Source: a virus (lineage: Duplodnaviria; Caudoviricetes). From it: DNA of 64,000 nt. Shown one piece after another: positions 1 to 64,000 of the stretch. Each line of letters opens with the position of its first letter. Position 1 is the stretch's first letter. The translations under genes were made by a program, and so were the position numbers. Location: IMG/VR virus record IMGVR_UViG_3300032138_000002, positions 1 through 64,000 of that record; one strand, given 5' to 3'. The notes under the pieces are model-generated. The model was given only the letters and a program-made list of their open reading frames with translations. It was not told the origin of the DNA and searched no databases.

Positions 1-13
1 ACTGTTTGTCAAG

Positions 14-109
14 TTATTTCTTTCTTTCGTGAGCCCTTACTTCCAAGTAAACAACAGTCGCCAAAGATGCCGCCCATATCAACCCAAAGATTATAATTTC
101 GCCGTTCAT
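14..109 (-). CDS. Small single-pass membrane protein (31 aa, MNGEIIIFGLIWAASLATVVYLEVRAHERKK)
   Basis: Read by hand (below ORF-track cutoff). ATG 109, TAA 14-16, purine-rich SD-like AGGGGG upstream, hydrophobic stretch followed by basic tail. Confidence 0.5.
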   Translation of the reverse strand: MNGEIIIFGLIWAASLATVVYLEVRAHERKK

Positions 110-141
110 ACTTTGTCCCCCTATAGGTCATATAAAGGTAA

Positions 142-321
142 TTAGACGTCTTTAAATATCCTTCCCTCTTCAATGAGAAAGAAAGCCATCCGTTGATAGT
201 GCCCTTGAAGTTCCCAGACGGTACCTGTAGTCAGTAATTCCTGAAAGAAATCAACGACTTCAGCATCGCTCATTGTTCCATCTTCGTAAGCTATGATTTT
301 TGTTGTTAGTCCTGATAGCAT
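142..321 (-). CDS. Hypothetical phage protein (~59 aa)
   Basis: ORF track 142..393. ATG at 321 directly follows the clpX stop and is the more likely start. Confidence 0.6.
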   Translation of the reverse strand: MLSGLTTKIIAYEDGTMSDAEVVDFFQELLTTGTVWELQGHYQRMAFFLIEEGRIFKDV

Positions 322-323
322 GC

Positions 324-1577
324 TTACTCGGACGTTTGTGTCAGGGGTTCCGGGCCATATATAACCAAAGGGGGCGTTTGTTTGGTTACACAATCCCCAC
401 TGACCACTACTTCGCTCGCGCTCTCTGAGGACGGAATCTCGTACATGGTTTGCAGCATGATCTTTTCGATGATAGAACGTAATCCGCGTGCTCCAGTTTT
501 CCGAGCTATAGCTAGGCCAGCGATGGCTTCTAGCGCGTCTTTCGTGAATTTTAGTTCTACCCCTTCGTAGTCAAACAAGTGCTCATACTGTCGGATGATA
601 GCGTCCTTGGGCTCTGTAAGAATACTTAGGAGAGCTTCGGTGGAAAGGTTGTCCAAAGCTGCGATCACCGGAACACGACCAATAAACTCTGGGATTAACC
701 CGTAGGATACTAAATCGTTAGGTTCCGTCTCAGACAGGATGGTATCACTGTCAAACGTTTGTTTATCATCCTCTGAGCGGAAGCCCATAGGGCGCGTAGT
801 CATGCGCTTTTCGATGATTCGCTCTATTCCAGAAAACGCACCTCCACAAATAAACAAAATGTTGCTGGTGTCAATTTTAATACCTTCTTGGCTCGGATGT
901 TTGCGGCCGCCTTTAGGAGGGACGTTGGAAACGGTGCCTTCGATGAGCTTCAAGAGCGCCTGTTGGACGCCTTCGCCCGATACATCGCGAGTGGTAGAAA
1001 CGTTCTCAGACTTCTTGGCGATTTTATCTATCTCATCAATATATATAATCCCTCTTTCGGCGATATCGACGTCATCATCGGCGGCCTGAATCAGGGAGAG
1101 TAAAATGTTTTCTACATCCTCGCCCACATAGCCGGCTTCAGTCAAGCTCGTGGCATCGGCAATTGCAAAGGGGACTTGCAAGATCTTGGCGAGGGTGCGA
1201 GCCAGCAGCGTCTTTCCTGTGCCGGTCGGCCCTAACAACAGAATATTAGACTTCGTAAGTTCGGGGTCTTCTGAGTTTCTTTTTCGGGTTGCTGAAAGTT
1301 CCAGTCGTTTGTAATGATTATAAACGGCTACCGCTAAGACCTTCTTGGCTTCTTCTTGTCCTATAACATACTCGTCCAGCTTTTCTTTAATTTCTTTGGG
1401 TTTGGGGAGTGCCCCTAAGTCGCCAAAAGCATCCGGGGCTTCTTCCTCAATAATATCATAACATAGGAGGATGCATTCATCGCAAATATAAATGCCGTTG
1501 CCTGCAATTAACTTTCTTACTTCATTTTGTGCTTTTTCACAGAAAGAGCAAGTTAATAGCTTTCGTGTTTCTGTCAT
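324..1577 (-). CDS. clpX: ATP-dependent Clp protease ATPase subunit ClpX
   Basis: N-terminal C4 zinc domain (CSFC..ICDEC), Walker A GPTGTGKT, Walker [17 protein letters not shown] pore loop, RKH loop, MGF variant of IGF loop, GARGLR sensor. Confidence 0.97.
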
Positions 1578-1603
1578 TTGTTTCCCTTCTAAAAAATATA
1601 AAA

Positions 1604-1634
1604 GGGCAGTTTAGAATTGACATACCCAGGTCAA
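1604..1634 (-). promoter_or_regulatory. Predicted H-type RNA pseudoknot in clpX leader
   Basis: mRNA sense UUGAC-CU-GGGUA-U-GUCAA-UUCUAAAC-UGCCC: UUGAC pairs with GUCAA and GGGUA pairs with UGCCC. Confidence 0.5.
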
Positions 1635-1647
1635 GAGAGAGAACCAA

Positions 1648-1848
1648 TTAGTCTTGCGTAGTATAAACGGTTTGAAGTCTCGGGGTCAATATTTCTCTCA
1701 TATATTGTTCCCGATATCGGGCCAATTCCTCATCGGAGGCGCTTTCAAGCTCGCGAGCTTGAGCTTCGCCTGCGCAGGGGATTGCCTCGCCATCAGTAAG
1801 TTCGATAAACCATTTACCCTCGATCATGTCGTAAACTGAAACTGCCAT
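1648..1848 (-). CDS. Hypothetical protein (66 aa)
   Basis: ORF track; strong SD AGGAGG upstream. Confidence 0.7.
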   Translation of the reverse strand: MAVSVYDMIEGKWFIELTDGEAIPCAGEAQARELESASDEELARYREQYMREILTPRLQTVYTTQD

Positions 1849-1869
1849 GAGAAAACCTCCTATAAGTAA

Positions 1870-2007
1870 CTATGGCCTGGGACGGTATTTAGACACAAAA
1901 TAAAGAGTAAGAAGACACCCCAGTGCGCTGCCCAGCAGCAGTCCCCCGGCGGCCGTCGTTAACCACGCTTTCTCCATGTGTGTTAGTGATGCAAATATTA
2001 AACTCAT
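1870..2007 (-). CDS. Small membrane protein (45 aa), probably leaderless
   Basis: Read by hand: MSLIFASLTHMEKAWLTTAAGGLLLGSALGCLLTLYFVSKYRPRP. ATG lies 7 nt downstream of the -10 box at 2014-2019. Confidence 0.6.
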   Translation of the reverse strand: MSLIFASLTHMEKAWLTTAAGGLLLGSALGCLLTLYFVSKYRPRP

Positions 2008-2013
2008 ACTCCC

Positions 2014-2042
2014 ACTATATCAAATATAAAACGTTTTGTCAA
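2014..2042 (-). promoter_or_regulatory. Sigma70-type promoter
   Basis: TTGACA (2042-2037), 17 bp spacer, TGn-TATAGT (2019-2014). Confidence 0.85.
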
Positions 2043-2296
2043 GTCTTCTTACTAACAATTTCTAAAGTAACCCCAGGAGAGGTATAAATGGCGGTCTGGT
2101 GATACCGCGGATTCAGCCATTTGACCTCTACATATTCAGTGAGTTCCACACCGTCTCCATACACCCAACTTTCTCGCGTTCCGGTCTTTACCACAATACC
2201 CACCAAATTTCGCAAATCCGATGGCGGGGCCGCGGGAAATGAACCGAATTTAAATTTAACCATATCGCCCAATTCAAATTTGTGGTGGTTTTTCAT
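2039..2296 (-). CDS. Small SH3/KOW-like beta-barrel protein (GD[LM]V family)
   Basis: FELGDMVKF..LVGIVVK..VEVKW..LEIVS pattern shared with neighbours. Confidence 0.65.
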   Translation of the reverse strand: MKNHHKFELGDMVKFKFGSFPAAPPSDLRNLVGIVVKTGTRESWVYGDGVELTEYVEVKWLNPRYHQTAIYTSPGVTLEIVSKKT

Positions 2297-2468
2297 ATGC
2301 CCCCACTCTCTTTAAAAGGGTTTCGTCTATTAGTTGGACGTGCCGCCGATCAAGCCACAAGACTGTACATAGTTCGCGATGCTTAGGGTGGATATCGACG
2401 ATTAGACCCAGTGGGCGGTCCCGACTAAATATCTCCCAGCCATAATATACCAAATCACCAACCTTCAC
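2274..2468 (-). CDS. Small SH3/KOW-like protein (MKVGDLV family)
   Basis: MKVGDLVYY..LGLIVDI..CTVLW..LKRV. Confidence 0.7.
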   Translation of the reverse strand: MKVGDLVYYGWEIFSRDRPLGLIVDIHPKHRELCTVLWLDRRHVQLIDETLLKRVGAYEKPPQI

Positions 2469-2697
2469 TTACAACCTCCAAATCGTGCACGTACTCAATG
2501 TAGTGCCCAGAGGCTTCAAACCAGAAAACCTTGCAGACCTCAATAATGGGGGGTACTTTTTCCTGGCGGTGTTCAAACATACTCCGGGCCACTTGATAGA
2601 GAGATGTTTTTTTATCCACACTAAAAGCGGCGGCGACCACGATACCTATAAAATTATACTCTGCTTCACGATATGTCACTAAATCTCCGACCTGCAC
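2455..2697 (-). CDS. Small SH3/KOW-like protein (MQVGDLV family)
   Basis: MQVGDLVTY..IGIVVA..CKVFWF..DLEVVS. Confidence 0.7.
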   Translation of the reverse strand: MQVGDLVTYREAEYNFIGIVVAAAFSVDKKTSLYQVARSMFEHRQEKVPPIIEVCKVFWFEASGHYIEYVHDLEVVSEGW

Positions 2698-2890
2698 TTA
2701 CCAACTCTAGCTCCTCCATAAGAGAACCGCTATAACAATCCCCCCCTATCCAATAGGTGGTGACGATAGCCTTCTCTGTATGAGTAAGTATATAAATGCG
2801 TGTAATAATTCCTAATTTCCTTTGCGCGCGAAGGAACAAGTTAAGCTGGCCGGTGGGCCCTAGGAAAGTGACGAGATCTCCGACCCTCAT
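2666..2890 (-). CDS. Small SH3/KOW-like protein (MRVGDLV family)
   Basis: ORF track 2666..2989. Start set at ATG 2890 (MRVGDLVTF) by similarity to paralogs and to avoid overlap with the upstream gene. Confidence 0.65.
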   Translation of the reverse strand: MRVGDLVTFLGPTGQLNLFLRAQRKLGIITRIYILTHTEKAIVTTYWIGGDCYSGSLMEELELVSAGRRFSDIS

Positions 2891-2900
2891 GTATTGTCCA

Positions 2901-3161
2901 TCATTGTCCATCGGGGTAATAAGATCCTCGAATACACCCCAGGCTTTGATCGCGCTCGCAGTCAAGGAGATGTTCTGTAAGGAGGTCAACAGAGCGACGG
3001 AGATATGAATTCTCCCTCTCTAACGCTCCAACATGGGAGATGAGATCGCGGCTCTTGCCCGAGACTTCCCCCAGGCACGAATCCAGCGCTCCCTTATATT
3101 GGAATGCGCCCAGGATATAGCCGGCTCCGAAAAGGGAAAGGAAGACGATGGTGTTCTTCAT
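2901..3161 (-). CDS. Membrane-anchored coiled-coil hypothetical protein
   Basis: N-terminal hydrophobic segment, heptad-like C-terminal part; ATGA overlap with tdk stop. Confidence 0.65.
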   Translation of the reverse strand: MKNTIVFLSLFGAGYILGAFQYKGALDSCLGEVSGKSRDLISHVGALERENSYLRRSVDLLTEHLLDCERDQSLGCIRGSYYPDGQ

Positions 3162-3694
3162 CGATCCTTCCAGTGTTGGCGACAGGCAGCGCGATAATGG
3201 TCGTGTTCCCCCAAAAGAAGCTGTCCTTCAACTTCAGAAATTCGCAGTGAGTGAGTGGCGTCATCCCCGCACTCTTCACACACCGCAGCTAACTTAGTCA
3301 CACTTTCGGCCATGGCCATAATATTTCCCATTGGACCAAATGGAACACCATCCGAATCCATATCAAGGCCGGCGACAATGACGCGTAGTCCACGATTCGC
3401 GAGTGCAAGAACCGTGTCCATAAGCTGGGAACTAAAAAACTGTGCCTCGTCAAGAGCCACAATCTCTGTATCAACAGCTATAAGATCTAATACGGTTCGC
3501 GCGTATTTAACAGGGGTGCACTTCATCTTCTGGCCGGCGTGAGAAACAACTTCGTCTTCGGAATAGCGCACGTCTACCGCTGGTTTAAAAAGTTGGAACT
3601 TGCGCTTGGCGATGGTGGCACGATTTAATCGACGCATTAGCTCCTCGGATTTACCCGAAAACATCGGCCCACAAATTACTTCTATTCTGCTCAT
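3158..3694 (-). CDS. tdk: Thymidine kinase (type II)
   Basis: GPMFSGKSEEL P-loop, DEAQFF, VAGLDMD, CEEC..CRQH zinc lasso. Confidence 0.96.
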   Translation of the reverse strand: MSRIEVICGPMFSGKSEELMRRLNRATIAKRKFQLFKPAVDVRYSEDEVVSHAGQKMKCTPVKYARTVLDLIAVDTEIVALDEAQFFSSQLMDTVLALANRGLRVIVAGLDMDSDGVPFGPMGNIMAMAESVTKLAAVCEECGDDATHSLRISEVEGQLLLGEHDHYRAACRQHWKDR

Positions 3695-3695
3695 C

Positions 3696-4412
3696 TTATT
3701 TATTTTTTCTCCGTATTAATTTTTTAAGTCTTCTTTCTTCAACAATTAATGGCGCGGTGGCGCCCATAAGTAAAATTGAATATTTTTTGGCGCCTTTGGC
3801 TGCGCGGGTGACAGGGAGTACATCGGTGTCTAATACAATCCCCCCATTAAAGGCATCCCCCGTAACGACGTTCAGAGGCCTCTCATTCTGCCTAAACTGC
3901 ACCAGGGTACCCAGTGGGTACTTAGGGGGGGCATTCGTGGCTTCTAGGACCCTCTGAGCGTATTTGTTGGCACACATGGCGCGCCACTGCTTCTCCGAAG
4001 GGATAAAGTCGGGCTCTGATAACACGCGTTGAGCTAACTCTGTGAAATATGGCGCGCCTTCCCCAAGAGTTGCGGTATAATAGTGAGCGCAAATTATGGC
4101 GGTGTCGCGGTGTGCCGACCCGTAAGAAATATCCCAGGTAGATCGGGCTTGGATAGCTTTCGGCGAATATTCTTGTGCTATTTTTTCCCAGTGCTGCGCT
4201 TGTGGTGACGTGAGGTATCCATAGGCATCGTAAAAGGACTTCAGACTTTCGACGAAGGTGCGCTGGTATGGCTTCAGTTCTCCCAAGCTCAACACGGCCT
4301 CGAAATCAAAGCGGTTATTTTCTTCGTTTGCCTTGTCCACGAGACTTTTTCCCTCGTTTGTTATGATTTTTTCCAAATTTGTGCTTGCTCCAGTAGGAAT
4401 GTTTACCTGCAC
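3696..4412 (-). CDS. Hypothetical protein with C-terminal SH3-like domain (start uncertain)
   Basis: 238 aa ORF; C-terminal KYPLGTLVQF..GIVL resembles the GDLV family; 5' end overlaps a basic peptide ORF. Confidence 0.75.
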   Translation of the reverse strand: MQVNIPTGASTNLEKIITNEGKSLVDKANEENNRFDFEAVLSLGELKPYQRTFVESLKSFYDAYGYLTSPQAQHWEKIAQEYSPKAIQARSTWDISYGSAHRDTAIICAHYYTATLGEGAPYFTELAQRVLSEPDFIPSEKQWRAMCANKYAQRVLEATNAPPKYPLGTLVQFRQNERPLNVVTGDAFNGGIVLDTDVLPVTRAAKGAKKYSILLMGATAPLIVEERRLKKLIRRKNK

Positions 4413-4449
4413 CCTGCCTACTTTTTTTAGGTTTTTTTCTCAGTGACAT
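4315..4449 (-). CDS. Small highly basic protein (44 aa)
   Basis: MSLRKKPKKSRQGAGKHSYWSKHKFGKNHNKRGKKSRGQGKRRK; internal repeat KKSRQG/KKSRGQG; overlaps both neighbours. Confidence 0.5.
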   Translation of the reverse strand: MSLRKKPKKSRQGAGKHSYWSKHKFGKNHNKRGKKSRGQGKRRK

Positions 4450-4669
4450 CTTTCTTTTTTTCCTTGATTGGCTCCAGTTTAATCTTGTCCACAATGATGC
4501 GACGATTGTCCTCAAATATATATATATCATACCACAACTCAATTGAGTTGTCAAGACCCTCATATTCTCCTAGGATAAGTGCCGGCTTGCGAACTAGGTC
4601 GAGATCTACGCCCGCATGTGGGTAGTGACCTTTCCACCAACAAAACCAAACTAATTCACCCGTATTCAT
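4427..4669 (-). CDS. Small SH3/KOW-like protein
   Basis: MNTGELVWF..ALILG..YDIY..KLEPI pattern. Confidence 0.6.
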   Translation of the reverse strand: MNTGELVWFCWWKGHYPHAGVDLDLVRKPALILGEYEGLDNSIELWYDIYIFEDNRRIIVDKIKLEPIKEKKKDVTEKKT

Positions 4670-4777
4670 ATCCTAAATATCACATCGCGGATATAATTTC
4701 GCGCTCGACCTCCTTTATCTACAGGGCGCTCAGAAAATATACGATAATCCACCCCGCTAATAAACACTCCGGCTTAA

Positions 4778-5059
4778 TCATCCTCGAATTGATCGTTTGA
4801 CAACGCAGGGTTCCCCCTCTAAAATTAATTGGGTAGCGCGGGCTTTGGCTTCTTTTGCCGTGCTGAATTTCTCCGGGGACAGTTCGAGTGGCTCGGGATG
4901 GTTACTCCCCCAGGTCCACAGTCGGTAACGCCACTTCCCCCTTTCCTTCACCACCTCGGCATGAGCCTCGACTTCTTTCCAAATATACCAAGCGTAGAGG
5001 ATGTAATGTCCACCACTCTGCCGGCGCCATTTCATTGTATCGTGTGTAGTCCAACTCAT
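4778..5059 (-). CDS. Hypothetical Trp-rich protein, probably leaderless
   Basis: ORF track; ATG 7 nt downstream of -10 box at 5066-5071. Confidence 0.7.
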   Translation of the reverse strand: MSWTTHDTMKWRRQSGGHYILYAWYIWKEVEAHAEVVKERGKWRYRLWTWGSNHPEPLELSPEKFSTAKEAKARATQLILEGEPCVVKRSIRG

Positions 5060-5065
5060 ATATCA

Positions 5066-5094
5066 ACTGTAACAAAAAATACTCACTTTGTCAA
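5066..5094 (-). promoter_or_regulatory. Sigma70-type promoter
   Basis: TTGACA (5094-5089), 17 bp spacer, TGn-TACAGT (5071-5066). Confidence 0.8.
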
Positions 5095-5097
5095 GAT

Positions 5098-5388
5098 CTA
5101 TTTTATTATCTTGAAGGGATTCTTTTTATCTTTTTGGTTCTTTTTGGCGCCTTTGGCCTTTAAAGCCTTGGTTTCCTCGTGGTCTATCCAATCCAAAAAA
5201 TCTGATACATATCTTTCTTGTTTCATGCAGTAGCGCATAAAGTTGAGTTGCATATAAACATCAAAATGTTCCTCAAAGGAGCCCGACGGGTAAACAAAGA
5301 TCGGGGTCGCTAGCGCTCGCAACAAAATGGCACCTTCGCTGTTTGTCATGACTATTTTGCGCTCGTCGTCTTTGGTGTCATCACTCAT
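5098..5388 (-). CDS. Hypothetical protein
   Basis: ORF track 5098..5403; ATG at 5388 (MSDDTK) overlaps the upstream stop. Confidence 0.65.
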   Translation of the reverse strand: MSDDTKDDERKIVMTNSEGAILLRALATPIFVYPSGSFEEHFDVYMQLNFMRYCMKQERYVSDFLDWIDHEETKALKAKGAKKNQKDKKNPFKIIK

Positions 5389-5620
5389 CTTTTTTTGATA
5401 CAATCCTTAATTTTCCGATCTGTTCTAATATCCCAGCGGCTATCCACTCTTCTTCCCCGCGGGCGGTCGGGAGGATATTCACCACATACCAGTGAACCTG
5501 AATATAAAAATCGTCCTTTACATCGGTTATAAACCCCAAGCTCGGGGACACCACATTCAGTACGGCGGGTCCCGGGATATACTCCACCACGTCCCCTACC
5601 GAATATCGCGAACTTTCCAT
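5381..5620 (-). CDS. Small SH3/KOW-like protein
   Basis: YSVGDVVEY..LGFITDV..IQVHWY..LRIVS. Confidence 0.65.
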   Translation of the reverse strand: MESSRYSVGDVVEYIPGPAVLNVVSPSLGFITDVKDDFYIQVHWYVVNILPTARGEEEWIAAGILEQIGKLRIVSKKDE

Positions 5621-5643
5621 TCATTGCAGCCTCGTTCTTGTTA

Positions 5644-6267
5644 CTAATTAGGCTTCTCTTGCTTATAATACGCACACCGATTTAAATTCACCAGATCGCG
5701 GAGAGCCTGCTCATAAAGATCTGGTCGGCTGCGTGCCTTGTATTCTTTAACCAGTTTATACAAAAGCGCCATCGTGGTGTGGGCATTGATAAAATATTCG
5801 AACATGGTAAGTGTGCTGCGAAGAGATGCCTCCAGTAGCGACCGGGCCTCGTAACGAAATGCAACGGCAGATCTTTCGTCGACTTGCACAATGATGGTGG
5901 CCATAGCCGGCGCACTTGTACGGAGGTAGGGATAGGGGGCGCGCATGGTATCAACCTTAAATTCGCGGAGGTGTAAGATATCTAAAAAAGAATACTCGCC
6001 GGCGAAGTGGCGGTGGAGACAACCGAACAGTGCATCAACGGGGCCGAGCCCGCACCCAGAGAGGGGTACGATGCGCTGGTAGCCCTCTGCGCCTAGGCAC
6101 AAGGTGCCGTTAAGCCACGTGGTTTGAGTGGAGAAGTCCTCCCTCAACGTAACCTCCCGACAGAAAGAAACCGCGGTATAAGTTTTCTCACACAGATATT
6201 TTTTAATAACCGAAGCAGTCTCTTGGCGTATAATATCTTCCGGAAGTTGTGTGAGGGTGGGGACCAT
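5644..6267 (-). CDS. Stand-alone LeuA (2-isopropylmalate synthase) allosteric-domain-like protein
   Basis: GCGLGPVDALF..LHLREFKVD..APAMATI..SLLEASL matches the GxGPVDA..L.DY.V..A.A.V..DI.EAS pattern of the LeuA regulatory domain; no catalytic TIM barrel. Confidence 0.6.
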   Translation of the reverse strand: MVPTLTQLPEDIIRQETASVIKKYLCEKTYTAVSFCREVTLREDFSTQTTWLNGTLCLGAEGYQRIVPLSGCGLGPVDALFGCLHRHFAGEYSFLDILHLREFKVDTMRAPYPYLRTSAPAMATIIVQVDERSAVAFRYEARSLLEASLRSTLTMFEYFINAHTTMALLYKLVKEYKARSRPDLYEQALRDLVNLNRCAYYKQEKPN

Positions 6268-6269
6268 TT

Positions 6270-7013
6270 TTAATAATTACTATGCTGTGAATCGCTGTCA
6301 AACTCTTTATATATATCGTAAGTATTGGCTGCGGTGTCCATGATAATTAGATCCTGGCGGTTCGCGACGCGGGTTCCGCTATTTAAAAATAGAGTTTCTC
6401 CGTACTCTACCTTCATAGGATGGTGCGAGTGGCCCGTCACCACAATATTGCAACCAGCGGCTTTGCCAAGCTGCGCAGCCTTTTCCTCAAACTTTCCGGC
6501 TAGCCACTCTCGGCGGAGCGCTTTTTGTTTACTCATTTCATTCATGGAGCGTGTCCAATCAAGACCCATGCGAGCGAACCAACCTCCAGTCCACACTCCA
6601 AAGGGTTCAAAGTTTCTAGTCCAAAAATCAGCAACCTCGGGGTCTAGCTGGTGACCATGAAAGAAACATATGTCTTGACCATGGTCGCTGACAATTAGAT
6701 TTTCTTTAGCATTTAACAAGTCTACGGTTACTAAATCGTGGTTCCCTTGAATGAGTTCATACTTGTCGTTGTCCAATATTTTACTGGTGAATTCGGGATA
6801 TGCCTGGAGAATGCTTACCAAAGTTTTGTGAGTGTTCATGGTACGGCCTCGCAGGGTTTCGAAAATATCACCCAGGAGGATGATCTTGTCGACATGACCT
6901 TCTAAATAATTCAATAAATGATATAACTTTTGTTCTGCACCCACATGTCTGTGAAATTGATCGATTTTATCTTTCTCACCTAAATGTAGATCACTTAAAA
7001 CAGCGATCTGCAT
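6270..7013 (-). CDS. Calcineurin-like metallophosphoesterase (LpxH-like)
   Basis: DLHLG, GDIFE, GNHD, HGH and GHSH metal-binding motifs. Confidence 0.88.
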   Translation of the reverse strand: MQIAVLSDLHLGEKDKIDQFHRHVGAEQKLYHLLNYLEGHVDKIILLGDIFETLRGRTMNTHKTLVSILQAYPEFTSKILDNDKYELIQGNHDLVTVDLLNAKENLIVSDHGQDICFFHGHQLDPEVADFWTRNFEPFGVWTGGWFARMGLDWTRSMNEMSKQKALRREWLAGKFEEKAAQLGKAAGCNIVVTGHSHHPMKVEYGETLFLNSGTRVANRQDLIIMDTAANTYDIYKEFDSDSQHSNY

Positions 7014-7081
7014 CTTCCTGCTTCCTCCCGTAAGGTAAATTTTTTAAGTTTAAGTGCGTAGTTTTTTACGCACCTATTCTA

Positions 7082-7110
7082 ACTATACGAGAAAACAACA
7101 AAAATGTCAA
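7082..7110 (-). promoter_or_regulatory. Sigma70-type promoter followed by 5' hairpin (7054-7073)
   Basis: TTGACA (7110-7105), 17 bp spacer, TATAGT (7087-7082); 7-bp stem GTGCGTA/TACGCAC just after the predicted start site. Confidence 0.8.
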
Positions 7111-7116
7111 GTTTTT

Positions 7117-7860
7117 TTATTTTTTTATTGACAGTTCTTTATCATAGGAGTCATTGATGATCTTAATTAATGTTTCAATGTCTCCGGAGCGGCGTAAAAG
7201 TTTAAAGGCAAGGTTCTCAACGGAATAAACGCCACGTTTCTGAAGGCCGGCCAGGCGCATCTTTTTTAGCTTGTCCTTGATGCGCGTTGCGTAGGTGCGA
7301 GCTTCTTCAAAATCCTCGCGGCGCATCATGCGTTCGGCGTCCTCTATTTGGCGGACGACGCTTTCAGCCTTCTTTACAGCATTTTCTTTATCCACCTTTA
7401 CGTTGGCAATAGGGGGTTTTGTCACCCACCGATCGTGTTTGACAGAATAAATGCCGGGAGATTCGTGAGGGTCGCCTCGATTTTCAAAGTATAATTCCAC
7501 TTCATAGTCGCCCAAATAAATTTGATGGTTACGGTTCCACACTGATTTTCGGGCATTTAAAAAATCGCGAACTAGATCTACGTTAGGGTCAACTTGGGAA
7601 AAATCAAAGATGATATGCAGATCAAAGTCGGAATACTTAGACCAATTATAAGCGGCCAATGAGCCCGTCAACACGATGTCGTGAATGTTAAATTTGTCTA
7701 ACCCTAGTTTTTTAATAAAGTCCTGAGCAATTTGTTCTAGGCGCTCGGCTAGTTCAGGTTTAAGACGATCGTCGTCGTCCCACACATTGCGGTCCAGGTC
7801 GCTCTGCACGTCTAAAGAATCGGCGTCTAGCGTTTCAAATATTTTAGGAAATACAAACAT
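7117..7860 (-). CDS. DNA polymerase beta-superfamily nucleotidyltransferase
   Basis: hG-S..D-x-D motif (LTGSLAAYNWSKYSDFDLHI), third acidic residue in EVELY, helical C-terminal domain. Confidence 0.8.
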   Translation of the reverse strand: MFVFPKIFETLDADSLDVQSDLDRNVWDDDDRLKPELAERLEQIAQDFIKKLGLDKFNIHDIVLTGSLAAYNWSKYSDFDLHIIFDFSQVDPNVDLVRDFLNARKSVWNRNHQIYLGDYEVELYFENRGDPHESPGIYSVKHDRWVTKPPIANVKVDKENAVKKAESVVRQIEDAERMMRREDFEEARTYATRIKDKLKKMRLAGLQKRGVYSVENLAFKLLRRSGDIETLIKIINDSYDKELSIKK

Positions 7861-7866
7861 CTTATT

Positions 7867-8493
7867 CTAAATATCCTCTTCGTCCAATAAAGTATATGTA
7901 AAAGAGTTTCCAAAGATGTCGGCAGCCTTATTGCACGTTACCATAAACTTGGAAAACGCAATCGTGCTCCTGAATACTTGACAGCCGGCCGAAGATCCAT
8001 TAACATATTCTTTTTCGCCTGCTCGGGAGTGCCGATGAATATTAATGCCAAACATTCCTTGTTGGATACTCTCATCTTCCATTTCCAATCGTCGATCCTT
8101 GTCGTCGTCGCGATAAACTTTAACGGGGCCACCGCGTTGAACAAGGGCGACATGTCGAAAGGATCCGCCGTGTGTACCAATACGATAGGTGCTACGATAC
8201 TGTCCCGGAACCAAAATGGCTGTGCCGTCTGGATTAATCGGCTTCCGCAAAATCGATGGTCCCGGGTCTGTGGTGATCTGGTAACTCTCTACAACCCACT
8301 CCTTATCTTCGTCCCGATAGATGACGAGCAGCGCATCGTCGAATTTAGTTGAATCGTGAGAGGACTTACGGATGCCCACCAAATTTAAATTGTATGATTT
8401 GTTCCCGTCAAAGAAAGCATATCCTTTCTTAGCCAAGACCTCTTTAATAACTTCCGCCGTCACGCGTGCGTAGAGTCCTTTTATAATAGCCAT
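7867..8493 (-). CDS. L,D-transpeptidase (YkuD)-like peptidoglycan enzyme, possible lysin
   Basis: PGQY, GINIH and SAGCQV (His..S-x-G-C catalytic motif of the YkuD fold); late motif upstream. Confidence 0.65.
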   Translation of the reverse strand: MAIIKGLYARVTAEVIKEVLAKKGYAFFDGNKSYNLNLVGIRKSSHDSTKFDDALLVIYRDEDKEWVVESYQITTDPGPSILRKPINPDGTAILVPGQYRSTYRIGTHGGSFRHVALVQRGGPVKVYRDDDKDRRLEMEDESIQQGMFGINIHRHSRAGEKEYVNGSSAGCQVFRSTIAFSKFMVTCNKAADIFGNSFTYTLLDEEDI

Positions 8494-8514
8494 AATCTTA
8501 TCCTTTAATTAATA

Positions 8515-8522
8515 TAAATAGT
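8515..8522 (-). promoter_or_regulatory. Putative late promoter motif ACTATTTA
   Basis: Intergenic, about 22 nt upstream of ATG 8493; same motif precedes structural genes. Confidence 0.65.
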
Positions 8523-8532
8523 TATTATGACT

Positions 8533-8718
8533 TCATTTTTCCGTTTCCGGAGGGAGATAAAACTTTTCTAATTTTCCAAATTTATTATATAAAATAAGTT
8601 CCCCTGAAGATAGCTCATGTTTCTTTTCCGGAACTTTCTTCTCCGGGGGTGCAACGCCACACCATCTCAAGTGATGAGGGGGGATGGGAACCACGGGGCT
8701 TACTCTTGTTATTTTCAT
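8533..8718 (-). CDS. Hypothetical protein (61 aa)
   Basis: ORF track; ATGA overlap with upstream stop. Confidence 0.55.
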   Translation of the reverse strand: MKITRVSPVVPIPPHHLRWCGVAPPEKKVPEKKHELSSGELILYNKFGKLEKFYLPPETEK

Positions 8719-9083
8719 CCTTCGTCTCTCTTGGCCGGTACTTTTAAAAGACCGATTCTTCTGGCTGCTTCTACTCGATGATGACCATCCAATATATAAT
8801 AAAAAGGCTCATCGTCAGGATTTTTAGGAGGCATCGTGTATTCCTCTTTGTCTTTTAGACGCGCAACATTAAGTGGTTTTTGATGACACACGGTAATTGG
8901 TTCGAAGTTTCCACCCATTATCTTGGAGATTTTATCATCCACCATCTCTTCACACTCCGGACTAGGGCAATCATAATCTTTTCCATGACCCAGTTCTTCG
9001 GTGGGAATAAGTTTCTCAATGTCGACATAAAATACGGAAGGGCCTTCTTTATACTCTCGCCAATTTTCAAGTAGTTGTTTCAC
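8715..9083 (-). CDS. ParB/Srx-like N-terminal domain protein
   Basis: FEPITV..YILDGHHRVEAARRIGLLKVPA is the ParB/sulfiredoxin GxxR motif; leader MKQLLENWREY. Confidence 0.75.
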   Translation of the reverse strand: MKQLLENWREYKEGPSVFYVDIEKLIPTEELGHGKDYDCPSPECEEMVDDKISKIMGGNFEPITVCHQKPLNVARLKDKEEYTMPPKNPDDEPFYYILDGHHRVEAARRIGLLKVPAKRDEG

Positions 9084-9465
9084 TTTGGTGTTTCTCCTTG
9101 ATATAATTAGCTATTGGAACAGCTTCTCCATCACCATCAATGCGAACAAACTTCATTTTTGTTCGACAAACGACCTTCTCCGAGTTGTTATATGTACTAT
9201 GGCGCCGTGCTTCGATGTTTAGAAGACACGATGTTCTCCCAAAATTTTCTAATTTTCCGTAAACCTTTATGATCTGACCAGGGCGTACCGGCTTAAGAAA
9301 CTGAACCTTATCCATAGAGACAGTAACCATTCTTGGTGTCTCACAAAGTTGACAAGCATATGCGACTGCGGCTTCATCGAGCCACGCGAGCATCAGACCT
9401 CCAAAGAGGTTACCATGATACCCACAATCATTTTCTTTACACATATGTGTAGATATAAGTTCCAT
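9067..9465 (-). CDS. Acyl-CoA thioesterase (hotdog fold, YciA-like)
   Basis: HGNLFGGLMLAWLDEAA, VTVSMDKVQFLKPVRPG, GRTS, FVRID motifs. Confidence 0.9.
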   Translation of the reverse strand: MELISTHMCKENDCGYHGNLFGGLMLAWLDEAAVAYACQLCETPRMVTVSMDKVQFLKPVRPGQIIKVYGKLENFGRTSCLLNIEARRHSTYNNSEKVVCRTKMKFVRIDGDGEAVPIANYIKEKHQSETTT

Positions 9466-10103
9466 TACTGTATCTGATTAGCTAATTCTTTTGCGCGTTC
9501 AATGGTGGCTGGGATATCTTCTTCCATTATAATATAATCAGCCAAAGATTTAATTTTAGTTTCCTTTTCGATTTCATTACGAAGCTCGGCCATTCTCTTT
9601 TTGAGTTGTTCTCTATCTTCGTACTCGCCTGTTTCCAACCTGCGAGCTTGGCGATGCAGTAATTCCTCCGGAGGGGCAGTTACATAAACAGCTACCATTT
9701 TCTTGCCTAGCCTTCCTATCTCTCTATGGAGTTGGGGGATAGCCGTGTAATCAGTAATCATAATAGCGCGTGGAGAATCCTTTATCTTTTCTTTGTCTGT
9801 ACCGTAAGCGTTGCCAGCGTAGGAAGCGTTAACATTCAAAAGGCGATCTTGGCCCTGTAGACTATTGAATTCATCCTGGGAGATAAACTCATACTCCCCA
9901 TCTTGTTCCTCCGTTGAGCCCGGGCGCGGCGGTCTTGTAGTATAAGAAACAATCTTGTCCCACTGTTCGTCCACAAACACATCCCGCGCTACCGATTTCC
10001 CTGAAGCTGTTGGACCAAAGATAGCCACAACCGTGCCGCTCGTTTTAGATTCATTACGCCAAGCTAACCACCCGTTGTAATGGTTGTTATCCCACTCGCC
10101 CAT
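9465..10103 (-). CDS. gmk: Guanylate kinase-like protein
   Basis: GPTASGKS P-loop, SYTTRPPRPG, DGEYEFIS, YGT motifs. Confidence 0.85.
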   Translation of the reverse strand: MGEWDNNHYNGWLAWRNESKTSGTVVAIFGPTASGKSVARDVFVDEQWDKIVSYTTRPPRPGSTEEQDGEYEFISQDEFNSLQGQDRLLNVNASYAGNAYGTDKEKIKDSPRAIMITDYTAIPQLHREIGRLGKKMVAVYVTAPPEELLHRQARRLETGEYEDREQLKKRMAELRNEIEKETKIKSLADYIIMEEDIPATIERAKELANQIQ

Positions 10104-10531
10104 TAGCGCTCCACTTGGTTAACCGCTTTAACTTTAATATTACTTACTTCAGGTAGCCGAGAAAGCTGCTCGATCAAGATTTCAATAAGTCTTTGTATGC
10201 TTTGCCCAGGAACACGCACCAGCTTAATGTTTACGAGATGCAGTAGTGCCCCTGGTCCCGCCGGTGTCGCCCGTCCCTGAGGGCTGCAGCGCGTTACGCC
10301 AGGGATTGCTCGGATTTTATTAAGCACGTTGTCGGTACCGGCTTCTTTTTGGTATACGACACTGGTTACTACAACAAACATGTCTAAATCTTTAGAAGCT
10401 TCGTCGAGTTGTCGCGCTATCTCTTCCATGATGAAGGCACTAGCATTAGCTTCGAGTACCCCCTCTTCATCGAGGGCACCACACTCTTCTACAATAAGCT
10501 CACGCAATCTTTTTTTAGTGATTTTCATCAT
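10103..10531 (-). CDS. Hypothetical protein with MKITKKRLRELIVEE leader and ferredoxin/ACT-like C-terminal part
   Basis: ORF track; variant late motif ACTAGTTA at 10552-10559; TAATG coupling to gmk. Confidence 0.7.
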   Translation of the reverse strand: MMKITKKRLRELIVEECGALDEEGVLEANASAFIMEEIARQLDEASKDLDMFVVVTSVVYQKEAGTDNVLNKIRAIPGVTRCSPQGRATPAGPGALLHLVNIKLVRVPGQSIQRLIEILIEQLSRLPEVSNIKVKAVNQVER

Positions 10532-10565
10532 ATCTCTCTCATCGTGTATATTAACTAGTTCTCTT

Positions 10566-10952
10566 TCAATGGATAGTTAAATTAATTCCCCAGTTTCGTA
10601 AGAGTTCCCAGTCGTTAGCTACGAGGTGCCGGGCCGTTGAGCGAATTGTCTTAGTCTGTTCGTTGCTGAGGAGGTGTTGTTCTTCCCCCGTTTCTTCGTT
10701 GACGTGGGTCCCTTCTGTGTTTAACTCCTTCATAATTTTAAGAAATCTATTGGCGTTAGAAATATATTCATATAAGAGTTCTCGGAGATCTCGTTCTGAG
10801 TTGCCGCTTTTAATATCTTCTTCCACCAAGTGTTCCAATAACACCAAAGCTCTTTTTACTTCGGCAGACTGACGCACTCTCGCCTTCGGGTCAAACCAAT
10901 ATTTTTTGTTAGAGTTAAAACTATTGATGCTCATTTTAAATATCGTATCCAA
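10566..10952 (-). CDS. Hypothetical protein
   Basis: ORF track; fits the minus-strand gene tiling. Confidence 0.65.
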   Translation of the reverse strand: MDTIFKMSINSFNSNKKYWFDPKARVRQSAEVKRALVLLEHLVEEDIKSGNSERDLRELLYEYISNANRFLKIMKELNTEGTHVNEETGEEQHLLSNEQTKTIRSTARHLVANDWELLRNWGINLTIH

Positions 10953-11296
10953 TTAAACCATGGACGTTCTTCTATATAATTCATGTCGCGCTGGTTTGTA
11001 TAAGCCTCTTTTTCGAATGGATTGGAATAGTATGCCGTCTGCCTATCTCGGTAACGAATAAGACCTGCGACATAAAACACTGCGTATAAAAGCCACTGGA
11101 AGACAAAAAGCAACTCAAGCTGTTGGAAAAAGTGGATTGTTTCGTGATTCTCCAGGACCGGGTTTCGTTTGTGTTTTAAAAAGATAAAAGGTCCGAAACT
11201 AAGCGCTGTAATACCCGCGGCGAGAATATTCAATTTGGCCACTAGTCTAACGATTAAACTGTTTTGAAAAACAAAAGGGCGTAACTTTCTTATCAT
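10931..11296 (-). CDS. Membrane-associated HExxH zincin-like protein
   Basis: NHETIHFFQQ and NPFEKEAY (third ligand E) with hydrophobic segments. Confidence 0.7.
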   Translation of the reverse strand: MIRKLRPFVFQNSLIVRLVAKLNILAAGITALSFGPFIFLKHKRNPVLENHETIHFFQQLELLFVFQWLLYAVFYVAGLIRYRDRQTAYYSNPFEKEAYTNQRDMNYIEERPWFNWIRYLK

Positions 11297-11309
11297 TTTA
11301 TCTCCCCCT

Positions 11310-11612
11310 TTAATCGAGGATCAGACCGGGTGGGGCTTGATATATTTTTTTCTGAACTTGCTCGGGGGACCCTACTACCACCATATCGATTCCGGTTTGG
11401 CCGCGGTTTAGATATATCCGCGTAAAAGTCTGCCCCTTGCTTAATTTGGTGGGCAGTTTATCTTCAAGCAGCAAGCCCTTATAGTCCCGGTCTTCCCGCA
11501 AGCAAACTACTTGTTCGGGGTTAATGAAAACTTCTCTCAATCCGAAGCTTCGGGTTTTCTGGTTGGAATGAAATTTGGTGTCCTCAAACACTTCTACTAA
11601 TGGTATAATCAT
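11310..11612 (-). CDS. Hypothetical protein (weak FlbD-like pattern)
   Basis: VFINPEQVVCL..TRIYL..VVVGSPEQVQKKI; family call uncertain. Confidence 0.6.
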   Translation of the reverse strand: MIIPLVEVFEDTKFHSNQKTRSFGLREVFINPEQVVCLREDRDYKGLLLEDKLPTKLSKGQTFTRIYLNRGQTGIDMVVVGSPEQVQKKIYQAPPGLILD

Positions 11613-11892
11613 CTTTCCTCCTTAATGGAAACACTAGGTGTTTGGGAATGCTCCAACATTCCCCTTCGCAAAATACCTTGTGATAAACACCGGTAATGTC
11701 CTTCTCTACTAATATACCCAGGCTAGTTGTTATGGTGGTGCGAAAACGCACTGGTACTTCCTGCTCAAAGTCAAACTGCAGCAGAGTGAGGTTGCTGGGG
11801 ATAAACAACAAATCTCCGTCTCGGATGTTCTCCTTACACCTCATCGGTGGTGGTACCTTCTTCCGCAACTTCTTCAGTTGTACCCTCATCAT
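11584..11892 (-). CDS. Hypothetical SH3-like protein (start uncertain)
   Basis: IRDGDLLFI..LGILVE..HKVF..WSIP pattern. Confidence 0.55.
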   Translation of the reverse strand: MMRVQLKKLRKKVPPPMRCKENIRDGDLLFIPSNLTLLQFDFEQEVPVRFRTTITTSLGILVEKDITGVYHKVFCEGECWSIPKHLVFPLRRKDDYTISRSV

Positions 11893-12235
11893 GCTGCTTT
11901 GCCTTCGATGCAGCTTCTTCGACTTCGGCCAGTTTGGTGCGTAATTCTTCCGCCGCCACCTGTTCCATGTGGTCTAGCACACGGTGGTATCCCCGTAAGA
12001 CGTGGCTCACCTCCTCATACGCACGCACCACCTTTTGAATCGTTTCAGGTACTTCCAACAAATCATCAAGAGCAAACTGTGTTTTTTCTTTGTCCCCTGT
12101 TTTAGCAAGGCGTACCGCGTAAGTGAACCGGCTCACAAGTTCCTCATGAATGACGTCGTTTAAATCATTGACTAAACTTTCTAGCCGGGCCGGGATGTCG
12201 CTGGTGTCTATGGTTTGCTGAATTGTGACTTTCAT
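11834..12235 (-). CDS. Hypothetical helical protein
   Basis: ORF track; SD AAGGA upstream. Confidence 0.7.
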   Translation of the reverse strand: MKVTIQQTIDTSDIPARLESLVNDLNDVIHEELVSRFTYAVRLAKTGDKEKTQFALDDLLEVPETIQKVVRAYEEVSHVLRGYHRVLDHMEQVAAEELRTKLAEVEEAASKAKQHDEGTTEEVAEEGTTTDEV

Positions 12236-12255
12236 TTTTATATTTTCCTTTTATT

Positions 12256-12522
12256 TTAATTCAAGTACTGGATCCACATGGCAGCGCCCACCGAAACGAG
12301 GCCCCCCATGATCATCCATAAAAGTTTAGAGGAGCTATTTTTCCAACTCTCTAGTTCTCGCAAGCGCACATACAACCCTTCGTCAGGTTCGTATACTGCA
12401 TCGCGGATTTGCTCTAGGTGTTGAGCCATATCATCGTGTTTTTCTCTAATGGTGTGCACGGCATCGAGAACTCGTTCTAATTTTCCGTTTAATTCAATAA
12501 GCGCTTCTTGTGGGGTTAACAT
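12256..12522 (-). CDS. Coiled-coil protein with C-terminal transmembrane helix (holin/XhlA-like architecture)
   Basis: Heptad region, then RLRELE and hydrophobic LLWMIMGGLVSVGAAMWI. Confidence 0.6.
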   Translation of the reverse strand: MLTPQEALIELNGKLERVLDAVHTIREKHDDMAQHLEQIRDAVYEPDEGLYVRLRELESWKNSSSKLLWMIMGGLVSVGAAMWIQYLN

Positions 12523-12543
12523 GGTATTATTGTCCTATAGTAT

Positions 12544-12572
12544 ACTATATCATGTATTATATAATTAGTCAA
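12544..12572 (-). promoter_or_regulatory. Sigma70-type promoter
   Basis: TTGACT (12572-12567), 17 bp spacer, TGn-TATAGT (12549-12544). Confidence 0.75.
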
Positions 12573-12621
12573 GAAAAAAATGTTTGTTATTAACACCAGC
12601 AACCGTAAAACAAACCTACAT

Positions 12622-14190
12622 TTATGTCTCAATAATGGCAAAGTTGGTGGTGATAAGCGTTGATGCTACAGACACCGCGTTCTGAAGAGCGCAGCGCGTT
12701 ACTTTTGCGGGGTCGATTATTCCGGCCGTGACCAGATCTGTCGTTTCTCCCGTATAAAAGTCAATGCCGATCGAGCCCGCCGTATTGAGAACTTTGTCGA
12801 CCACTACATCTGGAGACAACCCCGCATTAGCGGCCATTTGTTTAATGGGTTCTTTTACAGCCTCAGTAATAATCTTCACCCCGAGGCCCTGGTCCTCGTT
12901 GTCAACACGGACATCCAAGTTTGTGGCAGCCCGAAGCAGCGTGACCCCACCGCCGGCCACAACACCTTCAAGTTGAGCAGATCGGACGGCTTCTAAGGCA
13001 TCTTCGATGCGATGTTTTTTTTCAATCATTTCCACTTCCGACAGACCGCCGGCTCGAATAATCGCAACCCCGCTAGCAAGGCAAGTGACTCTTTCCTGAA
13101 GTCGCTCAGCCTCGTGGAGATTATCTGTTTGGGAGATCTCCGCCTTAAGTTTTTCAATGCGCTTTTCGACCTCATCAAAGTCGCCGCGGCCCCCAACAAA
13201 AGTTGTGTCGCCCTTGGTTATTTCGACAGTCTTTATAATGCCGAGGTCCGCCAATTTAACATTGTTTAAAGTGGTGTCCGACGTGCGGGTAACAAAAGAT
13301 GCCCCAATCGAAATAGCCAAATCCTCCATAATATTGCGGCGTTCTTCACCATAGCGAGGGGCTTTGATGGCCGCCACTCTCATCGTTCCGCGGATGGCGT
13401 TCATGATTAAAGCAGCCAATGCTTGCCCTTCAACGTTTTCGGCGACGATTAGAAGAGGGCGTTTTTCTCGGGAGACAAGCTCTAGGGTTGGTAAGATTTG
13501 TTCAACTGTTTCGATAGCTTCATCGGTAACTAGCACATAACAATCCTCATGTCGGATGGTGCCGCGGCGCTGATCATTAATAAACTGGGGAGATATATAC
13601 CCCGAATCAACTCGAAAGCCCTCGACAAAATCTAAACTGGTCTCTACGGAACGAGCTTCCTCTACGGTGATCGATCCGTCTTTACCCACTCGGTCGACGG
13701 CTAGTGCCACTAACTTTCCGATAGTATGATCGTTATTGGCAGATATGGATGCCACATGTGCAATGTCTTCTTCGCTCGAAATAGGTTGTGAAAGCTCCTC
13801 AATGTTCGCCACGATCTCGGCGGTAGCTTTGTCCATACCGCGCTTGAGTTCAACTGGTGAAACGCCGGCTTTCAAATACTTTTGAGATTGCACCAACACC
13901 GCTCGGGCAAGTACAGTTGCTGTAGTGGTCCCATCGCCCGCATCGGTGTTGGTTTCTTCTGAGGCTTGCTTAATAACTTGGGCTCCGACGTTCTCAAATT
14001 CGTCTTCCAAATCTACAAAACGAGCAATCGTTACGCCATCTTTGGTAATGATGGGGCGTTTACCCTTTTGTTGAAGTACCACGTTCCGCCCCTTTGGGCC
14101 CAATGTCGACGCCACATTATCAGCTAACTTGTTTACACCAGATAAAATCTTATCATGTAGACTAGTGTTGTCACAATATTTCTTTGTCAT
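12622..14190 (-). CDS. groEL: Chaperonin GroEL (Cpn60)
   Basis: [45 protein letters not shown]; lacks the C-terminal GGM tail. Confidence 0.96.
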
Positions 14191-14212
14191 TTAAACCTCG
14201 CAGTGAGTATAC

Positions 14213-14240
14213 ATTATAACATTTTAATCAAAAAAGTAAA
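14213..14240 (-). promoter_or_regulatory. Extended -10 sigma70-type promoter for groEL
   Basis: TGn-TATAAT (14218-14213) with weak -35 TTTACT at 16 bp spacing. Confidence 0.6.
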
Positions 14241-14243
14241 GAC

Positions 14244-15719
14244 TTATTTTTTTTCTTCGATCGCCTTAACAGCGCTGTCCGTTGCGTCGCGCAGGTTTTG
14301 GGCATCACTAATAGCTTGGAGGGCATGCTCTTGCCGCGTCTCCCCCTTACCCGCGCTCCCCAAGAAATAAGAGTTTACATTGTTTGTATAAGAATTTAAA
14401 AATCCATACACAGGTTTAATAGTGGCATTGAGGAGTTCGGCGTAATTGAGCCACGCTTTTTTAAGAGCTTCCGGGCCCAAAGGTAAGAAGCCAATAGGTT
14501 TAAAATTTTCTATAGCTTCTGCCTGATTACGAGTGAAAATAAACTGCTGTTGCTTTTCACCTTCGATAGCACCGTAAGCCGGTGTTTTCATTAGAGACGC
14601 GATTATCGCGTCTTTGTCTCCCGAATCAATAGCAGTCTGCAACTGTTGAACGACCGCGAACGAACCGAACAGTTTTTCAGCCTTGGTGCCTTCAAATTTC
14701 GTTTCTGAATATACGAAAGTGAAGGGAGCATACTCCTGTAATTCCTCGGGATCGCTCTCCACAATACGTCGACTTAGCTGGTTTAACATCTCACCACTGG
14801 CTCTGACCTCGTTCACTGCCGATGGCGAGTAGTGCCAGGAGGTGGCAGTAGATCCGGGTACAAAACCCTTCTTCCCCACAGTCAACTTTTTAAGAGGTGT
14901 CCCTCCATCCCATAACCGCTTCACAATCTTTTGAGCTTCTTCGGCCGAATCTGTTTTAACCGGCTCCTTGATATTAACCTCTTTTAAAAATGGATCAACA
15001 AAAACTTTAACGAAGTCTTGAAGGGTGATAGTAAATTCACCAAACTCTAGGCCGTCTGAGCCCTTAGCACTCAGGCGCCGTGCATCCAAATATATAACAT
15101 GGTCATGACTTTTAAAGTGCTCTACCATATTAAAGAAAGAGCCCTTTACGTCGGTAGATGGCCCGAGCAGCTTAAGAGAATATTCTTTGTCGCCTAGGCG
15201 GACGTCCGTAATCGGCTTCCCAACGGCGCCCCCGCTAGCATCGTCGCTCTTGTCAACATCCACAATCTGAACTGACTTATCACCAAACAGACCGGCCAAG
15301 AATGCTTCAAAAATAAAACCTCCGGCAGACTCAGTAAACTCCGCAAGGAGAGCGCTTAAAATTTCAATGACCACCAACGTAGCCAGAATTTCACTAATGC
15401 CGGCTTCTTCATTAGCGCCTTCGATAATGCGATTTAGGCTAGCCAGTTTCTCTTCCAATGTGCCTCCCTCAATATTAGAGGTGAAGGCTTCAATGATTTG
15501 GCGGTCTTTGGATTCGGGCTTTCCCCAATCTTCGGTAATTTTAATGGTCGGAAGGAACTCTGTAAGATCCACCTCCTTCTCTTTTTTCGCTTCGCGGAGC
15601 GCTTGAGGGGGCCCTATTTTGATACTCTCTTCGGTGATGATTTTTAATATATCGTCAAGGCCAAAAGCGCTTGCCGGCTTTGGTGCAAAAAATTGTTCTA
15701 TAAGTTTGTCTAGGCTCAT
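14244..15719 (-). CDS. Putative PD-(D/E)xK nuclease-fold protein, late-expressed
   Basis: GFIFEAFLAGLF..ITDVRL..EYSLKLL resembles the restriction-endonuclease core (E..D..SxK); late motif 4 nt before ATG. Confidence 0.55.
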   Translation of the reverse strand: MSLDKLIEQFFAPKPASAFGLDDILKIITEESIKIGPPQALREAKKEKEVDLTEFLPTIKITEDWGKPESKDRQIIEAFTSNIEGGTLEEKLASLNRIIEGANEEAGISEILATLVVIEILSALLAEFTESAGGFIFEAFLAGLFGDKSVQIVDVDKSDDASGGAVGKPITDVRLGDKEYSLKLLGPSTDVKGSFFNMVEHFKSHDHVIYLDARRLSAKGSDGLEFGEFTITLQDFVKVFVDPFLKEVNIKEPVKTDSAEEAQKIVKRLWDGGTPLKKLTVGKKGFVPGSTATSWHYSPSAVNEVRASGEMLNQLSRRIVESDPEELQEYAPFTFVYSETKFEGTKAEKLFGSFAVVQQLQTAIDSGDKDAIIASLMKTPAYGAIEGEKQQQFIFTRNQAEAIENFKPIGFLPLGPEALKKAWLNYAELLNATIKPVYGFLNSYTNNVNSYFLGSAGKGETRQEHALQAISDAQNLRDATDSAVKAIEEKK

Positions 15720-15723
15720 GCTT

Positions 15724-15731
15724 TAAATAGT
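15724..15731 (-). promoter_or_regulatory. Putative late promoter motif ACTATTTA
   Basis: Intergenic, immediately upstream of ATG 15719. Confidence 0.6.
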
Positions 15732-15749
15732 TAATATTACAAGTAAACT

Positions 15750-16541
15750 CTAAATAATTTCATCAGCAATGCCAAGCTCTATTGCTTCTTCCGCCGTGAG
15801 ATATACATTCACTTTTCGGTCCATCAATTTTTTAAGATATCGCCGAGTCATATCTGTTTCTTCTACCAAGCAAGTAATGTGTTGGTCTTGGAGATATCGG
15901 ATCTCATCCATTTCATTTTCCAAACTATGAAGTGATCCATGGCTAGCGCCGATGACACTGTGTATCATAATACGGCAGTTCTTCATTACCTTACGTTTTC
16001 CCTTCGTTCCGGAGGCCAGCAGCAGCACTCCGGCTGACATCACTTTACCGATGCCGATGGTGCTGATTTCACAATCCTTCCGCACCATTCGTACAGTGTC
16101 ATAGATAGCAAACATCTCCGGTGCGGAGCCTCCGTAAGTTGATATCATTAATTCCAAAGGATCAAACTTGGTTAGGATTTCTGATTCAGGATCTTCCGGG
16201 TCAACGTACTCTTTATACTCCCCTAGTTTGTGCAGCATCACTAAAGAATATACAAGCTCCGCCGTGTTGTCTTCATTTACTTCGCCATGCAGAGATAGAA
16301 GACGGATTTTCGGTTTTTCCGCTTCCGCGGCCATATTCTCCAACAACAACAGTTGACTGAGATCAACATGGTCCAGTGCCTCTTTGGGTTCAGAGGCGCA
16401 GGGCGTGTCTGGTTGTTCCTCTTGTGGTTCCTCTTCTTCCATCTTACTGGAAGCGCGGCGCTTTTGTGGAGCCCCCCGGACGCTCTTCTTTCGCGACTTG
16501 GATTTGGGTTTGGGGGGGCTGGAAGTTTTATCTTTCGGCAT
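15750..16541 (-). CDS. clpP: ClpP-family protease with disordered N-terminal extension
   Basis: LHGEVN, ISTYGGS, AIYD, GKVMSAG (catalytic Ser), MIHS (His), YLTAEEAIELGIADEII; the triad Asp position appears to be Asn. Confidence 0.88.
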   Translation of the reverse strand: MPKDKTSSPPKPKSKSRKKSVRGAPQKRRASSKMEEEEPQEEQPDTPCASEPKEALDHVDLSQLLLLENMAAEAEKPKIRLLSLHGEVNEDNTAELVYSLVMLHKLGEYKEYVDPEDPESEILTKFDPLELMISTYGGSAPEMFAIYDTVRMVRKDCEISTIGIGKVMSAGVLLLASGTKGKRKVMKNCRIMIHSVIGASHGSLHSLENEMDEIRYLQDQHITCLVEETDMTRRYLKKLMDRKVNVYLTAEEAIELGIADEII

Positions 16542-16940
16542 CTATCTTCTCGCAGGTTTAATATCTTTCTTATAAATACGATCTAATTCCGCCATCGCCC
16601 CATTCCAATCTTCATATTTTAATAAAAATCTATAATGACGAGGAAAATTGGCTAGCAAGTGAGCGATTGAAGCGTTCTTCCATTTGTGGAAGGTACGTTC
16701 ATCTACTTCTCGCACCACGTTGAGTTCTTCTTCAGGCAGTCCTGCTTTGTGTAGTTGTTTATATTTTAATTCTCGACCAAAACTTAGGTCGGCTGAGACT
16801 ATGGACAAAGCCAAGAGTGCCTGTTGGTTTATCTTGGTGACAAAATTGGTCATATGTCCATAGGTTAGGATGGCGCTTAAGAATCGATAAGTAAATACTC
16901 CGATCAAAAACCACGCCATCTCAGTATACTGTCCAAACAT
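16542..16940 (-). CDS. Hypothetical membrane-anchored protein
   Basis: N-terminal hydrophobic segment; directly abuts clpP. Confidence 0.7.
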   Translation of the reverse strand: MFGQYTEMAWFLIGVFTYRFLSAILTYGHMTNFVTKINQQALLALSIVSADLSFGRELKYKQLHKAGLPEEELNVVREVDERTFHKWKNASIAHLLANFPRHYRFLLKYEDWNGAMAELDRIYKKDIKPARR

Positions 16941-16968
16941 AGAAGCTCCGCTTTAAGTTATACAGCCC

Positions 16969-16997
16969 AGTATAACACACCCTTAATTAAATGTCAA
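16969..16997 (-). promoter_or_regulatory. Sigma70-type promoter (clpP operon)
   Basis: TTGACA (16997-16992), 17 bp spacer, TGn-TATACT (16974-16969). Confidence 0.85.
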
Positions 16998-17003
16998 GGG
17001 AAA

Positions 17004-17720
17004 TTAGGAATCTTTCTTCTGTGTGAGCCGTTTAAAGATGCGCTCGGTAAGCTCGTCTGCCAATTGCTCTTGCTTCTCTTCGGCGAGGCGGGCCTCCACC
17101 TTTTCCATTACTGAAGCAAAGAAAGCTGCTTGAGCATCGTCTTCCTCTAGAGAAATACCGCGGTCTTCTTTGTCCCGGTCGTCCCACTTGCCGTAGGAGT
17201 CATCTCTGCGTCCTTTCTTGGACACGCCGCGCGGCTTCTTGCCGAGGCGTGCTCCAAGGGACTCGTCTTCTTCATCATCGTATCCCTGCTTTTTTTCCTC
17301 GGGCAGTGCAAACTCATCGCCTTCTACTTCTTCATCACCAGCAAGCTCGACGGCCTCAAGGCCCTCTTCATCATCACCCATGTCCATGTCAAGATCAAGA
17401 TCGTCCTCGACATCCAATTCTTCACCGGCATCACCGGCATCAATATTAAGCTCAAGCTCAGGGATGGCTTCTTCGAGTTCTGCTGCCATGGCACCAAGGC
17501 CGGCTGCTAGAGCATCTTCCACGTCGCCCACACTCAGTCCAGTTTCTTCGACTTCTACGTCTACTTCAACTTCCTCAGCGGGGGGCTCTTCGATTACCTC
17601 TTCGGCATCTACTTCAATCTCTTCCTCTTCAGGAAGGAAGGTCTCTGTAAGTGGGCCTAAAGACGCCAATTTCATGAATCGTCTAATGGTTGCTTCGTTA
17701 AGTAAGTTTTTCTTGCTCAT
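17004..17720 (-). CDS. Very acidic protein, probable internal head/core protein
   Basis: Glu/Asp-rich, many L/I-x-E sites, N-terminal LLNEATIRRFMKLASL, late motif upstream. Confidence 0.6.
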   Translation of the reverse strand: MSKKNLLNEATIRRFMKLASLGPLTETFLPEEEEIEVDAEEVIEEPPAEEVEVDVEVEETGLSVGDVEDALAAGLGAMAAELEEAIPELELNIDAGDAGEELDVEDDLDLDMDMGDDEEGLEAVELAGDEEVEGDEFALPEEKKQGYDDEEDESLGARLGKKPRGVSKKGRRDDSYGKWDDRDKEDRGISLEEDDAQAAFFASVMEKVEARLAEEKQEQLADELTERIFKRLTQKKDS

Positions 17721-17755
17721 CGTTGTGCTCCTTGTGGGTGAAAAATACTCAAAAT

Positions 17756-17763
17756 TAAATAGT
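17756..17763 (-). promoter_or_regulatory. Putative late promoter motif ACTATTTA
   Basis: Intergenic, about 36 nt upstream of ATG 17720. Confidence 0.65.
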
Positions 17764-17802
17764 TCTTTGGTTAGTAAAAAGCGATAAAATGTGTATTTTT
17801 TA

Positions 17803-18045
17803 TTATAATATTCCCTTCTTATATATTTTCTTTAGCAGTTTTTTTTGCGCCTTATCTTCAATTTGTTTTACCCGAACGAAGCTGATGCCTAGTCTATCCC
17901 CCACTTCCCGAAGGGTCATGCGACCATTTTTATCCACCGCTATAAGGGTGCAGTTAAGGTCGTCTTTGAAATCAATCCAGTGTTTACAATCGGTTATAGG
18001 GCATTCTATTCCCTTGTCCTTGCACAGTTCTTTGCACTCTTTCAT
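17803..18045 (-). CDS. Sigma70 region-4-like HTH protein with Cys-rich N-terminus
   Basis: MTLREVGDRLGISFVRVKQIEDKAQKKL matches sigma region 4.2 (TLEEVG..F.VTRERIRQIE.KAL.KL); five Cys upstream. Confidence 0.8.
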   Translation of the reverse strand: MKECKELCKDKGIECPITDCKHWIDFKDDLNCTLIAVDKNGRMTLREVGDRLGISFVRVKQIEDKAQKKLLKKIYKKGIL

Positions 18046-18356
18046 AGGTCATCACTCTCCTCGGCAATCATATCAAAAATATTTTCAATTTCTTCATCAG
18101 AAAGTCTGAAGTCCTTTTTATTTTCTTTTGCTTTCGCATAAGTTTGTTTCAAAATCTTTTTCCTAATTTTACTTTGGTTTTTATATTTGTCAAGAAAGTT
18201 TAGAAAGTCTTCGTCTTGTTTAATATACGCGCTTACGACGGCTCTAAAAAATTCTCCCTGACGCAATTCATCTACGTGGAGTCGGATGCGTAAATCTGCA
18301 TAGCGCTTATCTGTATCCTCGAAGATTATTTTCTTTTTGTCTATACCGTAATTCAT
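18042..18356 (-). CDS. Hypothetical protein, possible DNA-binding (RHH-like)
   Basis: ORF track; ATGA coupling on both sides. Confidence 0.65.
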   Translation of the reverse strand: MNYGIDKKKIIFEDTDKRYADLRIRLHVDELRQGEFFRAVVSAYIKQDEDFLNFLDKYKNQSKIRKKILKQTYAKAKENKKDFRLSDEEIENIFDMIAEESDDL

Positions 18357-19435
18357 CGTCTTAAAATATGAGTAGAGCTTTCAACCTGGCCCGCTGAAGA
18401 TTGTTTAACAAAAGTGGCCCGAGTTTGTAACTCGGTGAGCGAGCGTGCTCCTGTATAAGAGAGCCCGCTGCGGATACCCCGCTCTAATTCCCCTAGAATG
18501 AAGGCCACCGTCCCTTTATAAGGAATTGTGGTAGCTACCCCTTCTAATGAGCTAGTTATGCCCCGCCAATCCAATTGAGCCTCTTTAGACGCCATCCCAC
18601 GGTAGGCTTTATATCTCTCACCGTGCAGGTTTTCAAAGATATCTCCGGGGGCTTCATCGGTTCCCGCGAGGAGAGACCCCAACATCACGAAATCGGCTCC
18701 GGCTGCATATGCCTTAACAATGTCTCCCGAAGTTTTAAATCCCCCATCTGCAATCAGGAGGGCGTCTCGATCTGATTGAGCGCAATCCATCACGGACTGA
18801 AGCGTTGGGACACCATGGCCTGTCTGGATCCGGGTGGAACAAATCGACCCTCCGCCAACACCAACGCGCACACTATCAGCCCCCCAATCGGCTAGATCAT
18901 TGAAGCCCTCTAGAGTTGCCACGTTGCCGGCCATGATGTGTACTGAGGGGTCTAGCTTTTGTTTGAGTTTTTTAAGGGCGCTCTTAACTAAAGCGTGGTG
19001 GCCATGGGCAACATCCACGCACAAGACGCGGGCTCCAGAGGCAACACAGGCAACTGCACGTTCAAGGAAATCTCCTGACACACCCACGGCGGCGCCAATC
19101 ATAGGGTCGAAGTCGCCTTCATTTAGCTCTGACCCCTCGGCTATCTTCTGCCAAGCCTCTTCAACACAGCGTTGCTGTGTGTCGATACTATTGTAGCGAT
19201 GAATGATCCCCAACCCACCACATAAAAACATTTCTGATGCCATCGCATCGGCAGTCACGGTGTCCATGGGGCTCGAAACCAGCGGCAATTCGAATCGGTA
19301 TCCACCTAGTTCGGTGGTCAGGTTAATTTCTGCGCGGCTCTCAATATCAGAATACTGTGGGGTTAGAAGTGTATCATCGAAACATACCGTACTTCGAAGG
19401 GGCTCCGCTACATCGCCATTACTCAGGATCTTCAC
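18353..19435 (-). CDS. guaB: IMP dehydrogenase / GMP reductase family enzyme, no CBS domains
   Basis: [30 protein letters not shown] (catalytic Cys), ADGG, YRGMAS; IMPDH versus GMPR cannot be settled by eye. Confidence 0.88.
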
Positions 19436-19718
19436 TCAGCACCTCACCAATCTTGTCGCGCATCTCTTGCACTATAGTTTGAGCCTTTTCCCAACACTCT
19501 GGGCAGTAAAGACGTACCAACTTTTGCTCTTCTCGTACGACGACATTCCATGATTGTACCATGGCTTTATCCGTCTTGTCAAATTTTTTCTCGCAAGAAC
19601 AGCACTCTTCAGGAATATCCAAAAAGAGACCAATTTTCTCGTTGGCGTCTTTAGCCGCCTCTCGTCGTTTCTTAGCTATATTTTGTCTTTTAAGTTTGCG
19701 TGAAAGTTTGTTTCCCAT
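19419..19718 (-). CDS. Zinc-finger hypothetical protein
   Basis: CCSC and CPEC pairs, basic N-terminus. Confidence 0.7.
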   Translation of the reverse strand: MGNKLSRKLKRQNIAKKRREAAKDANEKIGLFLDIPEECCSCEKKFDKTDKAMVQSWNVVVREEQKLVRLYCPECWEKAQTIVQEMRDKIGEVLSEDPE

Positions 19719-19723
19719 GTTAT

Positions 19724-22700
19724 TTATCCTAATAATCTTAAGTTATATTTAATAGATCGTGTGGAGAAGCCCCACTGCTCTTCCCAATTAAGTCGCCCCA
19801 TATATGGTCGGTTGACATAAACCTTGTCAGTATCCTTGACACCCCAACACTTGATAGAAGTGGAAATGTTGTTAGAATCGATCACATTAAGAATCCAATA
19901 ATCCTTTCCATTCTTTGTCTTACGCTTAATGATTTCGCGGGGTATAAACCACACCACCTCTAGCGCGGGATCATACTCTGAAATAGGGGGGATATAGTTT
20001 TCTTCTAGCTTTTCTTTCGTTTCTTTTTTGAGCACCAACTCCATGGGGAAGATGCCCGTTAAATCGGCCAAGTGATGAATACGTTCTTCGATGCTGAAGT
20101 TTGCCTCCTCCCGGTACATTTCTATTCCTTCCGCCAATTTTTTATTATTCTTGGGGCGATCGACCACAACGGATGACCAGAAGTGTTTCGTGCCGGTAAA
20201 CCGTTCATCGATCAGAGAGGTGAGTGCACCGGCTCGACACATAACGTCTAGCGCCTTTTTGTTTAGTTTGCTATAAACAATCTCTTCGTTGAACAAGAGT
20301 TCTTCAATGTTGTCAAAAGGCCGGTGTTCCAGGATCTGGTCAATGGCTGCCGCGCCAAGGCCCTTGATAGATGTGAGGGGTTGAATGAGGGTTTTCCCGT
20401 CAAGAGAAATTTCCCAGACTGTACCCGAGGTGTTGATACTTAACTTTTCAATATTAAATCCAAAAGATTTGGCGATGTTGATAGCTCGCTCTTTGCGCTT
20501 CTCTGGCTCTTTATCCAGGAAAGCGGCCATCCACTCAGCGGGATAGTAATTAAGAAGATAGGCACACTGATAGCTAAGAATACTGTAGCTGACAGCATGG
20601 GACTTATTAAAGCCGTACCCGGAGAAGTATTCGAACTTTTGCCACAGTGCATTTGCGTTCGCTGCTGATAGTCCTTTATCAGCACAACCTTGGACAAACT
20701 TGTTATAGATCTTTTGTTTTTTCTTTTCATGATCTCCGGTACCTTTCTTGGTAAGTAATTTGCGTAAAGCATTTCCTTCATCGAGAGAAATGTTTTTTCC
20801 CAATTTGTGGGCCAGAAGAGCAATTTGTTCCTGGAAAATTAGATAGCCATACGTCTCTCCCGTGACCTCTTTAATAATAGGGTGGTCGTAGTCAATATTA
20901 CCGGGGCTGTTCTTCGCCTCGACATATGTTTGATCCACCTTCGCGCTCAAGGGGCCCGGGCGATAGATAGAAGTGATAGCTGAGATATCGATGATGTTCT
21001 TCGGCTTTGCGCGGACACAAAATTCTTGGGCACCCTTTTCGCTAAACTGGAATATTCCAGCCCACTTTCCCTTGTGAAAAACATTTTTATATACGGCGTG
21101 GTCACCAAAATCTAAGACGTCTGGGTGGAGCTTCTCGTTATAATATTTCTGGACCTGTTCGAAAGTGGGGTCCTCAACGTTGTGATGTCGAACTAAAATG
21201 TGTCGGATCGCATCTTCGATCATCCGCAAAGAAGCAAGCCCCAAAATATCAAATTTAATGAAACCCAGTGGCTCCAAGTGCCGCACGTTCTGACCTTCAC
21301 TCCATGGTGTTTGGCGGACACCCCCACTGTTCACCAGGGGCATCCACTTGTCCAAATCCTCTCCAATTACCACCCCGCCCGCATGCCTAGAGACTGAGCG
21401 TACTTGACCAAGGAGGGCCTCGACGTGTGTTTTAATATGGGGGTATTTATCGAGGAAGCTCTTCAAGCTATCAGAATATTCCATGACTTCTTTAAAAGTG
21501 GGTACATAGACGCCCGCCTTGATACCGTGAATATTCTTCGCAATCGGCGTAGCCTCCTGAATCATTCTTCCTGTTACTATGTTTACTTCCGAAAACGGAA
21601 TGTCGTAAAACTTAGAAACGTCTTTAATAAGTGAACGCAGTTGCAGAGTATTATAATTGGAGATGGGGACCACCGTGGTGTCTCCCCATTCCTTAATCAG
21701 CATTTCTTTTAATTCCATAGGATTAGACACGTCATAGTCAATGTCGGGATAGTCTGTAGCATCGCTCCGCAAGAAACGGGAAAACAGGAGCCCATGTTTT
21801 ATGGGGTCCACCTGAGTGATATTAAGAACATAGGCCACTAGTGAGCCCGCAGCGGAGCCGCGACCAGGGCCTGTAATCTGGACCGAAGAGGCTTTGGCCG
21901 CTACTGCGCGCATGGTCAAAAAGTACTTGGCGAAGCCTCGCTCCTTGATAACCCCCAATTCTGTTTTGAGGCGCGCCACGTATACGGGATCTTTGTGTAG
22001 CTCTCTTTCCTTGAGGCCGGCCCCACAACTTTCTGTTAGAGCTTGAATATCAGTCTTGCCCGCGGGCACCACAAACTGCGGGAGGCGCACCTGATCATCG
22101 GGCATAAAGTCCTCGATGCGGTCGTGGGCGATATGGTGTGTACGCATAATAGAATCTTTGATATACCGATCGTCATAATCCATCTTAACCTCGGTAGAGT
22201 ATTTAAGATAAGATTCATACATCTCGTTTCCGTTCTTGGGATAAAGCTCGTAGCCAATTTCATCGACGTCATTGGGAATTTCGGCAGACATATAAGACGG
22301 GAGCCCCCCCTTCCCCAACCAACCGATGCGTTTATACAGTTCCCGATCTTTCCAGGCTTCGGGGGTAGGATAATGACTATCGGCTGTAGATATAGTTTCC
22401 ACGGCCATTTCGTCACAAACCTGAATTATATATTGATTAAGGAGGTGCTGGTCTTCATTATTATTCCATTGTAGTTCCCCGTACCATCGGTCCCCGAAGA
22501 TCTCTTTCATTCGTCTCGTGGTGTCTCGCATCGATTCCAAGACGGCAGCCGGTCCGTCGTCTTTATTATCCCAGTAATTTCCAGCATATATCCCACCGAG
22601 ACAAGCACTAGAAGCAATAACCCCACTACTATACTCAGCAAGCAAATTATAATCCATTCTAGGATATCGATAAAAATTTCCATCTTTATAACTCTCTGAA

Positions 22701-23134
22701 ACTAGTTTAAATATGTTATTAAGACCTGTTTGGTTCTGTGCCAATAAAATAAGATGATTTCTTTTCTTTAAGATATCTTTCACTTTTTGCTTCGAAGCGG
22801 CTTCGTCTTCGATGCTGAGCCCCATATCTTTGTCTAGTCTTTTTTTCTTTTGTTCCCTCGCCTTAGTGTATTCCTCGCGCCACTGGCCCAGGGAGGGGAG
22901 GAAATAAGCCTCCACTCCAAAGATAGGCTTAAAGTTCTGCCCATCCGCTTTTAATTGTTTAGCAAACAAAACCTGATACGGAAGACCGTTCATGTGTCCG
23001 TGGTCGGTCAGGGCGAGGCCGTCGGAACCATTCTCTAGGGCGAACTTCATATGATCTTGCGGATAGCCCAGTCCGTCGTTTAAGCTCATTCCACTATGTG
23101 CATGCAATCCTACGAAAGGTATTTTCTTAGACAC
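19724..23134 (-). CDS. dnaE: DNA polymerase III alpha subunit (family C)
   Basis: PHP domain (HAHS, TDHG, GVE, DSH), GRGSAAGSLVAY, PDIDYD, RHAGGVVI, KFDILGL, YGFNKSHA, HhH IKGLG, C-terminal OB fold. Confidence 0.97.
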   Translation of the reverse strand: MSKKIPFVGLHAHSGMSLNDGLGYPQDHMKFALENGSDGLALTDHGHMNGLPYQVLFAKQLKADGQNFKPIFGVEAYFLPSLGQWREEYTKAREQKKKRLDKDMGLSIEDEAASKQKVKDILKKRNHLILLAQNQTGLNNIFKLVSESYKDGNFYRYPRMDYNLLAEYSSGVIASSACLGGIYAGNYWDNKDDGPAAVLESMRDTTRRMKEIFGDRWYGELQWNNNEDQHLLNQYIIQVCDEMAVETISTADSHYPTPEAWKDRELYKRIGWLGKGGLPSYMSAEIPNDVDEIGYELYPKNGNEMYESYLKYSTEVKMDYDDRYIKDSIMRTHHIAHDRIEDFMPDDQVRLPQFVVPAGKTDIQALTESCGAGLKERELHKDPVYVARLKTELGVIKERGFAKYFLTMRAVAAKASSVQITGPGRGSAAGSLVAYVLNITQVDPIKHGLLFSRFLRSDATDYPDIDYDVSNPMELKEMLIKEWGDTTVVPISNYNTLQLRSLIKDVSKFYDIPFSEVNIVTGRMIQEATPIAKNIHGIKAGVYVPTFKEVMEYSDSLKSFLDKYPHIKTHVEALLGQVRSVSRHAGGVVIGEDLDKWMPLVNSGGVRQTPWSEGQNVRHLEPLGFIKFDILGLASLRMIEDAIRHILVRHHNVEDPTFEQVQKYYNEKLHPDVLDFGDHAVYKNVFHKGKWAGIFQFSEKGAQEFCVRAKPKNIIDISAITSIYRPGPLSAKVDQTYVEAKNSPGNIDYDHPIIKEVTGETYGYLIFQEQIALLAHKLGKNISLDEGNALRKLLTKKGTGDHEKKKQKIYNKFVQGCADKGLSAANANALWQKFEYFSGYGFNKSHAVSYSILSYQCAYLLNYYPAEWMAAFLDKEPEKRKERAINIAKSFGFNIEKLSINTSGTVWEISLDGKTLIQPLTSIKGLGAAAIDQILEHRPFDNIEELLFNEEIVYSKLNKKALDVMCRAGALTSLIDERFTGTKHFWSSVVVDRPKNNKKLAEGIEMYREEANFSIEERIHHLADLTGIFPMELVLKKETKEKLEENYIPPISEYDPALEVVWFIPREIIKRKTKNGKDYWILNVIDSNNISTSIKCWGVKDTDKVYVNRPYMGRLNWEEQWGFSTRSIKYNLRLLG

Positions 23135-23162
23135 TATACTTCTCCAATTATTCTATAGTCTA

Positions 23163-23191
23163 AGACTACCATAACTTTTGTTATAAGTCAA
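23163..23191 (-). promoter_or_regulatory. Sigma70-type promoter for dnaE
   Basis: TTGACT (23191-23186), 17 bp spacer, TGn-TAGTCT (23168-23163). Confidence 0.65.
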
Positions 23192-23199
23192 GTCTTTTT

Positions 23200-24810
23200 T
23201 TAATCAGTGGCCACTGTGTTTGGAAGTGACAAAGCTCGAATAAAAAGATCGGGGTATTCCGTACTGTCAGTGCCTCCATACTTCCAAGTGTGGGCGCTGG
23301 CGTTGCGGGCGGCGGTGCCGACGTAATAAGTGTAAGAGGTGCCGGCGGTGAGGCCCGAGATATACCAACTGTGGTTTATAATTTCAGCAGTGGCGGAGGA
23401 AGTGTCGTTTGAAGGAACTCTCACTTTCTTTTCATATTGGGTGCCGGCAGAATTGTATGTGTCGGAATCGGAAAGCCCAAGGTATACAAAATCAAAAGCA
23501 GCCGATGTATCCGAGTGACAATATCCCTGAAATTGGATTTCAACCTTTCCACTGGCTGGGGCAGTAAACGTAACGACCCAACGGTTGGTCGGCACCACCA
23601 TGCTGGTTGTTATGTCGTAGTCTGCATTGGTTGCTGCTCCCCCGTTGTCAAGGATTGAAATTCCTAAAATAAGGCCGCCCATTTCATATATATCGAGGGG
23701 GTTCTTGGGGGTGCTTGTGCCAATGCCAATGACGTCATTGCCAGCATCGACAAATAACATATGATCGTTATTGTCGGATTCTACTCTGAAATCGTTAGAA
23801 GCATGACCATATTGGTTTAAGATAACACCAGAAGCACCAACCCTGATAGCCTCTTCGTTGGTACTTTTGATGATAGTCGTAAATGAGGTGGCGCCCTTAT
23901 TTATATAAAGAGTGTTGGTCCCGGCATTTAGAAATAATGCTTCGTCCTCGCCATCACTTTCTATTCTGAAGTCATTTGCTGCGGCACCATCTTCATTTAA
24001 AACAACTCCAGCGTAGTCTACTGTTATGGCTTCGCCATTTGAGCTATGAATCTTTGTTTTAAAAGCTGACTCACCGTGGTTTATGTGAAAAACCTCATTA
24101 CCGGCATTTAGATAAAGGGCTAGAGACTCGTCGGGAGACCTTACTATGAAATCTACGTCGTCGCCACTGTCGTTGCAGATAAGTTGGCACTGAGAGGCAG
24201 AAGTGAAGCTGATGAAATTTACGGCTCCGGCTTTAATGGTGATATCATCAGATTGAAATCTAATGAATGTGTCATCATCACCTTTATGGTAAATATATTC
24301 ACTAAGCCCAATATCGCCAGCAACATCTAGTTCATAAGCGGGAGTGCCTACTCCATTAATTCCCAGCCTGTTTGTAGATGCATCAAAGTTCATTCCGGGG
24401 TTTCCTGCATTGGAGCCGTTACCCTTAACAACAAAGTCGACATTGTTGGCTCCATCATTAATAGTAACTTCATGAGGAGCAGAGCCTTTTTTCTCAAGAG
24501 TAATTAATGCTAGATTACCTGCTTTAAAAACTATTTTATCATCAGTGAGACTAACGAGCGTGTCGGTATCTCCATTATGATAAATGTATTGATCAACACC
24601 AATGTCTCCAGCAACGTGCATGGTGTAAGCCGGAGAATCTGTTGCAATGCCGATCCGGTTGTTGCCCGAGTCCACAAAAAGCATGTGGGTTTGACCGTCC
24701 GATTCAATACGGAAGTCCACGTCTTTACTCTCTTCGTTAAAAGTGGCGGAACCTGACACTGCCAGCGATCCCGAAATTTCTGCTCCGTCTCCATATTTTG
24801 AACCTGCCAT
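23200..24810 (-). CDS. Tail/head fibre-like beta-repeat protein
   Basis: Five repeats of N-x-x-G..DF(R/V)(I/V)(E/K)S..L(F/Y)(V/L)(D/N)AG.N; C-terminal beta domain; CTATTTA at 24904-24910 upstream. Confidence 0.75.
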   Translation of the reverse strand: MAGSKYGDGAEISGSLAVSGSATFNEESKDVDFRIESDGQTHMLFVDSGNNRIGIATDSPAYTMHVAGDIGVDQYIYHNGDTDTLVSLTDDKIVFKAGNLALITLEKKGSAPHEVTINDGANNVDFVVKGNGSNAGNPGMNFDASTNRLGINGVGTPAYELDVAGDIGLSEYIYHKGDDDTFIRFQSDDITIKAGAVNFISFTSASQCQLICNDSGDDVDFIVRSPDESLALYLNAGNEVFHINHGESAFKTKIHSSNGEAITVDYAGVVLNEDGAAANDFRIESDGEDEALFLNAGTNTLYINKGATSFTTIIKSTNEEAIRVGASGVILNQYGHASNDFRVESDNNDHMLFVDAGNDVIGIGTSTPKNPLDIYEMGGLILGISILDNGGAATNADYDITTSMVVPTNRWVVTFTAPASGKVEIQFQGYCHSDTSAAFDFVYLGLSDSDTYNSAGTQYEKKVRVPSNDTSSATAEIINHSWYISGLTAGTSYTYYVGTAARNASAHTWKYGGTDSTEYPDLFIRALSLPNTVATD

Positions 24811-25655
24811 TAGTTTTCCTCCGTTGCCATTCTTTTTAATCTTTTACGTTTCAAAATAAAATTAGAAACGGGAATTAAATTTTTACACTGTTGCGAACCA
24901 ATATAAATAGAATAAAGATCCCAATTGTCTATCTTATTATACCAGGACACCTCTAGTCTTTCATGTCCTGAGGTGTCAAGAAGGGAAAACAGTTCTTTTA
25001 ATTCTATCTTCTGTACTCCTTTACCTAGCGCGCTATATTGTTCTTTGAAACTATCGCGCAGGTGAAAATAATCCTCTGCGTCGAAGGTGAAGCCCAGATA
25101 TTCCCCACCCACGATAGAAAGGCCCTCAAAGGACACAAATACTTTATTGGGCCCGGAGATAACGCGCCTGTGGTCACGTAGGGCGGAGGGGTCATATACC
25201 CCCCAGGGAAGCGCCGTATAATAGCGATCAGGGACGACCCATTTACTTACTTTTTTAGATACCATATAAGCGGAGTTGGCTCCATAGAGTATGCTCCACG
25301 CAATAGAATCTCTTTTAAAACGATCTTTGGGGTGAATGGAAACATAAAAAATAGGTATTTCTTTTTTAAACTCTCCGGGGTGGCGCTTAAAAGAATTGGT
25401 GGCGAACACGGGATCTAAAATAAAATCACCTAATCTTTTTTTAACCAAAGGCTGTGTGTCTTCATTACAAACGATCCAAATAGTTTCACACCCGGCATAT
25501 GCGCATTCAAGCACTGCGCGTTCAATCGCCAAATAACCCTTCCCAATGGGCATCAAGGCGTCCTCCCACGGAAAATCAAAATCCAAAGGCTGACCAGCAA
25601 TAGGGACTATACCCGCCAGATGAAAGGAATTAAAGTTATTTTCTCCGCTGTGCAT
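24810..25655 (-). CDS. Divergent sugar-nucleotidyltransferase (NTP_transferase)-like protein
   Basis: LAGIVPIAG..ALMPIG..AIERAVLECAYAGCETIWIV resembles the GalU/RmlA N-terminus, but the GxGTR and PK residues are missing. Confidence 0.6.
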   Translation of the reverse strand: MHSGENNFNSFHLAGIVPIAGQPLDFDFPWEDALMPIGKGYLAIERAVLECAYAGCETIWIVCNEDTQPLVKKRLGDFILDPVFATNSFKRHPGEFKKEIPIFYVSIHPKDRFKRDSIAWSILYGANSAYMVSKKVSKWVVPDRYYTALPWGVYDPSALRDHRRVISGPNKVFVSFEGLSIVGGEYLGFTFDAEDYFHLRDSFKEQYSALGKGVQKIELKELFSLLDTSGHERLEVSWYNKIDNWDLYSIYIGSQQCKNLIPVSNFILKRKRLKRMATEEN

Positions 25656-26547
25656 TAATCAGTTTTAAAGCTTTATATTGATATGACTTCGGATCCGGCT
25701 TAAAGTTATTAATAATAAAGGTGGGATCCAAACCCACAAAGCTCACATTGGGGGCGTCATGGCGGGGGCACATCGCTGTTTTGGTGATCCGTCGATATGA
25801 TGTGTCGAGCTTAATGCCGTGGTACCGATATTCGTCGGGGTTGTTGGGGGCGTGGCCATTCCGGGGACCCTTTATCCCCGCTTCTTCCATGAGAGATTTA
25901 ATTTTAAATTTGACCATGGTGTCCGAATAATCAAATGCTATGAGTTGACTGTTCGTCATGTAGGAGCGGCAGATGATATCTTTATCTCGGTTTGGTCGTT
26001 TAGACTTCATAAAATAAATATCCTTTACAAAATCATCTTCCGTCGGGATGAGATCTAGACTAATAGGGCCGCATGCCGACACATTAATATAGTCTATAAC
26101 CTCAAATCGGTCACCAAACTTTTGAGGAGGGTCGAGCCCCCGGACATCAGTATCATTAAATATGTATATCTTCTTGAATGTCGACGCCTTTAAGGCGTTC
26201 TGTAGGGTTAGGGTCCACAACTTTGATTGGTCCGCGTCGAGGCGTATGCTTAGGATGCGATCAGAGCCCAACACGAGGCCTGCGGATCCGAGGGCGAACA
26301 TTATATTCGACCACACCTTTTCTTTCGAGATGCCCACCGTGATGGGATCGTTCGGAGTTGTCAGCACCGTCTCCGTGGGATCAAAGAAAATTTTACTCAG
26401 ATCTGCATCTGCCGCGAAATGGTCAAAAGCTAAGGGTCTTTCTGCTCGGAGGGATACCAAGGGGATAGACTTGAAAAAAGAAAAAAGGGCCGCGTTGAGC
26501 CCACTTCCAATTATAATTTCATCGTAATGATCGTTAATTTTATTCAT
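25636..26547 (-). CDS. Rossmann/FAD-binding-like protein
   Basis: YDEIIIGSGLNAAL dinucleotide-binding beta-alpha motif; start set at ATG 26547 (track gives 26604). Confidence 0.55.
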   Translation of the reverse strand: MNKINDHYDEIIIGSGLNAALFSFFKSIPLVSLRAERPLAFDHFAADADLSKIFFDPTETVLTTPNDPITVGISKEKVWSNIMFALGSAGLVLGSDRILSIRLDADQSKLWTLTLQNALKASTFKKIYIFNDTDVRGLDPPQKFGDRFEVIDYINVSACGPISLDLIPTEDDFVKDIYFMKSKRPNRDKDIICRSYMTNSQLIAFDYSDTMVKFKIKSLMEEAGIKGPRNGHAPNNPDEYRYHGIKLDTSYRRITKTAMCPRHDAPNVSFVGLDPTFIINNFKPDPKSYQYKALKLINAQRRK

Positions 26548-27064
26548 AACACCCGGGTATATAAGGCCGTTCTTTGTGTTCTCGCCGGGCTCGCCGGGTG
26601 CCACGTTTAAGCTTGCGTGTTATACTGAGTACGCGATCTGCGTATCGGTGACCCTTGTGTCGTTTGCGTCCGGGCGTGCATCGGGCGGGGCCCGCATTAT
26701 ATGCACACAGCGCTCGCCTATAATTGCCTCTATATCTCTTCACATAGAAAGCCAAGATGGCGGTCCCCCGCTCTATAGACGTCAAAGGCTCCTGAAGTTC
26801 TTTACAGCTTAGCCGTTTGCCAAACCTATTCCGATAGCCTCCCGAAAAACGAGGAAGTACCTGGGTTAAACCACACGCCCCTGACCGACTCACAGCTTCA
26901 GGGGTCCAGCGGCTCTCGACGTGAATAAGCGACGTCATCACAAAGGGGTCGACCTGTTCTATTTCGGCCATATCCACCACATAATACATGTGTTCGCATG
27001 CGATATCGGCATTAGGGAAGACGAGGTTGACAAAGGCTATACAAAGAAAATCGGCTAACATCAT
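26540..27064 (-). CDS. Lytic transglycosylase (SLT domain)
   Basis: VESRW..AVSRSGACGLTQV, ALCAYNAGP, YADRV motifs; hydrophobic N-terminus. Confidence 0.9.
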   Translation of the reverse strand: MMLADFLCIAFVNLVFPNADIACEHMYYVVDMAEIEQVDPFVMTSLIHVESRWTPEAVSRSGACGLTQVLPRFSGGYRNRFGKRLSCKELQEPLTSIERGTAILAFYVKRYRGNYRRALCAYNAGPARCTPGRKRHKGHRYADRVLSITRKLKRGTRRARREHKERPYIPGCYE

Positions 27065-27065
27065 C

Positions 27066-27353
27066 TCAGTACCTCGTTAGAACCCCTAAAATATAGTTTT
27101 CCAAGACAAGGCACGTTTTTTGATCGGCGATTTCTAGCTCCTGAAGCATGTGAGTTTCCACCAAAACTGTGTCACCCTTAGATACCGCAATTGTACAATC
27201 GGGCGCTACGTCATGGATCCGGACGTAAGAGTGGGGAGAATCTACGGGCCGATAATCATCGGGGAGTAATATTGTACTAGACACGCTAGTGTCAGGTGTC
27301 GGTTCTACAATTTTTTCGACAACCAGGTGTCGATTTCTGGGGCTTAATTTCAT
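27066..27353 (-). CDS. groES: Co-chaperonin GroES (Cpn10)-like protein
   Basis: MKLSPRNRHLVVE..STILLPD (mobile loop)..VSKGDTVL..LVLENYILGVL; SD GGAG before ATG 27353. Confidence 0.75.
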   Translation of the reverse strand: MKLSPRNRHLVVEKIVEPTPDTSVSSTILLPDDYRPVDSPHSYVRIHDVAPDCTIAVSKGDTVLVETHMLQELEIADQKTCLVLENYILGVLTRY

Positions 27354-27418
27354 CTTTTCTCCGTTTAAATTAGGTCGGCTGTTGAAGGCGCCGCTGCGCT
27401 GGGCTGTTGTTAAGGCGT

Positions 27419-29854
27419 TTACCCACACTTAGAATATCCGCAACCTACGCAAGTGACACAGCCATCTTGATAAACAAGATCGGGTTCTTGGCAACAGGTC
27501 GTTGAAAAATCGGTAGATTCTACCTTTTCTCCATTTTGAATATAGTTTTTAAGAATGCGAGACACACACCTCGCAAAGCTGAACATGTTACTATCCTTGT
27601 CTTTTTGTAATTGTTCTACGAGAAAGCTGGGCTTTGCGCCATGGCGCAGTGCTAAAGAAAACATTCGAGTAAAAGAAGAGTTGTCGGGGTTATCAAATAT
27701 TTTAACGATATCTCGAACCACCATGGCATCTCCATTTTTGCCTACTTCTAAATCATAGCGGTTGTTCTTCGTTTTAAATTTAACCTTGGTAAGCAGCCCC
27801 TTGGTCAGGCTTTTGGGAATTTCAATCAAGTTGGAGAGACCCCCCATTACTTCATATGGTTTCCCGTCCAACAAGCCGACCAGAATAGTCCACTTTTCCC
27901 CTTTAATGGTGGTGTGGTGAATATCACAATCCAGTACCTCGGGCCTAGGGAATGCCTTTGAAGCAGAGAACTGTTCTTTGGCGGCCTGGGTACTCTCCGC
28001 TACCAATACGCCCGATCTCGACCCATCCACATAGACAGTTACCCCTTTAAGCCCCATTTTCCACGCTAGGCGGTAGAGGCTCGAAACCGTATCGGGGGAT
28101 GTTCCCGCGGGCAGGTTTATAGTAGAACTAATAGAATGATCTACGTTCTTTTGAATGGCCGCCTGCAATGCGATGCGGCGAGACCAGTCAATCTTATCGC
28201 TTGTTACAAAAAAGTCTGGTAATACAGCATCGGGGGCTTTTTGGAGTGTCCGCCACTCCTGCACATTGTGGTGTAGAACTTCGTACTCGGCCCATTTATC
28301 TCCCATTTCATCCACGAAATCAGGCCTTACGTTATTCTCATTGTGTGACAATTTGCGCCGGCGCTTATAAGAGTTGCGGAAAACCGGTTCGAGACCCGAA
28401 CTTGTCTGAGACAAAATGGATACTGAGCCCGTGGGTGCGTTAGTTAGAATAGATATATTGCGGCGGCCGTGTTGGGCGAGGAGGGTTTTAATATCCTCCG
28501 GGAGGCGCTGAATATACTTGTTATCCTTCTCTAGTTCCCAATCAAACGCCGGGAAGGCCCCTCGTTCTGTGGCCAAACTAATACTCTCTGCATACGCACT
28601 GTTGCGTAAGGTGCTATAAACTTGTTCCACCAACGACACAGCTTCTTCAGAATCATATGGCAGCTTCATTCTAGCTAAGGCGTCAGCTAGACCATGGGTG
28701 CCCAAGCCGGTTCGCCTTCCCTTTTGGCACACCTCTCGCATTTTGGACCACATCTTTTTCTCATCGTCTGTGTCGCATACGGAAATAATATTTTCTAACT
28801 TTTCTAACTCTAATTCCACGAGGTCATCAGAAAGGCGCATGGCCACACTGGCAATGTTCGTAAAGTGCTCAAAGTCAAAATTCGCTTCCTCCGAAAATGC
28901 ATTCTTTACAAAATGTTTCAAGTTAATAGAAATCAGTCTGCAACTATCATATGGCGATAAGGGGACCTCCCCACAAGGGTTGGTGGTTACAGTTTCGAAG
29001 CCGACGGAGGAATAAGAGTGAGCGGGTAAATTATTAATAATATTGTCCCACATCATCAGCCCGGGTTCCGCTGTCTTAGTGGCAGAGTCTGTGATGACGT
29101 CCCACAACTCCCGAGCTTTAATTTTTTTAGTAAAAGTTGGTTTTTTCGAATCGATGGGAAAACGCAACTCAAAGGTGCCACCTTTCTCCACAGCTTCCAT
29201 AAAATCGTCACTTATTTTTACCGAAACATTCGCGCCCGTCACCTTAGTTAGATTATGTTTCATTGTTACGAACTGTTCAATATCTGGGTGGCGTACGTCC
29301 ATGGTAATCATCAGGGCGCCTCTACGGCCGTTTTGGCCGATCATACGGCAGACGTAAGAATAAAAGTCCGCGAAAGACCATGCGCCGGTGGTGGTGCCGG
29401 CAGAATTATTCACCGAGGCTCCGTCGGGCCGGAGGTGGGATAGATCAACCCCCACTCCACAGCGGCGCTTAAAAAGATTGGCCAACTCTTTACCGCTATC
29501 CATGATAGAAGAAAGACTGTCACTTGGTGGTTTTACGACCACGCAGTTGGATAAAGAAACGTTGACATTGTTATTGCCGATGCCCATCATTGGAGACCCT
29601 TGAGGCACCACATACTTAAAGTCTTTTAGTACCTGATAGATAGATTCTTCCGAGAGCGCACGTGGGCCGCCAAATTTGGTTTCCATCCGGGCAAATTCTT
29701 GTGCTAGGCGTCGATGCATATCATCGGGTGTTGCTTCTAAAAAGTCACCATCCGAGTCGGTTAATGCGTATTTGGTTACCCATACGTTGGCGGCGAGATC
29801 ATCGCCCTTGAAATATTCAAGTGTTTCTTTCTGAACTTGCTTTCTTTTAGCCAT
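27419..29854 (-). CDS. nrdJ: Ribonucleotide reductase, probably class II (adenosylcobalamin)
   Basis: SNCVV, GRRGALM, TNPCGE, APTGSVS, C-terminal zinc ribbon CVTCVGCGYSKC; no beta-subunit gene nearby. Confidence 0.88.
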   Translation of the reverse strand: MAKRKQVQKETLEYFKGDDLAANVWVTKYALTDSDGDFLEATPDDMHRRLAQEFARMETKFGGPRALSEESIYQVLKDFKYVVPQGSPMMGIGNNNVNVSLSNCVVVKPPSDSLSSIMDSGKELANLFKRRCGVGVDLSHLRPDGASVNNSAGTTTGAWSFADFYSYVCRMIGQNGRRGALMITMDVRHPDIEQFVTMKHNLTKVTGANVSVKISDDFMEAVEKGGTFELRFPIDSKKPTFTKKIKARELWDVITDSATKTAEPGLMMWDNIINNLPAHSYSSVGFETVTTNPCGEVPLSPYDSCRLISINLKHFVKNAFSEEANFDFEHFTNIASVAMRLSDDLVELELEKLENIISVCDTDDEKKMWSKMREVCQKGRRTGLGTHGLADALARMKLPYDSEEAVSLVEQVYSTLRNSAYAESISLATERGAFPAFDWELEKDNKYIQRLPEDIKTLLAQHGRRNISILTNAPTGSVSILSQTSSGLEPVFRNSYKRRRKLSHNENNVRPDFVDEMGDKWAEYEVLHHNVQEWRTLQKAPDAVLPDFFVTSDKIDWSRRIALQAAIQKNVDHSISSTINLPAGTSPDTVSSLYRLAWKMGLKGVTVYVDGSRSGVLVAESTQAAKEQFSASKAFPRPEVLDCDIHHTTIKGEKWTILVGLLDGKPYEVMGGLSNLIEIPKSLTKGLLTKVKFKTKNNRYDLEVGKNGDAMVVRDIVKIFDNPDNSSFTRMFSLALRHGAKPSFLVEQLQKDKDSNMFSFARCVSRILKNYIQNGEKVESTDFSTTCCQEPDLVYQDGCVTCVGCGYSKCG

Positions 29855-31229
29855 TATTTAATATTCCTTTGCCATTATACTTTTTATATTTCTTCTCTAG
29901 TTCTGTTTTATAGTCCTTTGCTGATTTTACCACATATTCTGAGGGAGTTTCATCTAAATGTCGATGAACTTCAATAAAAACATTACTTGTCCTCATCGTC
30001 ATCGGAAATACGATGCCATCGGGACCATTTCTATTTTTTGCCACAAATATGCGGCCGCCATCTGTTCTTTTGTCATCAACAGTACGCGACACAGTATAAA
30101 TGAAATCTGCAACGAAACATTTATTAAAGGCTTCCGATACAGATTCCATTGTGATGATCTCGGCATTTAAGCCGCTTCGATTAGTTTGAGATGCCGTCCA
30201 GCACACGCACGTATATTCTTGGGCGATGGCGCGGAGGTCTTCATAGATTGTTTCGAGGTCATGCCTTTTTTCTTTATAGGCTACCGCGGGCTTTAATAGA
30301 TCGGCATAATCCACAATAATCATTGCTGGCTTTATATTCCGTTGATAGAGTTTTTCAAGGTGATTGCGGATGGTATTCGGTGATGCCGACTTTGTGGGAT
30401 ATTCTTTGATGATTAATTTACCTTTTATATCCTTAATCTGTTCATAAATATCATCTTTACAATTATATGACTGTGATAATGGTATTTTTGTTATACAACT
30501 ATCATATCGACCCGCGATAGTCGTGCTTGCAAGTTCCAAAGTATAGTGCACAACAGTAAGACCTTTCATCAAAGCCTGAGTGCCTAAGTGCACAAGGTGC
30601 ATGCTTTTTCCGGCCCCCGTTGCCGCAATCACAACCCCCAGTTCGCTACGTCCCATTCCGCCGCGGCAGATTTCATCGATGTGGGGCCATCCTAGAGTGA
30701 TGGGGTTGCGGGTTTTAAGTTTGAATCTCTCTTCGAAGTCTTCGATATAATCATACCCGAAATCGTTCTCCGCCCCAAGTTTAAGGGCATCATTAATAAT
30801 CTTGGAGATTTCATCAAAAGAAGAAGTTTGAATCAGACGGGCTGACTTAATCATCGCTTCCTTGAGCTTTTGTTTTCGACAAAAGTCTAGCGATGTCTGC
30901 TTAATATATTCTTCGTCTTCGGGATTTTCCTCGGAAGACATCACTCGCACAAAGAAATCGCGTGTAGTTTTCTGAGTAGCGCTGTCTTCCTCGTCTAACT
31001 CGGCCCGTAAAATAGCAATCATGGCATCACTAGAAGGGTGGATTTTGTACTGAGCCTTGTACTCTAGGATCTTGCGTACAAAGACCCTTAAATGTTTAAG
31101 CTCTAGAAAATCTATATCTAAGACTTCCATTATCTGATCACAATAAATACGATCTTTTAGGATCAGTTCACACAACTTTTCCTGGAAGTTTTTACCAAAT
31201 TTGGCGAAACCAACTTTATTGTTTTCCAT
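29847..31229 (-). CDS. Replicative helicase, DnaB/T4 gp41 family
   Basis: AATGAGKS Walker A, TLEL, IIVDYADL, TASQTNR, KNRNGP. Confidence 0.92.
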   Translation of the reverse strand: MENNKVGFAKFGKNFQEKLCELILKDRIYCDQIMEVLDIDFLELKHLRVFVRKILEYKAQYKIHPSSDAMIAILRAELDEEDSATQKTTRDFFVRVMSSEENPEDEEYIKQTSLDFCRKQKLKEAMIKSARLIQTSSFDEISKIINDALKLGAENDFGYDYIEDFEERFKLKTRNPITLGWPHIDEICRGGMGRSELGVVIAATGAGKSMHLVHLGTQALMKGLTVVHYTLELASTTIAGRYDSCITKIPLSQSYNCKDDIYEQIKDIKGKLIIKEYPTKSASPNTIRNHLEKLYQRNIKPAMIIVDYADLLKPAVAYKEKRHDLETIYEDLRAIAQEYTCVCWTASQTNRSGLNAEIITMESVSEAFNKCFVADFIYTVSRTVDDKRTDGGRIFVAKNRNGPDGIVFPMTMRTSNVFIEVHRHLDETPSEYVVKSAKDYKTELEKKYKKYNGKGILNNG

Positions 31230-31231
31230 TT

Positions 31232-31519
31232 TTACCAGCACTCTACATCAGTGGTTTCCCACCAACATCCACTCATATCATCAAAGCGGCACCACGTTTC
31301 TTCGCAGAACCAACCGTCATAATCATAAAAGGACCACGTACAACACAAATCCGGATAACAATAATCAGGATTACCCAAGAGAAAACTAATTTCCTCTTCG
31401 TTTTCACATAGGGGTTCAATTAAATAAGGGCCCCCTGGTCCAGGGAGAGTTGTGTCCGGTAACAGACATCCTCCGAGCAGCAGCGCCATGGCGGCCAACA
31501 TTAATTTCTTTTTTTTCAT
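31232..31519 (-). CDS. Cys/Trp-rich lipoprotein
   Basis: MKKKKLMLAAMALLLGGC lipobox; eight further Cys. Confidence 0.75.
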   Translation of the reverse strand: MKKKKLMLAAMALLLGGCLLPDTTLPGPGGPYLIEPLCENEEEISFLLGNPDYCYPDLCCTWSFYDYDGWFCEETWCRFDDMSGCWWETTDVECW

Positions 31520-31535
31520 AATCTTCCTCTTAAAG

Positions 31536-31608
31536 TATGCTCTCTGGGAGTTGAACCCAGGACTACTCGCTTATAAGACGAGCGCTCTAACCACTGAGCT
31601 AAGAGCAT
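31536..31608 (-). tRNA. tRNA-Ile (anticodon UAU), CCA not encoded
   Basis: Cloverleaf: acceptor ATGCTCT/AGAGCAT, D arm GCTC/GAGC, anticodon stem CTCGT/GCGAG with loop CT-TAT-AA, T arm CTGGG-TTCAACT-CCCAG, discriminator A. Confidence 0.93.
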
Positions 31609-31620
31609 ATTATAAGTTTC

Positions 31621-31649
31621 ACTATACTATATTTTTAGGATTCTGTCAA
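31621..31649 (-). promoter_or_regulatory. Sigma70-type promoter for tRNA-helicase-RNR unit
   Basis: TTGACA (31649-31644), 17 bp spacer, TATAGT (31626-31621). Confidence 0.85.
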
Positions 31650-32606
31650 GTCATAGTTGCATGCAACTATGTGGACCGCGTTTGAATCTGCTTCAGTCAT
31701 TCTATCCCTATATTGTACCGCATAACGATAACCATATTCGCATTTAATAAAATCTCCGTAGAGTTCTTCTGTGAATTCGTCTTTATTAATGATAATCATG
31801 ACCTTAGCGTCGGTGGTTCTAAACCATTCTGCTAGTTCACGATGTTCTTTATCATGAAATGCTCCCGCGGGATGGTAATCCGTAAATACTCGCGTATAGG
31901 GAGGATCCAAGAATACAAAGTCGTCAGACGTCGCTTGCGCAACACTATCTTTCCAATGCCCGAGATCGATGCGGGTATTCTCAAACACTTTTTTTATGTC
32001 ATCGATATCCTGCTCAACCCCCTTAAAGCTTTTATACCACCCATAGGGGATATTAAACTTACCGTTCGAACTAAACCGCAACATCCCAGAAAATGAAAGT
32101 TGTCGCATCAAGTAAAACTTTATTGCGCGCATGAAATCACTAGTAAAGTTAGTGTTCCTGTAATAATAGTAATAGCGATCAGCCAGCTTGTACCACTCCG
32201 CATTCATTTCTCGCTTGGTTTCTTTAAGCTCGACCTTCTTACGTTTCAGATCGTCTGCACTTGTCGCGCTATTTGCCGCTAGTTGTTCAACTTCGGCCTT
32301 CAGAGCCGTCACTTTCGCTTCAAGCTCGGGGTCTTTTTCGATTTCTTTAACGGCTGCACCATACTCCTTACTAAGACGGTTAATCTCTGAGACCAAATCC
32401 TCAGGGCTTTCTTCTAAAACCCTATAGAAGTTAATCAACTCTTCATAATTGTCATTGATAACTGCCTTTTCCGGTTGAAGACATAGCCACACGGCTCCGC
32501 CGCCAATGAACGGCTCATAGAAAGTATCGTAACTTTCAGGGAGATGGTCTTCTACAACTTTAAGCTCTTTTCTCTTCCCTCCGGAAAATTTAAAGAATGG
32601 TTTCAT
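31635..32606 (-). CDS. Dam-family (D12 class) N6-adenine DNA methyltransferase
   Basis: FSGGKR, YEPFIGGGAV (motif I), INDN, FLDPPY (motif IV); ~50 aa coiled-coil insertion; start at ATG 32606 after SD GAGG. Confidence 0.9.
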   Translation of the reverse strand: MKPFFKFSGGKRKELKVVEDHLPESYDTFYEPFIGGGAVWLCLQPEKAVINDNYEELINFYRVLEESPEDLVSEINRLSKEYGAAVKEIEKDPELEAKVTALKAEVEQLAANSATSADDLKRKKVELKETKREMNAEWYKLADRYYYYYRNTNFTSDFMRAIKFYLMRQLSFSGMLRFSSNGKFNIPYGWYKSFKGVEQDIDDIKKVFENTRIDLGHWKDSVAQATSDDFVFLDPPYTRVFTDYHPAGAFHDKEHRELAEWFRTTDAKVMIIINKDEFTEELYGDFIKCEYGYRYAVQYRDRMTEADSNAVHIVACNYDLTES

Positions 32607-33255
32607 TTTCTTCCTCATATTTTTCAATTATTCGCTTAGCCAGAGTCAAGTAAGCATGCTCGTTAATTGGGCGCTGGTCTTCCCGGCTTTTGTTGAGTGC
32701 GTCGAAATCCACCTCCACCAGATCAGCGAACTCCCTCCCCGTCATCAGGTGGCGAGAAGCCCTCTTATCTTTAAAGCTGGCATTCTCCAAATCCTCAGTA
32801 TTCCACAGTACGATGAGGCCTTTCACCTTTTTGTTCGTCTGTTGCTGGAGGAAGGCTGTGATCATTTCTAGTTTGTCTATCTCTCCAGTGGACTTCTTAG
32901 TATCGAAGTTGTTGCCATCTTTTAATTCGACGACGCAGACGGAATCTCGTGTTACAACTATAAAATCTGGGTTCACAGACTTCTCTAATCCGGGAACATC
33001 CTTTTCCTTCAGCGTCGTTTTATAATATAAACAGGGGGCTTCTTCAAAATCAATATCTGCATATGCTCGCTTTAAGAGGCCCGGGAGACCGGATCCAAGA
33101 AAGACCAGTTCCTCAAGCTCGTTCCCGTTACGGATCACTGTGGACTGTGTTTGTTGACATACTCTCGCAAGGGGGAGATTGCCATAAGTTCGGTAATAGC
33201 CGCTGCTCTCAATCTCTTCATCAGTTTTTGGTTTAGCATCTTCTAAAAGTGCCAT
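32590..33255 (-). CDS. Putative type II restriction endonuclease (PD-(D/E)xK)
   Basis: GNELEE..NPDFIV..VVELKDG core; overlaps the methyltransferase gene. Confidence 0.7.
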   Translation of the reverse strand: MALLEDAKPKTDEEIESSGYYRTYGNLPLARVCQQTQSTVIRNGNELEELVFLGSGLPGLLKRAYADIDFEEAPCLYYKTTLKEKDVPGLEKSVNPDFIVVTRDSVCVVELKDGNNFDTKKSTGEIDKLEMITAFLQQQTNKKVKGLIVLWNTEDLENASFKDKRASRHLMTGREFADLVEVDFDALNKSREDQRPINEHAYLTLAKRIIEKYEEENETIL

Positions 33256-33277
33256 TTTGCTCTCCTATGCATAACTT

Positions 33278-33306
33278 AAAAGGGGAGTGGTTTTACCCAC
33301 CCCCCT
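33278..33306 (-). terminator. Intrinsic terminator-like hairpin overlapping the R-M promoter start
   Basis: mRNA AGGGGGGUGG-GUAAAA-CCACUCCCCU-UUU. Confidence 0.6.
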
Positions 33307-33335
33307 ATAGTACCAGAATGAAATTAATTTGTCAA
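33307..33335 (-). promoter_or_regulatory. Sigma70-type promoter for R-M pair
   Basis: TTGACA (33335-33330), 17 bp spacer, TGn-TACTAT (33312-33307). Confidence 0.75.
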
Positions 33336-33341
33336 GGACTT

Positions 33342-34316
33342 TTAACAATTTTGATATACAAGGTGCTGACTGATCTGCCACAAAGACGACCAGTCAAAGA
33401 CTCCGAAGCCGTCGTCGTTCATCATTTTGATCACCTCCGTCTTACTATAGGAACAATCAAAATTGAAAAGGGCTTCGCGAATATTACTCTTGGCGCTGAT
33501 TGGTAAGTTGGGTGCATATAATTGCATAATTTTATAGTTGTCTCTTACAACATCGATGTTCTCTAAAATGCTCGTGTACAATTTTAGGCGTGAATCCGAG
33601 TTGTCGTTGCAAACTTCTATAAGATCATCGATTGTAATAGACGCACTCTCACCAAAAAAATTCATTTTTTTAGCTAAAGTCTTGAGGCCGACACCGGGCA
33701 CGCCAGGAAGATTATCACTCTTATCTCCAGCTATGGCCCGGGCCAATGCAAAATTGGTAGGGTGGATCCTGTGGCGTTCGATTATAACGTTCTTGTTAAG
33801 AACCTCTTTTTGTACGGGGCGAAAAAGAACCGTGGTATTGTCACACAACTGATAAAAGTCTTTGTCACTGGATACAATGATCTTCTGATACTCTCGCAAG
33901 TTAGGTTCTTGTACAATGTGGGCGATTACGTCGTCGGCTTCAATGCCGGGAATCATAATCTGGATGATGGGGAGGTTGTTAATATATTCCACGGCGCGGG
34001 TTTGTTGCCAGATTTTATTCTCCAGTTCTTGGTTCTCGTCTAAAAGGCCCTGAATGCCCCTATTTAAGCGAATAGGGCTCCGACCCTCCTTGTAGTCCTT
34101 ATTGACGATTCTTTTGCGCTTAGAGCCTCCTGGGCCGTCCCACACCACCACCACTTGATCGGGCTTAGTCTCGCGCATTAACTTCTGGAGGATTTTAAGA
34201 AATCCTTTAGTGCCGCCAATTGGCTGGCCGTTCGAAGATAATGAGGGGTCTACAATATATGCCCTGAAGTACATGTTCAGGGCATCAATTACTAGGTATC
34301 TCTTTTGTTTCTTCAA
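33342..34316 (-). CDS. 5'-3' exonuclease/flap endonuclease (Pol I N-terminal domain / T4 RNase H family)
   Basis: LVIDALN, VVWDG, YKEGR, EADDVIA, SSDKDFYQL, GDKSDNLPGVPGVGLKT. Confidence 0.93.
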   Translation of the reverse strand: MKKQKRYLVIDALNMYFRAYIVDPSLSSNGQPIGGTKGFLKILQKLMRETKPDQVVVVWDGPGGSKRKRIVNKDYKEGRSPIRLNRGIQGLLDENQELENKIWQQTRAVEYINNLPIIQIMIPGIEADDVIAHIVQEPNLREYQKIIVSSDKDFYQLCDNTTVLFRPVQKEVLNKNVIIERHRIHPTNFALARAIAGDKSDNLPGVPGVGLKTLAKKMNFFGESASITIDDLIEVCNDNSDSRLKLYTSILENIDVVRDNYKIMQLYAPNLPISAKSNIREALFNFDCSYSKTEVIKMMNDDGFGVFDWSSLWQISQHLVYQNC

Positions 34317-34542
34317 TGAATTGCTTTATTTTGGGTAATATGGCCTTTATAAAGGCCTTGTAGGTTAGAGGGGTGTCGTTCTCATCGTAAGTCTTTAATT
34401 CAATATTCCAGGAATAGTAAAACTGTTTTCCATCAATCAATAAAGACTGTTGTCGCCCATGGGCATCGATGTGAGTATAACATAGTTGAAAGGCCACGCC
34501 GGGGAAACGGGAAAGAAGTTTCTTTTGGAAAGCTTCTTCCAT
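34285..34542 (-). CDS. Hypothetical protein
   Basis: ORF track; TAATG coupling to upstream gene. Confidence 0.6.
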   Translation of the reverse strand: MEEAFQKKLLSRFPGVAFQLCYTHIDAHGRQQSLLIDGKQFYYSWNIELKTYDENDTPLTYKAFIKAILPKIKQFIEETKEIPSN

Positions 34543-34991
34543 TATTGTTTTTCTCTGGTACCAGCCACATAATCAGTTAGAGGAAATAAAACGCACCAGT
34601 TAGCATCCTGATTGCGACCCATATGATGATCCCAATGCCATCGCATATGCTTCTTACCCCAAGCGGGGTTCAGGTGTGAATACTTGTGCAGATAATAATA
34701 CATCATACCATAAATAGCCATCGATGTCAAGATAATTGGTTGAGACCACAGAATAGGCACGTGAATCAGGAATAGCGTGGCGATGCCCACCGCCTCAAAA
34801 TTGTAGAAGCCCTGCAAATATGTTAAATCAAATCCGTTAGTTTTGCGCGCATTCGCGTGGTGGTCGTGCCAGTGAAAACTCCAGATACTATTTTTATTTT
34901 TTCCTAGGCCATGGAGCAAATATTTATGAATGAGCCATTCGTACATGTTAGTAAGAAGAATTCCCACCACTATTTTTAGAAGCACCATCAT
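34542..34991 (-). CDS. Fatty acid hydroxylase/sterol desaturase superfamily membrane protein
   Basis: His boxes HKYLLH, HWHDHH, HKYSH, HWDHH with hydrophobic segments. Confidence 0.85.
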   Translation of the reverse strand: MMVLLKIVVGILLTNMYEWLIHKYLLHGLGKNKNSIWSFHWHDHHANARKTNGFDLTYLQGFYNFEAVGIATLFLIHVPILWSQPIILTSMAIYGMMYYYLHKYSHLNPAWGKKHMRWHWDHHMGRNQDANWCVLFPLTDYVAGTREKQ

Positions 34992-35500
34992 TTTAAGAAT
35001 ATAGACCAGTCAGGGTGCCGGGTATTGGAAGGAAAAAGGCCATAATATATATCATATCGTGGTGCTCTCGGCACTGTTATTAAAGACATCGATGTGTCGG
35101 AAAGTAGATGATTATTTTTTTTATTATTGCAAGTGTAGCATGCACAGACACAATTTTCAAACGTGCTTTCCCCCCCGCGAGAAACTGGTATAATATGGTC
35201 GATGGTAAGTTGGGTGCGATCTGAACGCTTGCCACAATACTGACATCTAAAATTATCTCTTTTTTTAATAATCTTCTTAGAAAATTTTACTTTGCCGCGA
35301 TAATACTTAACATGCGTTTTTAACCGCAGCGTGGAAGGTAGCGCAATTGCCCGGGTACAAGACCTAATGTTAATCCCCTCCCACTGAGAGACTACATCTA
35401 CTTTTTCTCGGTGCATTAGCTTAAGGCCTCTCTGCCATGTTACAAATCGTAAAGGGCGATAATCAGAATTGAGAAGAAGTATTTTTTGATCGACCGCCAT
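34988..35500 (-). CDS. HNH endonuclease (McrA-like)
   Basis: LLLNSDYRPL, RDNFRCQYCG, LTIDHIIPVSRGG, ENCVCACYTCNNKK. Confidence 0.92.
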   Translation of the reverse strand: MAVDQKILLLNSDYRPLRFVTWQRGLKLMHREKVDVVSQWEGINIRSCTRAIALPSTLRLKTHVKYYRGKVKFSKKIIKKRDNFRCQYCGKRSDRTQLTIDHIIPVSRGGESTFENCVCACYTCNNKKNNHLLSDTSMSLITVPRAPRYDIYYGLFPSNTRHPDWSIFLK

Positions 35501-35525
35501 CTACTATAACTATGCACTCGCTGCA

Positions 35526-35894
35526 TTATCGGTGGCGGCGGTGGCGTCTAGGGCGGCGCTGGTGGCGCCGTTGTTGGCGGTTGGGGCGCTGGTGGGGTCG
35601 GTAATGTGGGCGCTGGTAGTTATATCGATAACTGTGGCCACGGTAAGAGCGCCTATAGGTGCTGTAAGGGGTGTAGTCATAGTGGCACGACTGATCGTGA
35701 TACTCTACTGTAGAAGAATCGTACGTGTGGCGGCGTGCGCGGTCACATCGTTCTACGCGGTATTCCCACGCATCATAGCGATAATCGTACTCCCACACCT
35801 TGCAATAATCGACACAAATTAGTTGAGCATTAGCTTGTGACGTTGCAAAAGTAAAGAGGAGAAAGGCTGTGAGGAAGTGAAAGACACACCTCAT
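35526..35894 (-). CDS. Secreted protein with Tyr/Arg/His-rich low-complexity tail
   Basis: Signal peptide ending ANA; C-terminal HYRPHQRPNRQQRRHQRRPRRHRRHR. Confidence 0.6.
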   Translation of the reverse strand: MRCVFHFLTAFLLFTFATSQANAQLICVDYCKVWEYDYRYDAWEYRVERCDRARRHTYDSSTVEYHDQSCHYDYTPYSTYRRSYRGHSYRYNYQRPHYRPHQRPNRQQRRHQRRPRRHRRHR

Positions 35895-37009
35895 TTGCTT
35901 TCCTCAGACTCAATGTCATAAAAGTCGGCGGCGGTACCTTCGCGCTTATCAAACTTCAGAATAACCTCTTCGTCCATGATGTTTAACACACGTTTCCGGA
36001 AGGCTTCTTCTTGGATTTTTTCTTTCCACCTCGAAGGCTGGAATTTTATCTCCGTTCCGTCTCCCATCGCCATTGTATACCAAGATCCCGCACTTTTTAG
36101 ATGTTTGGACCCACGAATGGCCTCAAACCAGCTTTCTTCGTCCTGGATGCCAATATCGTCACCCCATAGAATTTTAAAAGTACATTGGCGGCCCTGAGTT
36201 CCAAAACGGCTCTTCTTAAGAGTGGCCTTAACTTCTGAACCTACCCTAAACCCGCGGTCGTCCGTGATAAACGATGCTTTCGCTTTTCTACCTGTTAGCC
36301 AGATCCGAAGGGAATAAGCATAAATCATTGCTTTGCCTCCGGGTGTCATATATGGTTCGACCATCGCTTCCGATGGGCTTCGGGTAATATTTGTCTTTAA
36401 TTGATTTAAGACCAGGAATGTGGATTTGCTATTTGCGATCGGAACAGTAAGTTTACTCATACCTTTCGCCAGAATACGGGCTTTCACGGCCATCGAAGAG
36501 AGGGGATTAAAGTCTCCTTCAACATCGCTAATGGCGGGTGTGAGAGCCAGACTGTCCCAAATAAAAAGCATCTGAGTGTCATTGCTGCCCAGTAAATCCT
36601 CAATGGTCTCCAGAACGAACTCAACGCTCTGCGCTTGCACATATAACATTCGGGCGACGTCGCAGCCTGCACGTTCTAAGAAAGTGGGGTCGATCGCCGA
36701 TTCCGAATCAAAATAAATTACATCAATGCCCATTTTTTGAGCATTAGCGGCAACTTGAGCGGCCATATAACTTTTTCCGGAAGCTTCGAGGCCGGCGATT
36801 TCCACCACTTTACCTACCGGAATGCCCGAGAGCCTGCCACGAGAAACAATTGAATCTAGCCATCTTGACCCCGTGGGAATCCACTCTGTTACGGCCGTCG
36901 GGTTTTCTTCAGTTAAATCATGGGCAAGTAAGACACCTGCTTTTTTATTAATCATTGTGCGCATATCATCGATTGATAGACGCCCTGCTTTATCTTTCTT
37001 CTTTGCCAT
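35891..37009 (-). CDS. recA: RecA/UvsX recombinase
   Basis: IPTGSRWLD, GLEASGKS, DSE, WDSL, NQLK, TPGGKAM, KKSRF. Confidence 0.93.
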   Translation of the reverse strand: MAKKKDKAGRLSIDDMRTMINKKAGVLLAHDLTEENPTAVTEWIPTGSRWLDSIVSRGRLSGIPVGKVVEIAGLEASGKSYMAAQVAANAQKMGIDVIYFDSESAIDPTFLERAGCDVARMLYVQAQSVEFVLETIEDLLGSNDTQMLFIWDSLALTPAISDVEGDFNPLSSMAVKARILAKGMSKLTVPIANSKSTFLVLNQLKTNITRSPSEAMVEPYMTPGGKAMIYAYSLRIWLTGRKAKASFITDDRGFRVGSEVKATLKKSRFGTQGRQCTFKILWGDDIGIQDEESWFEAIRGSKHLKSAGSWYTMAMGDGTEIKFQPSRWKEKIQEEAFRKRVLNIMDEEVILKFDKREGTAADFYDIESEESK

Positions 37010-37035
37010 AATTTTTCCTCAGATGTGTATAAGTT

Positions 37036-37069
37036 GAGGCATCTGTAAACCCATGCCTCCCTGCGGTTT
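37036..37069 (-). promoter_or_regulatory. Predicted hairpin/H-type pseudoknot in recA leader
   Basis: mRNA AAACC-GCAGG-GAGGCAU-G-GGUUU-ACAG-AUGCCUC. Confidence 0.55.
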
Positions 37070-37080
37070 GAGGGCGGGAA

Positions 37081-37845
37081 TTAACTTCCCGCAAGATCCT
37101 GGAAGGCAGCCTCGACATCGGAAACTTCAGTCCCCGCGTTGGTGGTCGTCCCGTACTTCTGGGTTTCGTTCGAGCGGCTTTCGGCACTTTGATTACCGGA
37201 AAGGAACTCGTCCAAAATTACTTCCACCTCGGCGGGTGTCTTACGCTCGAACAAGGAATTAAACTCTGGAATGTTTTCCAAAAGTTCCTTGCATCGATCT
37301 GGACCATCATCGCACAAGACAGAGGTTTGGCGACGCGGAGTGATGGTAGTCTGAGGGAACTGTGCCCCTGCTGGCTTACCATACTTAATCACTAGATCAG
37401 TACCCGTCTCGGTATCGGTGATATCACCATATTCCGGGTTGAGTACCAGATTCAGCAACTCCTCATAGGCCATTCTACCGTATCCCCAGATACGGATGCC
37501 TAGATGCTCCTCTCCACGCACTAGAACCGGGGAAAAGAAGCGCTGGCGAGGTAACAGGCTTTTAGCGAGCTTAACGCTATCATCTGTACCTTCGTCAAAT
37601 AGCTCTCGAACAAAAGCGCTCAGAGCATCTTCTTCACCAAAGTTCTTCTTTGGGCTAAGAAAGGGAGGCGTATTGCCTACGTTATAGTGAAACCAGAAGT
37701 CGCGGAATGGGTCGCCGTCGGCATTAGTCACAATGCGTACGACGCTTTCGCCATCCTTCGGTTTCCAGAAGACCTGGGAGTTATTTCCTCCCCTGCTCTG
37801 AAGGGTTGTCAAGCGATGCTTGATCTTTTCCATATTAATAGCCAT
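37081..37845 (-). CDS. Single-stranded DNA-binding protein (T4 gp32-like)
   Basis: FWKP..VRIV..PF..FHY, RFFSPVLVRG, IWGYG, YGDITD..GTDL, acidic tail ending AFQDL; upstream of recA. Confidence 0.8.
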   Translation of the reverse strand: MAINMEKIKHRLTTLQSRGGNNSQVFWKPKDGESVVRIVTNADGDPFRDFWFHYNVGNTPPFLSPKKNFGEEDALSAFVRELFDEGTDDSVKLAKSLLPRQRFFSPVLVRGEEHLGIRIWGYGRMAYEELLNLVLNPEYGDITDTETGTDLVIKYGKPAGAQFPQTTITPRRQTSVLCDDGPDRCKELLENIPEFNSLFERKTPAEVEVILDEFLSGNQSAESRSNETQKYGTTTNAGTEVSDVEAAFQDLAGS

Positions 37846-37874
37846 ATAATTCTCCTTACAAGTTAAGCTATAGT

Positions 37875-37906
37875 CAGAGTGACAAATCTTTCACTCTGCT
37901 GATTTA
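37875..37906 (-). promoter_or_regulatory. Leader hairpin (8 bp) with possible pseudoknot upstream of ssb
   Basis: CAGAGUGA/UCACUCUG stem; loop GAUUUG is complementary to upstream UAAAUC. Confidence 0.55.
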
Positions 37907-37917
37907 AAGTTACTCCT

Positions 37918-37946
37918 ACTATACCAAATTAAATCAGTTTTGTCAA
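37918..37946 (-). promoter_or_regulatory. Sigma70-type promoter for ssb-recA
   Basis: TTGACA (37946-37941), 17 bp spacer, TGn-TATAGT (37923-37918). Confidence 0.88.
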
Positions 37947-37954
37947 GTAAAAAA

Positions 37955-38818
37955 TTAATCTGATACCAGATTATTTATTTTTTGTCGCTGAATTGTAGGG
38001 GTACTATAAACGACATAGATATAGTCGTCTTCGTAATTCGTGGAAAATACACCATAACTTGTCTTTAGTTCCTCTGTGCCTGTGTCTTTTACTTGAGACT
38101 TCAAGCGCGCAAATAATTTGCCGTCGCTCTCGAGTCTTTTTTTATTAATAGCATAATAATAACGTAAATCGCGGGGTTTGTAGAGAGAAAAGAAGGTTTT
38201 GGTTTCTTTTGCCTTTTCATCAAAGAAACCAAAAGTGGAGATACGGTGTGTTTCGTAGGGATCTCCAAAGGTGTCGGTAACGGGGTCGATGTGGTTGTAA
38301 ACATTTAACATGTGAAAAGTAGAGACAATCATTTCATTAAGCCGCTGAAAATACCCGATGACGGGTACCTCACCTATAATGTCTTCCACGGACGTGTTAT
38401 CCACAAGCCATAAACGTTCGAGCGTAGCCGAACGAGCGTACTCCTGCAAAATATTAAAAACCAGCCACTCTTGCATTCGACGGCGCTCGGGAAGTAATTT
38501 TACATCTGGACGGATGTACATAACACTCACGCGGCAGTGCCTTAAATGTTGTAACGTTTGAAGAAGACATCCTGAGATATCTCCGGATCCGCCGACCACA
38601 AACAGTACTTCTCCGGTACAGTTCTTGAAGAAGCTCTTCAAGCTTGGACACTTCTTTTCATAGCGCTCGGGATTGCACTGCCATGGCATGTCGTATATGC
38701 CGTTCTTTTTCAAGCCAGTTAAGCCAACATCAATTTTATAAATGTTGTATTGTTTGTATTTTGCAAAACCATCCGCAATATTACAACCCGCTGCTCCTAG
38801 CCCGACAACAATATCCAT
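37955..38818 (-). CDS. Tubulin/FtsZ-superfamily protein (PhuZ/TubZ-like, divergent)
   Basis: VVGLGAAGCNIA (T1 loop), YKID, FVVGGSGDISG (degenerate GGGTGSG), IRP, LVDN, RLNE. Confidence 0.75.
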   Translation of the reverse strand: MDIVVGLGAAGCNIADGFAKYKQYNIYKIDVGLTGLKKNGIYDMPWQCNPERYEKKCPSLKSFFKNCTGEVLFVVGGSGDISGCLLQTLQHLRHCRVSVMYIRPDVKLLPERRRMQEWLVFNILQEYARSATLERLWLVDNTSVEDIIGEVPVIGYFQRLNEMIVSTFHMLNVYNHIDPVTDTFGDPYETHRISTFGFFDEKAKETKTFFSLYKPRDLRYYYAINKKRLESDGKLFARLKSQVKDTGTEELKTSYGVFSTNYEDDYIYVVYSTPTIQRQKINNLVSD

Positions 38819-38819
38819 C

Positions 38820-39158
38820 TTATTTCCTCGGGCGTGTGTTTACACATTCCAAAATTATGCGATTGTTGAAGGCACCGCGGGCTTCTCTTTTAGCCAGCAT
38901 CACCTTTTCTAATTCGTCTATATCGATTTTCATGGCGTCAAGCAGTGCACCGAAGACCTCCGCAATATCGGCCATCTCTTCAATAGAGGGATCTTCTAAG
39001 AATTCTTGGGCTTCCTCTACCAACTTCTCTTGGAGCTTTTGCTGGTATTGTTTCTTGGTTGCCACACGGGTGTAAAACTCTTTGCCCGCTTCCGACATAA
39101 TCTGTGGGATTTTATCGCGGACCAACTTATCATATACTATAATACTTCTTGACTTCAT
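38820..39158 (-). CDS. MazG-like/HisE-like nucleoside triphosphate pyrophosphohydrolase
   Basis: YDKLVRDKIP, KLVEEAQE, EEMADIAEV, KREARGAF. Confidence 0.88.
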   Translation of the reverse strand: MKSRSIIVYDKLVRDKIPQIMSEAGKEFYTRVATKKQYQQKLQEKLVEEAQEFLEDPSIEEMADIAEVFGALLDAMKIDIDELEKVMLAKREARGAFNNRIILECVNTRPRK

Positions 39159-40339
39159 AGGCTTAACTCTTGCATCTCTCCATAATTTTTACCGGCTGAC
39201 AAGTTTACTTTAAACTTGCCTAAATCGGTATCTCCGAAGGTTTCTTTAATGAGGGGTACTAAATGTTTGTCGTCACTATGCAAATCAATAACCAAACTGT
39301 CGTGCACGCAAAAAGCAATATGTGATTGTTTTGTCTTCAGCAGTTCGTTGACTGCCACCATTCGACGCAAAAACAAATCACTAGTTGTGCTTTGAATTAT
39401 ATAGTTAACGGCGTGGTGATCGTCGGATTCAATTTCTCTTCCAAATTCCGTGCGCACCATCTCGCCGTCCCAATATTGTTTTTTAATTTTATCTCGATCA
39501 TAAAATTTTGTCGCCGGGCTTTCTGCCGCAGGATTGTATAACCAAGCAAAAATATTCTTTTTGGCCTCATCGCGGCTCATATCCGTTTTAAAGACATGTT
39601 TGATGTTCCACTCATGAATGTCCTCTTTCGGCTGTTCATTGCCAGCTAGGGCTAAAAGCGTGCGAATTTCGGCCGAATTAAAGTCTAACTCTAAAAACCA
39701 CTCATTGGTCGGCCTTACGATACCTCGATATTCTTTAGGCATCGTCAATGCCGGAAAACTCCCTCTCTTGGTAGTGAGGCGCCCAGTCTTGGTTCCAAAC
39801 AGATTATAACTAATGTAGGGGTCAGCTTTTTTGATTTTCTCGTGCCAGTTACGTGTCTTATATTGGTGCAGCTTGCTCCGGAGTGCTGAAAATTCCAAAT
39901 TTAAAGGGCGTACCTGAATTTCTGACAAGATCTTCTGCACTTCTAAAAGAAGATCATAATTTGGAGGCTTTTCGTAGTTCTCAAATACGTGCTCGGTTAT
40001 CTTATTTTTGATCTCGCAGAAATCACGCAAGAAGCTCTCGGGGACCAAATCATAAAAGCAGTTCTCGTTTAAATCAACGCGAGCTTCATGAATCGCTCTG
40101 TAAAACGCCAGCATTCTCCCATAAACATCGTCCCAGGTATCCTTGATGCTATCGGGGCATACATCTCCTAGGCTTTTACCACCACAATAGAGCGCCGCAT
40201 ATTCTATGGATCGATCCTCCAAGAAATTCGCATAATTCCACGTCCTCATGAGGTTCTCTGGGAACATATGATAATATAATTGTCCGCTGGCATATATGCC
40301 GACGCACTCGTTCTTTATGTCAAGTGTCTGGAAATACAA
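39155..40339 (-). CDS. Minimal family A DNA polymerase (polymerase domain only)
   Basis: TKTGRL, motif A LDFNSAEIRTL, motif B RDEAKKNIFAWLYN, NYIIQSTTSD, motif C VHDSL; 394 aa with no recognisable exonuclease motifs. Confidence 0.85.
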   Translation of the reverse strand: MYFQTLDIKNECVGIYASGQLYYHMFPENLMRTWNYANFLEDRSIEYAALYCGGKSLGDVCPDSIKDTWDDVYGRMLAFYRAIHEARVDLNENCFYDLVPESFLRDFCEIKNKITEHVFENYEKPPNYDLLLEVQKILSEIQVRPLNLEFSALRSKLHQYKTRNWHEKIKKADPYISYNLFGTKTGRLTTKRGSFPALTMPKEYRGIVRPTNEWFLELDFNSAEIRTLLALAGNEQPKEDIHEWNIKHVFKTDMSRDEAKKNIFAWLYNPAAESPATKFYDRDKIKKQYWDGEMVRTEFGREIESDDHHAVNYIIQSTTSDLFLRRMVAVNELLKTKQSHIAFCVHDSLVIDLHSDDKHLVPLIKETFGDTDLGKFKVNLSAGKNYGEMQELSL

Positions 40340-40347
40340 ATAGGGTT

Positions 40348-41763
40348 CTAGTAGGTTGTGGGTTGACCCGGTATACTAGTTATAACAGAATTAAAGGCCT
40401 TTGTCAAGGCTTCTTTTGGATTTTCCGTATCACATTTAATAAAGCTTTGGCATGTCGTAGGGTTAACTAAGTTTCCAACGTAATGCTTGATCTTTTCTTT
40501 TACGTATACTTGGGCCTTTGTAAACCCATAAAAGTTATTAAACATCACAATGTTTTTGACCATTGCGTCATAGTCGCTTTGTGAAATTCGCAAATTATGT
40601 TCGAGAATTTTAGAATCCATGATAAATTTTAACATATACATATCACTGTATTGAAGATTAAAATTCTCATGAGTAGCCAACTCTCTTTTTAATAATGCAA
40701 AAGTGCCGGCACAACTTTTCGGTGTTGACAACCCCGTCCTCTTGGTATAATAGGAAAAATGGGGATCAAAGTCCTTACTAGTTGCAACCAAATTAGTTAA
40801 CTTAACATCTTTATTTCTATAATCTGATAATTTTACTTTGACATAATTCTCAAACTTCGCGAGGCGATTAAACCCTTCTACAATGTGATGGCGAACCAGG
40901 GCTATGTCGCTCAAATACGCGGGGATAAAGTATTCACTAAATAAATTAGTAGAGGTGCCCGGGTCGTAGCGCAAATCATAATCCTTAGAATCTATAAAGT
41001 CGCCGGTGGCCGTATTAACAAATCTCGTTAATGGCACCATCCATTGTTGCATGGGAATGGAAGAAACATTGGCGACCAGGCGCCATGGAGCGTATCTATC
41101 TATATAAAAGCCGTGTTTGACCGCTGCGTTTTTATAAAAGAGAAAAGCCGGATCTCGTAGAAATAATTGTTTTTGTTGATAGGTGCCATCAAAGTTCGCC
41201 TTAGCGGTATCCAAGATAAGTCCGCTAGCTTTTGGAGAACACCAACCGGATTTTATAAACGAACTCAGAGAGAGGGGTGTCATCGCAGCAAAAATACGAA
41301 TGTAGCCAATTAATTGGTTAACGTAGTCTTCGACACTTATCACCTTTTGGGATAAACGAGAACCCAATAAATATTTGTTAAATACATCAAAATATTTGGT
41401 GGCGTAGAAGTCATAGAGGTCGTTGGGGTCTGACCATCCTTGAACAGCATGGAGATCTGCGAAACGCGAAAGATTATCAACTCTGCGTGCTGCAGTTGCC
41501 TTAAGAATATGAGTTTGGAGTGCGTTGAATGAGTCAATGACAAAGTTGAGTGCTTGGGTAGATTGGTCGTTGTACAACGTTTCTTTTATACGAATCTCGG
41601 CCTGGTGAGCGGGGATGTATACCGCATCCTGTATTTTATTAACTTTGCCATATAAAGTCTTTTCATTCCGCATGTCAATAAACTCTGGGGAAGGAGGTAC
41701 CACTAATCTATCGTAGAATTTAGCATCCCGATATCTAGTGTAGGAATCGCGTGTTGGGGCCAT
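40348..41763 (-). CDS. Hypothetical protein at end of tail/baseplate module
   Basis: 471 aa ORF coupled (TGATG) to the upstream large gene. Confidence 0.75.
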   Translation of the reverse strand: MAPTRDSYTRYRDAKFYDRLVVPPSPEFIDMRNEKTLYGKVNKIQDAVYIPAHQAEIRIKETLYNDQSTQALNFVIDSFNALQTHILKATAARRVDNLSRFADLHAVQGWSDPNDLYDFYATKYFDVFNKYLLGSRLSQKVISVEDYVNQLIGYIRIFAAMTPLSLSSFIKSGWCSPKASGLILDTAKANFDGTYQQKQLFLRDPAFLFYKNAAVKHGFYIDRYAPWRLVANVSSIPMQQWMVPLTRFVNTATGDFIDSKDYDLRYDPGTSTNLFSEYFIPAYLSDIALVRHHIVEGFNRLAKFENYVKVKLSDYRNKDVKLTNLVATSKDFDPHFSYYTKRTGLSTPKSCAGTFALLKRELATHENFNLQYSDMYMLKFIMDSKILEHNLRISQSDYDAMVKNIVMFNNFYGFTKAQVYVKEKIKHYVGNLVNPTTCQSFIKCDTENPKEALTKAFNSVITSIPGQPTTY

Positions 41764-44700
41764 CAGAATGGGCCTCCTTCATCCGTACTCTCATCGGGCT
41801 TTTCATAATCAAATCCGATTGTCCGGTCAGTAAACACCGATAACTCTCGCCCCTCCACTTGCCGAAACAGATCATTTTCAGCGCTAGATTGTTGCGGGCC
41901 TGCTCCGGTTTGTGCGCCCTCTTCAGCGCGTTCAAGCGTTCCGATGACTTCAATACGATCTTGAATACTTTTTTCAAGTTCCTTTTGAGAGGCCGGGCCA
42001 AAGGCAGACCCAAAAGAATTCCAAAAGGATTCAATGGTGCTGGTCCACTCGGGTTTGTTGGCAGCATTTACTTTCAGTTGGTGTCGTGTTTTGGTAACAA
42101 AATAATATCCCCCTAGTCCCATGAGGCGCGCTCGTGAAATTGCACCTTGCTGTTCCGCAGCTAAAGACCCTAACGCGTCGACATCGTGGCCCGTGTTGGC
42201 GATCCTTCGGCGGAAATTCTGAATGTCCTTATTAACGTCTCCCATGCCCCATGGCATGCGCAAATAAAAATATCTACCTGCTTTAAAAGCAATATTGCCT
42301 ATTGTTGTAAAATTGCAATTATAGACCTCGCTTAACTGGGTTGAGTTTCCGAGAAGGCCTTTTTCGGCCCGGGCTTCCATCAAGAATGGCTGATCTGCGC
42401 GATTAAGTTGTATATTCTTAATAGGCACCCCCTCGCGCCCTAATTCTACATAAATAACCCCCTTGCTTGTGTCTAATGTTTTATCGTTTTTTAAAAAAGA
42501 CGGGTCGGAAGTTTCCACTGCGATGACACACAAATTTTGGTCGATGCCCAAAGGAGCGGCATCTAAAAAGCTTGTGAGATCCTCATCATTAGTTGTTCCC
42601 GTCGTCCGATTATTGCTTAGGGACGCGTCGCGACCTAAAGATTGACGGACCTCGGGGCCCAGGAAGAAGCCGTCGCTGTCATCGTGCGTGGAATGGGCGA
42701 GTCGGGAAGTTGCCTTTACTCCGATCGGCTGATTTTTTGTAATATCCTGATATTGTACAAACGGTCTATATGCTTTGGAAATTTTCTCTCCGGTTGGACC
42801 TGTTGCTCGGCCCGAATAATTATTGAGAGGCTTGATTACCAAATCTATTAAAGCATCTTTTAAAAAAGCCTTGAAAGAATAAGTTTCTTTCATGGGATCC
42901 AATACCTTTCTCACCCAAAAGTCTGCAAAGCTGCTGTACGCAATGGGAAAAGAAGCTAAATTAATCACATGGGTCGTTTCATCACTCAAGTAGGCTGTCC
43001 ACTCAAAATTGCTGAGAATATGGGTTGCAGTTTTGAACGTCTGGGCCTCTTCCAGGCTTACCAAACCCTGATAGCCCTCGATGGCGTTTGCGCGTCTTTC
43101 GTCACCAACCAAGATCCTCCCGTCGACGTCTGTAAATATATTTAAGGCATCTTCAATAAGATCTCCGAAATGGACCCATCGGAGTGTCGCCCCCACAAAA
43201 AGTTCCTGCTCCTTGTCGTCGAACATCGCTTCGAAGCCGGTCTTCCCAGTCGCTTTTTGATATTCTTTCCAGTAAGCCTGATCGATCTTAGGATTCAGCT
43301 TAAGGGGCCCTGTTAGCGTCTCCTTGCGATCAATTGTCTTTGGTGTCTCCCCCTTACGCTCACTTTTTAGTCGCTCGGTCTGTGCCCTTTCGACGTTGTT
43401 CATGGCTTCGCCTATCTCCTCTTGGTCGTCGCCAGTAGTAGAAACCCCTTCGACCCCGGAATCGGTCATTTGGGCGGCAATTGCCTCTCTTATGTCCGAA
43501 GCGGCGGAGCGAGCTTGCGAAACTCTTTTAGTCCGGGCGGACTGAGCCGTTTGATAGTCCCTTTGTGTTTGGGCATCCGGGGGCGCGCCGCCATCAGATG
43601 AGCGTTCATGGTTTTTGACCGCTGTGCGCTCATCTTTCGTGTAAGACGTACCTACTTGAGTTGAAAACACGTAGTTCTCTAGGAGAGACTTGGGGAGAAA
43701 GATGCTATTTATCCGAGGTGTATTATTGTTGTAGTGGCCGGTCCCCAAGGCGCGAATAAGATGACCCTGTGTGTGGGCTAGAACTCTTTCTTTTGTCATC
43801 TTAGTTTCTTTACGATACAGTTCCATGAAATTCTTGGCTAGCCAATACCGGTATACTCGCACAGCCTGTACGCTAAGTCGACCTTGGATCCGCTCTCGGC
43901 GGTCATGCTCTGTGAAGTGTACGATGACCGTTCCTTCTTCTAATACGTCCTGGTTTGCAATCGAGATAGAGGGCGCGTGACGTCCAAAGTTTTCACCCGG
44001 ATTGACGCCAAAGAGATCGTGATAATCATATGCGGAGAATCGGGCTCCTTTGGTTATGCCATTGGTGCTGAACAACGAATCAAATTCTTTGGGGTGGCTA
44101 TCGACAATACCCACAGTCTTAGCAGAAAGCTTTGCCTTTTCTTCCATGGCACTCCCCAAATTAATTCCCGACCTTTCTATGAGTGTGGTGCGGACGGAAG
44201 TAGCGAATTGCTCCTCTATGTGCCCAACTCGAATCAGATTTGTGCGAACGGGATCTGCGGCTATGGCCTCTTGGGATCCATTAAACTCAAACTCTATCTC
44301 AAAAGGGCCGCCGGGGATTTCAGGTTTAAAGAATATTTGATGTTGTTTCAGCGTTAAGAACATGGACAGGCGCTGGGCTTTTATCGCATTAAAAATATAT
44401 TCCGGGTTACTCCCTGGAATGGCTTTTGTGGCTTGCCTAAGAAATTCTTTGTCCGGAAGGTCGTACCCTACCTCAACTAAAATACGGAAATAAGCATCAT
44501 TGAAGACCCTATCTTCTATGGCATCCTCTCCGGCTAGCTTCACCATCTTTTTTGGTCGCAAAATAAGGTCCGAAAATGCCACCTTTTGTTCCCCATCAGT
44601 GTACTCATGGAAAAAGGCATCCGTGCTTGAAAAATAAAGACGCAACTTACAATTAATAAAGTAGTCCACTTCAGCCGGGTTAGTTCCTAAAAAATCAAAC

Positions 44701-45176
44701 GTAAAATCCTTCAAACCCACTGCTAAATGTCCCGGCATAACGTTTGCATATGAATCGGCCGGTAGGGGCGATGTTTGCTGTAAAGTCCTAGGGTCCCCAA
44801 AATTATTAAGAGGCAATAACACTCGGGGCGGATTTTCATCTCGTTCATTGCGGGGCTTAATTTTATAAATCTTTAATTTAGGATTAAGGGACGAAAGTAA
44901 CTCTTTGGGAAGTTTTTCCATTAAAGAAAAGTTTCGTATTTTATCTCCACTCAAAACACCGTTGTCGAGGAGGGCTAAATATTGAGAATGGTGCTCAAAA
45001 TTATTAGGCATAAAAAGAAACCTTTTATAACCCCCATTTTGAGGGGGCGCATGATACATCGCAAAAAGATCCAAGTTATCAGTTAAAAAAGCCTGTTCAT
45101 TAAAAGTATCTAGCTCATTGGCTTCGGTGATATCTTTAGGTAGCTGCTGGGTGTCTTGTGTTTGATCCGATCCCAT
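41763..45176 (-). CDS. Large baseplate hub-like protein
   Basis: 1137 aa downstream of the LysM wedge gene; C-terminal TTIGN..AGRYFYL..GGYYFVTKTRH resembles hub (gp27/VgrG-like) C-terminal barrel. Confidence 0.55.
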   Translation of the reverse strand: MGSDQTQDTQQLPKDITEANELDTFNEQAFLTDNLDLFAMYHAPPQNGGYKRFLFMPNNFEHHSQYLALLDNGVLSGDKIRNFSLMEKLPKELLSSLNPKLKIYKIKPRNERDENPPRVLLPLNNFGDPRTLQQTSPLPADSYANVMPGHLAVGLKDFTFDFLGTNPAEVDYFINCKLRLYFSSTDAFFHEYTDGEQKVAFSDLILRPKKMVKLAGEDAIEDRVFNDAYFRILVEVGYDLPDKEFLRQATKAIPGSNPEYIFNAIKAQRLSMFLTLKQHQIFFKPEIPGGPFEIEFEFNGSQEAIAADPVRTNLIRVGHIEEQFATSVRTTLIERSGINLGSAMEEKAKLSAKTVGIVDSHPKEFDSLFSTNGITKGARFSAYDYHDLFGVNPGENFGRHAPSISIANQDVLEEGTVIVHFTEHDRRERIQGRLSVQAVRVYRYWLAKNFMELYRKETKMTKERVLAHTQGHLIRALGTGHYNNNTPRINSIFLPKSLLENYVFSTQVGTSYTKDERTAVKNHERSSDGGAPPDAQTQRDYQTAQSARTKRVSQARSAASDIREAIAAQMTDSGVEGVSTTGDDQEEIGEAMNNVERAQTERLKSERKGETPKTIDRKETLTGPLKLNPKIDQAYWKEYQKATGKTGFEAMFDDKEQELFVGATLRWVHFGDLIEDALNIFTDVDGRILVGDERRANAIEGYQGLVSLEEAQTFKTATHILSNFEWTAYLSDETTHVINLASFPIAYSSFADFWVRKVLDPMKETYSFKAFLKDALIDLVIKPLNNYSGRATGPTGEKISKAYRPFVQYQDITKNQPIGVKATSRLAHSTHDDSDGFFLGPEVRQSLGRDASLSNNRTTGTTNDEDLTSFLDAAPLGIDQNLCVIAVETSDPSFLKNDKTLDTSKGVIYVELGREGVPIKNIQLNRADQPFLMEARAEKGLLGNSTQLSEVYNCNFTTIGNIAFKAGRYFYLRMPWGMGDVNKDIQNFRRRIANTGHDVDALGSLAAEQQGAISRARLMGLGGYYFVTKTRHQLKVNAANKPEWTSTIESFWNSFGSAFGPASQKELEKSIQDRIEVIGTLERAEEGAQTGAGPQQSSAENDLFRQVEGRELSVFTDRTIGFDYEKPDESTDEGGPF

Positions 45177-45184
45177 CTTTTCTC

Positions 45185-45514
45185 CTAGGTCAATGCCAGC
45201 ACGTCATCGAGGGGAAGAGGTATATATATAACATCTCCCAGACTCACCTCTGCCTCCATAGGGCGCTTATTAAACCAGGCAATAACCCACCAGTATTGAG
45301 TAGTACCATAATATTGTTCAGATAATTTATAAAAACGATCGCCCATTTTCCATGTATGATTAATAATATTTAATTTTTGTATCTGAGCGGGGCTAGGATA
45401 ATTAATCATTGGTGTTGTAAAGTGGCGGATAAACTTTTTTCCTCGATCACGGATAAAAGAGCGATAAATTTTTTGGGCATTGTTAATAACCCCATATGAA
45501 TAATTTCTTGACAT
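45185..45514 (-). CDS. LysM-like baseplate wedge protein (T4 gp53/tail X-like)
   Basis: HTWKMGDRFYKLSEQYYG..WWVIAWFN..GDVIYIP. Confidence 0.8.
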   Translation of the reverse strand: MSRNYSYGVINNAQKIYRSFIRDRGKKFIRHFTTPMINYPSPAQIQKLNIINHTWKMGDRFYKLSEQYYGTTQYWWVIAWFNKRPMEAEVSLGDVIYIPLPLDDVLALT

Positions 45515-45544
45515 TGTTTTGTTCCTTGTGTAATGACTGCGGGG

Positions 45545-46591
45545 CTACAAGTTATCCCAGAAAGAGCCGTCATCATCGAGCATTTCGTTTACTTGAGCCT
45601 CTTTTACAGCCCGGGTTGTATCGGGGGGTCTACTGAGCGGATCCACGTAAGCCCTCTGATCCAACTCTTGTTGAGCGGCGTTTAATTCTTCGTCGATGCC
45701 CTGTGTCGCCCCTGGTGAAGTGACGCTAGCTTCTGGAGTTCCGGTTGGGGTGGGCCTCGCCGTTTGATTTCCCTTGGAATTTAAAGCATACGGCACGTGG
45801 CGGTGGGAAAATTCTGGTGCACCGTCTTCTCCGATAAACCAGCCGGGAGTTACATCGTTGAAGGGATGGTAATTAAATTGAAGACTAATATTAGAAGGAT
45901 AAAAAATTCCTTCCTTACCCTGATCCCAGAAGAAGCCCGCATCCATATTAAAACTATAACTGAGGCCATCAATATATCCTTTAAGGCCGCTTTCTTTTGC
46001 ACTTGGACTTTTTACGCCCGCAGAGTTCCCATCGACTATAAAATTAAGAAATTTAATTTTGAAAAGCGGGTCTCCGCCAGATTTAACATATTTCTGAGGG
46101 ATTCCGGCTGACATTTCTTTTTCTGATACGGGGTGAAGCATTTTCACAAGCATGGAAAGTGCTTCGAGGTTTCGTTTGGCTTCGGCAGTGCTTCCGGCGA
46201 CGACATCTAACCCAATAGAAATAATCCTTTCAATCGTCTTAACCTTTTTGAGTGGCTCGGGATGTCCTACCAAAACTTCCGAAGCTAAATCACTCCGAAA
46301 TTGGTCGTCCCACGCATTTAACATTGCCTTAAGGCGAATTGTTTTCTTAGCGTGCACGCCATAAATCTCGATGAATAAATCGTGGTTGTTAGCCATGCTG
46401 TCGGTGCCGTCAGTAGAATACCCCTGAAACAAAGCCGGTGCCACCGTTTGGCTTGGGGACCCGGGGACATCCGACGGACACACAGTTTCTTCGCTTTGTC
46501 CAAAAGCTTGCATGTATTCGGGCGAATCCAAGAAACTCGGGTTTGCTACCGATTGTTGTGGTGTGGTGGGGTCTATGGGGGAAGTGGCCAT
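45545..46591 (-). CDS. Tail tube initiator/baseplate protein (gp48/gp54-like)
   Basis: Position after tape measure; DQF..VG.PEP..ERIISIGLDV..GYIDGLSYSF pattern. Confidence 0.55.
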   Translation of the reverse strand: MATSPIDPTTPQQSVANPSFLDSPEYMQAFGQSEETVCPSDVPGSPSQTVAPALFQGYSTDGTDSMANNHDLFIEIYGVHAKKTIRLKAMLNAWDDQFRSDLASEVLVGHPEPLKKVKTIERIISIGLDVVAGSTAEAKRNLEALSMLVKMLHPVSEKEMSAGIPQKYVKSGGDPLFKIKFLNFIVDGNSAGVKSPSAKESGLKGYIDGLSYSFNMDAGFFWDQGKEGIFYPSNISLQFNYHPFNDVTPGWFIGEDGAPEFSHRHVPYALNSKGNQTARPTPTGTPEASVTSPGATQGIDEELNAAQQELDQRAYVDPLSRPPDTTRAVKEAQVNEMLDDDGSFWDNL

Positions 46592-46622
46592 TGAATGATT
46601 AACCTTTATATACTATTAATTA

Positions 46623-49004
46623 TTAAGCTCTTCGAAAATCTCGTGGAACATCGATACTAATAATCTTTTCTTGGGTGTCGATCACGGCAATTTGGCCTCG
46701 ATTGTGTAAGCTGTCTGATTTATTTGCTTGTTTCATGCCTTGAGCGACTGCGTTAGCCAATTGACGTCCTGAAGCGGGGCCCTGGGTCATCATATTACGA
46801 TTTAACGCTAGCATTCCGGCTGTTAGTCCTTGGATATTTCTATTGTTAATAACAGACGAGGCCGGAGGTGCTGCGATAATTTCGCCCCCTAGACCTTCGT
46901 TAACTCCAATGGCTGGTACTGCCGGAGTGTTATCGGTGCCATTCTCAAATAGACTACCGATCCACCCGGCCGCGGCTCCTACGCCGGCGCCGATGAAGGT
47001 GCCAACACCAGGGATGACACTGCCTATGGTAGCGCCTAGTGCTGCCCCTCCGGCGATCATACTACCGGTGCTGTCTTCTTTAATACCATGGTGCAGCAGG
47101 GCCCCTCCACCGATTGCACCCGCTCCGCGCATTGCCCATTTGCCCAGTCCGCCGACTTTTCCCATGAAACCACCACCGCCGGCCGGCCTTCTTGGGCCGA
47201 TAAAGCCGCCGGATCCGCCCATTCGGGCAGCATTGAGCATATGATATTCCGATGTTAGGAGGGCGACGGCAACGCCTTCAGCCTCCAACGCAGCGATATT
47301 TTTGGCTGTCATTGGTATCATAAAGGCCGCGGCTGTACGTAGGGCTTTCATAAATTTGATCACCATCATCAGCGCGGCGGCTACACCCATTATTTTACCG
47401 GGCCAACCGCCAAGTGCGGCATTAAATGTGGCGAAACCTGCCAGTATGCCAGAAATTACGGTGAAGAAGCCCTCAAAAGATATGGCGAAACTCATCATTG
47501 TCATTTTCAGTTCTTCAAAAATAGACATCGAGCGGCGTGCCAAATCGGCATGCCTTTCTTGTTGTTCGGCTGCAGCCTCCATCTCGGCGCGGTTCACGTG
47601 CATGCTTTGATTGAAGAACTGAGCCGCATCAGCTACATTGTTAAAACCGGCTGCTGTGGCCAAAGCTTGTTTCTCATGGTGCCCCATTGCCTCAAAGGAT
47701 TTTCCAGACAACTCAATGGTTTGGTGAAGCAATTCCATTCTTTCAGATTCGGTAGCGTAGACCATATCGATGGAATTAAGGTAGGCGCCCCCCAATATTC
47801 CATTTAAGCGTCCGACACTTTCGGCTGCACCGGCAAAAGTATCAAACTTTTTAGCGACGGCAACAAGCTTGTTCATTGAAACACCCGTTTGTTCGGACAT
47901 AATCCCCAAGTCTTTAACAATATTTGTCGCTTGAGCCCCGCGGGACGCTAGTGCTTCGAGAGCTTGGGCTGTGTCCCCTAGGAATTTATTAACATCCATA
48001 TTGAGAGCTTTTGCAAAATCTACAAACTCTCCTGTCATTTCTTTTGCTTGTGCAGTCCCCAAATTTAATGTTCGGCTTAGGGATTGAAAAACTGCACTGG
48101 TTTGTGCGGAGCCCACTCCCGCTCGTTCCAACGTAGCCACGAATACGGTGAGTTCTTGTTGGGCGGAAGCAGTCATATTCCTAAAGTCGGTTGTGTTTTT
48201 GTAAAGGGCGTTAAAAGCGGTGCTAGCAGTATCGATGCCTAAACCCATTCCTCGTAGTTCGGTCGCAGAGTCACTAAGTGTATCAACAAAATCACTATTA
48301 GCACCTGTGCTTTTCACTGTTCCAGCAGTCAACGCATCCATTTGCCCCGTTAACTCATACGTCCACGTTGCAAACCCTCCGGCAAATCTACTTAAACCTT
48401 GTTCAGCCATGTCTTTAAAGTTTAGTTTGGCCTCATTAAGACCGCCGACGAGCTTGCCCAGGCCCATGGCTACGCCGCCGAGTAGTGTCTTCTCGAATTC
48501 TTTCCCCATCGATACCATACTTAAGAGGTGACCGCCGGCCGCCTTTACAGAACGATTAACTTGATCATTCTGGTCATTTATTTTTTTGAGAATTCGTTCT
48601 TGTTTGACATACTCTTCATTCTGTTTTTGAATGGCAACGCGTTGTGCGTCCGTGAGATTGACAAACTCCTGAAGAATTGCGGCCTTTTCCTCTAAAGCAA
48701 GCTTCTCTTTTATTTGATCATTAGTTAGATCCGCACCGATATCTTTCTTTGCTTCCAGGAATCCTAGTTCATCCTGTACATCTTTTAGGCGCCTACGATT
48801 TGCGTCAGCGCCTTCCTTGGCGAGATCTATATTTTTTTGAGCGGCTGCAGCGAGCGCCTCTGCGTTTTCAACGGCCTGCTTAAGATAATTAAAGGTGTCC
48901 CCTGTCGCCTTGGCCATGTCACGAGATTGTTTGGTTACGAGAGCGAGTGCATCTGCCAGAGCTTTTACATCGGAAACTTGAGGAAGATTAGGATCATCAG
49001 CCAT
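46623..49004 (-). CDS. Tail tape measure protein
   Basis: 793 aa Ala-rich helical protein, N-terminal coiled coil, hydrophobic segments and Gly-zipper near C-terminus; position after tube and chaperones. Confidence 0.82.
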   Translation of the reverse strand: MADDPNLPQVSDVKALADALALVTKQSRDMAKATGDTFNYLKQAVENAEALAAAAQKNIDLAKEGADANRRRLKDVQDELGFLEAKKDIGADLTNDQIKEKLALEEKAAILQEFVNLTDAQRVAIQKQNEEYVKQERILKKINDQNDQVNRSVKAAGGHLLSMVSMGKEFEKTLLGGVAMGLGKLVGGLNEAKLNFKDMAEQGLSRFAGGFATWTYELTGQMDALTAGTVKSTGANSDFVDTLSDSATELRGMGLGIDTASTAFNALYKNTTDFRNMTASAQQELTVFVATLERAGVGSAQTSAVFQSLSRTLNLGTAQAKEMTGEFVDFAKALNMDVNKFLGDTAQALEALASRGAQATNIVKDLGIMSEQTGVSMNKLVAVAKKFDTFAGAAESVGRLNGILGGAYLNSIDMVYATESERMELLHQTIELSGKSFEAMGHHEKQALATAAGFNNVADAAQFFNQSMHVNRAEMEAAAEQQERHADLARRSMSIFEELKMTMMSFAISFEGFFTVISGILAGFATFNAALGGWPGKIMGVAAALMMVIKFMKALRTAAAFMIPMTAKNIAALEAEGVAVALLTSEYHMLNAARMGGSGGFIGPRRPAGGGGFMGKVGGLGKWAMRGAGAIGGGALLHHGIKEDSTGSMIAGGAALGATIGSVIPGVGTFIGAGVGAAAGWIGSLFENGTDNTPAVPAIGVNEGLGGEIIAAPPASSVINNRNIQGLTAGMLALNRNMMTQGPASGRQLANAVAQGMKQANKSDSLHNRGQIAVIDTQEKIISIDVPRDFRRA

Positions 49005-49019
49005 TTATATACCCCCTGA

Positions 49020-49355
49020 TTAAGAAAATGGCCAAGGCACTCCGGTTTTTATATAAAATTCTTTTGCCGCTTTGTCTGTCAATGTTTTAAGATTTTGGGA
49101 GGTGGGGTGTGCCCCTCCATATGTAACAAGAGCTTGAACATAATTCTTTTCCAATCCTAGTGTTCTGGAAAGAATTTCAATCTGATCAGGGGTGCCGGTG
49201 ATAGAAAGGGCTGGTGCCGCTCCGGCCATCATCTGAGATATTGCCCACCCAAGGCGAGCGCCCATTTGTTGGAGACTGCTTTCATCGAGCTTTCCTGATT
49301 TTGAAACAGTAAAGTCAATGCTCTGTTTTATCTTATCTTCATTAACGGTCGACAT
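49020..49355 (-). CDS. Hypothetical tail-module protein
   Basis: ORF track; late motif at 49375-49382. Confidence 0.7.
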   Translation of the reverse strand: MSTVNEDKIKQSIDFTVSKSGKLDESSLQQMGARLGWAISQMMAGAAPALSITGTPDQIEILSRTLGLEKNYVQALVTYGGAHPTSQNLKTLTDKAAKEFYIKTGVPWPFS

Positions 49356-49374
49356 AATAAATTCCTTAGCATAT

Positions 49375-49382
49375 TAAATAGT
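49375..49382 (-). promoter_or_regulatory. Putative late promoter motif ACTATTTA
   Basis: Intergenic, upstream of the tape measure unit. Confidence 0.7.
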
Positions 49383-49387
49383 TTGCA

Positions 49388-49564
49388 TTAACTATTTTTC
49401 TTCATTGCTTCTTGTTCATCCTTCAAGTACTTAACAAGTCTTTGGACAAACCAATCTCGAATTTGGATGGGGAGGGCGTACGCTTCGGCAAAACTCCAAT
49501 GGCCACGATGCTTTAGGAAGAAGAACTGTTCGTAGACGTTTTCCATGTATTTGCTATTGAGGCC
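49388..49564 (-). CDS. Tail assembly chaperone downstream ORF, probably reached by +1 frameshift
   Basis: GLNSKYMENVYEQFFFLK..WSFAEAYALP..RDWFVQRL; internal ATG 49546 has no SD; frame opens across a T7 run. Confidence 0.6.
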   Translation of the reverse strand, partial: GLNSKYMENVYEQFFFLKHRGHWSFAEAYALPIQIRDWFVQRLVKYLKDEQEAMKKNS

Positions 49565-50375
49565 AAAAAAACTCCGCCGTGAGCGGCAGAGAGACCTCCT
49601 CGTCAGCAAAGCAAGTGGGGCACTCAAACGGTACGTTCATATTTAAGTCGGGAGTTATCTCCTGATACAACTTGCGAAAGTATCGTGAATCGGCAGCCGG
49701 CATGCTATCAACATAACGGCTAATCGTAAGGCGCTCGTCATTTCCGTTAACTGAATTTAACACCAACTTAATAGTGTCGGTCAGTGTAGTTTCGGGAAGA
49801 TTCTTTTTCTTTTTTGCCTCCAACAACTGAGCAAGTCGTTTTTCATCTGCTCCTGTGGTGAGCCGGAAGGTAATTTCCCAGCCAGACTTTGGAAGTGTGG
49901 TGGAAAATGTCCCGTTGTTGTGGTCGGTAACCTCTGAAGGTGTAAGCGCTTCCTGATCTATAGACTGATTAAAAACAGTCTGGAGATCCGTGGTTTGTTT
50001 AGATCGCGAGGAGCACTGTGGGCACTGCATTGCATATGTATAACTGTCTCCGTAACCACTAATACGGGCGGCGAGGATAAGGGCGTTCTTATCTCCAATC
50101 AAAAGCGCGTTGGTTTCTACCGCGGGATTGACAATAAGGTTTTTAAGCATCCGATCTACAGCTAACCCTTTTCGAAGCAGCGAAGGGGACGTCAACGTAT
50201 CCTCGTCCCTAGCGGTCATATAGCGAATTTCTAGAGTTTCAGCGTTATGAAGTGGGTGATCTTCCGCGTAATATCGCCCCTTCGATGGGAGGGGCACCAA
50301 CTCTGTAGGTACGGGAATGGAAATCCCCATTCCGGCCGGTGGCCCGGGAGTGGCTGTAGGAGCATCAGTTGTCAT
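49554..50375 (-). CDS. Tail assembly chaperone / baseplate hub assembly protein (T4 gp26-like)
   Basis: VPLPSKG, MTARDED.L, GDK..L..ARI..YG..Y, two CxxC pairs, ends FFWP. Confidence 0.75.
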   Translation of the reverse strand: MTTDAPTATPGPPAGMGISIPVPTELVPLPSKGRYYAEDHPLHNAETLEIRYMTARDEDTLTSPSLLRKGLAVDRMLKNLIVNPAVETNALLIGDKNALILAARISGYGDSYTYAMQCPQCSSRSKQTTDLQTVFNQSIDQEALTPSEVTDHNNGTFSTTLPKSGWEITFRLTTGADEKRLAQLLEAKKKKNLPETTLTDTIKLVLNSVNGNDERLTISRYVDSMPAADSRYFRKLYQEITPDLNMNVPFECPTCFADEEVSLPLTAEFFWPQ

Positions 50376-50402
50376 TGTTCACCTCGATAAAGTAATAAGG
50401 TA

Positions 50403-50430
50403 ATTATAACACATAGTTATTTTTTGTTAA
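50403..50430 (-). promoter_or_regulatory. Sigma70-type promoter upstream of tail chaperone
   Basis: TTAACA (50430-50425), 16 bp spacer, TGn-TATAAT (50408-50403). Confidence 0.6.
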
Positions 50431-50442
50431 CACTAAAATTTT

Positions 50443-50994
50443 TTAAGATTGGCCCGGGCCGAGGTGTCGAGCCCAGTCATATGCTAAAGTAAGTGTTACG
50501 GTGACCATCGCATCGCTTTCATAATTTAGTTCACCGAATTGGAAAGTTTGGATCCAAGGATTCCACAACTCCCAAGTTTCAATAACTTGATTTGGCATCC
50601 CGTTAAGGTCACCAATTTGTTGAAGTCGTACAATTTCACCGAGGGCGCGGACTGACTGTTCCTTTGATAGAGTAAACAATCCGTTACTATTAACGCCTAG
50701 GCGACGATTGGGATCTTGATAGCCGGCCTCATTAAGTGTGTCCATTAACATACCGGCGGTATCAGGCTCAATGGGATCGACCAAGGTAACTTGGATGTTT
50801 TGCCACTCAGTGCCACCTGGATACTTAAATGTGTGACCAAAATATTTATGAGTAGTGGTATTAACCTGGAGATTTGGCTTTCCAACGGACTTGACTGTAT
50901 AAGCAGGGATATCGCCCATGAGCAAGATCCATCTATGCTGCCTTTTAGGCTCTAAACTTGCCTGTGCCCAAAATTTGTCTGAATTTGATACCAT
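50443..50994 (-). CDS. Tail tube protein (T4 gp19-like)
   Basis: EPKRQHRW, W..I.VTLVDP, ETWEL.NPW..FGELNY..LTLAYDWA; follows sheath. Confidence 0.85.
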   Translation of the reverse strand: MVSNSDKFWAQASLEPKRQHRWILLMGDIPAYTVKSVGKPNLQVNTTTHKYFGHTFKYPGGTEWQNIQVTLVDPIEPDTAGMLMDTLNEAGYQDPNRRLGVNSNGLFTLSKEQSVRALGEIVRLQQIGDLNGMPNQVIETWELWNPWIQTFQFGELNYESDAMVTVTLTLAYDWARHLGPGQS

Positions 50995-51017
50995 TTATTT
51001 AAATCTCCTGTGTGTAA

Positions 51018-51024
51018 TAAATAG
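51018..51024 (-). promoter_or_regulatory. Putative late promoter motif CTATTTA
   Basis: Between sheath and tube genes. Confidence 0.7.
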
Positions 51025-51037
51025 ATGTCGATTAAAA

Positions 51038-54000
51038 TTAATCATCGAAGGATGCACCACTATCTGTAATAACAAAGTCGACCGCTACAAATTCAATGGC
51101 CTGTGCCGGTTTCAAGAATACCTTCGCATACATGATATTACGATCAATCATCTCCGGTGTAGTTGTAGTGTCATCTAAGATAACTTTATAGTCTGTGAGC
51201 CCCTGGCCAGCTTGAATGCCGCTCAGAAGCGATTCTGCCTTACCTTTGAACTTGGACCAAGTAGCTTGGACGTTTTGTTCGAAAAGCATCGTGGCAGAAA
51301 TACGGGAAATCTCTCTCTTGACAAGAAGCAATAGACGACGTACATTGATACGATCCAATGCGGATGTCGTCATCTGCAATGTCTTCTGCCCAAAGATTAC
51401 AATACCTTCCGCGGGGAAAGTCGCAATTGGATTGACATTTGCTTCATAAAGATTATCACGATCCCGAGAACTCAGTCGTGATTTTGTTGCTACCACCGGG
51501 AGGCCAGCGGCGCCTTGAGTAAGTCCACCGCGAGTAAATCCTGCGGGGGCAAACCAGGCGGCGCGTTTCTTCTCACTGGAAGAAATAGTTCCAAGAGCAA
51601 CAACCGAAGGAGGTACATTGACCAAGGCATTATTAATATTGTCTCGGATTTGTACCCATGGGAAGTAAGCGCATCCATAACTGGAGTTAAGGTTTCTCTC
51701 TTTAAGAGAATTAACCGCATTCTCGACGTTTGGTCGACGAGCGGCGGCGCTTGTTGTGCCAGCGGTCGTAGGAACATAGTCGTTCTCCAGATCAATAATC
51801 GCCAATGCATCGCCGCGGTCCTCACAGGCTTCAATAAGTCCTGCGGTGAGCCCGGGTGTATTGATACCTGGCATCAGCGCAAGGTTCATCTCTACACTTT
51901 CTGGATCGCGGATGGTGTCCACGCAACGCTTAATGGTGTTGAACGGGGAGCTTGTGCGCTCGTTAGCACCGTCGACGTTCGTAAGCGTGTTACGAAGAGG
52001 GTCTAACTCGGTAATATCGAAACCATCGAAACCGCCATGGAAGACAGTTGTGAAACGATTAAAGCGATAATTAGATCCAGTCAATAGTAGTGCATAATCG
52101 TTTATAGCACTAATCGAACGCTGAGCTAACGTACTATCTGCGCGGGAGCCTGATACGTATACCGCATCTTTAACGGTGCCGTCCGGGGAGGTAGACGCTG
52201 ACAGGTCATCAAGCGTAAATACCCACGAGGAGGACTGATAGGTGGCGTTTCCTACAGAAAGGTTACTAGAGATGCGTTTAATAACGTCTGAGACGCTCGC
52301 GTCATAAGTATTGTAGGAAGTGGGTCGACCTACTTTGGCGCCGAAATACGCCTGACGAGGTGACGTGTCACCATCACTTCCAGATTCGCGCAATCCGATG
52401 GTTGGGAAAATATAAGAAGCGGATAGAGAACTAGTCGCTTGTTGGGTAGCGGGGGCCAGAGCGGCATATGGGCTAAAATCACAACCTACAAATGGCTGGG
52501 GGCCTAAGGTGCCGGTAATAACTGCTGGAAGAATAAGCTGTGACGAATCTCCCGTGCCGGCTGTTTCCCCTTTAAGGGCGTAGTAGCCCTGCGCTGGGCC
52601 AACTCCACCGGTAATGAGTGAGGTCGTCTGATAGCGAGGAGGTCCGAATACACCGAAAGGCAAGAGACGAGCATCTGTTGCTGCATCTGCGACGTCTGTG
52701 TTCATTTCAACACGAATAAACTTTGAAACGTTGGGATAGTCCCCTTCGATACGATAACGCTTGTCCACATCATCCCAGGTATAGCTATAATCACCGATAA
52801 CTCGGGCAATATAATTTTCTGAGTTTGGATTAAGTGTAAGCCCTGTAAATCTCTCGAATACAACAGGTGCCTTATCGCTATCTTTAAGGGAACGTAAAAC
52901 GACAGAAAATGTTCCGTAGTCCGTAGTGTTGGTGGAAGACGGGCGGACGTCCTCAATGGAGATCTTTAGGTGGTTTTGAAGCCATTCACCATGGTTCAAC
53001 CCGTGAAGTTTGAACAACTGCTGCATTTTTTCCGCGTTGAAAGTGGTCCGATCACCTAAGTCTTGTCCAATAAACCAGCCTGTGCGGCCATCGCCAAAAC
53101 TAGATTGGTGGTTGGCCCATTCAAGATTGTCGTCCTGTGACGCAAGACCTAAAAGAACTCCATGTGTAATTTGCCCTTGACCACTAAGATAGGTATCATC
53201 ATAAAGACCTACGTTACTTTGATTGGGCTTGTTACCGGCACTACCCGTTTGGAGCATACAATCGAATGTTTCGCCCAGGAAATAAGACTTAGCTGATCCA
53301 ACTACTTGATCATTGACCAGTGTAGGATTTGTATTAAAGACTTTACGGATATAACGTGCAGAATTTCTATTTAAATTAAAGCGCACATTTTCGGCGGTTC
53401 CCGCTGCAATTGCGGCCTGTGTGCCGATGCTCATAATAAAGCCGCCACCACTTTGAGTCGCGATCATCTGAGCCTGGGAAGCTGTTGGGTGACCACTACC
53501 GATACCGCCCTGGTTACCCGAAAGGGCGAGCGTAATAACGGCTGTGGAGGCGCCCGAAGAAGCCGTGGTATAAAAAACAGCCGCCAAAGATCCAGACTGG
53601 GTTTCGAGAGCGGAACTCGAATTAAAGAGGAAAAGTCCGTATGCGCCGCCTCCCGTAGTTGGGCTAACTGTTCCAAAGTCAACGCCGTTCGGGGCATCAG
53701 CAGATGCTCCCCAACCGGCGCGACCGGCGGTAGTGCGTTCTGCATTTTCAGCGCCAAGTGTTCTCATAATAGTGCAAGGAGAGTTGTTTTTCAGCCATGC
53801 TTGTGCTGCGTATGCCGCGTATGTGGGGGAGGTATAATTCCCTTCTCGCCACACATCGCCACCTTGCCCGCCGGCGATTGGGTTACCAAATACCTGAATA
53901 AATTCAGAAAAAGACCGTACGGTGATGGGACGCATTGCTGGTCCTCTTTCGGTGCGTCCAATAATAACTGGACCGGGGGGTGTTGGGGCTCCGGGGAGCC

Positions 54001-54064
54001 CTGAGTTGTCGATCTCCTCTAATAGGATACCTGGCGAAACAAATTTAAATTTCTTCTCGGCCAT
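51038..54064 (-). CDS. Contractile tail sheath protein (T4 gp18-like)
   Basis: FVSPG..EEID, GPAMRP, YFPWV, WFAPAG..RG, NVNPI, GQKTL, RINVRRL; start MAEKKF at 54064. Confidence 0.93.
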   Translation of the reverse strand: MAEKKFKFVSPGILLEEIDNSGLPGAPTPPGPVIIGRTERGPAMRPITVRSFSEFIQVFGNPIAGGQGGDVWREGNYTSPTYAAYAAQAWLKNNSPCTIMRTLGAENAERTTAGRAGWGASADAPNGVDFGTVSPTTGGGAYGLFLFNSSSALETQSGSLAAVFYTTASSGASTAVITLALSGNQGGIGSGHPTASQAQMIATQSGGGFIMSIGTQAAIAAGTAENVRFNLNRNSARYIRKVFNTNPTLVNDQVVGSAKSYFLGETFDCMLQTGSAGNKPNQSNVGLYDDTYLSGQGQITHGVLLGLASQDDNLEWANHQSSFGDGRTGWFIGQDLGDRTTFNAEKMQQLFKLHGLNHGEWLQNHLKISIEDVRPSSTNTTDYGTFSVVLRSLKDSDKAPVVFERFTGLTLNPNSENYIARVIGDYSYTWDDVDKRYRIEGDYPNVSKFIRVEMNTDVADAATDARLLPFGVFGPPRYQTTSLITGGVGPAQGYYALKGETAGTGDSSQLILPAVITGTLGPQPFVGCDFSPYAALAPATQQATSSLSASYIFPTIGLRESGSDGDTSPRQAYFGAKVGRPTSYNTYDASVSDVIKRISSNLSVGNATYQSSSWVFTLDDLSASTSPDGTVKDAVYVSGSRADSTLAQRSISAINDYALLLTGSNYRFNRFTTVFHGGFDGFDITELDPLRNTLTNVDGANERTSSPFNTIKRCVDTIRDPESVEMNLALMPGINTPGLTAGLIEACEDRGDALAIIDLENDYVPTTAGTTSAAARRPNVENAVNSLKERNLNSSYGCAYFPWVQIRDNINNALVNVPPSVVALGTISSSEKKRAAWFAPAGFTRGGLTQGAAGLPVVATKSRLSSRDRDNLYEANVNPIATFPAEGIVIFGQKTLQMTTSALDRINVRRLLLLVKREISRISATMLFEQNVQATWSKFKGKAESLLSGIQAGQGLTDYKVILDDTTTTPEMIDRNIMYAKVFLKPAQAIEFVAVDFVITDSGASFDD

Positions 54065-54098
54065 AGTTGCATATCTCCTTTGCAAAGTAATTCTTTAA

Positions 54099-54106
54099 TA
54101 AATAGT
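54099..54106 (-). promoter_or_regulatory. Putative late promoter motif ACTATTTA
   Basis: About 35 nt upstream of the sheath start. Confidence 0.7.
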
Positions 54107-54129
54107 AGTACTTCACGGTAAAAGAACTT

Positions 54130-55011
54130 TTAGTCTCGATAAAATCCTCTTTTATCAATTTGGTCTGGTAGATCCTTCCCTATCACTCTTTCGCGGGGTA
54201 TTTTTACCTCGACTGCGTTCTCCCGAATTACGATCTTTGGCTTCTCTTGATTTTTGCCTTCTCCGATAACATATCCAAGTACTTTTATTTGTACCGTTGT
54301 TTGGTATGCGCGCTCGTCTTCACCCATCGAAGTAACATTATTTTTCTGAGTAAAGTTCTCCTGAACAAAAGATTCAAAGGTATGTTCGTCTTTTTCCAAA
54401 AGAAAATAATTGATACCGCCTGGTTTAGCAATAAAGGGTTCCACCATCTGATTCATTTGTTGTTGATATTGAGATGTCAAAAACACATTATAAGTAATGT
54501 CAACATAAACCGGCATTGGAATAGAAATAGTCTGATATACTACTTTAGAATTTTTTCCCGGGAAAGTGAGTTGGTGTCGACCTCCCTTGGCATAACGAAA
54601 GGTGTCAGCATCAGCAAAATTCTTAGTCTTCGTTTGGTTAATTCGTCTTGCCACAGTAATCGATCCGCCTTGTGCATCGTTTATAGGGGGGATGTTACCA
54701 AAGAATATTCCTTTGCGGGAAGGGCTTTTATTAACAGTCGCCCTCTCGATTGTAATACTCGGAAAAATAAGGGCGTCGCTATCGGTTCGTGAATGTTTGT
54801 TGAGTTTTATTTGAAAAGCTCTTTCTGCCGAGAGCCACATTACAGGAACTTTTCTGAACCCTTTATTGGTATCGCAGAAAATGTCAAAATTCCGGTCCAT
54901 ATGATCATAGAATGCTTCGTCAATAGTTTCTAGCGTTGAGGGGGAAATGAGCCTCTCTTCCAGAATACCGGGTTTGTCGACACCCGTATAGTTGTTATCA
55001 TCATTCGGCAT
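54130..55011 (-). CDS. Tail terminator/sheath stabiliser (T4 gp15-like)
   Basis: KVPV....ER, P.I.IER, PVYVDITY..QMNQ.VE; position between neck and sheath. Confidence 0.65.
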   Translation of the reverse strand: MPNDDNNYTGVDKPGILEERLISPSTLETIDEAFYDHMDRNFDIFCDTNKGFRKVPVMWLSAERAFQIKLNKHSRTDSDALIFPSITIERATVNKSPSRKGIFFGNIPPINDAQGGSITVARRINQTKTKNFADADTFRYAKGGRHQLTFPGKNSKVVYQTISIPMPVYVDITYNVFLTSQYQQQMNQMVEPFIAKPGGINYFLLEKDEHTFESFVQENFTQKNNVTSMGEDERAYQTTVQIKVLGYVIGEGKNQEKPKIVIRENAVEVKIPRERVIGKDLPDQIDKRGFYRD

Positions 55012-55498
55012 TAAAGAGCCCCTCTCTAGCATACACACATTTTGCACTTATTTCCATTTTATGATTGATCTGACCATAAATCTGCATTGGCTCATCAGTT
55101 GTTACAATTTCGTAGTGGTTATCACCATATTGAACAAAATCGCCTACTCGGACAAACAAGTCTTGGTCTTCCGTTAAGCGCCGTTTGTGGAAGTGGATTG
55201 TTAAACTCGTCCACTTGTCTACACCGACATTATCTTTGAATTTGGTCGGATTGCCATCCCAGTCGACCAAAGCATAAACGCGGATGGGGGGTAAAAATGT
55301 TTTATATATTGCTTCACCGTAGATGCGGTGAAAATTAGTATCTATATCACTAATAGGGTAATATAAAACCTGTTGCCCGATAACATCTTCGATCAGTTCA
55401 TCATTAACCTGTTTTATAAGATTTCTTTCTTTCTGCCCCACAAAAAGCGGTGGTGGGGGAGCGGCCGGCTGCGACCATTTATTTTTATCGTTCGACAT
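55001..55498 (-). CDS. Neck/head-closure protein (T4 gp14-like)
   Basis: ELIE..GQQVLYY, IYGE, VGDFV..YEI; position. Confidence 0.7.
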   Translation of the reverse strand: MSNDKNKWSQPAAPPPPLFVGQKERNLIKQVNDELIEDVIGQQVLYYPISDIDTNFHRIYGEAIYKTFLPPIRVYALVDWDGNPTKFKDNVGVDKWTSLTIHFHKRRLTEDQDLFVRVGDFVQYGDNHYEIVTTDEPMQIYGQINHKMEISAKCVYAREGLFNAE

Positions 55499-55502
55499 CT
55501 AC

Positions 55503-56822
55503 CTACCCCTGGAATATCGGCAGGGGCATGCGTTCTTGAACCTTCACAACCGCTTCTGACTTGACCGCGGCCTCTTGAGCCATCTTTGTATATGTCAGTT
55601 CGTCCAGAATGGCTTTGAGTTCATCACGTAAAGAAGTTTGCTCATCCTTTGCCTGACCTAATAGGGCGTCACCGTTTAAACTCAGATTGCTTCCGGGAAT
55701 TGGTATCTGTCCAAACTTACTCCGGATTTGACCCAACATCCCTTTACAGATAGAAAGGGCGAACCGGCGGATCCATTGTTTACCAATAGAATTGATTTCT
55801 TCATATTTAAGATTTTTAAATGGCAAGTTGTTCATATTATTGACGCCGTTTACGTTGTTAAGCCGATTGGCGTCTTCTTCCCATGGCTCGTTCTCATTTG
55901 AAATAACAAATTCAACCCACATTTTCTTGGGACCCACTGTCGTAGTTAAGGGGAAAATTCTCAATTTATTATTTTTCAATTCATAGGAATACTGTGAGTT
56001 GCGTGTGTATATTGCGTCTTCAAAGGCCGCGGCTTGGAGTTTATTTTGCCAGACAGGAACGATTTGAAATTGAGAATCATCAGCCCACTGGCCGTAGTTC
56101 TGTAGGTTTCCTACGGTGTTAAGCCCTCCATAGTATCCAAAAAACCTCCACATTGCTTGAGGGGTTTTATAATAAACTTTACGAATGAGCAATCGATTAT
56201 CGCCTACCTTATTATAATAAGGAAGTGTGCTATCAGAATCGGCACTAGAAGATATAATACTTTGAAGATCGTAATCTTGAACCGATGCCGTAGTATTAAA
56301 TGAGGCGGAATAAACTGTCTCATAGCCGTTTAGATTCACCTCATTAGAAGTTGCTTGTCCGTATTTTCTTTCGTAGGCAAATGTAATGTTTGGAAACTTC
56401 GCACCTACATTGGACCCCATATAGTTGTCGTCTCCGAGACTTAAGCTCGAAGAAAGGCTTCCTGATTTATATTCACCTTTGCTATCGAAACTTCCTGTCT
56501 GAGAGCCTAATAAATCTGACAACGAATTCTTAGATTGGTGAAGATTCATCAAATAAGAATATTCGAGAACTGCCTCTTCGTAGGCCGCATAAACCTGGTT
56601 TTCGGTGATCTCAATATCTAAAATCTCCCCACCCAATTTTTTATAAACATATGCAACCTGGTCTTGGGCTCCTGTAATAAAGTCCAAACTTCCAGTGTAC
56701 ATCCCGAAAACTATTCCGTTTTCGACTTGCGTGCCGCCGGTGGCTTGACCGACGAAGGTGCCGCTTGCAGGAAGCGTAATAGAGCTAGTAACGCTCGATG
56801 GGGATAAGTTGACTGTCGACAT
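55503..56822 (-). CDS. Neck/adaptor protein (T4 gp13-like)
   Basis: KLG..LDIEITENQ..EEA, WIRRFAL..K..LG.IRSKF..IP..LNGD.L. Confidence 0.8.
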   Translation of the reverse strand: MSTVNLSPSSVTSSITLPASGTFVGQATGGTQVENGIVFGMYTGSLDFITGAQDQVAYVYKKLGGEILDIEITENQVYAAYEEAVLEYSYLMNLHQSKNSLSDLLGSQTGSFDSKGEYKSGSLSSSLSLGDDNYMGSNVGAKFPNITFAYERKYGQATSNEVNLNGYETVYSASFNTTASVQDYDLQSIISSSADSDSTLPYYNKVGDNRLLIRKVYYKTPQAMWRFFGYYGGLNTVGNLQNYGQWADDSQFQIVPVWQNKLQAAAFEDAIYTRNSQYSYELKNNKLRIFPLTTTVGPKKMWVEFVISNENEPWEEDANRLNNVNGVNNMNNLPFKNLKYEEINSIGKQWIRRFALSICKGMLGQIRSKFGQIPIPGSNLSLNGDALLGQAKDEQTSLRDELKAILDELTYTKMAQEAAVKSEAVVKVQERMPLPIFQG

Positions 56823-56840
56823 ACATGTGTTCCTCTAGTG

Positions 56841-56848
56841 TAAATAGT
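56841..56848 (-). promoter_or_regulatory. Putative late promoter motif ACTATTTA
   Basis: Directly after a terminator, about 19 nt before the neck gene. Confidence 0.72.
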
Positions 56849-56854
56849 TTTATC

Positions 56855-56892
56855 AAAAAGAAACCCCCCCTCTCACGAATGAAAAGGGGGGC
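56855..56892 (-). terminator. Rho-independent terminator
   Basis: CCCCCCUUUUCA-UUCG-UGAGAGGGGGG followed by a U-rich tract. Confidence 0.85.
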
Positions 56893-56924
56893 CATAATTA
56901 AGAAATTATTATTGAGAACCTAAC

Positions 56925-57380
56925 TTAGGCTATCGTTGGGGTGTCGTTAAGCCATCCCTTGACGTACCATTTGGCTCCATCGCACCAAAATGACAGACTA
57001 TCGCCTACGGCAGCATTAGCTAGTGTAATACTGTCTGCAGCGTTAACCGCTAAGCGGTCGACGGGCGAAGCTGTTGAGTCATTCGCGTTATCGTAGATAG
57101 CACCGTTGCCAGTACCAGTAGGGAAGTTGATAACATGAGCAAATGCGGTTTCAGCGAAAACCTCAAAGTACAATCCCGATTCAACAGCCGGCAATGTAAT
57201 AGTAGAAGCATTGCTCCCTCCCAGCACAATGAGTGCGCCGGATTGGGATGGTGTTAAAGTTTCCGATGCTCCAGCGCCACTTAAGGTGACGACTTGCATC
57301 GAAGTTCGCTGTGTAGTTACGCCGGTACCCATTGTCATACCGGACATCCTTCTCAATAAATTAACTGATCTTTTAGACAT
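56925..57380 (-). CDS. Probable capsid decoration/minor virion protein
   Basis: TITLPA..GL.F..VGDSL..DG.KWYV beta pattern; own late motif; SD GGAGG before ATG 57380. Confidence 0.6.
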   Translation of the reverse strand: MSKRSVNLLRRMSGMTMGTGVTTQRTSMQVVTLSGAGASETLTPSQSGALIVLGGSNASTITLPAVESGLYFEVFAETAFAHVINFPTGTGNGAIYDNANDSTASPVDRLAVNAADSITLANAAVGDSLSFWCDGAKWYVKGWLNDTPTIA

Positions 57381-57450
57381 AATAAAAAACCCTCCTTTTG
57401 TTTGTTTCTTTAATTGAATGCATTCACAACCTGTAAAAGGGTGTGCATAG

Positions 57451-57457
57451 TAAATAG
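57451..57457 (-). promoter_or_regulatory. Putative late promoter motif CTATTTA
   Basis: Just downstream of the MCP terminator. Confidence 0.65.
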
Positions 57458-57479
57458 GTCGCAGTACAATGTTTATCAC

Positions 57480-57518
57480 AAAAAAAAGGCCCCTCAAGGA
57501 CGAATCCATGAGGGGCCT
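57480..57518 (-). terminator. Rho-independent terminator after major capsid gene
   Basis: AGGCCCCUCAUGGA-UUCG-UCCUUGAGGGGCC followed by U8. Confidence 0.9.
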
Positions 57519-57547
57519 GCTCTTTGAGAAGCATATTAAGTTATTAC

Positions 57548-59362
57548 TTAGACAAGATCTTGAATAACAACAAGGCCGTACATATCAGGACGTACCATCT
57601 TCTTCGCGTAACGGGTCATTACACCCTTACGAGGAACAAAGTCCTCGACACCGAAGATAGTTGGGGTCACCTGAAGTGGTACATATGGAGCATAAACATA
57701 ACCGCTCTCAAGGAACGAGTTACCCTTACGTCCAACAAGGACCACATTACGGGGGAAGTACGGATCTACATGTACATCCCACTTCTTGCTAAGAGAACCA
57801 ACTCTTACAGCACCAACGGAACCGCGGTCGCCGTCACCAGTGACGTCGGCACGGAAGCCCGAAGTGAACTCAAGAATGCTAGCAACCTCTGGGGAGCAAA
57901 CAATGAAGTTTGCACCACCACGAAGTGTCTTGCGGTGGATACGTGCGGAGACGTCATTAACTGTCTCACACAGCGTTTCATACCATTCAGACACTGTACC
58001 GGTGAAGTCAGGAGCGACAGTGGTTGCTCCAATTTCTGCACCAGTCTCGCGGTTAACGAACTTGCCAGCAGCACGGGACCAGTAGAGAGTTCCACCAGTT
58101 GCGCCCTTAATGAGGTCCTCAAGGATCTCACGGTCGATCTCCAAAGCGATCTGCTCTGAGAGAATACCAGTAAGTTCAACCTCTGCGTCGAGGTTGTGAT
58201 AAGCGTTGAGGTCCTGGCCAAGCTCGGGGGTCCACTTTGCCTTCAGCTTCTTGGTCATCGCAGTAACGGATACCGAATCAACTTTAATGTCGATCTCTGG
58301 AATTTGAGCGCTATTCTCCAATCCCCAAGTATTAGTACCAACTACAGCACCAATCGCCTCGGCAGAGCCAGCAGCAGGTGTGCCAGCAAAGTTGTCGTCA
58401 ATTGGGAAACCAAGGACGAAATTGAGGCCACTAGCTGAAAGACACGACAGGAGGTTTGTGGTCGCCGCCGCGCCGTTGGACAGGACCTGAGAACCAGTAG
58501 CTTCCCAAACCATCTTAATCTTGAAGACCGCATTTCCGGCGTTAGCACCGGTCGAGCCGGTAGAAACCGTTGTCAGGCGTCGTACGAGACGCCCTGGTCC
58601 AGTACCTGCCTGACTCAGTGAGGAATTTTGGTCCACGTTGATTGCAACCATATCGCGGATATTCAACTGGGCGAGCCCAGCAGCACCGGTCAACTCAGTA
58701 ATAGCAACTTGAGAGCCAGAAAGATCTGGATCAAACTGACACAACCTGTCCAAGATATCTTGATTAGCTTGAGAGAGTGGGTAGTCTCCACCACCGCCGC
58801 CCACACCAACGGTACCGGAAGCGATGTGTCCCATTCCGCCGGCCCCGCGAGTGTCGCCCTGGAGGACGAAGGATGCGGTTGGGGATGCATAACCTTGATT
58901 AAGGTTATAGAAACTGTCACTAGCCGTATCGCCGGTGAGTGTTACACCACCAGTGATTTCCTGACCAACAACTCCACCACCATAAAGTGATTCATCGACA
59001 GACGCCCACAAACGTGGGGTAGCGCTATCGATTGTGAAATCGAGGAAGAATACGAGACCAGATGGAAGGCTCATTGGTTGAACACTAACAAGGTCATTCG
59101 CGATGAGGCTACCGAAAACACGGCGGACGAGAGGGAATGCTACTGCAGCAAATCCTTCTACATCACCCTGTGCCATGGTAGACGCTTCGCGGAGAAGCTC
59201 TTTAGCTTGGTTCTCAAGCAAGCGAGCCATACAGTTTTTGTGACTATCGTTACCGACACCTTCAAGAAGACCGGTCTTTTCCCATTTTGAAATGAGAGCA
59301 GCACCTTCCTTTTGTAAGTCGCGGTTAACGATGCCTTCAGTAAGTTTTTCTAAAACAGACAT
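57548..59362 (-). CDS. Major capsid protein (T4 gp23 family) with large insertion domain
   Basis: KW..LLEG, LLENQ, PLVRRVF, VQPMSLPSGL.F, KLKAKWT.E..QDL.AYH.LDAE.EL, YAPYVPL, G.MTRY. Confidence 0.95.
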   Translation of the reverse strand: MSVLEKLTEGIVNRDLQKEGAALISKWEKTGLLEGVGNDSHKNCMARLLENQAKELLREASTMAQGDVEGFAAVAFPLVRRVFGSLIANDLVSVQPMSLPSGLVFFLDFTIDSATPRLWASVDESLYGGGVVGQEITGGVTLTGDTASDSFYNLNQGYASPTASFVLQGDTRGAGGMGHIASGTVGVGGGGGDYPLSQANQDILDRLCQFDPDLSGSQVAITELTGAAGLAQLNIRDMVAINVDQNSSLSQAGTGPGRLVRRLTTVSTGSTGANAGNAVFKIKMVWEATGSQVLSNGAAATTNLLSCLSASGLNFVLGFPIDDNFAGTPAAGSAEAIGAVVGTNTWGLENSAQIPEIDIKVDSVSVTAMTKKLKAKWTPELGQDLNAYHNLDAEVELTGILSEQIALEIDREILEDLIKGATGGTLYWSRAAGKFVNRETGAEIGATTVAPDFTGTVSEWYETLCETVNDVSARIHRKTLRGGANFIVCSPEVASILEFTSGFRADVTGDGDRGSVGAVRVGSLSKKWDVHVDPYFPRNVVLVGRKGNSFLESGYVYAPYVPLQVTPTIFGVEDFVPRKGVMTRYAKKMVRPDMYGLVVIQDLV

Positions 59363-59386
59363 TTTAATACTCCTTTTGTATATCGT

Positions 59387-60466
59387 TTAAGATTTGTTAA
59401 TCCCGGCTAAAGTTTTCCAGCGATTAGACACTGTATCTTTAACGGGTTTTTCCTCGCGACGAGGAATTGTTGTTGAAGGGCGGCTGACAGCCTCGCTCAG
59501 TGATTGTGGCTTCGATTTTGTTTCTTGGCCCACGGCGCTTTGAAGTGTGTCATAAATAACCTTTGTTTCTTCAACGGACGAAGTGCTGGATAAGGACTCG
59601 ACAATTTTTGATTTTTGTCGCTCATTCAAGGAGGTGCTACCCAAAACTTTGTTTGTGTAATAAAGCTGAGCGTTGGTTAAATTAACCTCTTCTAGCTTTA
59701 CTTTAATTTTTGATAACAAAGAGGTGAGATTATTATTGTTCTCAATAATTTCATCTTTCTTTGCTGTCAAAGTTTTAATTTGCTCTTCTAACTCAAGCTT
59801 CTCTGTGGAAGCGAGTTGAACAGCGTGTCTCAATTCTTCTGCATCATATGGATTGGTTTCGACTGCATCAGATCCGTCTTCCCACTCTGTAGCATCTACA
59901 GCAAGACGAGCTTTGAGCGCATCCTCTAAATATCTCTCGCGTGTTGTATTGGTGCCACCACCAGGGGTGCCACTCGGTACAGGATTTAGATTTAAAGTTA
60001 CCTTTTCCATAATTTGCGCAATCAGTTCTTCGGGAATATCCAAGTCAACGTCTTCTTGGAGAGAGAGGTTAAGATCTATCTCTTCCTCATCTTCTTCTTC
60101 GTCTTCGTCTTCGAGGCCGGCCTCAATTTCACCAGCTAAAGCCTCAGGGTCTTGCATTTGGTTATCCAGATCGGCTGCGATAGCGTCAAGGTCAATCGTA
60201 ACCTTACCACCTTCTTCAGGGCACGCACACAGATTTTCACCATCCGTATCTGCGCGGGGTACGTCAGCAAAGTCTGCTGCGACATCAACTTCAGCGTCGC
60301 CAATATCTGTCATGCCAGCTTCGTCTTCGGGTTGTTCAAGCAGGCTTTGTACGGCCGTTTTCACTTCCTCAGAATATTTTTCAATTATATTCTGTTCTGC
60401 ATTTTTAAGTGCAGCTTCGCGTAGAGCCTCTGCGTCGACGATGGCTTGTTCTAGCATTTTTGACAT
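59387..60466 (-). CDS. Prohead core scaffold protein
   Basis: Acidic coiled coil directly upstream of MCP, many L-x-E sites, C-terminal RWKTLAGI; start MSKMLEQ at 60466. Confidence 0.75.
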   Translation of the reverse strand: MSKMLEQAIVDAEALREAALKNAEQNIIEKYSEEVKTAVQSLLEQPEDEAGMTDIGDAEVDVAADFADVPRADTDGENLCACPEEGGKVTIDLDAIAADLDNQMQDPEALAGEIEAGLEDEDEEEDEEEIDLNLSLQEDVDLDIPEELIAQIMEKVTLNLNPVPSGTPGGGTNTTRERYLEDALKARLAVDATEWEDGSDAVETNPYDAEELRHAVQLASTEKLELEEQIKTLTAKKDEIIENNNNLTSLLSKIKVKLEEVNLTNAQLYYTNKVLGSTSLNERQKSKIVESLSSTSSVEETKVIYDTLQSAVGQETKSKPQSLSEAVSRPSTTIPRREEKPVKDTVSNRWKTLAGINKS

Positions 60467-60500
60467 GTCACATTCTCCATAAACTGATTGCAATCAAAGA

Positions 60501-60508
60501 TAAATAGT
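60501..60508 (-). promoter_or_regulatory. Putative late promoter motif ACTATTTA
   Basis: Upstream of the scaffold-MCP unit. Confidence 0.72.
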
Positions 60509-60533
60509 CATTATTAAAGTAAAACACCCATTC

Positions 60534-60950
60534 TTAAAAAGAAGAACAACCGGCTTTTAGATCATCGTCGACGTGAAGGGCTGCGTCAACTTGAAAATAA
60601 ATCTTGTCGCAGCCGGCGATTTCAAAGATCTCGTAGTTGTTTCCATTGGAGGTCATAGTCACCGGGTTGTTGTTACTCGCCGTAAGAGGCGCCCACTGTG
60701 CGAAGGCATGGTTATACCCCCAAACAGTTAAGGTACGGGGGTCACTATCCCCCTTAGCTCGGAACAATATATGTAAGAATCGCTGGTTGTCCGTGGTATA
60801 CCCCTGATTTAAACCAATTGGTTTACCACCCGCACCGCTGGGGTCACTGTGTGAAGATGTTACCTCGGCACCAAAAGGACCTGCCAAATTAGTTATTTGC
60901 CGTGTTCTTTGTCCTTTAGGCCTATAGTTCTTATCATATGCATCACCCAT
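60534..60950 (-). CDS. Hypothetical virion-associated protein
   Basis: ORF track; SD AGGAG; late motif at 60982-60989 overlapping the bS21 stop. Confidence 0.7.
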   Translation of the reverse strand: MGDAYDKNYRPKGQRTRQITNLAGPFGAEVTSSHSDPSGAGGKPIGLNQGYTTDNQRFLHILFRAKGDSDPRTLTVWGYNHAFAQWAPLTASNNNPVTMTSNGNNYEIFEIAGCDKIYFQVDAALHVDDDLKAGCSSF

Positions 60951-60980
60951 TGTATTCTCCTAAGTCAATGATATCTCTTT

Positions 60981-61199
60981 TTAAATAGTATCTCTTTCTC
61001 GTTTTAGCTTATCTAAAACTTTTTTTCGTTGCTTCTGCGCTCTTTTCTTTTTTACTGAAGGTTTCTCGTAGCGCATTCGGTCTCGGACATGCTGCAATAT
61101 GCCCTCTTTTTTGACCTTGCGCGAAAACCTTTTCAGTGTTCTTTCAATAGCTTCGTTGTGTCGTGGTCGAATTTCAACATTAACCGGGCGGTTGCTCAT
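60981..61199 (-). CDS. rpsU: 30S ribosomal protein bS21 (phage-encoded)
   Basis: E.IE..LKRF.RKVKKEGIL..VR.R..YEKPSVKKKR signature. Confidence 0.9.
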   Translation of the reverse strand: MSNRPVNVEIRPRHNEAIERTLKRFSRKVKKEGILQHVRDRMRYEKPSVKKKRAQKQRKKVLDKLKRERDTI

Positions 61200-61624
61200 T
61201 TTTTACCTTCTAGCAAAGCGTTCCACACTCTTTTGTTGTCACCCATCAAGCTTGAGATGTCGACGCCGGCGTCGCTGGGGTCTGTTCCTGTCATGGACCC
61301 GTGCTGAGCGCCCGTATCTCCCCTCATCGGAGTGGTTCCTTCAAAGAGGTCGACGCCGTTATAAGCGGAATTTCCGATAGCATCCAACATTTGTTTGCGT
61401 GTTTCTTCAATTTTGGTTCGCCGGCGAGTTTGTTCCTCGGATATAAGTGTTTCGTCCACCGGGGCGGCTTTGGGTTTTTGAGGAGCCTCAACTATAGGCT
61501 GTGTGCCTAGACCTTTTACCACTTCCGAGACGACGGTGGATAAAAACCCCTCTTCGATGAGGGCTTCTTGAATACATTCTTTAACGAGGGGCTTAAGAAT
61601 ATTTTTTAATTCTGATTTTTTCAT
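61196..61624 (-). CDS. Hypothetical head-module protein
   Basis: MKKSELKNILKPLVKECIQE leader; coupled between protease and bS21. Confidence 0.75.
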   Translation of the reverse strand: MKKSELKNILKPLVKECIQEALIEEGFLSTVVSEVVKGLGTQPIVEAPQKPKAAPVDETLISEEQTRRRTKIEETRKQMLDAIGNSAYNGVDLFEGTTPMRGDTGAQHGSMTGTDPSDAGVDISSLMGDNKRVWNALLEGKK

Positions 61625-62232
61625 GTGCTTCGTAATATATCGTTTAAGGCGCGGTTAATTCGGTCTGCTTTTGTAAACACTTTATCTAAATTTAGATCCT
61701 TCCCCTCGGTCATCATAAATGCCCCGGGGGTCGATGGCTCAGAAACAAAATCAAAACATATTAATTGGAAGTCATCTTCCACGATTGTTTGCCCTTGCGA
61801 TTCAGACACCGATCCTAATCCACGGGAAGAAATACCAAGTTTCACCCCTGACTGGACTAGTGAACTGAGAATTTGGCCCGATGGGGTGTCAAGCACTTGT
61901 ACTTTTCCCATGAGCGCATTTTCCTGCCACCAAACTTCTGTAATAAGGTGGGACGCGTTCGCTAGGTTAATAATTTCATTGTCCGGATGGTCTAGTTCGC
62001 CTAGGGCGCGTCGTTCATCTACGAGTTTGGAATAAAGATCTGCTTCTCGGCGAAGCACGCCCTCAGGGTATACGCGGCGGTTGCCGTTTTCAACTCCGTA
62101 ACGTTGCATTACGCCTGTTAAAAAGGTAGCCTTTCCTTCTTTGACGAGCTTTTTCTCAGCTTCGGTAAGAAAGTCTTGACAGACGCCTCCATCGCAAAGC
62201 TCATAAAATTCTCTTAATAAATATTTACTCAT
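61621..62232 (-). CDS. Prohead core protease (T4 gp21 family)
   Basis: NGNRRVYP, ALGELDHP, ASH, TPSG, GISSRGLGS, DFVSEPSTPGA; start MSKYLL at 62232. Confidence 0.93.
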   Translation of the reverse strand: MSKYLLREFYELCDGGVCQDFLTEAEKKLVKEGKATFLTGVMQRYGVENGNRRVYPEGVLRREADLYSKLVDERRALGELDHPDNEIINLANASHLITEVWWQENALMGKVQVLDTPSGQILSSLVQSGVKLGISSRGLGSVSESQGQTIVEDDFQLICFDFVSEPSTPGAFMMTEGKDLNLDKVFTKADRINRALNDILRST

Positions 62233-62234
62233 CG

Positions 62235-62303
62235 TCACGAACCTTTGCAGCAACGTCTAACTGGCTGTAACATCCACTTGTGTGTATATGCGCTTGTTTT
62301 CAT
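62235..62303 (-). CDS. 22-aa peptide MKTSAYTHKWMLQPVRRCCKGS
   Basis: Fills the gap exactly: ATGA overlap with upstream stop, SD GGAG, stop 2 nt before the protease ATG. Confidence 0.5.
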   Translation of the reverse strand: MKTSAYTHKWMLQPVRRCCKGS

Positions 62304-62614
62304 TCGTATGATCTCCCAATTTTAATTCCACTATCGTCTATAATCATGTTGAGAGCATAGGAAGTTCCGGCGCTCAAAGACCCTAAAAGTAAAAAATTAA
62401 CAAAATTATAGTCAAAATTAAATAGTTCCGTGAACTTGTTTATACCACACAGAAATACGCCCACCCAAAATCCGGTGCACATACAACAGTGCAAAAGCTC
62501 GCAGATCCAATCTGATTTGGCTGAGAGATATTCTCTTGTGGGCTGCATAATACGACTATACACGATTATAGACGTCATACCATAAGAGCATAAAACAAAA
62601 TATAGAAGAGCCAT
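62300..62614 (-). CDS. Small membrane protein with CxxC-x-x-FW motif
   Basis: Three hydrophobic segments; LLHCCMCTGFWVG. Confidence 0.7.
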   Translation of the reverse strand: MALLYFVLCSYGMTSIIVYSRIMQPTREYLSAKSDWICELLHCCMCTGFWVGVFLCGINKFTELFNFDYNFVNFLLLGSLSAGTSYALNMIIDDSGIKIGRSYE

Positions 62615-63193
62615 CTATTCCTCGTAACGATAGAAAGAAGTCATTCCATAGGGGCCACGAATATATCCTGGGCGTAAGGAACCCTGTCTCTCTCTTTCTG
62701 GGACTTCTCCTAAGTCAGTAGAATCCATGTCATCAGGGTCGGTAAGATCATCCACCCATTCCTCTTCTAGGTCATGATATTTACGGAAATACGGCTTCTC
62801 TTCTTTAATAAATTCAGTTATCATTGAGAGGACCACCTGGGGAGCACTTACCCCCTCTTCGTTTGGTGTGGCAATCGTCCCTTCGATCGATCCGTATACG
62901 GCGCCGCCTCTTACAGTTTCGGGCATAATAACCCCTTTCTTGCGAAGAAAATAAAAGAAACGGTCTTGAGTGGCATAAATTCTATCTTCCATCAAATCTT
63001 TAGGAAAAGTTATAACCGTATTAGAAGAGGGGACAATTACAATATCAATATCCTGGTGGTCAAAAACCATCAGGTTACCATCCAGTGTGCGGCGAGCATC
63101 TAAGCGTACGCGTGCTTGTATTTCCTTTTCCGGCGTTTCTCCGGAAGGTGGAGCCTCATCGGCCGGCTTTCCTACGGTGATATTAATTGCCAT
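62615..63193 (-). CDS. Hypothetical head-module protein
   Basis: ORF track; acidic C-terminus. Confidence 0.75.
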   Translation of the reverse strand: MAINITVGKPADEAPPSGETPEKEIQARVRLDARRTLDGNLMVFDHQDIDIVIVPSSNTVITFPKDLMEDRIYATQDRFFYFLRKKGVIMPETVRGGAVYGSIEGTIATPNEEGVSAPQVVLSMITEFIKEEKPYFRKYHDLEEEWVDDLTDPDDMDSTDLGEVPERERQGSLRPGYIRGPYGMTSFYRYEE

Positions 63194-64000
63194 CAGATGT
63201 TATCTCGCGTGCTAGACTTTGAATTTTAAGCACCTTCTCTACTAAAGGTTTCCCAATTCGCTCATTTTTAAAATTATTAAGCATTTCCAAAACTTTTTGA
63301 GTTTTTTCTACCATACCTTTATCTGTACTAATTTCGTCCGTTTTAAGTGAATCGTTTACTAACTGCTTCAGGCGGGAGATCTCTTCATTAAGGTATACCT
63401 TCAAATCAATGCCGTTGTCGGCAAACGATGCGATATACTTGGAGAGAAGTGCTGTTTGCTCTTTGAACAATGTCTGTGTGTATTCCGTATTGAACTTCTC
63501 TACGAAAGTTTTAAAAGTCAAATTATCGATGGGCTGAAGGATATCCTCGTTACCGGGCTTAGAGGCCAACTTCTGTATCAATGTTTCTTCTAGAAGAACG
63601 CGCTTCTTGATCGAAGTTTCGGAATTAAAAAGTTGGCTAATTGTTGCCAGAGTTTTATAATTGGGGAGAAAACCCGAGAAAAAAGATTTACCCAAAGATT
63701 TATTAATCTTATCAATAATATGACTTTGTTCGGTATAAAGTTTTTTATGATCTAACTTTTCATGCAATTTACGAATTTCAAAAACCATTTTTTCTGCCAC
63801 GTGTGGCTGTAAGTCATATGTCTCACAGAGGGTCTCGTAGAGCTTAAGCTCTTTGGCCATCACAGTATTTCTAGAGAAGTGCTCTTTAACAATAGTAAGA
63901 ACAGTGTTCTTCATCTCCTTGTTTTTATTTACAACAGCTTTTGTCAACTCTCTCATAAGCGCCTCATAAATTAAGGCGGTATTGCGTTTTTTATTATGCT
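63183..64000 (-). CDS. Hypothetical head-module protein, 5' end outside window
   Basis: Frame stays open to the window edge (..HNKKRNTALIYEALMRELTK..). Confidence 0.75.
   Translation of the reverse strand, partial: HNKKRNTALIYEALMRELTKAVVNKNKEMKNTVLTIVKEHFSRNTVMAKELKLYETLCETYDLQPHVAEKMVFEIRKLHEKLDHKKLYTEQSHIIDKINKSLGKSFFSGFLPNYKTLATISQLFNSETSIKKRVLLEETLIQKLASKPGNEDILQPIDNLTFKTFVEKFNTEYTQTLFKEQTALLSKYIASFADNGIDLKVYLNEEISRLKQLVNDSLKTDEISTDKGMVEKTQKVLEMLNNFKNERIGKPLVEKVLKIQSLAREITSDGN

Follow-up and report, generated by a model that had tools for sequence, protein, structure and literature searches.

Short N-terminal leaders as candidate prohead-loading tags in a marine far-T4-like phage

Do genes that lie far from the structural module of a T4-like phage begin with short peptides that could send their products into the head? 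This question is raised by the window studied here, the first 64 kb (64,000 nucleotides) of the 159-kb genome of an uncultured marine far-T4-like phage. An earlier note had singled out five amphipathic N-termini in it, read them as one system of leaders ending in L/I-x-E, and proposed that they recruit cargo to the prohead. All five N-termini, and the scaffold C-terminus quoted with them, are present at the genes named. As a shared criterion, L/I-x-E itself did not stand: it occurs in the first 20 residues of 35 of 165 proteins (21.2%), and windows of 20 residues from inside the proteins give 20.6% (p = 0.46). The five examples also fall into four unrelated motif families. Both results speak for a chance set of amphipathic starts that contain L/I-x-E, a reading to which we return with the individual genes.

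Head module and late motif

The head genes of the phage include gp23, a gp22-like scaffold and an S77 (gp21-type) prohead protease, all on the minus strand. The prohead core serine protease (61621-62232) matches Peptidase_S77 (Pfam PF03420, 4.6e-27), is 31% identical to T4 gp21 and retains GELxHP and SSRGLGS, the His and Ser motifs, which bears out the gp21-type background that had been assumed. The acidic gp22-like scaffold (59387-60466) reads ...NRWKTLAGINKS at its C-terminus, with RWKTLAGI at nt 59399-59422, and in the alignment this tail is kept as R[WFM]xxLAG[IL] in 5/5 related genomes. The gp23 major capsid protein (57548-59362; Pfam Gp23, PF07068, 1.4e-71) has a predicted propeptide of residues 1-59 (nt 59186-59362, minus strand) with a predicted cut at LLRE/AS; in T4 the gp23 propeptide has 65 residues (PMC9026906). 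When the two gp23 proteins are aligned, the T4 site FLTE/AE matches L-R-E/A, and the homologous site is [LIV]-x-E/A in 5/5 relatives.

The late motif named in the note is real: ACTATTTA has 12 copies on the coding strand, 10 of them no more than 50 nt from a start, and 2 on the other strand. It precedes the scaffold gene, the neck gene, a 1015-aa gene of the structural module and also the genes starting at 15719 and 17720. The link between leader genes and the late motif was upheld as well: CTATTTA lies at most 500 nt upstream of 9/14 leader-gene clusters in the four genomes counted (G000, G001, G002 and G004), compared with 18.4% of all genes (p = 2e-4). For the largest cluster of the genome, at 155.9-159.2 kb, the promoter lies beyond the end of the contig. 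In G002 and G004 leader genes are direct neighbours of the S77 gene, and leader genes also adjoin portal and terminase genes; in the present genome they lie between the terminase and a 778-aa gene (69951-72287). Late expression of the leader genes, together with the head genes, is a tentative prediction from these motifs.

Two leader classes and the proteins that carry them

Two portable leaders, each of 14 residues, were recognized. Class 1 is MK[IL]TKSQLKQIIKEE and class 2 is MKLL[LF]ENWRK[YF][LI]xE (also MKLLLENWRKYLxE), and both finish with [LI]-x-E at positions 12-14. In a PSSM scan of the genome, the class-1 motif was found at 7 ATG starts and 4 internal sites, far above background and all on the coding strand, with I-x-E at positions 12-14 in 9/10 copies and with mutually unrelated protein bodies after the leaders. 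The leader at genome position 74103 lacks the canonical [LI]xE at 12-14, as does that of the ParB-like gene described below, and both exceptions count against loading. The strongest examples lie beyond the region first described, at genome positions 68.8-69.5 kb and 155.9-159.2 kb. The internal copies sit at the joints of fused multi-module proteins; segments 3-4 of a 576-aa protein correspond to a separate gene, P0006, in another phage at 98% identity, and the break falls exactly at the leader. Four internal copies are unexpected for a strictly N-terminal signal and count against loading.

The leaders might involve no targeting of proteins at all, and instead be 5' cassette ends that aid translation initiation through an A-rich MK... 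start, or recombination that shuffles small accessory genes between phages. Within the 155.9-159.2 kb cluster the DNA of three copies is identical across 12 codons, modules are fused or separate exactly at the leader, as in the 576-aa protein, and leader genes of both classes occur together in variable islands, all of which would suit such cassettes. The dispersed class-1 copies, however, differ freely at synonymous sites and retain the peptide, which indicates that selection acts on the protein. The peptide is also conserved at internal sites, where nothing is initiated, and the leader is better conserved than the remaining protein. Cassette ends explain neither a fixed [LI]xE at 12-14 in two unrelated leaders nor the depletion of this motif in the cargo described below, and we regard them as a very unlikely explanation.

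Portability on unrelated cargo, which had been claimed for all the leaders, was borne out for these two classes. Among 8000 candidates scored, 771 proteins matched the leader profile, and nearly all of the 120 matches listed begin with the leader motif. In IMG/VR, 107 class-1 ORFs formed 75 cargo clusters and 101 class-2 ORFs formed 54. The class-1 pattern had at least 120 matches in IMG/VR and none in 596 Gb of cellular genomes. With a class-2 search pattern that left positions 10-14 unconstrained, E14 was present in 89/112 and [LI]xE at 12-14 in 80/112, and conservation ends there. Class-2 cargo domains include HAD, NUDIX, Zeta/AAA_33 kinase, RNase T, NT5C, Pkinase and RNase H-like. Between 5 and 15 genes are tagged per genome, and the leader-bearing contigs are all fragments of genomes of ~170-190 kb. 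Flavobacterium phage immuto has MKKSQ... leaders, and the class-1 profile matches both immuto and LR756508. A literature search with the leader peptide strings found nothing relevant.

If a prohead protease met these proteins, its cleavage motif could be rare in their bodies. For class-2 cargo the observed/expected ratio of [LI]xE was 0.88 (0.76-1.01); class-1 cargo gave 1.13 (1.00-1.27), and the comparison set of 1156 neighbouring ORFs 1.26 (1.23-1.30). The depletion is stronger for class 2 and marginal for class 1, and the latter counts against loading. In the same cargo sets [LI]xD, [LI]xQ, [LI]xK and [AG]xE were not depleted. The cargo is mostly acidic, with a median pI of 5.1 (class 1) and 4.8 (class 2), and basic proteins number 16/107 and 16/101, respectively. 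This acidity, unlike the basic internal proteins of T4, counts against loading, as does the dissimilarity of the leaders to any T4 sequence. Many class-2 cargoes are enzymes of nucleotide metabolism that could equally work in the cytoplasm, which also counts against it.

S77 was found in 22/31 leader-bearing contigs and in 11/12 of those of at least 98 kb. This co-occurrence is confounded by shared lineage, because ClpP, present in 5/5 near-complete leader-bearing genomes, co-occurs equally well. The leaders could dock to another hub, either as a tag for timed degradation or unfolding by the phage ClpX/ClpP or as a handle for a cytoplasmic enzyme complex. The phage itself encodes ClpX (324-1577) and two ClpP homologues, and the acidic cargo, with class 2 rich in nucleotide and RNA enzymes, agrees with this explanation. 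Against it, the leader clusters follow the motif of the late structural genes and adjoin S77, portal and terminase, whereas the promoter of the ClpP operon is early and sigma-70-like. The motif of the prohead protease forms the exact end of both leader classes, the loss of [LI]xE from cargo is unexpected for a ClpX tag, and a leader lying inside a fused protein would not serve as a terminal degron. A hub outside the head is thus improbable in our judgement, and loading into the prohead is the reading that we carry forward to the genes of the window.

The candidate genes of the window

The five examples could not be kept as one system, and the cargo proposed in the note was for the most part mistaken; the portable tag is present in the gene at 10103 and, in degenerate form, in the ParB-like gene. 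The former (10103-10528, minus strand) encodes 141 residues and begins with the class-1 leader MKITKKRLRELIVEE (nt 10484-10528). Its leader Met at 10528 is one codon downstream of the ORF start at 10531, and a near-consensus late motif ACTAGTTA (10552-10559, minus strand) lies 28 nt upstream of that start. Homologues with 40% overall identity keep 14/15 leader residues. The AF2 model (pLDDT 81.5) has a helix at 5-44 followed by a ferredoxin/ACT-like alpha/beta domain at 50-139, and Foldseek returned only EF-1beta, NikR-C and ACT-like folds. This gene fits the loading model.

The same operon continues from 10528 through Gmk and a 4HBT thioesterase to the ParB-like gene, which is last. This gene (8715-9083, minus strand, GTG start) encodes 122 residues and, according to motif scans and alignment, has a degenerate class-2 leader, MKQLLENWREYKE, with Y-K-E at 11-13 in place of the canonical [LI]xE at 12-14. 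The protein matches PHROG 1033 (E = 2.2e-5, residues 45-121) and no Pfam family at the cut-off. It conforms to the model less certainly. Gmk had been named as possible cargo; neither it nor the thioesterase has a leader, and Gmk, 4HBT and GroEL are not cargo.

The 142-aa protein at 61196-61624 (minus strand), immediately downstream of the prohead protease, begins with MKKSELKNILKPLVKE, a class-1-like variant. Orthologous genes stand 0.1-1.7 kb downstream of S77 in G001, G002 and G004, and their products start with MK[KR]x[ED]LKK[IL][IL][KR]P. It is a conserved core component, and the class-1 leader resembles its start.

The protein at 17004-17720 (minus strand; 238 aa, 33% D+E) follows a late motif ACTATTTA at 17756-17763 (minus strand), 43 nt upstream. 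Its conserved parts are the N-terminus, MSKKNLLNEATIRRFMKLA..PLTE (nt 17631-17720), and a basic helix at the C-terminus; the acidic middle between them is hypervariable, and the protein has the look of a scaffold. Its N-terminus did not prove portable: 65/65 database matches are orthologues that share its acidic body and its basic C-terminal helix. The gene order acidic protein, 16542, ClpP, 491-aa protein and GroEL is kept in G002 and G004, and is the same in G001 except that no homologue of 16542 was detected there. The proposal that RFMKLASL in this protein mirrors RWKTLAGI of the scaffold was sustained in part. R[FWYM]xxLA[GS][ILV] occurs at only two sites in the six-frame translation, the scaffold C-terminus and the 17004 N-terminus, which are alike at 5-6 of 8 positions, and the resemblance recurs in relatives and in phage immuto; but the profile-profile comparison (hhalign) of the two families was not significant. 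The 17004 protein probably enters the prohead by means of this peptide, which would copy, at the N-terminus, the putative docking peptide from the end of the scaffold.

The 491-aa protein (14244-15719, minus strand) belongs to a large phage family with 505 representative homologues and has a late motif ACTATTTA at 15724-15731 (minus strand), 12 nt upstream. It had been presented as a leader-tagged, nuclease-like protein, of which the tag did not survive: its N-terminal ~45 residues are flexible, loosely conserved helices with family-specific [LIV]xE motifs and match neither class-1 nor class-2 leaders. A nuclease fold is weakly indicated. E138...D172...S181-x-K183 is invariant in 68 sequences and PD-(D/E)xK-like, with S-x-K instead of D/E-x-K. 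With the AF2 model (pLDDT 88), Foldseek gave no hit at E <= 1e-3, the weak rows including Hjc, SwaI, DpnI and a Cas4-like protein; VIA-align limited the match to the C-terminal helices, and a PDB profile search gave no match. This protein is most probably not cargo.

The reading of the five N-termini as a chance set can now be weighed. It agrees with the non-significant likeness of the R[FW]xxLA[GS][IL] peptides in profile comparison. Two of the five, however, have leaders of families that proved portable in the databases, a third (61196) is a conserved neighbour of the protease with a similar start, and phage immuto has the scaffold-tail motif at the N-termini of two non-scaffold proteins. 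A chance set is therefore unlikely.

A proposed loading model and known systems

Considering the above results, we lean, by a small measure, towards the leaders being a system like the T4 capsid targeting sequence (CTS), for head loading and clipping. Docking, cleavage, packaging and ejection of the leader proteins are steps that we infer. In a plausible model, short N-terminal address peptides would serve the phage as the CTS serves T4. A protein made late would bear a 14-residue amphipathic leader of class 1 or class 2, by which it would dock onto the assembling scaffold core. The capsid shell would then enclose the core, the S77 prohead protease would cut after Glu14 of the leader's [LI]-x-E, and the cargo, freed inside the head, could exit with the DNA.

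A broader model is possible, though we hold it only tentatively. Here a multi-address cargo system would combine interchangeable 14-residue leaders with a copy of the scaffold tail, each imitating one end of an essential core protein (the 61196 start for class 1, the scaffold C-terminus for 17004). Any late protein, including enzymes and fusions cut at internal leaders, might be loaded, clipped by S77 and passed on together with the DNA. Such cargo would form a large, fast-evolving and variable set, and the loss of [LI]-x-E would be a footprint of exposure to the protease.

Should the leaders prove to be loading tags, phages that are abundant in the ocean would deliver, along with their DNA, a protein payload far larger and more varied than the three internal proteins and Alt of T4; kinases, exonucleases, NUDIX and HAD hydrolases and numerous orphan proteins would be part of it. 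Phage genes now called 'hypothetical', hundreds to thousands of them, would then be candidates for effectors that counter host defences in the first minute, and a simple sequence rule would predict virion cargo from metagenomes. The 14-residue tag would be ready for packaging foreign proteins in non-model phages, and the choice of T4-type head contents would be testable in the cultured Flavobacterium phage immuto.

In T4, propeptides of 10-19 residues direct internal proteins to the core, gp21 removes these propeptides, and the CTS bearers are IPI, IPII, IPIII and the Alt propeptide (PMC9026906 section 2.6; PMC3012670). The leaders are likewise short N-terminal propeptides, here putative, that are common to unrelated, poorly conserved proteins and end in hydrophobic-x-Glu; their genes also lie in variable islands and beside head genes and, to judge from the motif, may be expressed late, and the phage has gp23, a gp22-like scaffold and a gp21/S77 protease in common with T4. 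Searched against the T4 genome, the profiles of both leader classes gave no hit at E <= 1, and the system would therefore be analogous to that of T4 and not its sequence relative. In contrast to the T4 CTS, the leaders have 14 residues instead of 10, come in at least two interchangeable classes, stand also at internal fusion joints and mark 5-15 genes per genome compared with 3-4; the cargo is acidic and in class 2 often enzymatic, whereas IPI-III are small, basic and DNA-associated.

In the giant phages phiKZ and SPN3US, the prohead protease processes ejection and inner-body proteins (PMC5694885, PMC7411985, PMC10052503). A gp21-related protease that trims many head-internal proteins after Glu (predicted here), and a big cargo set with enzymes and multi-fragment proteins, are common to both systems, but those phages have a different cut motif and no defined short portable leader, in contrast to the discrete, swappable 14-mer. 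The resemblance of the 17004 N-terminus to the scaffold tail points to a further parallel, with putative docking. Coat-binding peptides at the C-terminus of scaffolding proteins (P22 gp8) and the cargo-loading peptides of encapsulins are short terminal peptides that dock a protein inside an HK97-fold shell. In contrast to these systems, the scaffold-tail-like peptide of this lineage heads one conserved family, not varied cargo.

Two classes of portable leader

A rough gene call on the whole genome, a single viral contig of 159,483 bp of which the window forms the first 64 kb, revealed a recurrent protein start, MK[IL]TK[SKE][QR]L[KRT][EQ]II[KR]EE, referred to here as the class-1 leader. A position matrix applied to all six frames found ten class-1 copies far above background, all on the coding strand and all in real ORFs. 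Six high-scoring copies lie at ATG starts (genome 159175, 158801, 156118, 69452 and 69081, and window 10528), a seventh start (genome 157074) carries a weak variant, and four copies are internal, three in a 576-aa protein (genome 157071-158801) and one in a 318-aa protein (genome 156118-157074). The bodies behind the leaders, hereafter cargo, showed no relatedness to one another by BLASTP, and the class-1 cargo encoded here had no match in Pfam or PHROGs. Two of the leader genes, which have a late motif upstream at genome 69947, sit between terminase and a 778-aa gene (genome 69951-72287). The 141-aa protein at 10103-10528, which the earlier note had cited as bearing a capsid-targeting leader, does carry the class-1 leader, and homologues at 40% overall identity retain 14 of 15 leader residues; its body, a long helix followed by a ferredoxin/ACT-like domain, has only a generic fold and implies no function.

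The 576-aa protein (L002:17071-18801, minus strand) consists of four tandem leader-plus-body units. In a 98%-identical relative, units 3 and 4 are a gene of their own that starts with a Met-leader (database protein P0006), and units 1 and 4 also stand behind leaders in other architectures; therefore, genes fuse and split at the leader. The protein looks as if genes had recently fused at leader boundaries, or as if it were destined to be cut apart, and its internal leader copies would serve as cut sites if the leaders are indeed protease substrates. A pure DNA-cassette or translation-start role for the leader ends fits both these fusions and the three class-1 copies with identical DNA in the 155.9-159.2 kb cluster (genome), but it is very unlikely, because dispersed copies retain the peptide despite many synonymous-site differences, internal copies are conserved, the [LI]xE register is fixed and [LI]xE is depleted in cargo.

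When a class-1 profile was searched against 5.8 billion proteins, 8000 candidates were scored and 771 of them were hits; of the 120 matches listed, nearly all start with the motif. Those listed are 85-653 residues long, frequently carry the motif two or three times and hardly ever have a Pfam domain. The exact back-translated peptide was present in at least 120 IMG/VR stretches and had no match in 596 Gb of genomes from bacteria and archaea. Among the IMG/VR loci listed, 107 complete ORFs formed 75 cargo clusters, and 95 of 109 copies lay no more than 30 codons from an upstream stop and hence at N-termini. In each of three near-complete relative genomes (G001, G002 and G004), 5-10 copies are present, every one of them at a start codon. 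The huge phage LR756508 gave 12 profile hits, and Flavobacterium phage vB_FspM_immuto (immuto) has a shorter variant beginning MKKSQLRQIIKE; its genes immuto35A_175, _176, _190 and _198 begin MKKS[EQ]L. The profile found no class-1 leader in RM378, cyanophage Syn19 or T4; a tblastn search of cultured phages with a 25-residue leader, probably too short a query, gave no match, and a full-text literature search on the leader peptide strings found no relevant paper.

The ParB-like gene (8715), another of the examples proposed earlier, has a GTG start and a class-2-type beginning, MKQLLENWREY, in degenerate form, with Y-K-E at positions 11-13. Class-2-like starts were found on three further genes here, namely 74103, an 885-aa protein at 144347 and a deoxynucleotidase-like gene at 155125-155904 (genome coordinates), and on five genes of G002; the copies of this genome are degenerate, that of 74103 having a four-residue insertion. 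The pattern MK-L-x-L-E-N-W-R occurs in at least 120 IMG/VR stretches, and the 101 ORFs among the loci listed group into 54 cargo clusters that span at least 10 different Pfam families, including HAD_SAK_1, NUDIX, Zeta_toxin/AAA_33, RNase_T, NT5C, Pkinase, RNase_H_2 and PGDYG. In IMG/VR, leaders of both classes thus precede unrelated cargo among the loci listed, as the portability claim of the earlier note had anticipated. Positions 10-14, which the search pattern left unconstrained, read [KEQ]-[YF]-[LIV]-x-E, and conservation stops there; among the class-2 ORFs listed, E14 is present in 89 of 112 and [LI]xE at 12-14 in 80 of 112. Both classes therefore span 14 residues, with the terminal [LI]-x-E at matching positions. 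A class-2 profile search run without a positive control gave no match in immuto, Mel-JY01, LR756508, Syn19 or T4.

The 885-aa protein (genome 144347-147004, plus strand) starts MKDFHKSWKNFINE, and its G002 orthologue starts MHNFHNSWRQFLAE. Together with its G001 and G002 orthologues it is conserved beside the leader-gene island and has no Pfam domain; it may be a large Alt-like cargo protein.

N-termini outside the two classes

Every peptide quoted in the earlier note was found in the sequence. A generic enrichment of N-terminal [LI]xE did not emerge, 35 of 165 proteins (21.2%) having the motif among their first 20 residues vs 20.6% of internal windows (p = 0.46), and as the criterion that unites the five proposed examples it fails. 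The interval 8715-17763 begins, in transcription order, with an acidic 238-aa protein (17004-17720), a 132-aa protein (16542-16940), ClpP (15750-16541, minus strand), a 491-aa protein (14244-15719) and GroEL (12622-14190, minus strand), followed by seven small ORFs, the 141-aa protein and, finally, guanylate kinase (Gmk), a 4HBT thioesterase and the ParB-like protein. The order from the acidic protein to GroEL is kept in G002 and G004, and also in G001, where a homologue of the 132-aa protein was not detected. Gmk, suggested earlier as possible cargo, has no leader, nor has the 4HBT thioesterase at its start. ClpX (zinc finger plus AAA+) is encoded at 324-1577 (minus strand), and a second ClpP homologue at genome 140385-141083 (minus strand).

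The 491-aa protein had been put forward as a tagged nuclease. It belongs to a large family with 505 representative homologues; E138, D172, S181 and K183 are invariant in 68 sequences, and the family N-termini share the loose motifs [DN]KL[VI]E and L.E[ML][IV]E; no full-length member has a class-1 or class-2 leader, and a short representative (P0334) matches the class-2 pattern. The confident model (pLDDT 88) has a flexible N-terminus of ~45 residues. Foldseek gave no significant match, VIA-align wide matched only the C-terminal helical hairpin, and a PDB sequence profile gave no match; because the fold searches returned only weak rows for PD-(D/E)xK nucleases, the nuclease-like label is tentative.

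The N-terminus of the 17004 protein does resemble the scaffold tail, but portability was not seen here, since all 65 database hits of its first 40 residues were orthologues. Each begins MSKKNLLNEATIRRFMKLA..PLT and finishes with a conserved, basic C-terminal helix, and the body between is hypervariable, with 25-40% Asp+Glu. The scaffold C-terminus R[WFM]xxLAG[IL] is present in five of five genomes, the six-frame translation has just two matches to the 8-residue pattern, and two non-scaffold proteins of immuto start ...F[KR]RMQxLAGIITE. Profile-profile comparison of the acidic and scaffold families gave only a non-significant N-terminus-to-N-terminus alignment (E = 0.11). In immuto, the acidic protein immuto35A_203 (L123:7725-8966), annotated 'DNA polymerase phi-like protein', lies between prohead protease and major capsid protein and ends ...SRWQKLAGIIK; as a gp22-like scaffold, it is probably misannotated.

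A late-type motif and possible late expression of leader genes

Nearly all genes lie on the minus strand, as does a tRNA-Ile (anticodon TAT, 31535-31608). The late motif of the earlier note proved real: ACTATTTA (core CTATTTA) occurs 12 times on the coding strand and twice on the opposite one; of the 12 copies, 10 are within 50 nt of a start. Copies of the motif begin at 8522, 15731, 17763, 49382, 54106, 56848, 60508 and 60989 (minus strand). Among the linked starts are those of genes 15719 and 17720, the scaffold, the neck and a 1015-aa gene of the structural module; the variant ACTAGTTA precedes gene 10531. CTATTTA is strongly strand-biased in four genomes (40:7, 47:7 and 24:4 in the relatives). 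It lies within 500 nt upstream of 9 of 14 leader-gene clusters vs 18.4% of all genes (p = 2e-4), and none of 5000 random-position sets reached nine. GroEL and the ClpP operon are preceded by sigma-70-like promoters rather than the late motif, and early genes have TTGAC-N17-TATAAT-like promoters, e.g., before 7013, 14190, 16940, 23134, 33255 and 37845.

The T4 late promoter TATAAATA was rejected as the late signal, since it gave only 6 hits on one strand and 7 on the other, few of them close to a start. A 208-aa gene without a Pfam hit (7867-8493, minus strand) has an exact late motif 29 nt upstream; a lysis enzyme or a virion-associated one would fit its location and timing.

Prohead protease and comparison with T4

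The head module encodes a gp23 major capsid protein (57548-59362), a gp22-like acidic scaffold (59387-60466) and a gp21-type prohead protease, Peptidase_S77 (61621-62232), which is 31% identical to T4 gp21 and retains the GELxHP and SSRGLGS motifs. The closest cultured capsids, at 43-51% identity, are those of immuto, Microcystis phage Mel-JY01 and Rhodothermus phage RM378. The T4 gp23 propeptide has 65 residues (PMC9026906). On alignment, the T4 gp23 maturation site FLTE|AE falls on LLRE|AS in this phage, on LLKE|AS or LLRE|AS in three relatives and on IVSE|AN in immuto. All relatives conserve the 61196 protein, whose gene immediately follows that of the protease, and its family start, MK[KR]x[ED]LKK[IL][IL][KR]P, is a close cousin of class 1. 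Compared with T4 gp68, it shows no similarity.

Of 31 class-1 contigs, 22 encode S77, as do 11 of the 12 that reach 98 kb or more; the shorter contigs are 17-28% fragments by CheckV, so there is no small-genome phage among them. Leader genes adjoin the S77 gene in G002 and G004. Alternatively, the leaders could be ClpX tags or have another hub-docking role, which we consider unlikely; ClpX is encoded in this genome, and ClpP accompanies the leaders in every near-complete genome, but so does S77, and ClpP co-occurrence therefore cannot separate a ClpXP role from processing by S77.

Cargo that shares the prohead with an active protease is expected to undergo negative selection against exposed cut motifs. 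The observed/expected ratio of [LI]xE was 1.26 in 1156 neighbouring ORFs (95% bootstrap 1.23-1.30), 0.88 in class-2 cargo (0.76-1.01) and 1.13 in class-1 cargo (1.00-1.27), related sequences within a set being not fully independent; the depletion is clear in class-2 cargo and marginal in class-1 cargo. The motifs [LI]xD, [LI]xQ, [LI]xK and [AG]xE were no lower in cargo than in neighbours.

Considering these sequence patterns, we lean towards a system resembling the T4 capsid targeting sequence (CTS), in which the MKITKSQLKQIIKEE leader and the second, interchangeable leader would dock on the core and the S77 protease would clip after Glu14. The acidic cargo, the enzymatic nature of class-2 cargo and the absence of any sequence relation between the leaders and T4 count against a CTS-like system. 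The likeness would be to the T4 internal proteins, in which propeptides of 10-19 residues confer core affinity, the first 10 residues of IPIII are enough, targeting and processing are set by different positions, and the proteins co-purify with gp22 (PMC9026906; PMC3012670).

Follow-up and report, generated by a model that had tools for sequence, protein, structure and literature searches.

A 287-residue protein encoded in the replication block of an uncultured marine T4-like phage, here termed TUB (P0001), was confirmed from its predicted structure as a fold-level member of the tubulin/FtsZ superfamily. Its family is a very divergent, uncharacterized phage branch of that superfamily, because the classic GTPase signature and the catalytic loop are eroded. 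Phage tubulins are known from nucleus-forming jumbo phages, in which PhuZ positions the phage DNA, and from temperate or plasmid-like elements, in which TubZ segregates plasmids and prophages. The gene lies in a window of 64,000 nucleotides (positions 1 to 64,000 of IMG/VR record IMGVR_UViG_3300032138_000002), the window being the whole stretch of DNA that was analyzed. The 159-kb genome, whose record is roughly 90% complete, encodes a gp23-type capsid, a tail sheath, and DnaE, indicating a gp23-type myovirus unlike the phiKZ-like phages, and a search of its 159 kb returned a single copy of TUB.

Predicted fold and sequence links

The initial annotation had proposed a tubulin/FtsZ fold for this protein, and structure prediction upheld the assignment. 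The AlphaFold2 model (pLDDT 91.9, pTM 0.90) shows a complete two-domain tubulin/FtsZ fold, comprising a Rossmann-like nucleotide-binding domain, the core helix H7 (residues 156-175), and a C-terminal domain (residues 193-273); helices H8 and H9 are absent. The chain ends 14 residues past the last strand (S10, residues 266-273 of 287), and neither the sequence nor the model contains a C-terminal tail, linker, or C-terminal peptide, the other family members stopping at the equivalent point. In an unbiased VIA-align fold search of 48,161 PDB chains with this predicted model, 17 tubulin-superfamily chains headed the list (Z 11.5-23.8), including 16 full-length matches that align 242-278 residues; the next fold was an SDR Rossmann, with Z ≤ 8.6. 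Over residues 1-284, matches at Z 20-24 (CetZ 23.8, TubZ 22.9, tubulins and FtsZ about 20) were followed by PhuZ at about 16. The best Foldseek matches of the model were FtsZ proteins (E 3e-13, TM about 0.7). A prediction of two TUB copies in complex with GTP scored 0.00 and gave no answer, so that it weighs neither for nor against self-association.

Pfam, PHROG, and NCBIfam (including TIGR00065) returned no match to P0001. PF00091, which has a gathering threshold of 33 bits, failed to match P0001 even at E ≤ 10, a search of the genome with it was also negative, and sub-threshold matches were obtained for only 12 of 135 family members (best E 5.6e-4). Profile-profile alignment with hhalign, run in local mode, linked the family to a 32-sequence FtsZ profile (E 3e-4) and to an FtsZ-like protein from a phage of the same clade (E 1.2e-5, probability 81%, 169 columns), the latter being the best sequence-level link of TUB. 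The family profile found nothing significant among PDB sequences. A phmmer match of residues 197-268 to TRAP/MtrB in the PDB (E 2e-4 for an engineered tandem, 1.3 for the single domain) disappeared when the family profile was used and was dismissed as chance.

The FtsZ-like protein is encoded by a related phage, IMG/VR UViG_3300025131_009739, as a second FtsZ/tubulin-like ORF in addition to TUB (L124:1027-2121). It is 364 residues long, carries an acidic extension at its N-terminus as well as the canonical motifs GVGGGGG and GGGGGTGS, and sits far from the replication block. Its occurrence is sporadic (one of six large genomes checked). Since this relative carries a canonical tubulin too, the cytoskeletal tubulin of the phage may be a protein other than TUB.

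Conserved and eroded motifs

We computed conservation over 135 family representatives. The T1 loop, described as good in the initial annotation (GLGAAGCNIA, residues 6-15, with GLGAAGC at 6-12), keeps its GxGxxG pattern across the family, with G8 at 99%, G6 at 87%, and G11 at 82%. Also kept are the T2 Asp (D30, 69%, equivalent to FtsZ D45), the T5 Pro-Asp (P104, 86%; D/E105, 85%), the T6 Asn (N141, 76%, equivalent to FtsZ N165), and in H7 an aromatic residue at position 157 (65%) and N161 (81%), equivalent to FtsZ F182 and N186. As judged from these frequencies, selection acts on the pocket residues that correspond to FtsZ contacts. Conservation extends to N172 (74%), R/K192 (95%), T195 (85%), and G197 (89%) on the opposite (T7/S7) face; because residues of the pocket and of this face are both conserved, both longitudinal faces look constrained.

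Other signature elements are eroded. The T4 segment, noted earlier as altered, reads GGSGDISG (residues 76-83) and does not conform to the [SAG]GGTG[ST]G consensus; the family retains just G77 (94%) and S82 (72%), with SGIDKESA, CGEDIMSS, or DGSELVNS in divergent members. The GAG of T3 is gone or replaced throughout the 135 representatives. A catalytic acidic residue is provided in T7/H8 by D209/D212 of FtsZ and by E254 of alpha-tubulin. The reported lack of a clear T7 catalytic loop proved to be family-wide, no column of residues 175-192 exceeding 53% Asp/Glu in the 135 representatives, and a low-confidence hhalign extension places a gap and N/H at the two FtsZ T7 Asp positions. The best-conserved motif is instead the family-specific LQEYARS (residues 124-130; Q125 99%, R129 98%, S130 96%), which stands outside the GTP loops and points to a putative function not common to known tubulins. 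With T3, T4, T7, and H8 eroded and LQEYARS strongest, the conservation pattern does not match that of a classic, dynamic filament-forming GTPase, nor that of a mimic of FtsZ.

Comparison with characterized tubulins

The best structural match was CetZ (PDB 3zid and 4b45; Z 23.8 and 23.1, rmsd 3.2-3.3 Å over 261-267 aligned residues), which shares with TUB a compact two-domain core. However, CetZ is an archaeal, chromosomal cell-shape protein with canonical GTP loops and only 12% identity, and because CetZ and TubZ tie within about 1 Z unit, no specific kinship between TUB and CetZ is implied. The TubZ proteins of type III plasmid and prophage partition systems, from Bacillus pBtoxis and pXO1-like plasmids and Clostridium phage c-st (PDB 4ei7, 2xka, 4xcq; Z 22.9, 21.5, and 19.4 for c-st; 14-18% identity), resemble TUB in coming from a mobile element or phage, and they act on DNA. 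Several TubZ features are absent here, namely the GGGTG signature, the T7 acids, the long TubR-binding C-terminal tail, a recognizable adjacent tubR, and iterated tubC repeats. No TubR adaptor was recognized next to TUB, its neighbors being PolA, a MazG-like gene, and SSB, and positions 35500-41800 contain no tubC-like repeat arrays, only two-copy short matches.

For FtsZ, profile-profile alignment maps T1, the T2 Asp, the T6 Asn, and the H7 Phe/Asn onto TUB, whereas the GAG of T3, an intact T4, the NxDxxD of T7, H8, H9, the linker, and the C-terminal peptide are found in FtsZ and not in TUB. PhuZ (phiKZ gp39, 201phi2-1 gp59, Goslar) is likewise a phage-encoded protein of tubulin fold, but is structurally more distant (Z 15.8-16.8; BFVD E about 2e-5), and hhalign of the TUB family against phiKZ PhuZ aligned the T1 region alone. 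PhuZ, TubZ, and FtsZ use a C-terminal tail for filament or partner contacts; the acidic tail of PhuZ, required for filament assembly, is absent from TUB. No shell protein had been recognizable in the initial annotation, and a chimallin search of the whole 159 kb, using phiKZ gp54 as a low-sensitivity single-sequence query, agreed with this, giving no match at E ≤ 10. The proposal of a distinct phage tubulin lineage also held: TUB is about equally far from CetZ, TubZ, FtsZ, and tubulins, with PhuZ further away, it fails the Pfam threshold, and it belongs to a large, near-virus-only family with fixed synteny.

Genomic context and family distribution

The gene order polA-mazG-tubulin followed by ssb-recA was verified, all five ORFs lying on the minus strand (Table 1). 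The polA and mazG reading frames share 4 nt, and the TUB ATG, preceded by a GAGGA ribosome-binding site, lies one base past the mazG stop. The sole strong promoter-like site sits in the gap that separates the TUB stop from the ssb start, which makes TUB the last gene ahead of a new start signal. From this arrangement, co-transcription of polA, mazG, and TUB is plausible. RNA-library contigs from two studies cover positions 38176-38470, inside TUB; this cover is uninformative on transcription units, because DNA carry-over is possible and other parts of the region are without RNA cover.

Table 1 Features of the TUB locus in the window.
Feature	Coordinates	Strand	Evidence
RecA/UvsX-like recombinase, 372 aa	35891..37009	-	PF00154, E 1.7e-33
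Single-strand DNA-binding protein (SSB), 254 aa	37081..37845	-	PHROG 1192
Strong sigma-70-like promoter, TTGACA-17-TATAGT with extended TG	37918..37946	-	Consensus match only
TUB (P0001), divergent tubulin/FtsZ-fold protein, 287 aa	37955..38818	-	ORF, AlphaFold2 model, fold search
Candidate MazG/PRA-PH-like all-alpha NTP pyrophosphohydrolase, 112 aa	38820..39158	-	Sub-threshold Pfam match and motif pattern
Mini-PolA, family-A DNA polymerase, polymerase domain only, 394 aa	39155..40339	-	PF00476; motifs A, B, C

The polymerase is a mini-PolA, as annotated: it matches PF00476 (E 8e-16), lacks the exonuclease domain, and has readable motifs A (DFNSAEIR), B (KKNIFAWLYN), and C (VHDS). We also considered whether the upstream orf471 could be the missing N-terminal part of a split PolA; its fold gave no significant match, only weak VanY-like rows, and the idea was dropped. 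The MazG-like assignment stood in part, in that the KLVRDKIP and EExxE...ExxD patterns are present but the Pfam PRA-PH match is sub-threshold (E 0.005; 17.6 bits versus a cut-off of 21.3). This gene is optional among relatives, being detected by blastp in 18 of 80 related loci.

The TUB family comprises 836 clusters at 50% identity, of about 275-300 residues and almost exclusively viral, and occurs on more than 590 IMG/VR contigs. The order PolA-(MazG)-TUB-SSB-RecA persists across 88 loci at TUB identities as low as 27%, and extends to FEN and DnaB in all 80 IMG/VR loci and in 8 more from the most divergent branches (27-32% TUB identity). For the most divergent member, P0257, a scan of viral contigs found no locus, and P0265 served as the query in its place. 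Wherever a related locus includes the respective flank, PolA is the immediate upstream neighbor of TUB and SSB the immediate downstream one. The TUB start adjoins or overlaps the stop of the preceding gene. TUB diverges much faster than its neighbors, with 27-32% identity in the most divergent loci versus 65% for RecA and 42% for PolA. No fused or longer forms (PolA-TUB or TUB-SSB) were found, which is weak evidence. Two weak negatives concern known phages: tblastn with TUB and with the 394-residue PolA gave no match in 50,697 phage records, and Flavobacterium phage immuto, which is closest among cultured phages when capsid proteins are compared, had no match to the family profile.

Possible functions of TUB

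The initial annotation had suggested that TUB might organize replication factories or block host FtsZ. We tentatively favor, at somewhat less than an even chance, a scaffold that binds nucleotide, associates with itself, and acts on phage DNA as it replicates. TUB would be a phage-specific minimal member of the superfamily, most likely still binding nucleotide in the manner of tubulins, given the kept T1, T2 Asp, T5, T6 Asn, and H7 residues, and would self-associate head to tail; to our knowledge, the two-domain architecture serves head-to-tail assembly in every characterized member (FtsZ, tubulin, TubZ, PhuZ, and CetZ). The scaffold would be static or slow in turnover, acting with mini-PolA, SSB, and RecA on replicating DNA as the locus suggests; unlike PhuZ, TubZ, and FtsZ, it would not form a dynamic filament with T7-activated GTPase activity. 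Against this scaffold we count the erosion of T3, T4, T7, and H8, the position of LQEYARS outside the GTP loops, the absence of a tail, an adaptor, and centromere-like repeats, the canonical tubulin in one relative, and the fast divergence of TUB compared with its neighbors.

Several of these observations argue for a serious rival, possible though rather doubtful in our estimate, in which TUB is a non-polymerizing accessory or regulatory subunit of the replisome. It would be a (pseudo)nucleotide-binding scaffold for mini-PolA and/or SSB that uses the LQEYARS surface and the cleft between H7 and the beta-sheet, and could, for instance, assist the polymerase as an accessory factor or serve as a switch that senses nucleotides. 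The invariant place between PolA and SSB in 88 loci, with abutment or overlap upstream, is consistent with such a subunit, as are a nearly invariant LQEYARS alongside eroded T3, T4, T7, and H8, the joint absence of tail and adaptor, and the canonical tubulin that accompanies TUB in one relative; a bare polymerase-domain PolA might also need a partner. However, the full two-domain architecture and the base- and ribose-contact residues are kept, gene adjacency by itself is weak evidence of binding, PolA-TUB or TUB-SSB fusions were not found, and we know of no tubulin-superfamily member that serves as a non-polymerizing enzyme subunit. The bolder form of this proposal, which we consider unlikely, is that a large marine phage clade repurposed the tubulin fold as a non-polymerizing replication subunit, partnering the exonuclease-less mini-PolA and/or SSB through LQEYARS and a degenerate nucleotide pocket. 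Blocking of host division is common among phages, and TUB could also be a catalytically dead FtsZ look-alike that caps or poisons host FtsZ filaments through a T7 face without the catalytic Asp. FtsZ is indeed among the top structural matches, and the low-confidence hhalign extension pairs the family's HM[IL]NV[FY] with FtsZ L[IM]NVDF, both Asp positions missing; yet the matches to CetZ and TubZ are no worse, the gene lies in the replication block and not with early host-takeover genes, and identity to FtsZ is only 12-15%, with the FtsZ interface loops (T3 GAG, T4, T7 NxDxxD) lost although a mimic of the highly conserved FtsZ should keep them, so we regard such an inhibitor as improbable. Least probable by far is a classical Rossmann-type dinucleotide (NAD/FAD)-binding enzyme with no relation to tubulin: weak TrkA_N matches in 20 of 135 family members (best E 3.9e-6), and matches of others to Pyr_redox_2, ApbA, and similar families, run through the N-terminal beta-GxGxxG-alpha unit and an Asp that terminates strand 2, but the fold search ranks 17 tubulin-superfamily chains (Z 11.5-23.8) above SDR Rossmann folds (Z ≤ 8.6), the model contains H7 and the tubulin C-terminal domain, and hhalign ties the family to FtsZ-like proteins across 160-170 columns.

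The TUB family would add a third phage tubulin lineage, one that is very abundant and found in ordinary-sized T4-like marine myoviruses, with a stripped core of 275-300 residues hard-wired in a replication operon and with the GTPase signature and catalytic loop eroded. If TUB is a DNA-organizing filament, it may reveal how little of the tubulin machinery suffices; if it does not polymerize, it may reveal the tubulin fold doing another job, and a replisome subunit would be the first tubulin-superfamily protein to act as a replisome component and not as a filament. Because the family is missed by Pfam, PHROGs, and NCBIfam, a TUB profile would give an annotation to a conserved gene that is labeled 'hypothetical' in many viromes from the sea.

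Fold of the tubulin-like protein

The 287-aa tubulin-like protein (TUB) has no match in Pfam, PHROG, or NCBIfam. Its AlphaFold2 model, built from a 43-sequence alignment, reaches a pLDDT of 91.9 and a pTM of 0.90. With this model, Foldseek retrieved FtsZ and TubZ from the PDB (E-values of 3e-13 to 1e-11, TM-scores of ~0.7, 12-15% identity) as well as phage FtsZ, tubulin, and PhuZ entries among viral models. A second search, independent of Foldseek and covering 48,161 chains, was headed by 17 tubulin-superfamily chains, with Z-scores of 23.8 and 23.1 for CetZ, 22.9 and 21.5 for TubZ, 19.4 for c-st TubZ, ~20 for tubulins and FtsZ, and 15.8-16.8 for PhuZ; the SDR Rossmann fold came next after a clear gap (Z ≤ 8.6). 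The TUB family profile aligned in hhalign with a 32-sequence FtsZ profile (E 3e-4) and, more strongly, with a canonical FtsZ-like ORF found in a related phage (probability 81%, E 1.2e-5). An ESM-Atlas cluster of TUB relatives has been labelled automatically as "Tubulin/FtsZ GTPase domain-containing protein". The tubulin fold is confirmed as far as prediction allows and, with the lineage lying at about the same distance from every known tubulin/FtsZ family, supports the initial annotation of a distinct phage tubulin lineage.

Conserved and lost motifs

Mapping of 135 TUB representatives onto E. coli FtsZ by hhalign revealed that T1 GxGxxG (G6 87%, G8 99%, G11 82%), the Asp ending S2 (D30, 69%; FtsZ D45), the NPE-like start of H3 (E51, 90%), the Pro-Asp of T5 (P104 86%, D/E105 85%), the T6 Asn (N141, 76%; FtsZ N165), and the aromatic residue and Asn of H7 (position 157, 65%, and N161, 81%; FtsZ F182 and N186) are kept. 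In these representatives the T3 GAG is absent and the T4 glycine run is eroded to G77 (94%) and S82 (72%), divergent members reading SGIDKESA or CGEDIMSS. No conserved acidic residue was found in the T7 region (Asp/Glu at most 53% per position, 175-192), so the unclear T7 catalytic loop noted at the outset is a family-wide trait. The model lacks H8 and H9, has a beta hairpin in place of H9, and ends 14 residues past the last strand; TUB has no C-terminal tail. The best-conserved element is family-specific, L-Q125-E-Y-A-R129-S130 (96-99%), followed by R/K192, T195, G197, and the Y220-Y222 strand.

Genomic context

Coordinates of TUB and associated genes (window positions, except for the last row).
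Feature	Coordinates	Strand	Remarks
Pol III alpha, DnaE-type	19724-23134	-	full (PHP, NTPase, finger, HhH domains)
FEN-like 5' nuclease	33342-34316		separate gene
TUB (P0001), 287 aa	37955-38818	-	ORF call
MazG/PRA-PH-like, 112 aa	38820-39158	-	Pfam match sub-threshold; sequence pattern fits
Family-A polymerase (mini-PolA), 394 aa	39155-40339	-	motifs A, B, C present
orf471, 471 aa	40348-41763	-	fast-evolving; no Pfam/PHROG match
orf1137, 1137 aa	41763-45176	-	fast-evolving; no Pfam/PHROG match
orf109	45185-45514		baseplate wedge protein; further upstream of orf471
FtsZ/tubulin-like ORF of a related genome, 364 aa	L124:1027-2121	-	IMG/VR UViG_3300025131_009739 (165,872 bp; also L011)

The source virus record (IMG/VR, 159,483 bp, ~90% complete) encodes a gp23-type capsid protein, tail sheath, DnaE, DnaB, RNR, GroEL, and ClpX, and its nearest cultured capsids (43-51% identity) are those of Flavobacterium phage immuto, Microcystis phage Mel-JY01, and Rhodothermus phage RM378. 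TUB is single-copy in this genome. The genes polA, mazG, and TUB are closely packed on the minus strand: the first two overlap by 4 nt, and the TUB ATG, with ribosome-binding site GAGGA, lies one base after the mazG stop. SSB (PHROG 1192) and RecA (PF00154, E 1.7e-33) follow, and ORF coordinates and PHROG/Pfam matches agree with the gene order first proposed. The sole strong promoter-like site, TTGACA-17-TATAGT, lies 3' of the TUB stop, ahead of ssb. Two RNA libraries from separate studies, an oligo-dT library and an rRNA-depleted metatranscriptome, contain contigs that match mid-TUB (38176-38470) at ≥ 99% identity; DNA carry-over is possible, so these are no proof of transcription.

The phage carries two DNA polymerases, of Pol III alpha and PolA type. 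Domain profile searches and the sequence gave no exonuclease domain in mini-PolA, which, with the separate FEN-like nuclease, looks like a Pol I function divided among separate genes. The replication block also contains, between RecA and the FEN-like gene (34542-35500, minus strand), genes for a 170-aa HNH endonuclease and a 149-aa member of the fatty-acid-hydroxylase family; only some relatives (e.g. L002) have the two.

The order orf1137-orf471-PolA-(MazG)-TUB-SSB-RecA-FEN-DnaB-RNR was found in 80 of 80 IMG/VR loci (TUB identity 43-68%), with MazG detected in 18. It recurs in 8 loci of the most divergent family branches, in which the start of TUB directly adjoins the stop of PolA or overlaps it. 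There, RecA keeps ~65% identity, DnaB ~60%, SSB ~50%, and PolA ~42%, compared with 27-32% for TUB, which is therefore a fast-evolving, never-lost core gene. In all cases orf471 and orf1137 lie upstream of PolA; conserved motifs are YGRVD, NFVADAF, and DPNFxFY..GFxIDKNxPWRLVAD. The fold of orf471, predicted with confidence (pLDDT 80.6), has no significant counterpart in the PDB, where the best rows are weak and VanY/VanXY-like; because of this and of the baseplate wedge gene, the replication block probably begins at PolA, and the pair may belong to the tail module instead of replication.

Distribution of the family

A word-indexed search yielded 746 TUB homologues, and an exhaustive profile search gave 836 clusters at 50% identity (603 at E ≤ 1e-10); the best-scoring 150 span 173-314 aa, and a search for longer members found no fused or longer forms. 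At least 592 IMG/VR contigs carry the family. Among 185,579 prokaryote species genomes only two do, both through MAG contigs with phage gene order and PolA immediately 5' of TUB: Legionellales PBLX01000020.1 (48.7 kb; 1133-aa ORF, 397-aa ORF, PolA, TUB, SSB, RecA, FEN, DnaB, the full phage order) and Flavobacteriales JABHTA010000215.1. Both contigs probably come from phages and ended up in MAGs through binning, and the MAG taxonomy gives at most a weak hint of the host. DNA near-identical to positions 36900-40400 occurs in marine and hydrothermal-vent metagenomes of several studies (word shares 0.2-0.87); one matching run, with very high contig depth, is possibly the source sample. Our literature search found no paper on the family.

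Possible function

Searches of the source genome found no chimallin (phiKZ gp54 query, low sensitivity), in line with the earlier remark that no shell protein is recognisable, and no second tubulin (PF00091); no TubR/tubC-like repeat array was found around TUB. Of six large genomes checked, one (UViG_3300025131_009739) has, elsewhere than its degenerate TUB, a canonical FtsZ-like ORF that has an acidic extension at its N-terminus and the motifs GVGGGGG and GGGGGTGS, matches TIGR00065 (E 9.5e-8) and, under the cut-off, PF00091 (E 3e-6), and adjoins a 237-aa ORF with no Pfam match; the source genome and four other large relatives are without it. Since one relative carries both, TUB does not seem redundant with a standard phage tubulin.

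TUB keeps the complete two-domain architecture, the residues that contact base and ribose, and conserved elements on its two longitudinal faces, which makes retained nucleotide binding and self-association the favoured reading. With T3, T4, T7, and H8 lost, the evidence speaks against GTP hydrolysis activated by polymerisation. An invariable position between PolA and SSB links TUB to DNA replication. We ranked four readings on these grounds. Weak TrkA_N and other Rossmann matches in some members would suit a classical Rossmann enzyme; they arise because the GxGxxG-plus-Asp motif is present and are outweighed by the fold search, making this reading very improbable. A putative antagonist of host FtsZ ranks above it and is still improbable. 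A putative non-polymerising replisome subunit, ranked higher again, is rather unlikely. Placed first, tentatively, is a putative scaffold: TUB may form a static or slowly cycling structure that would organise DNA.
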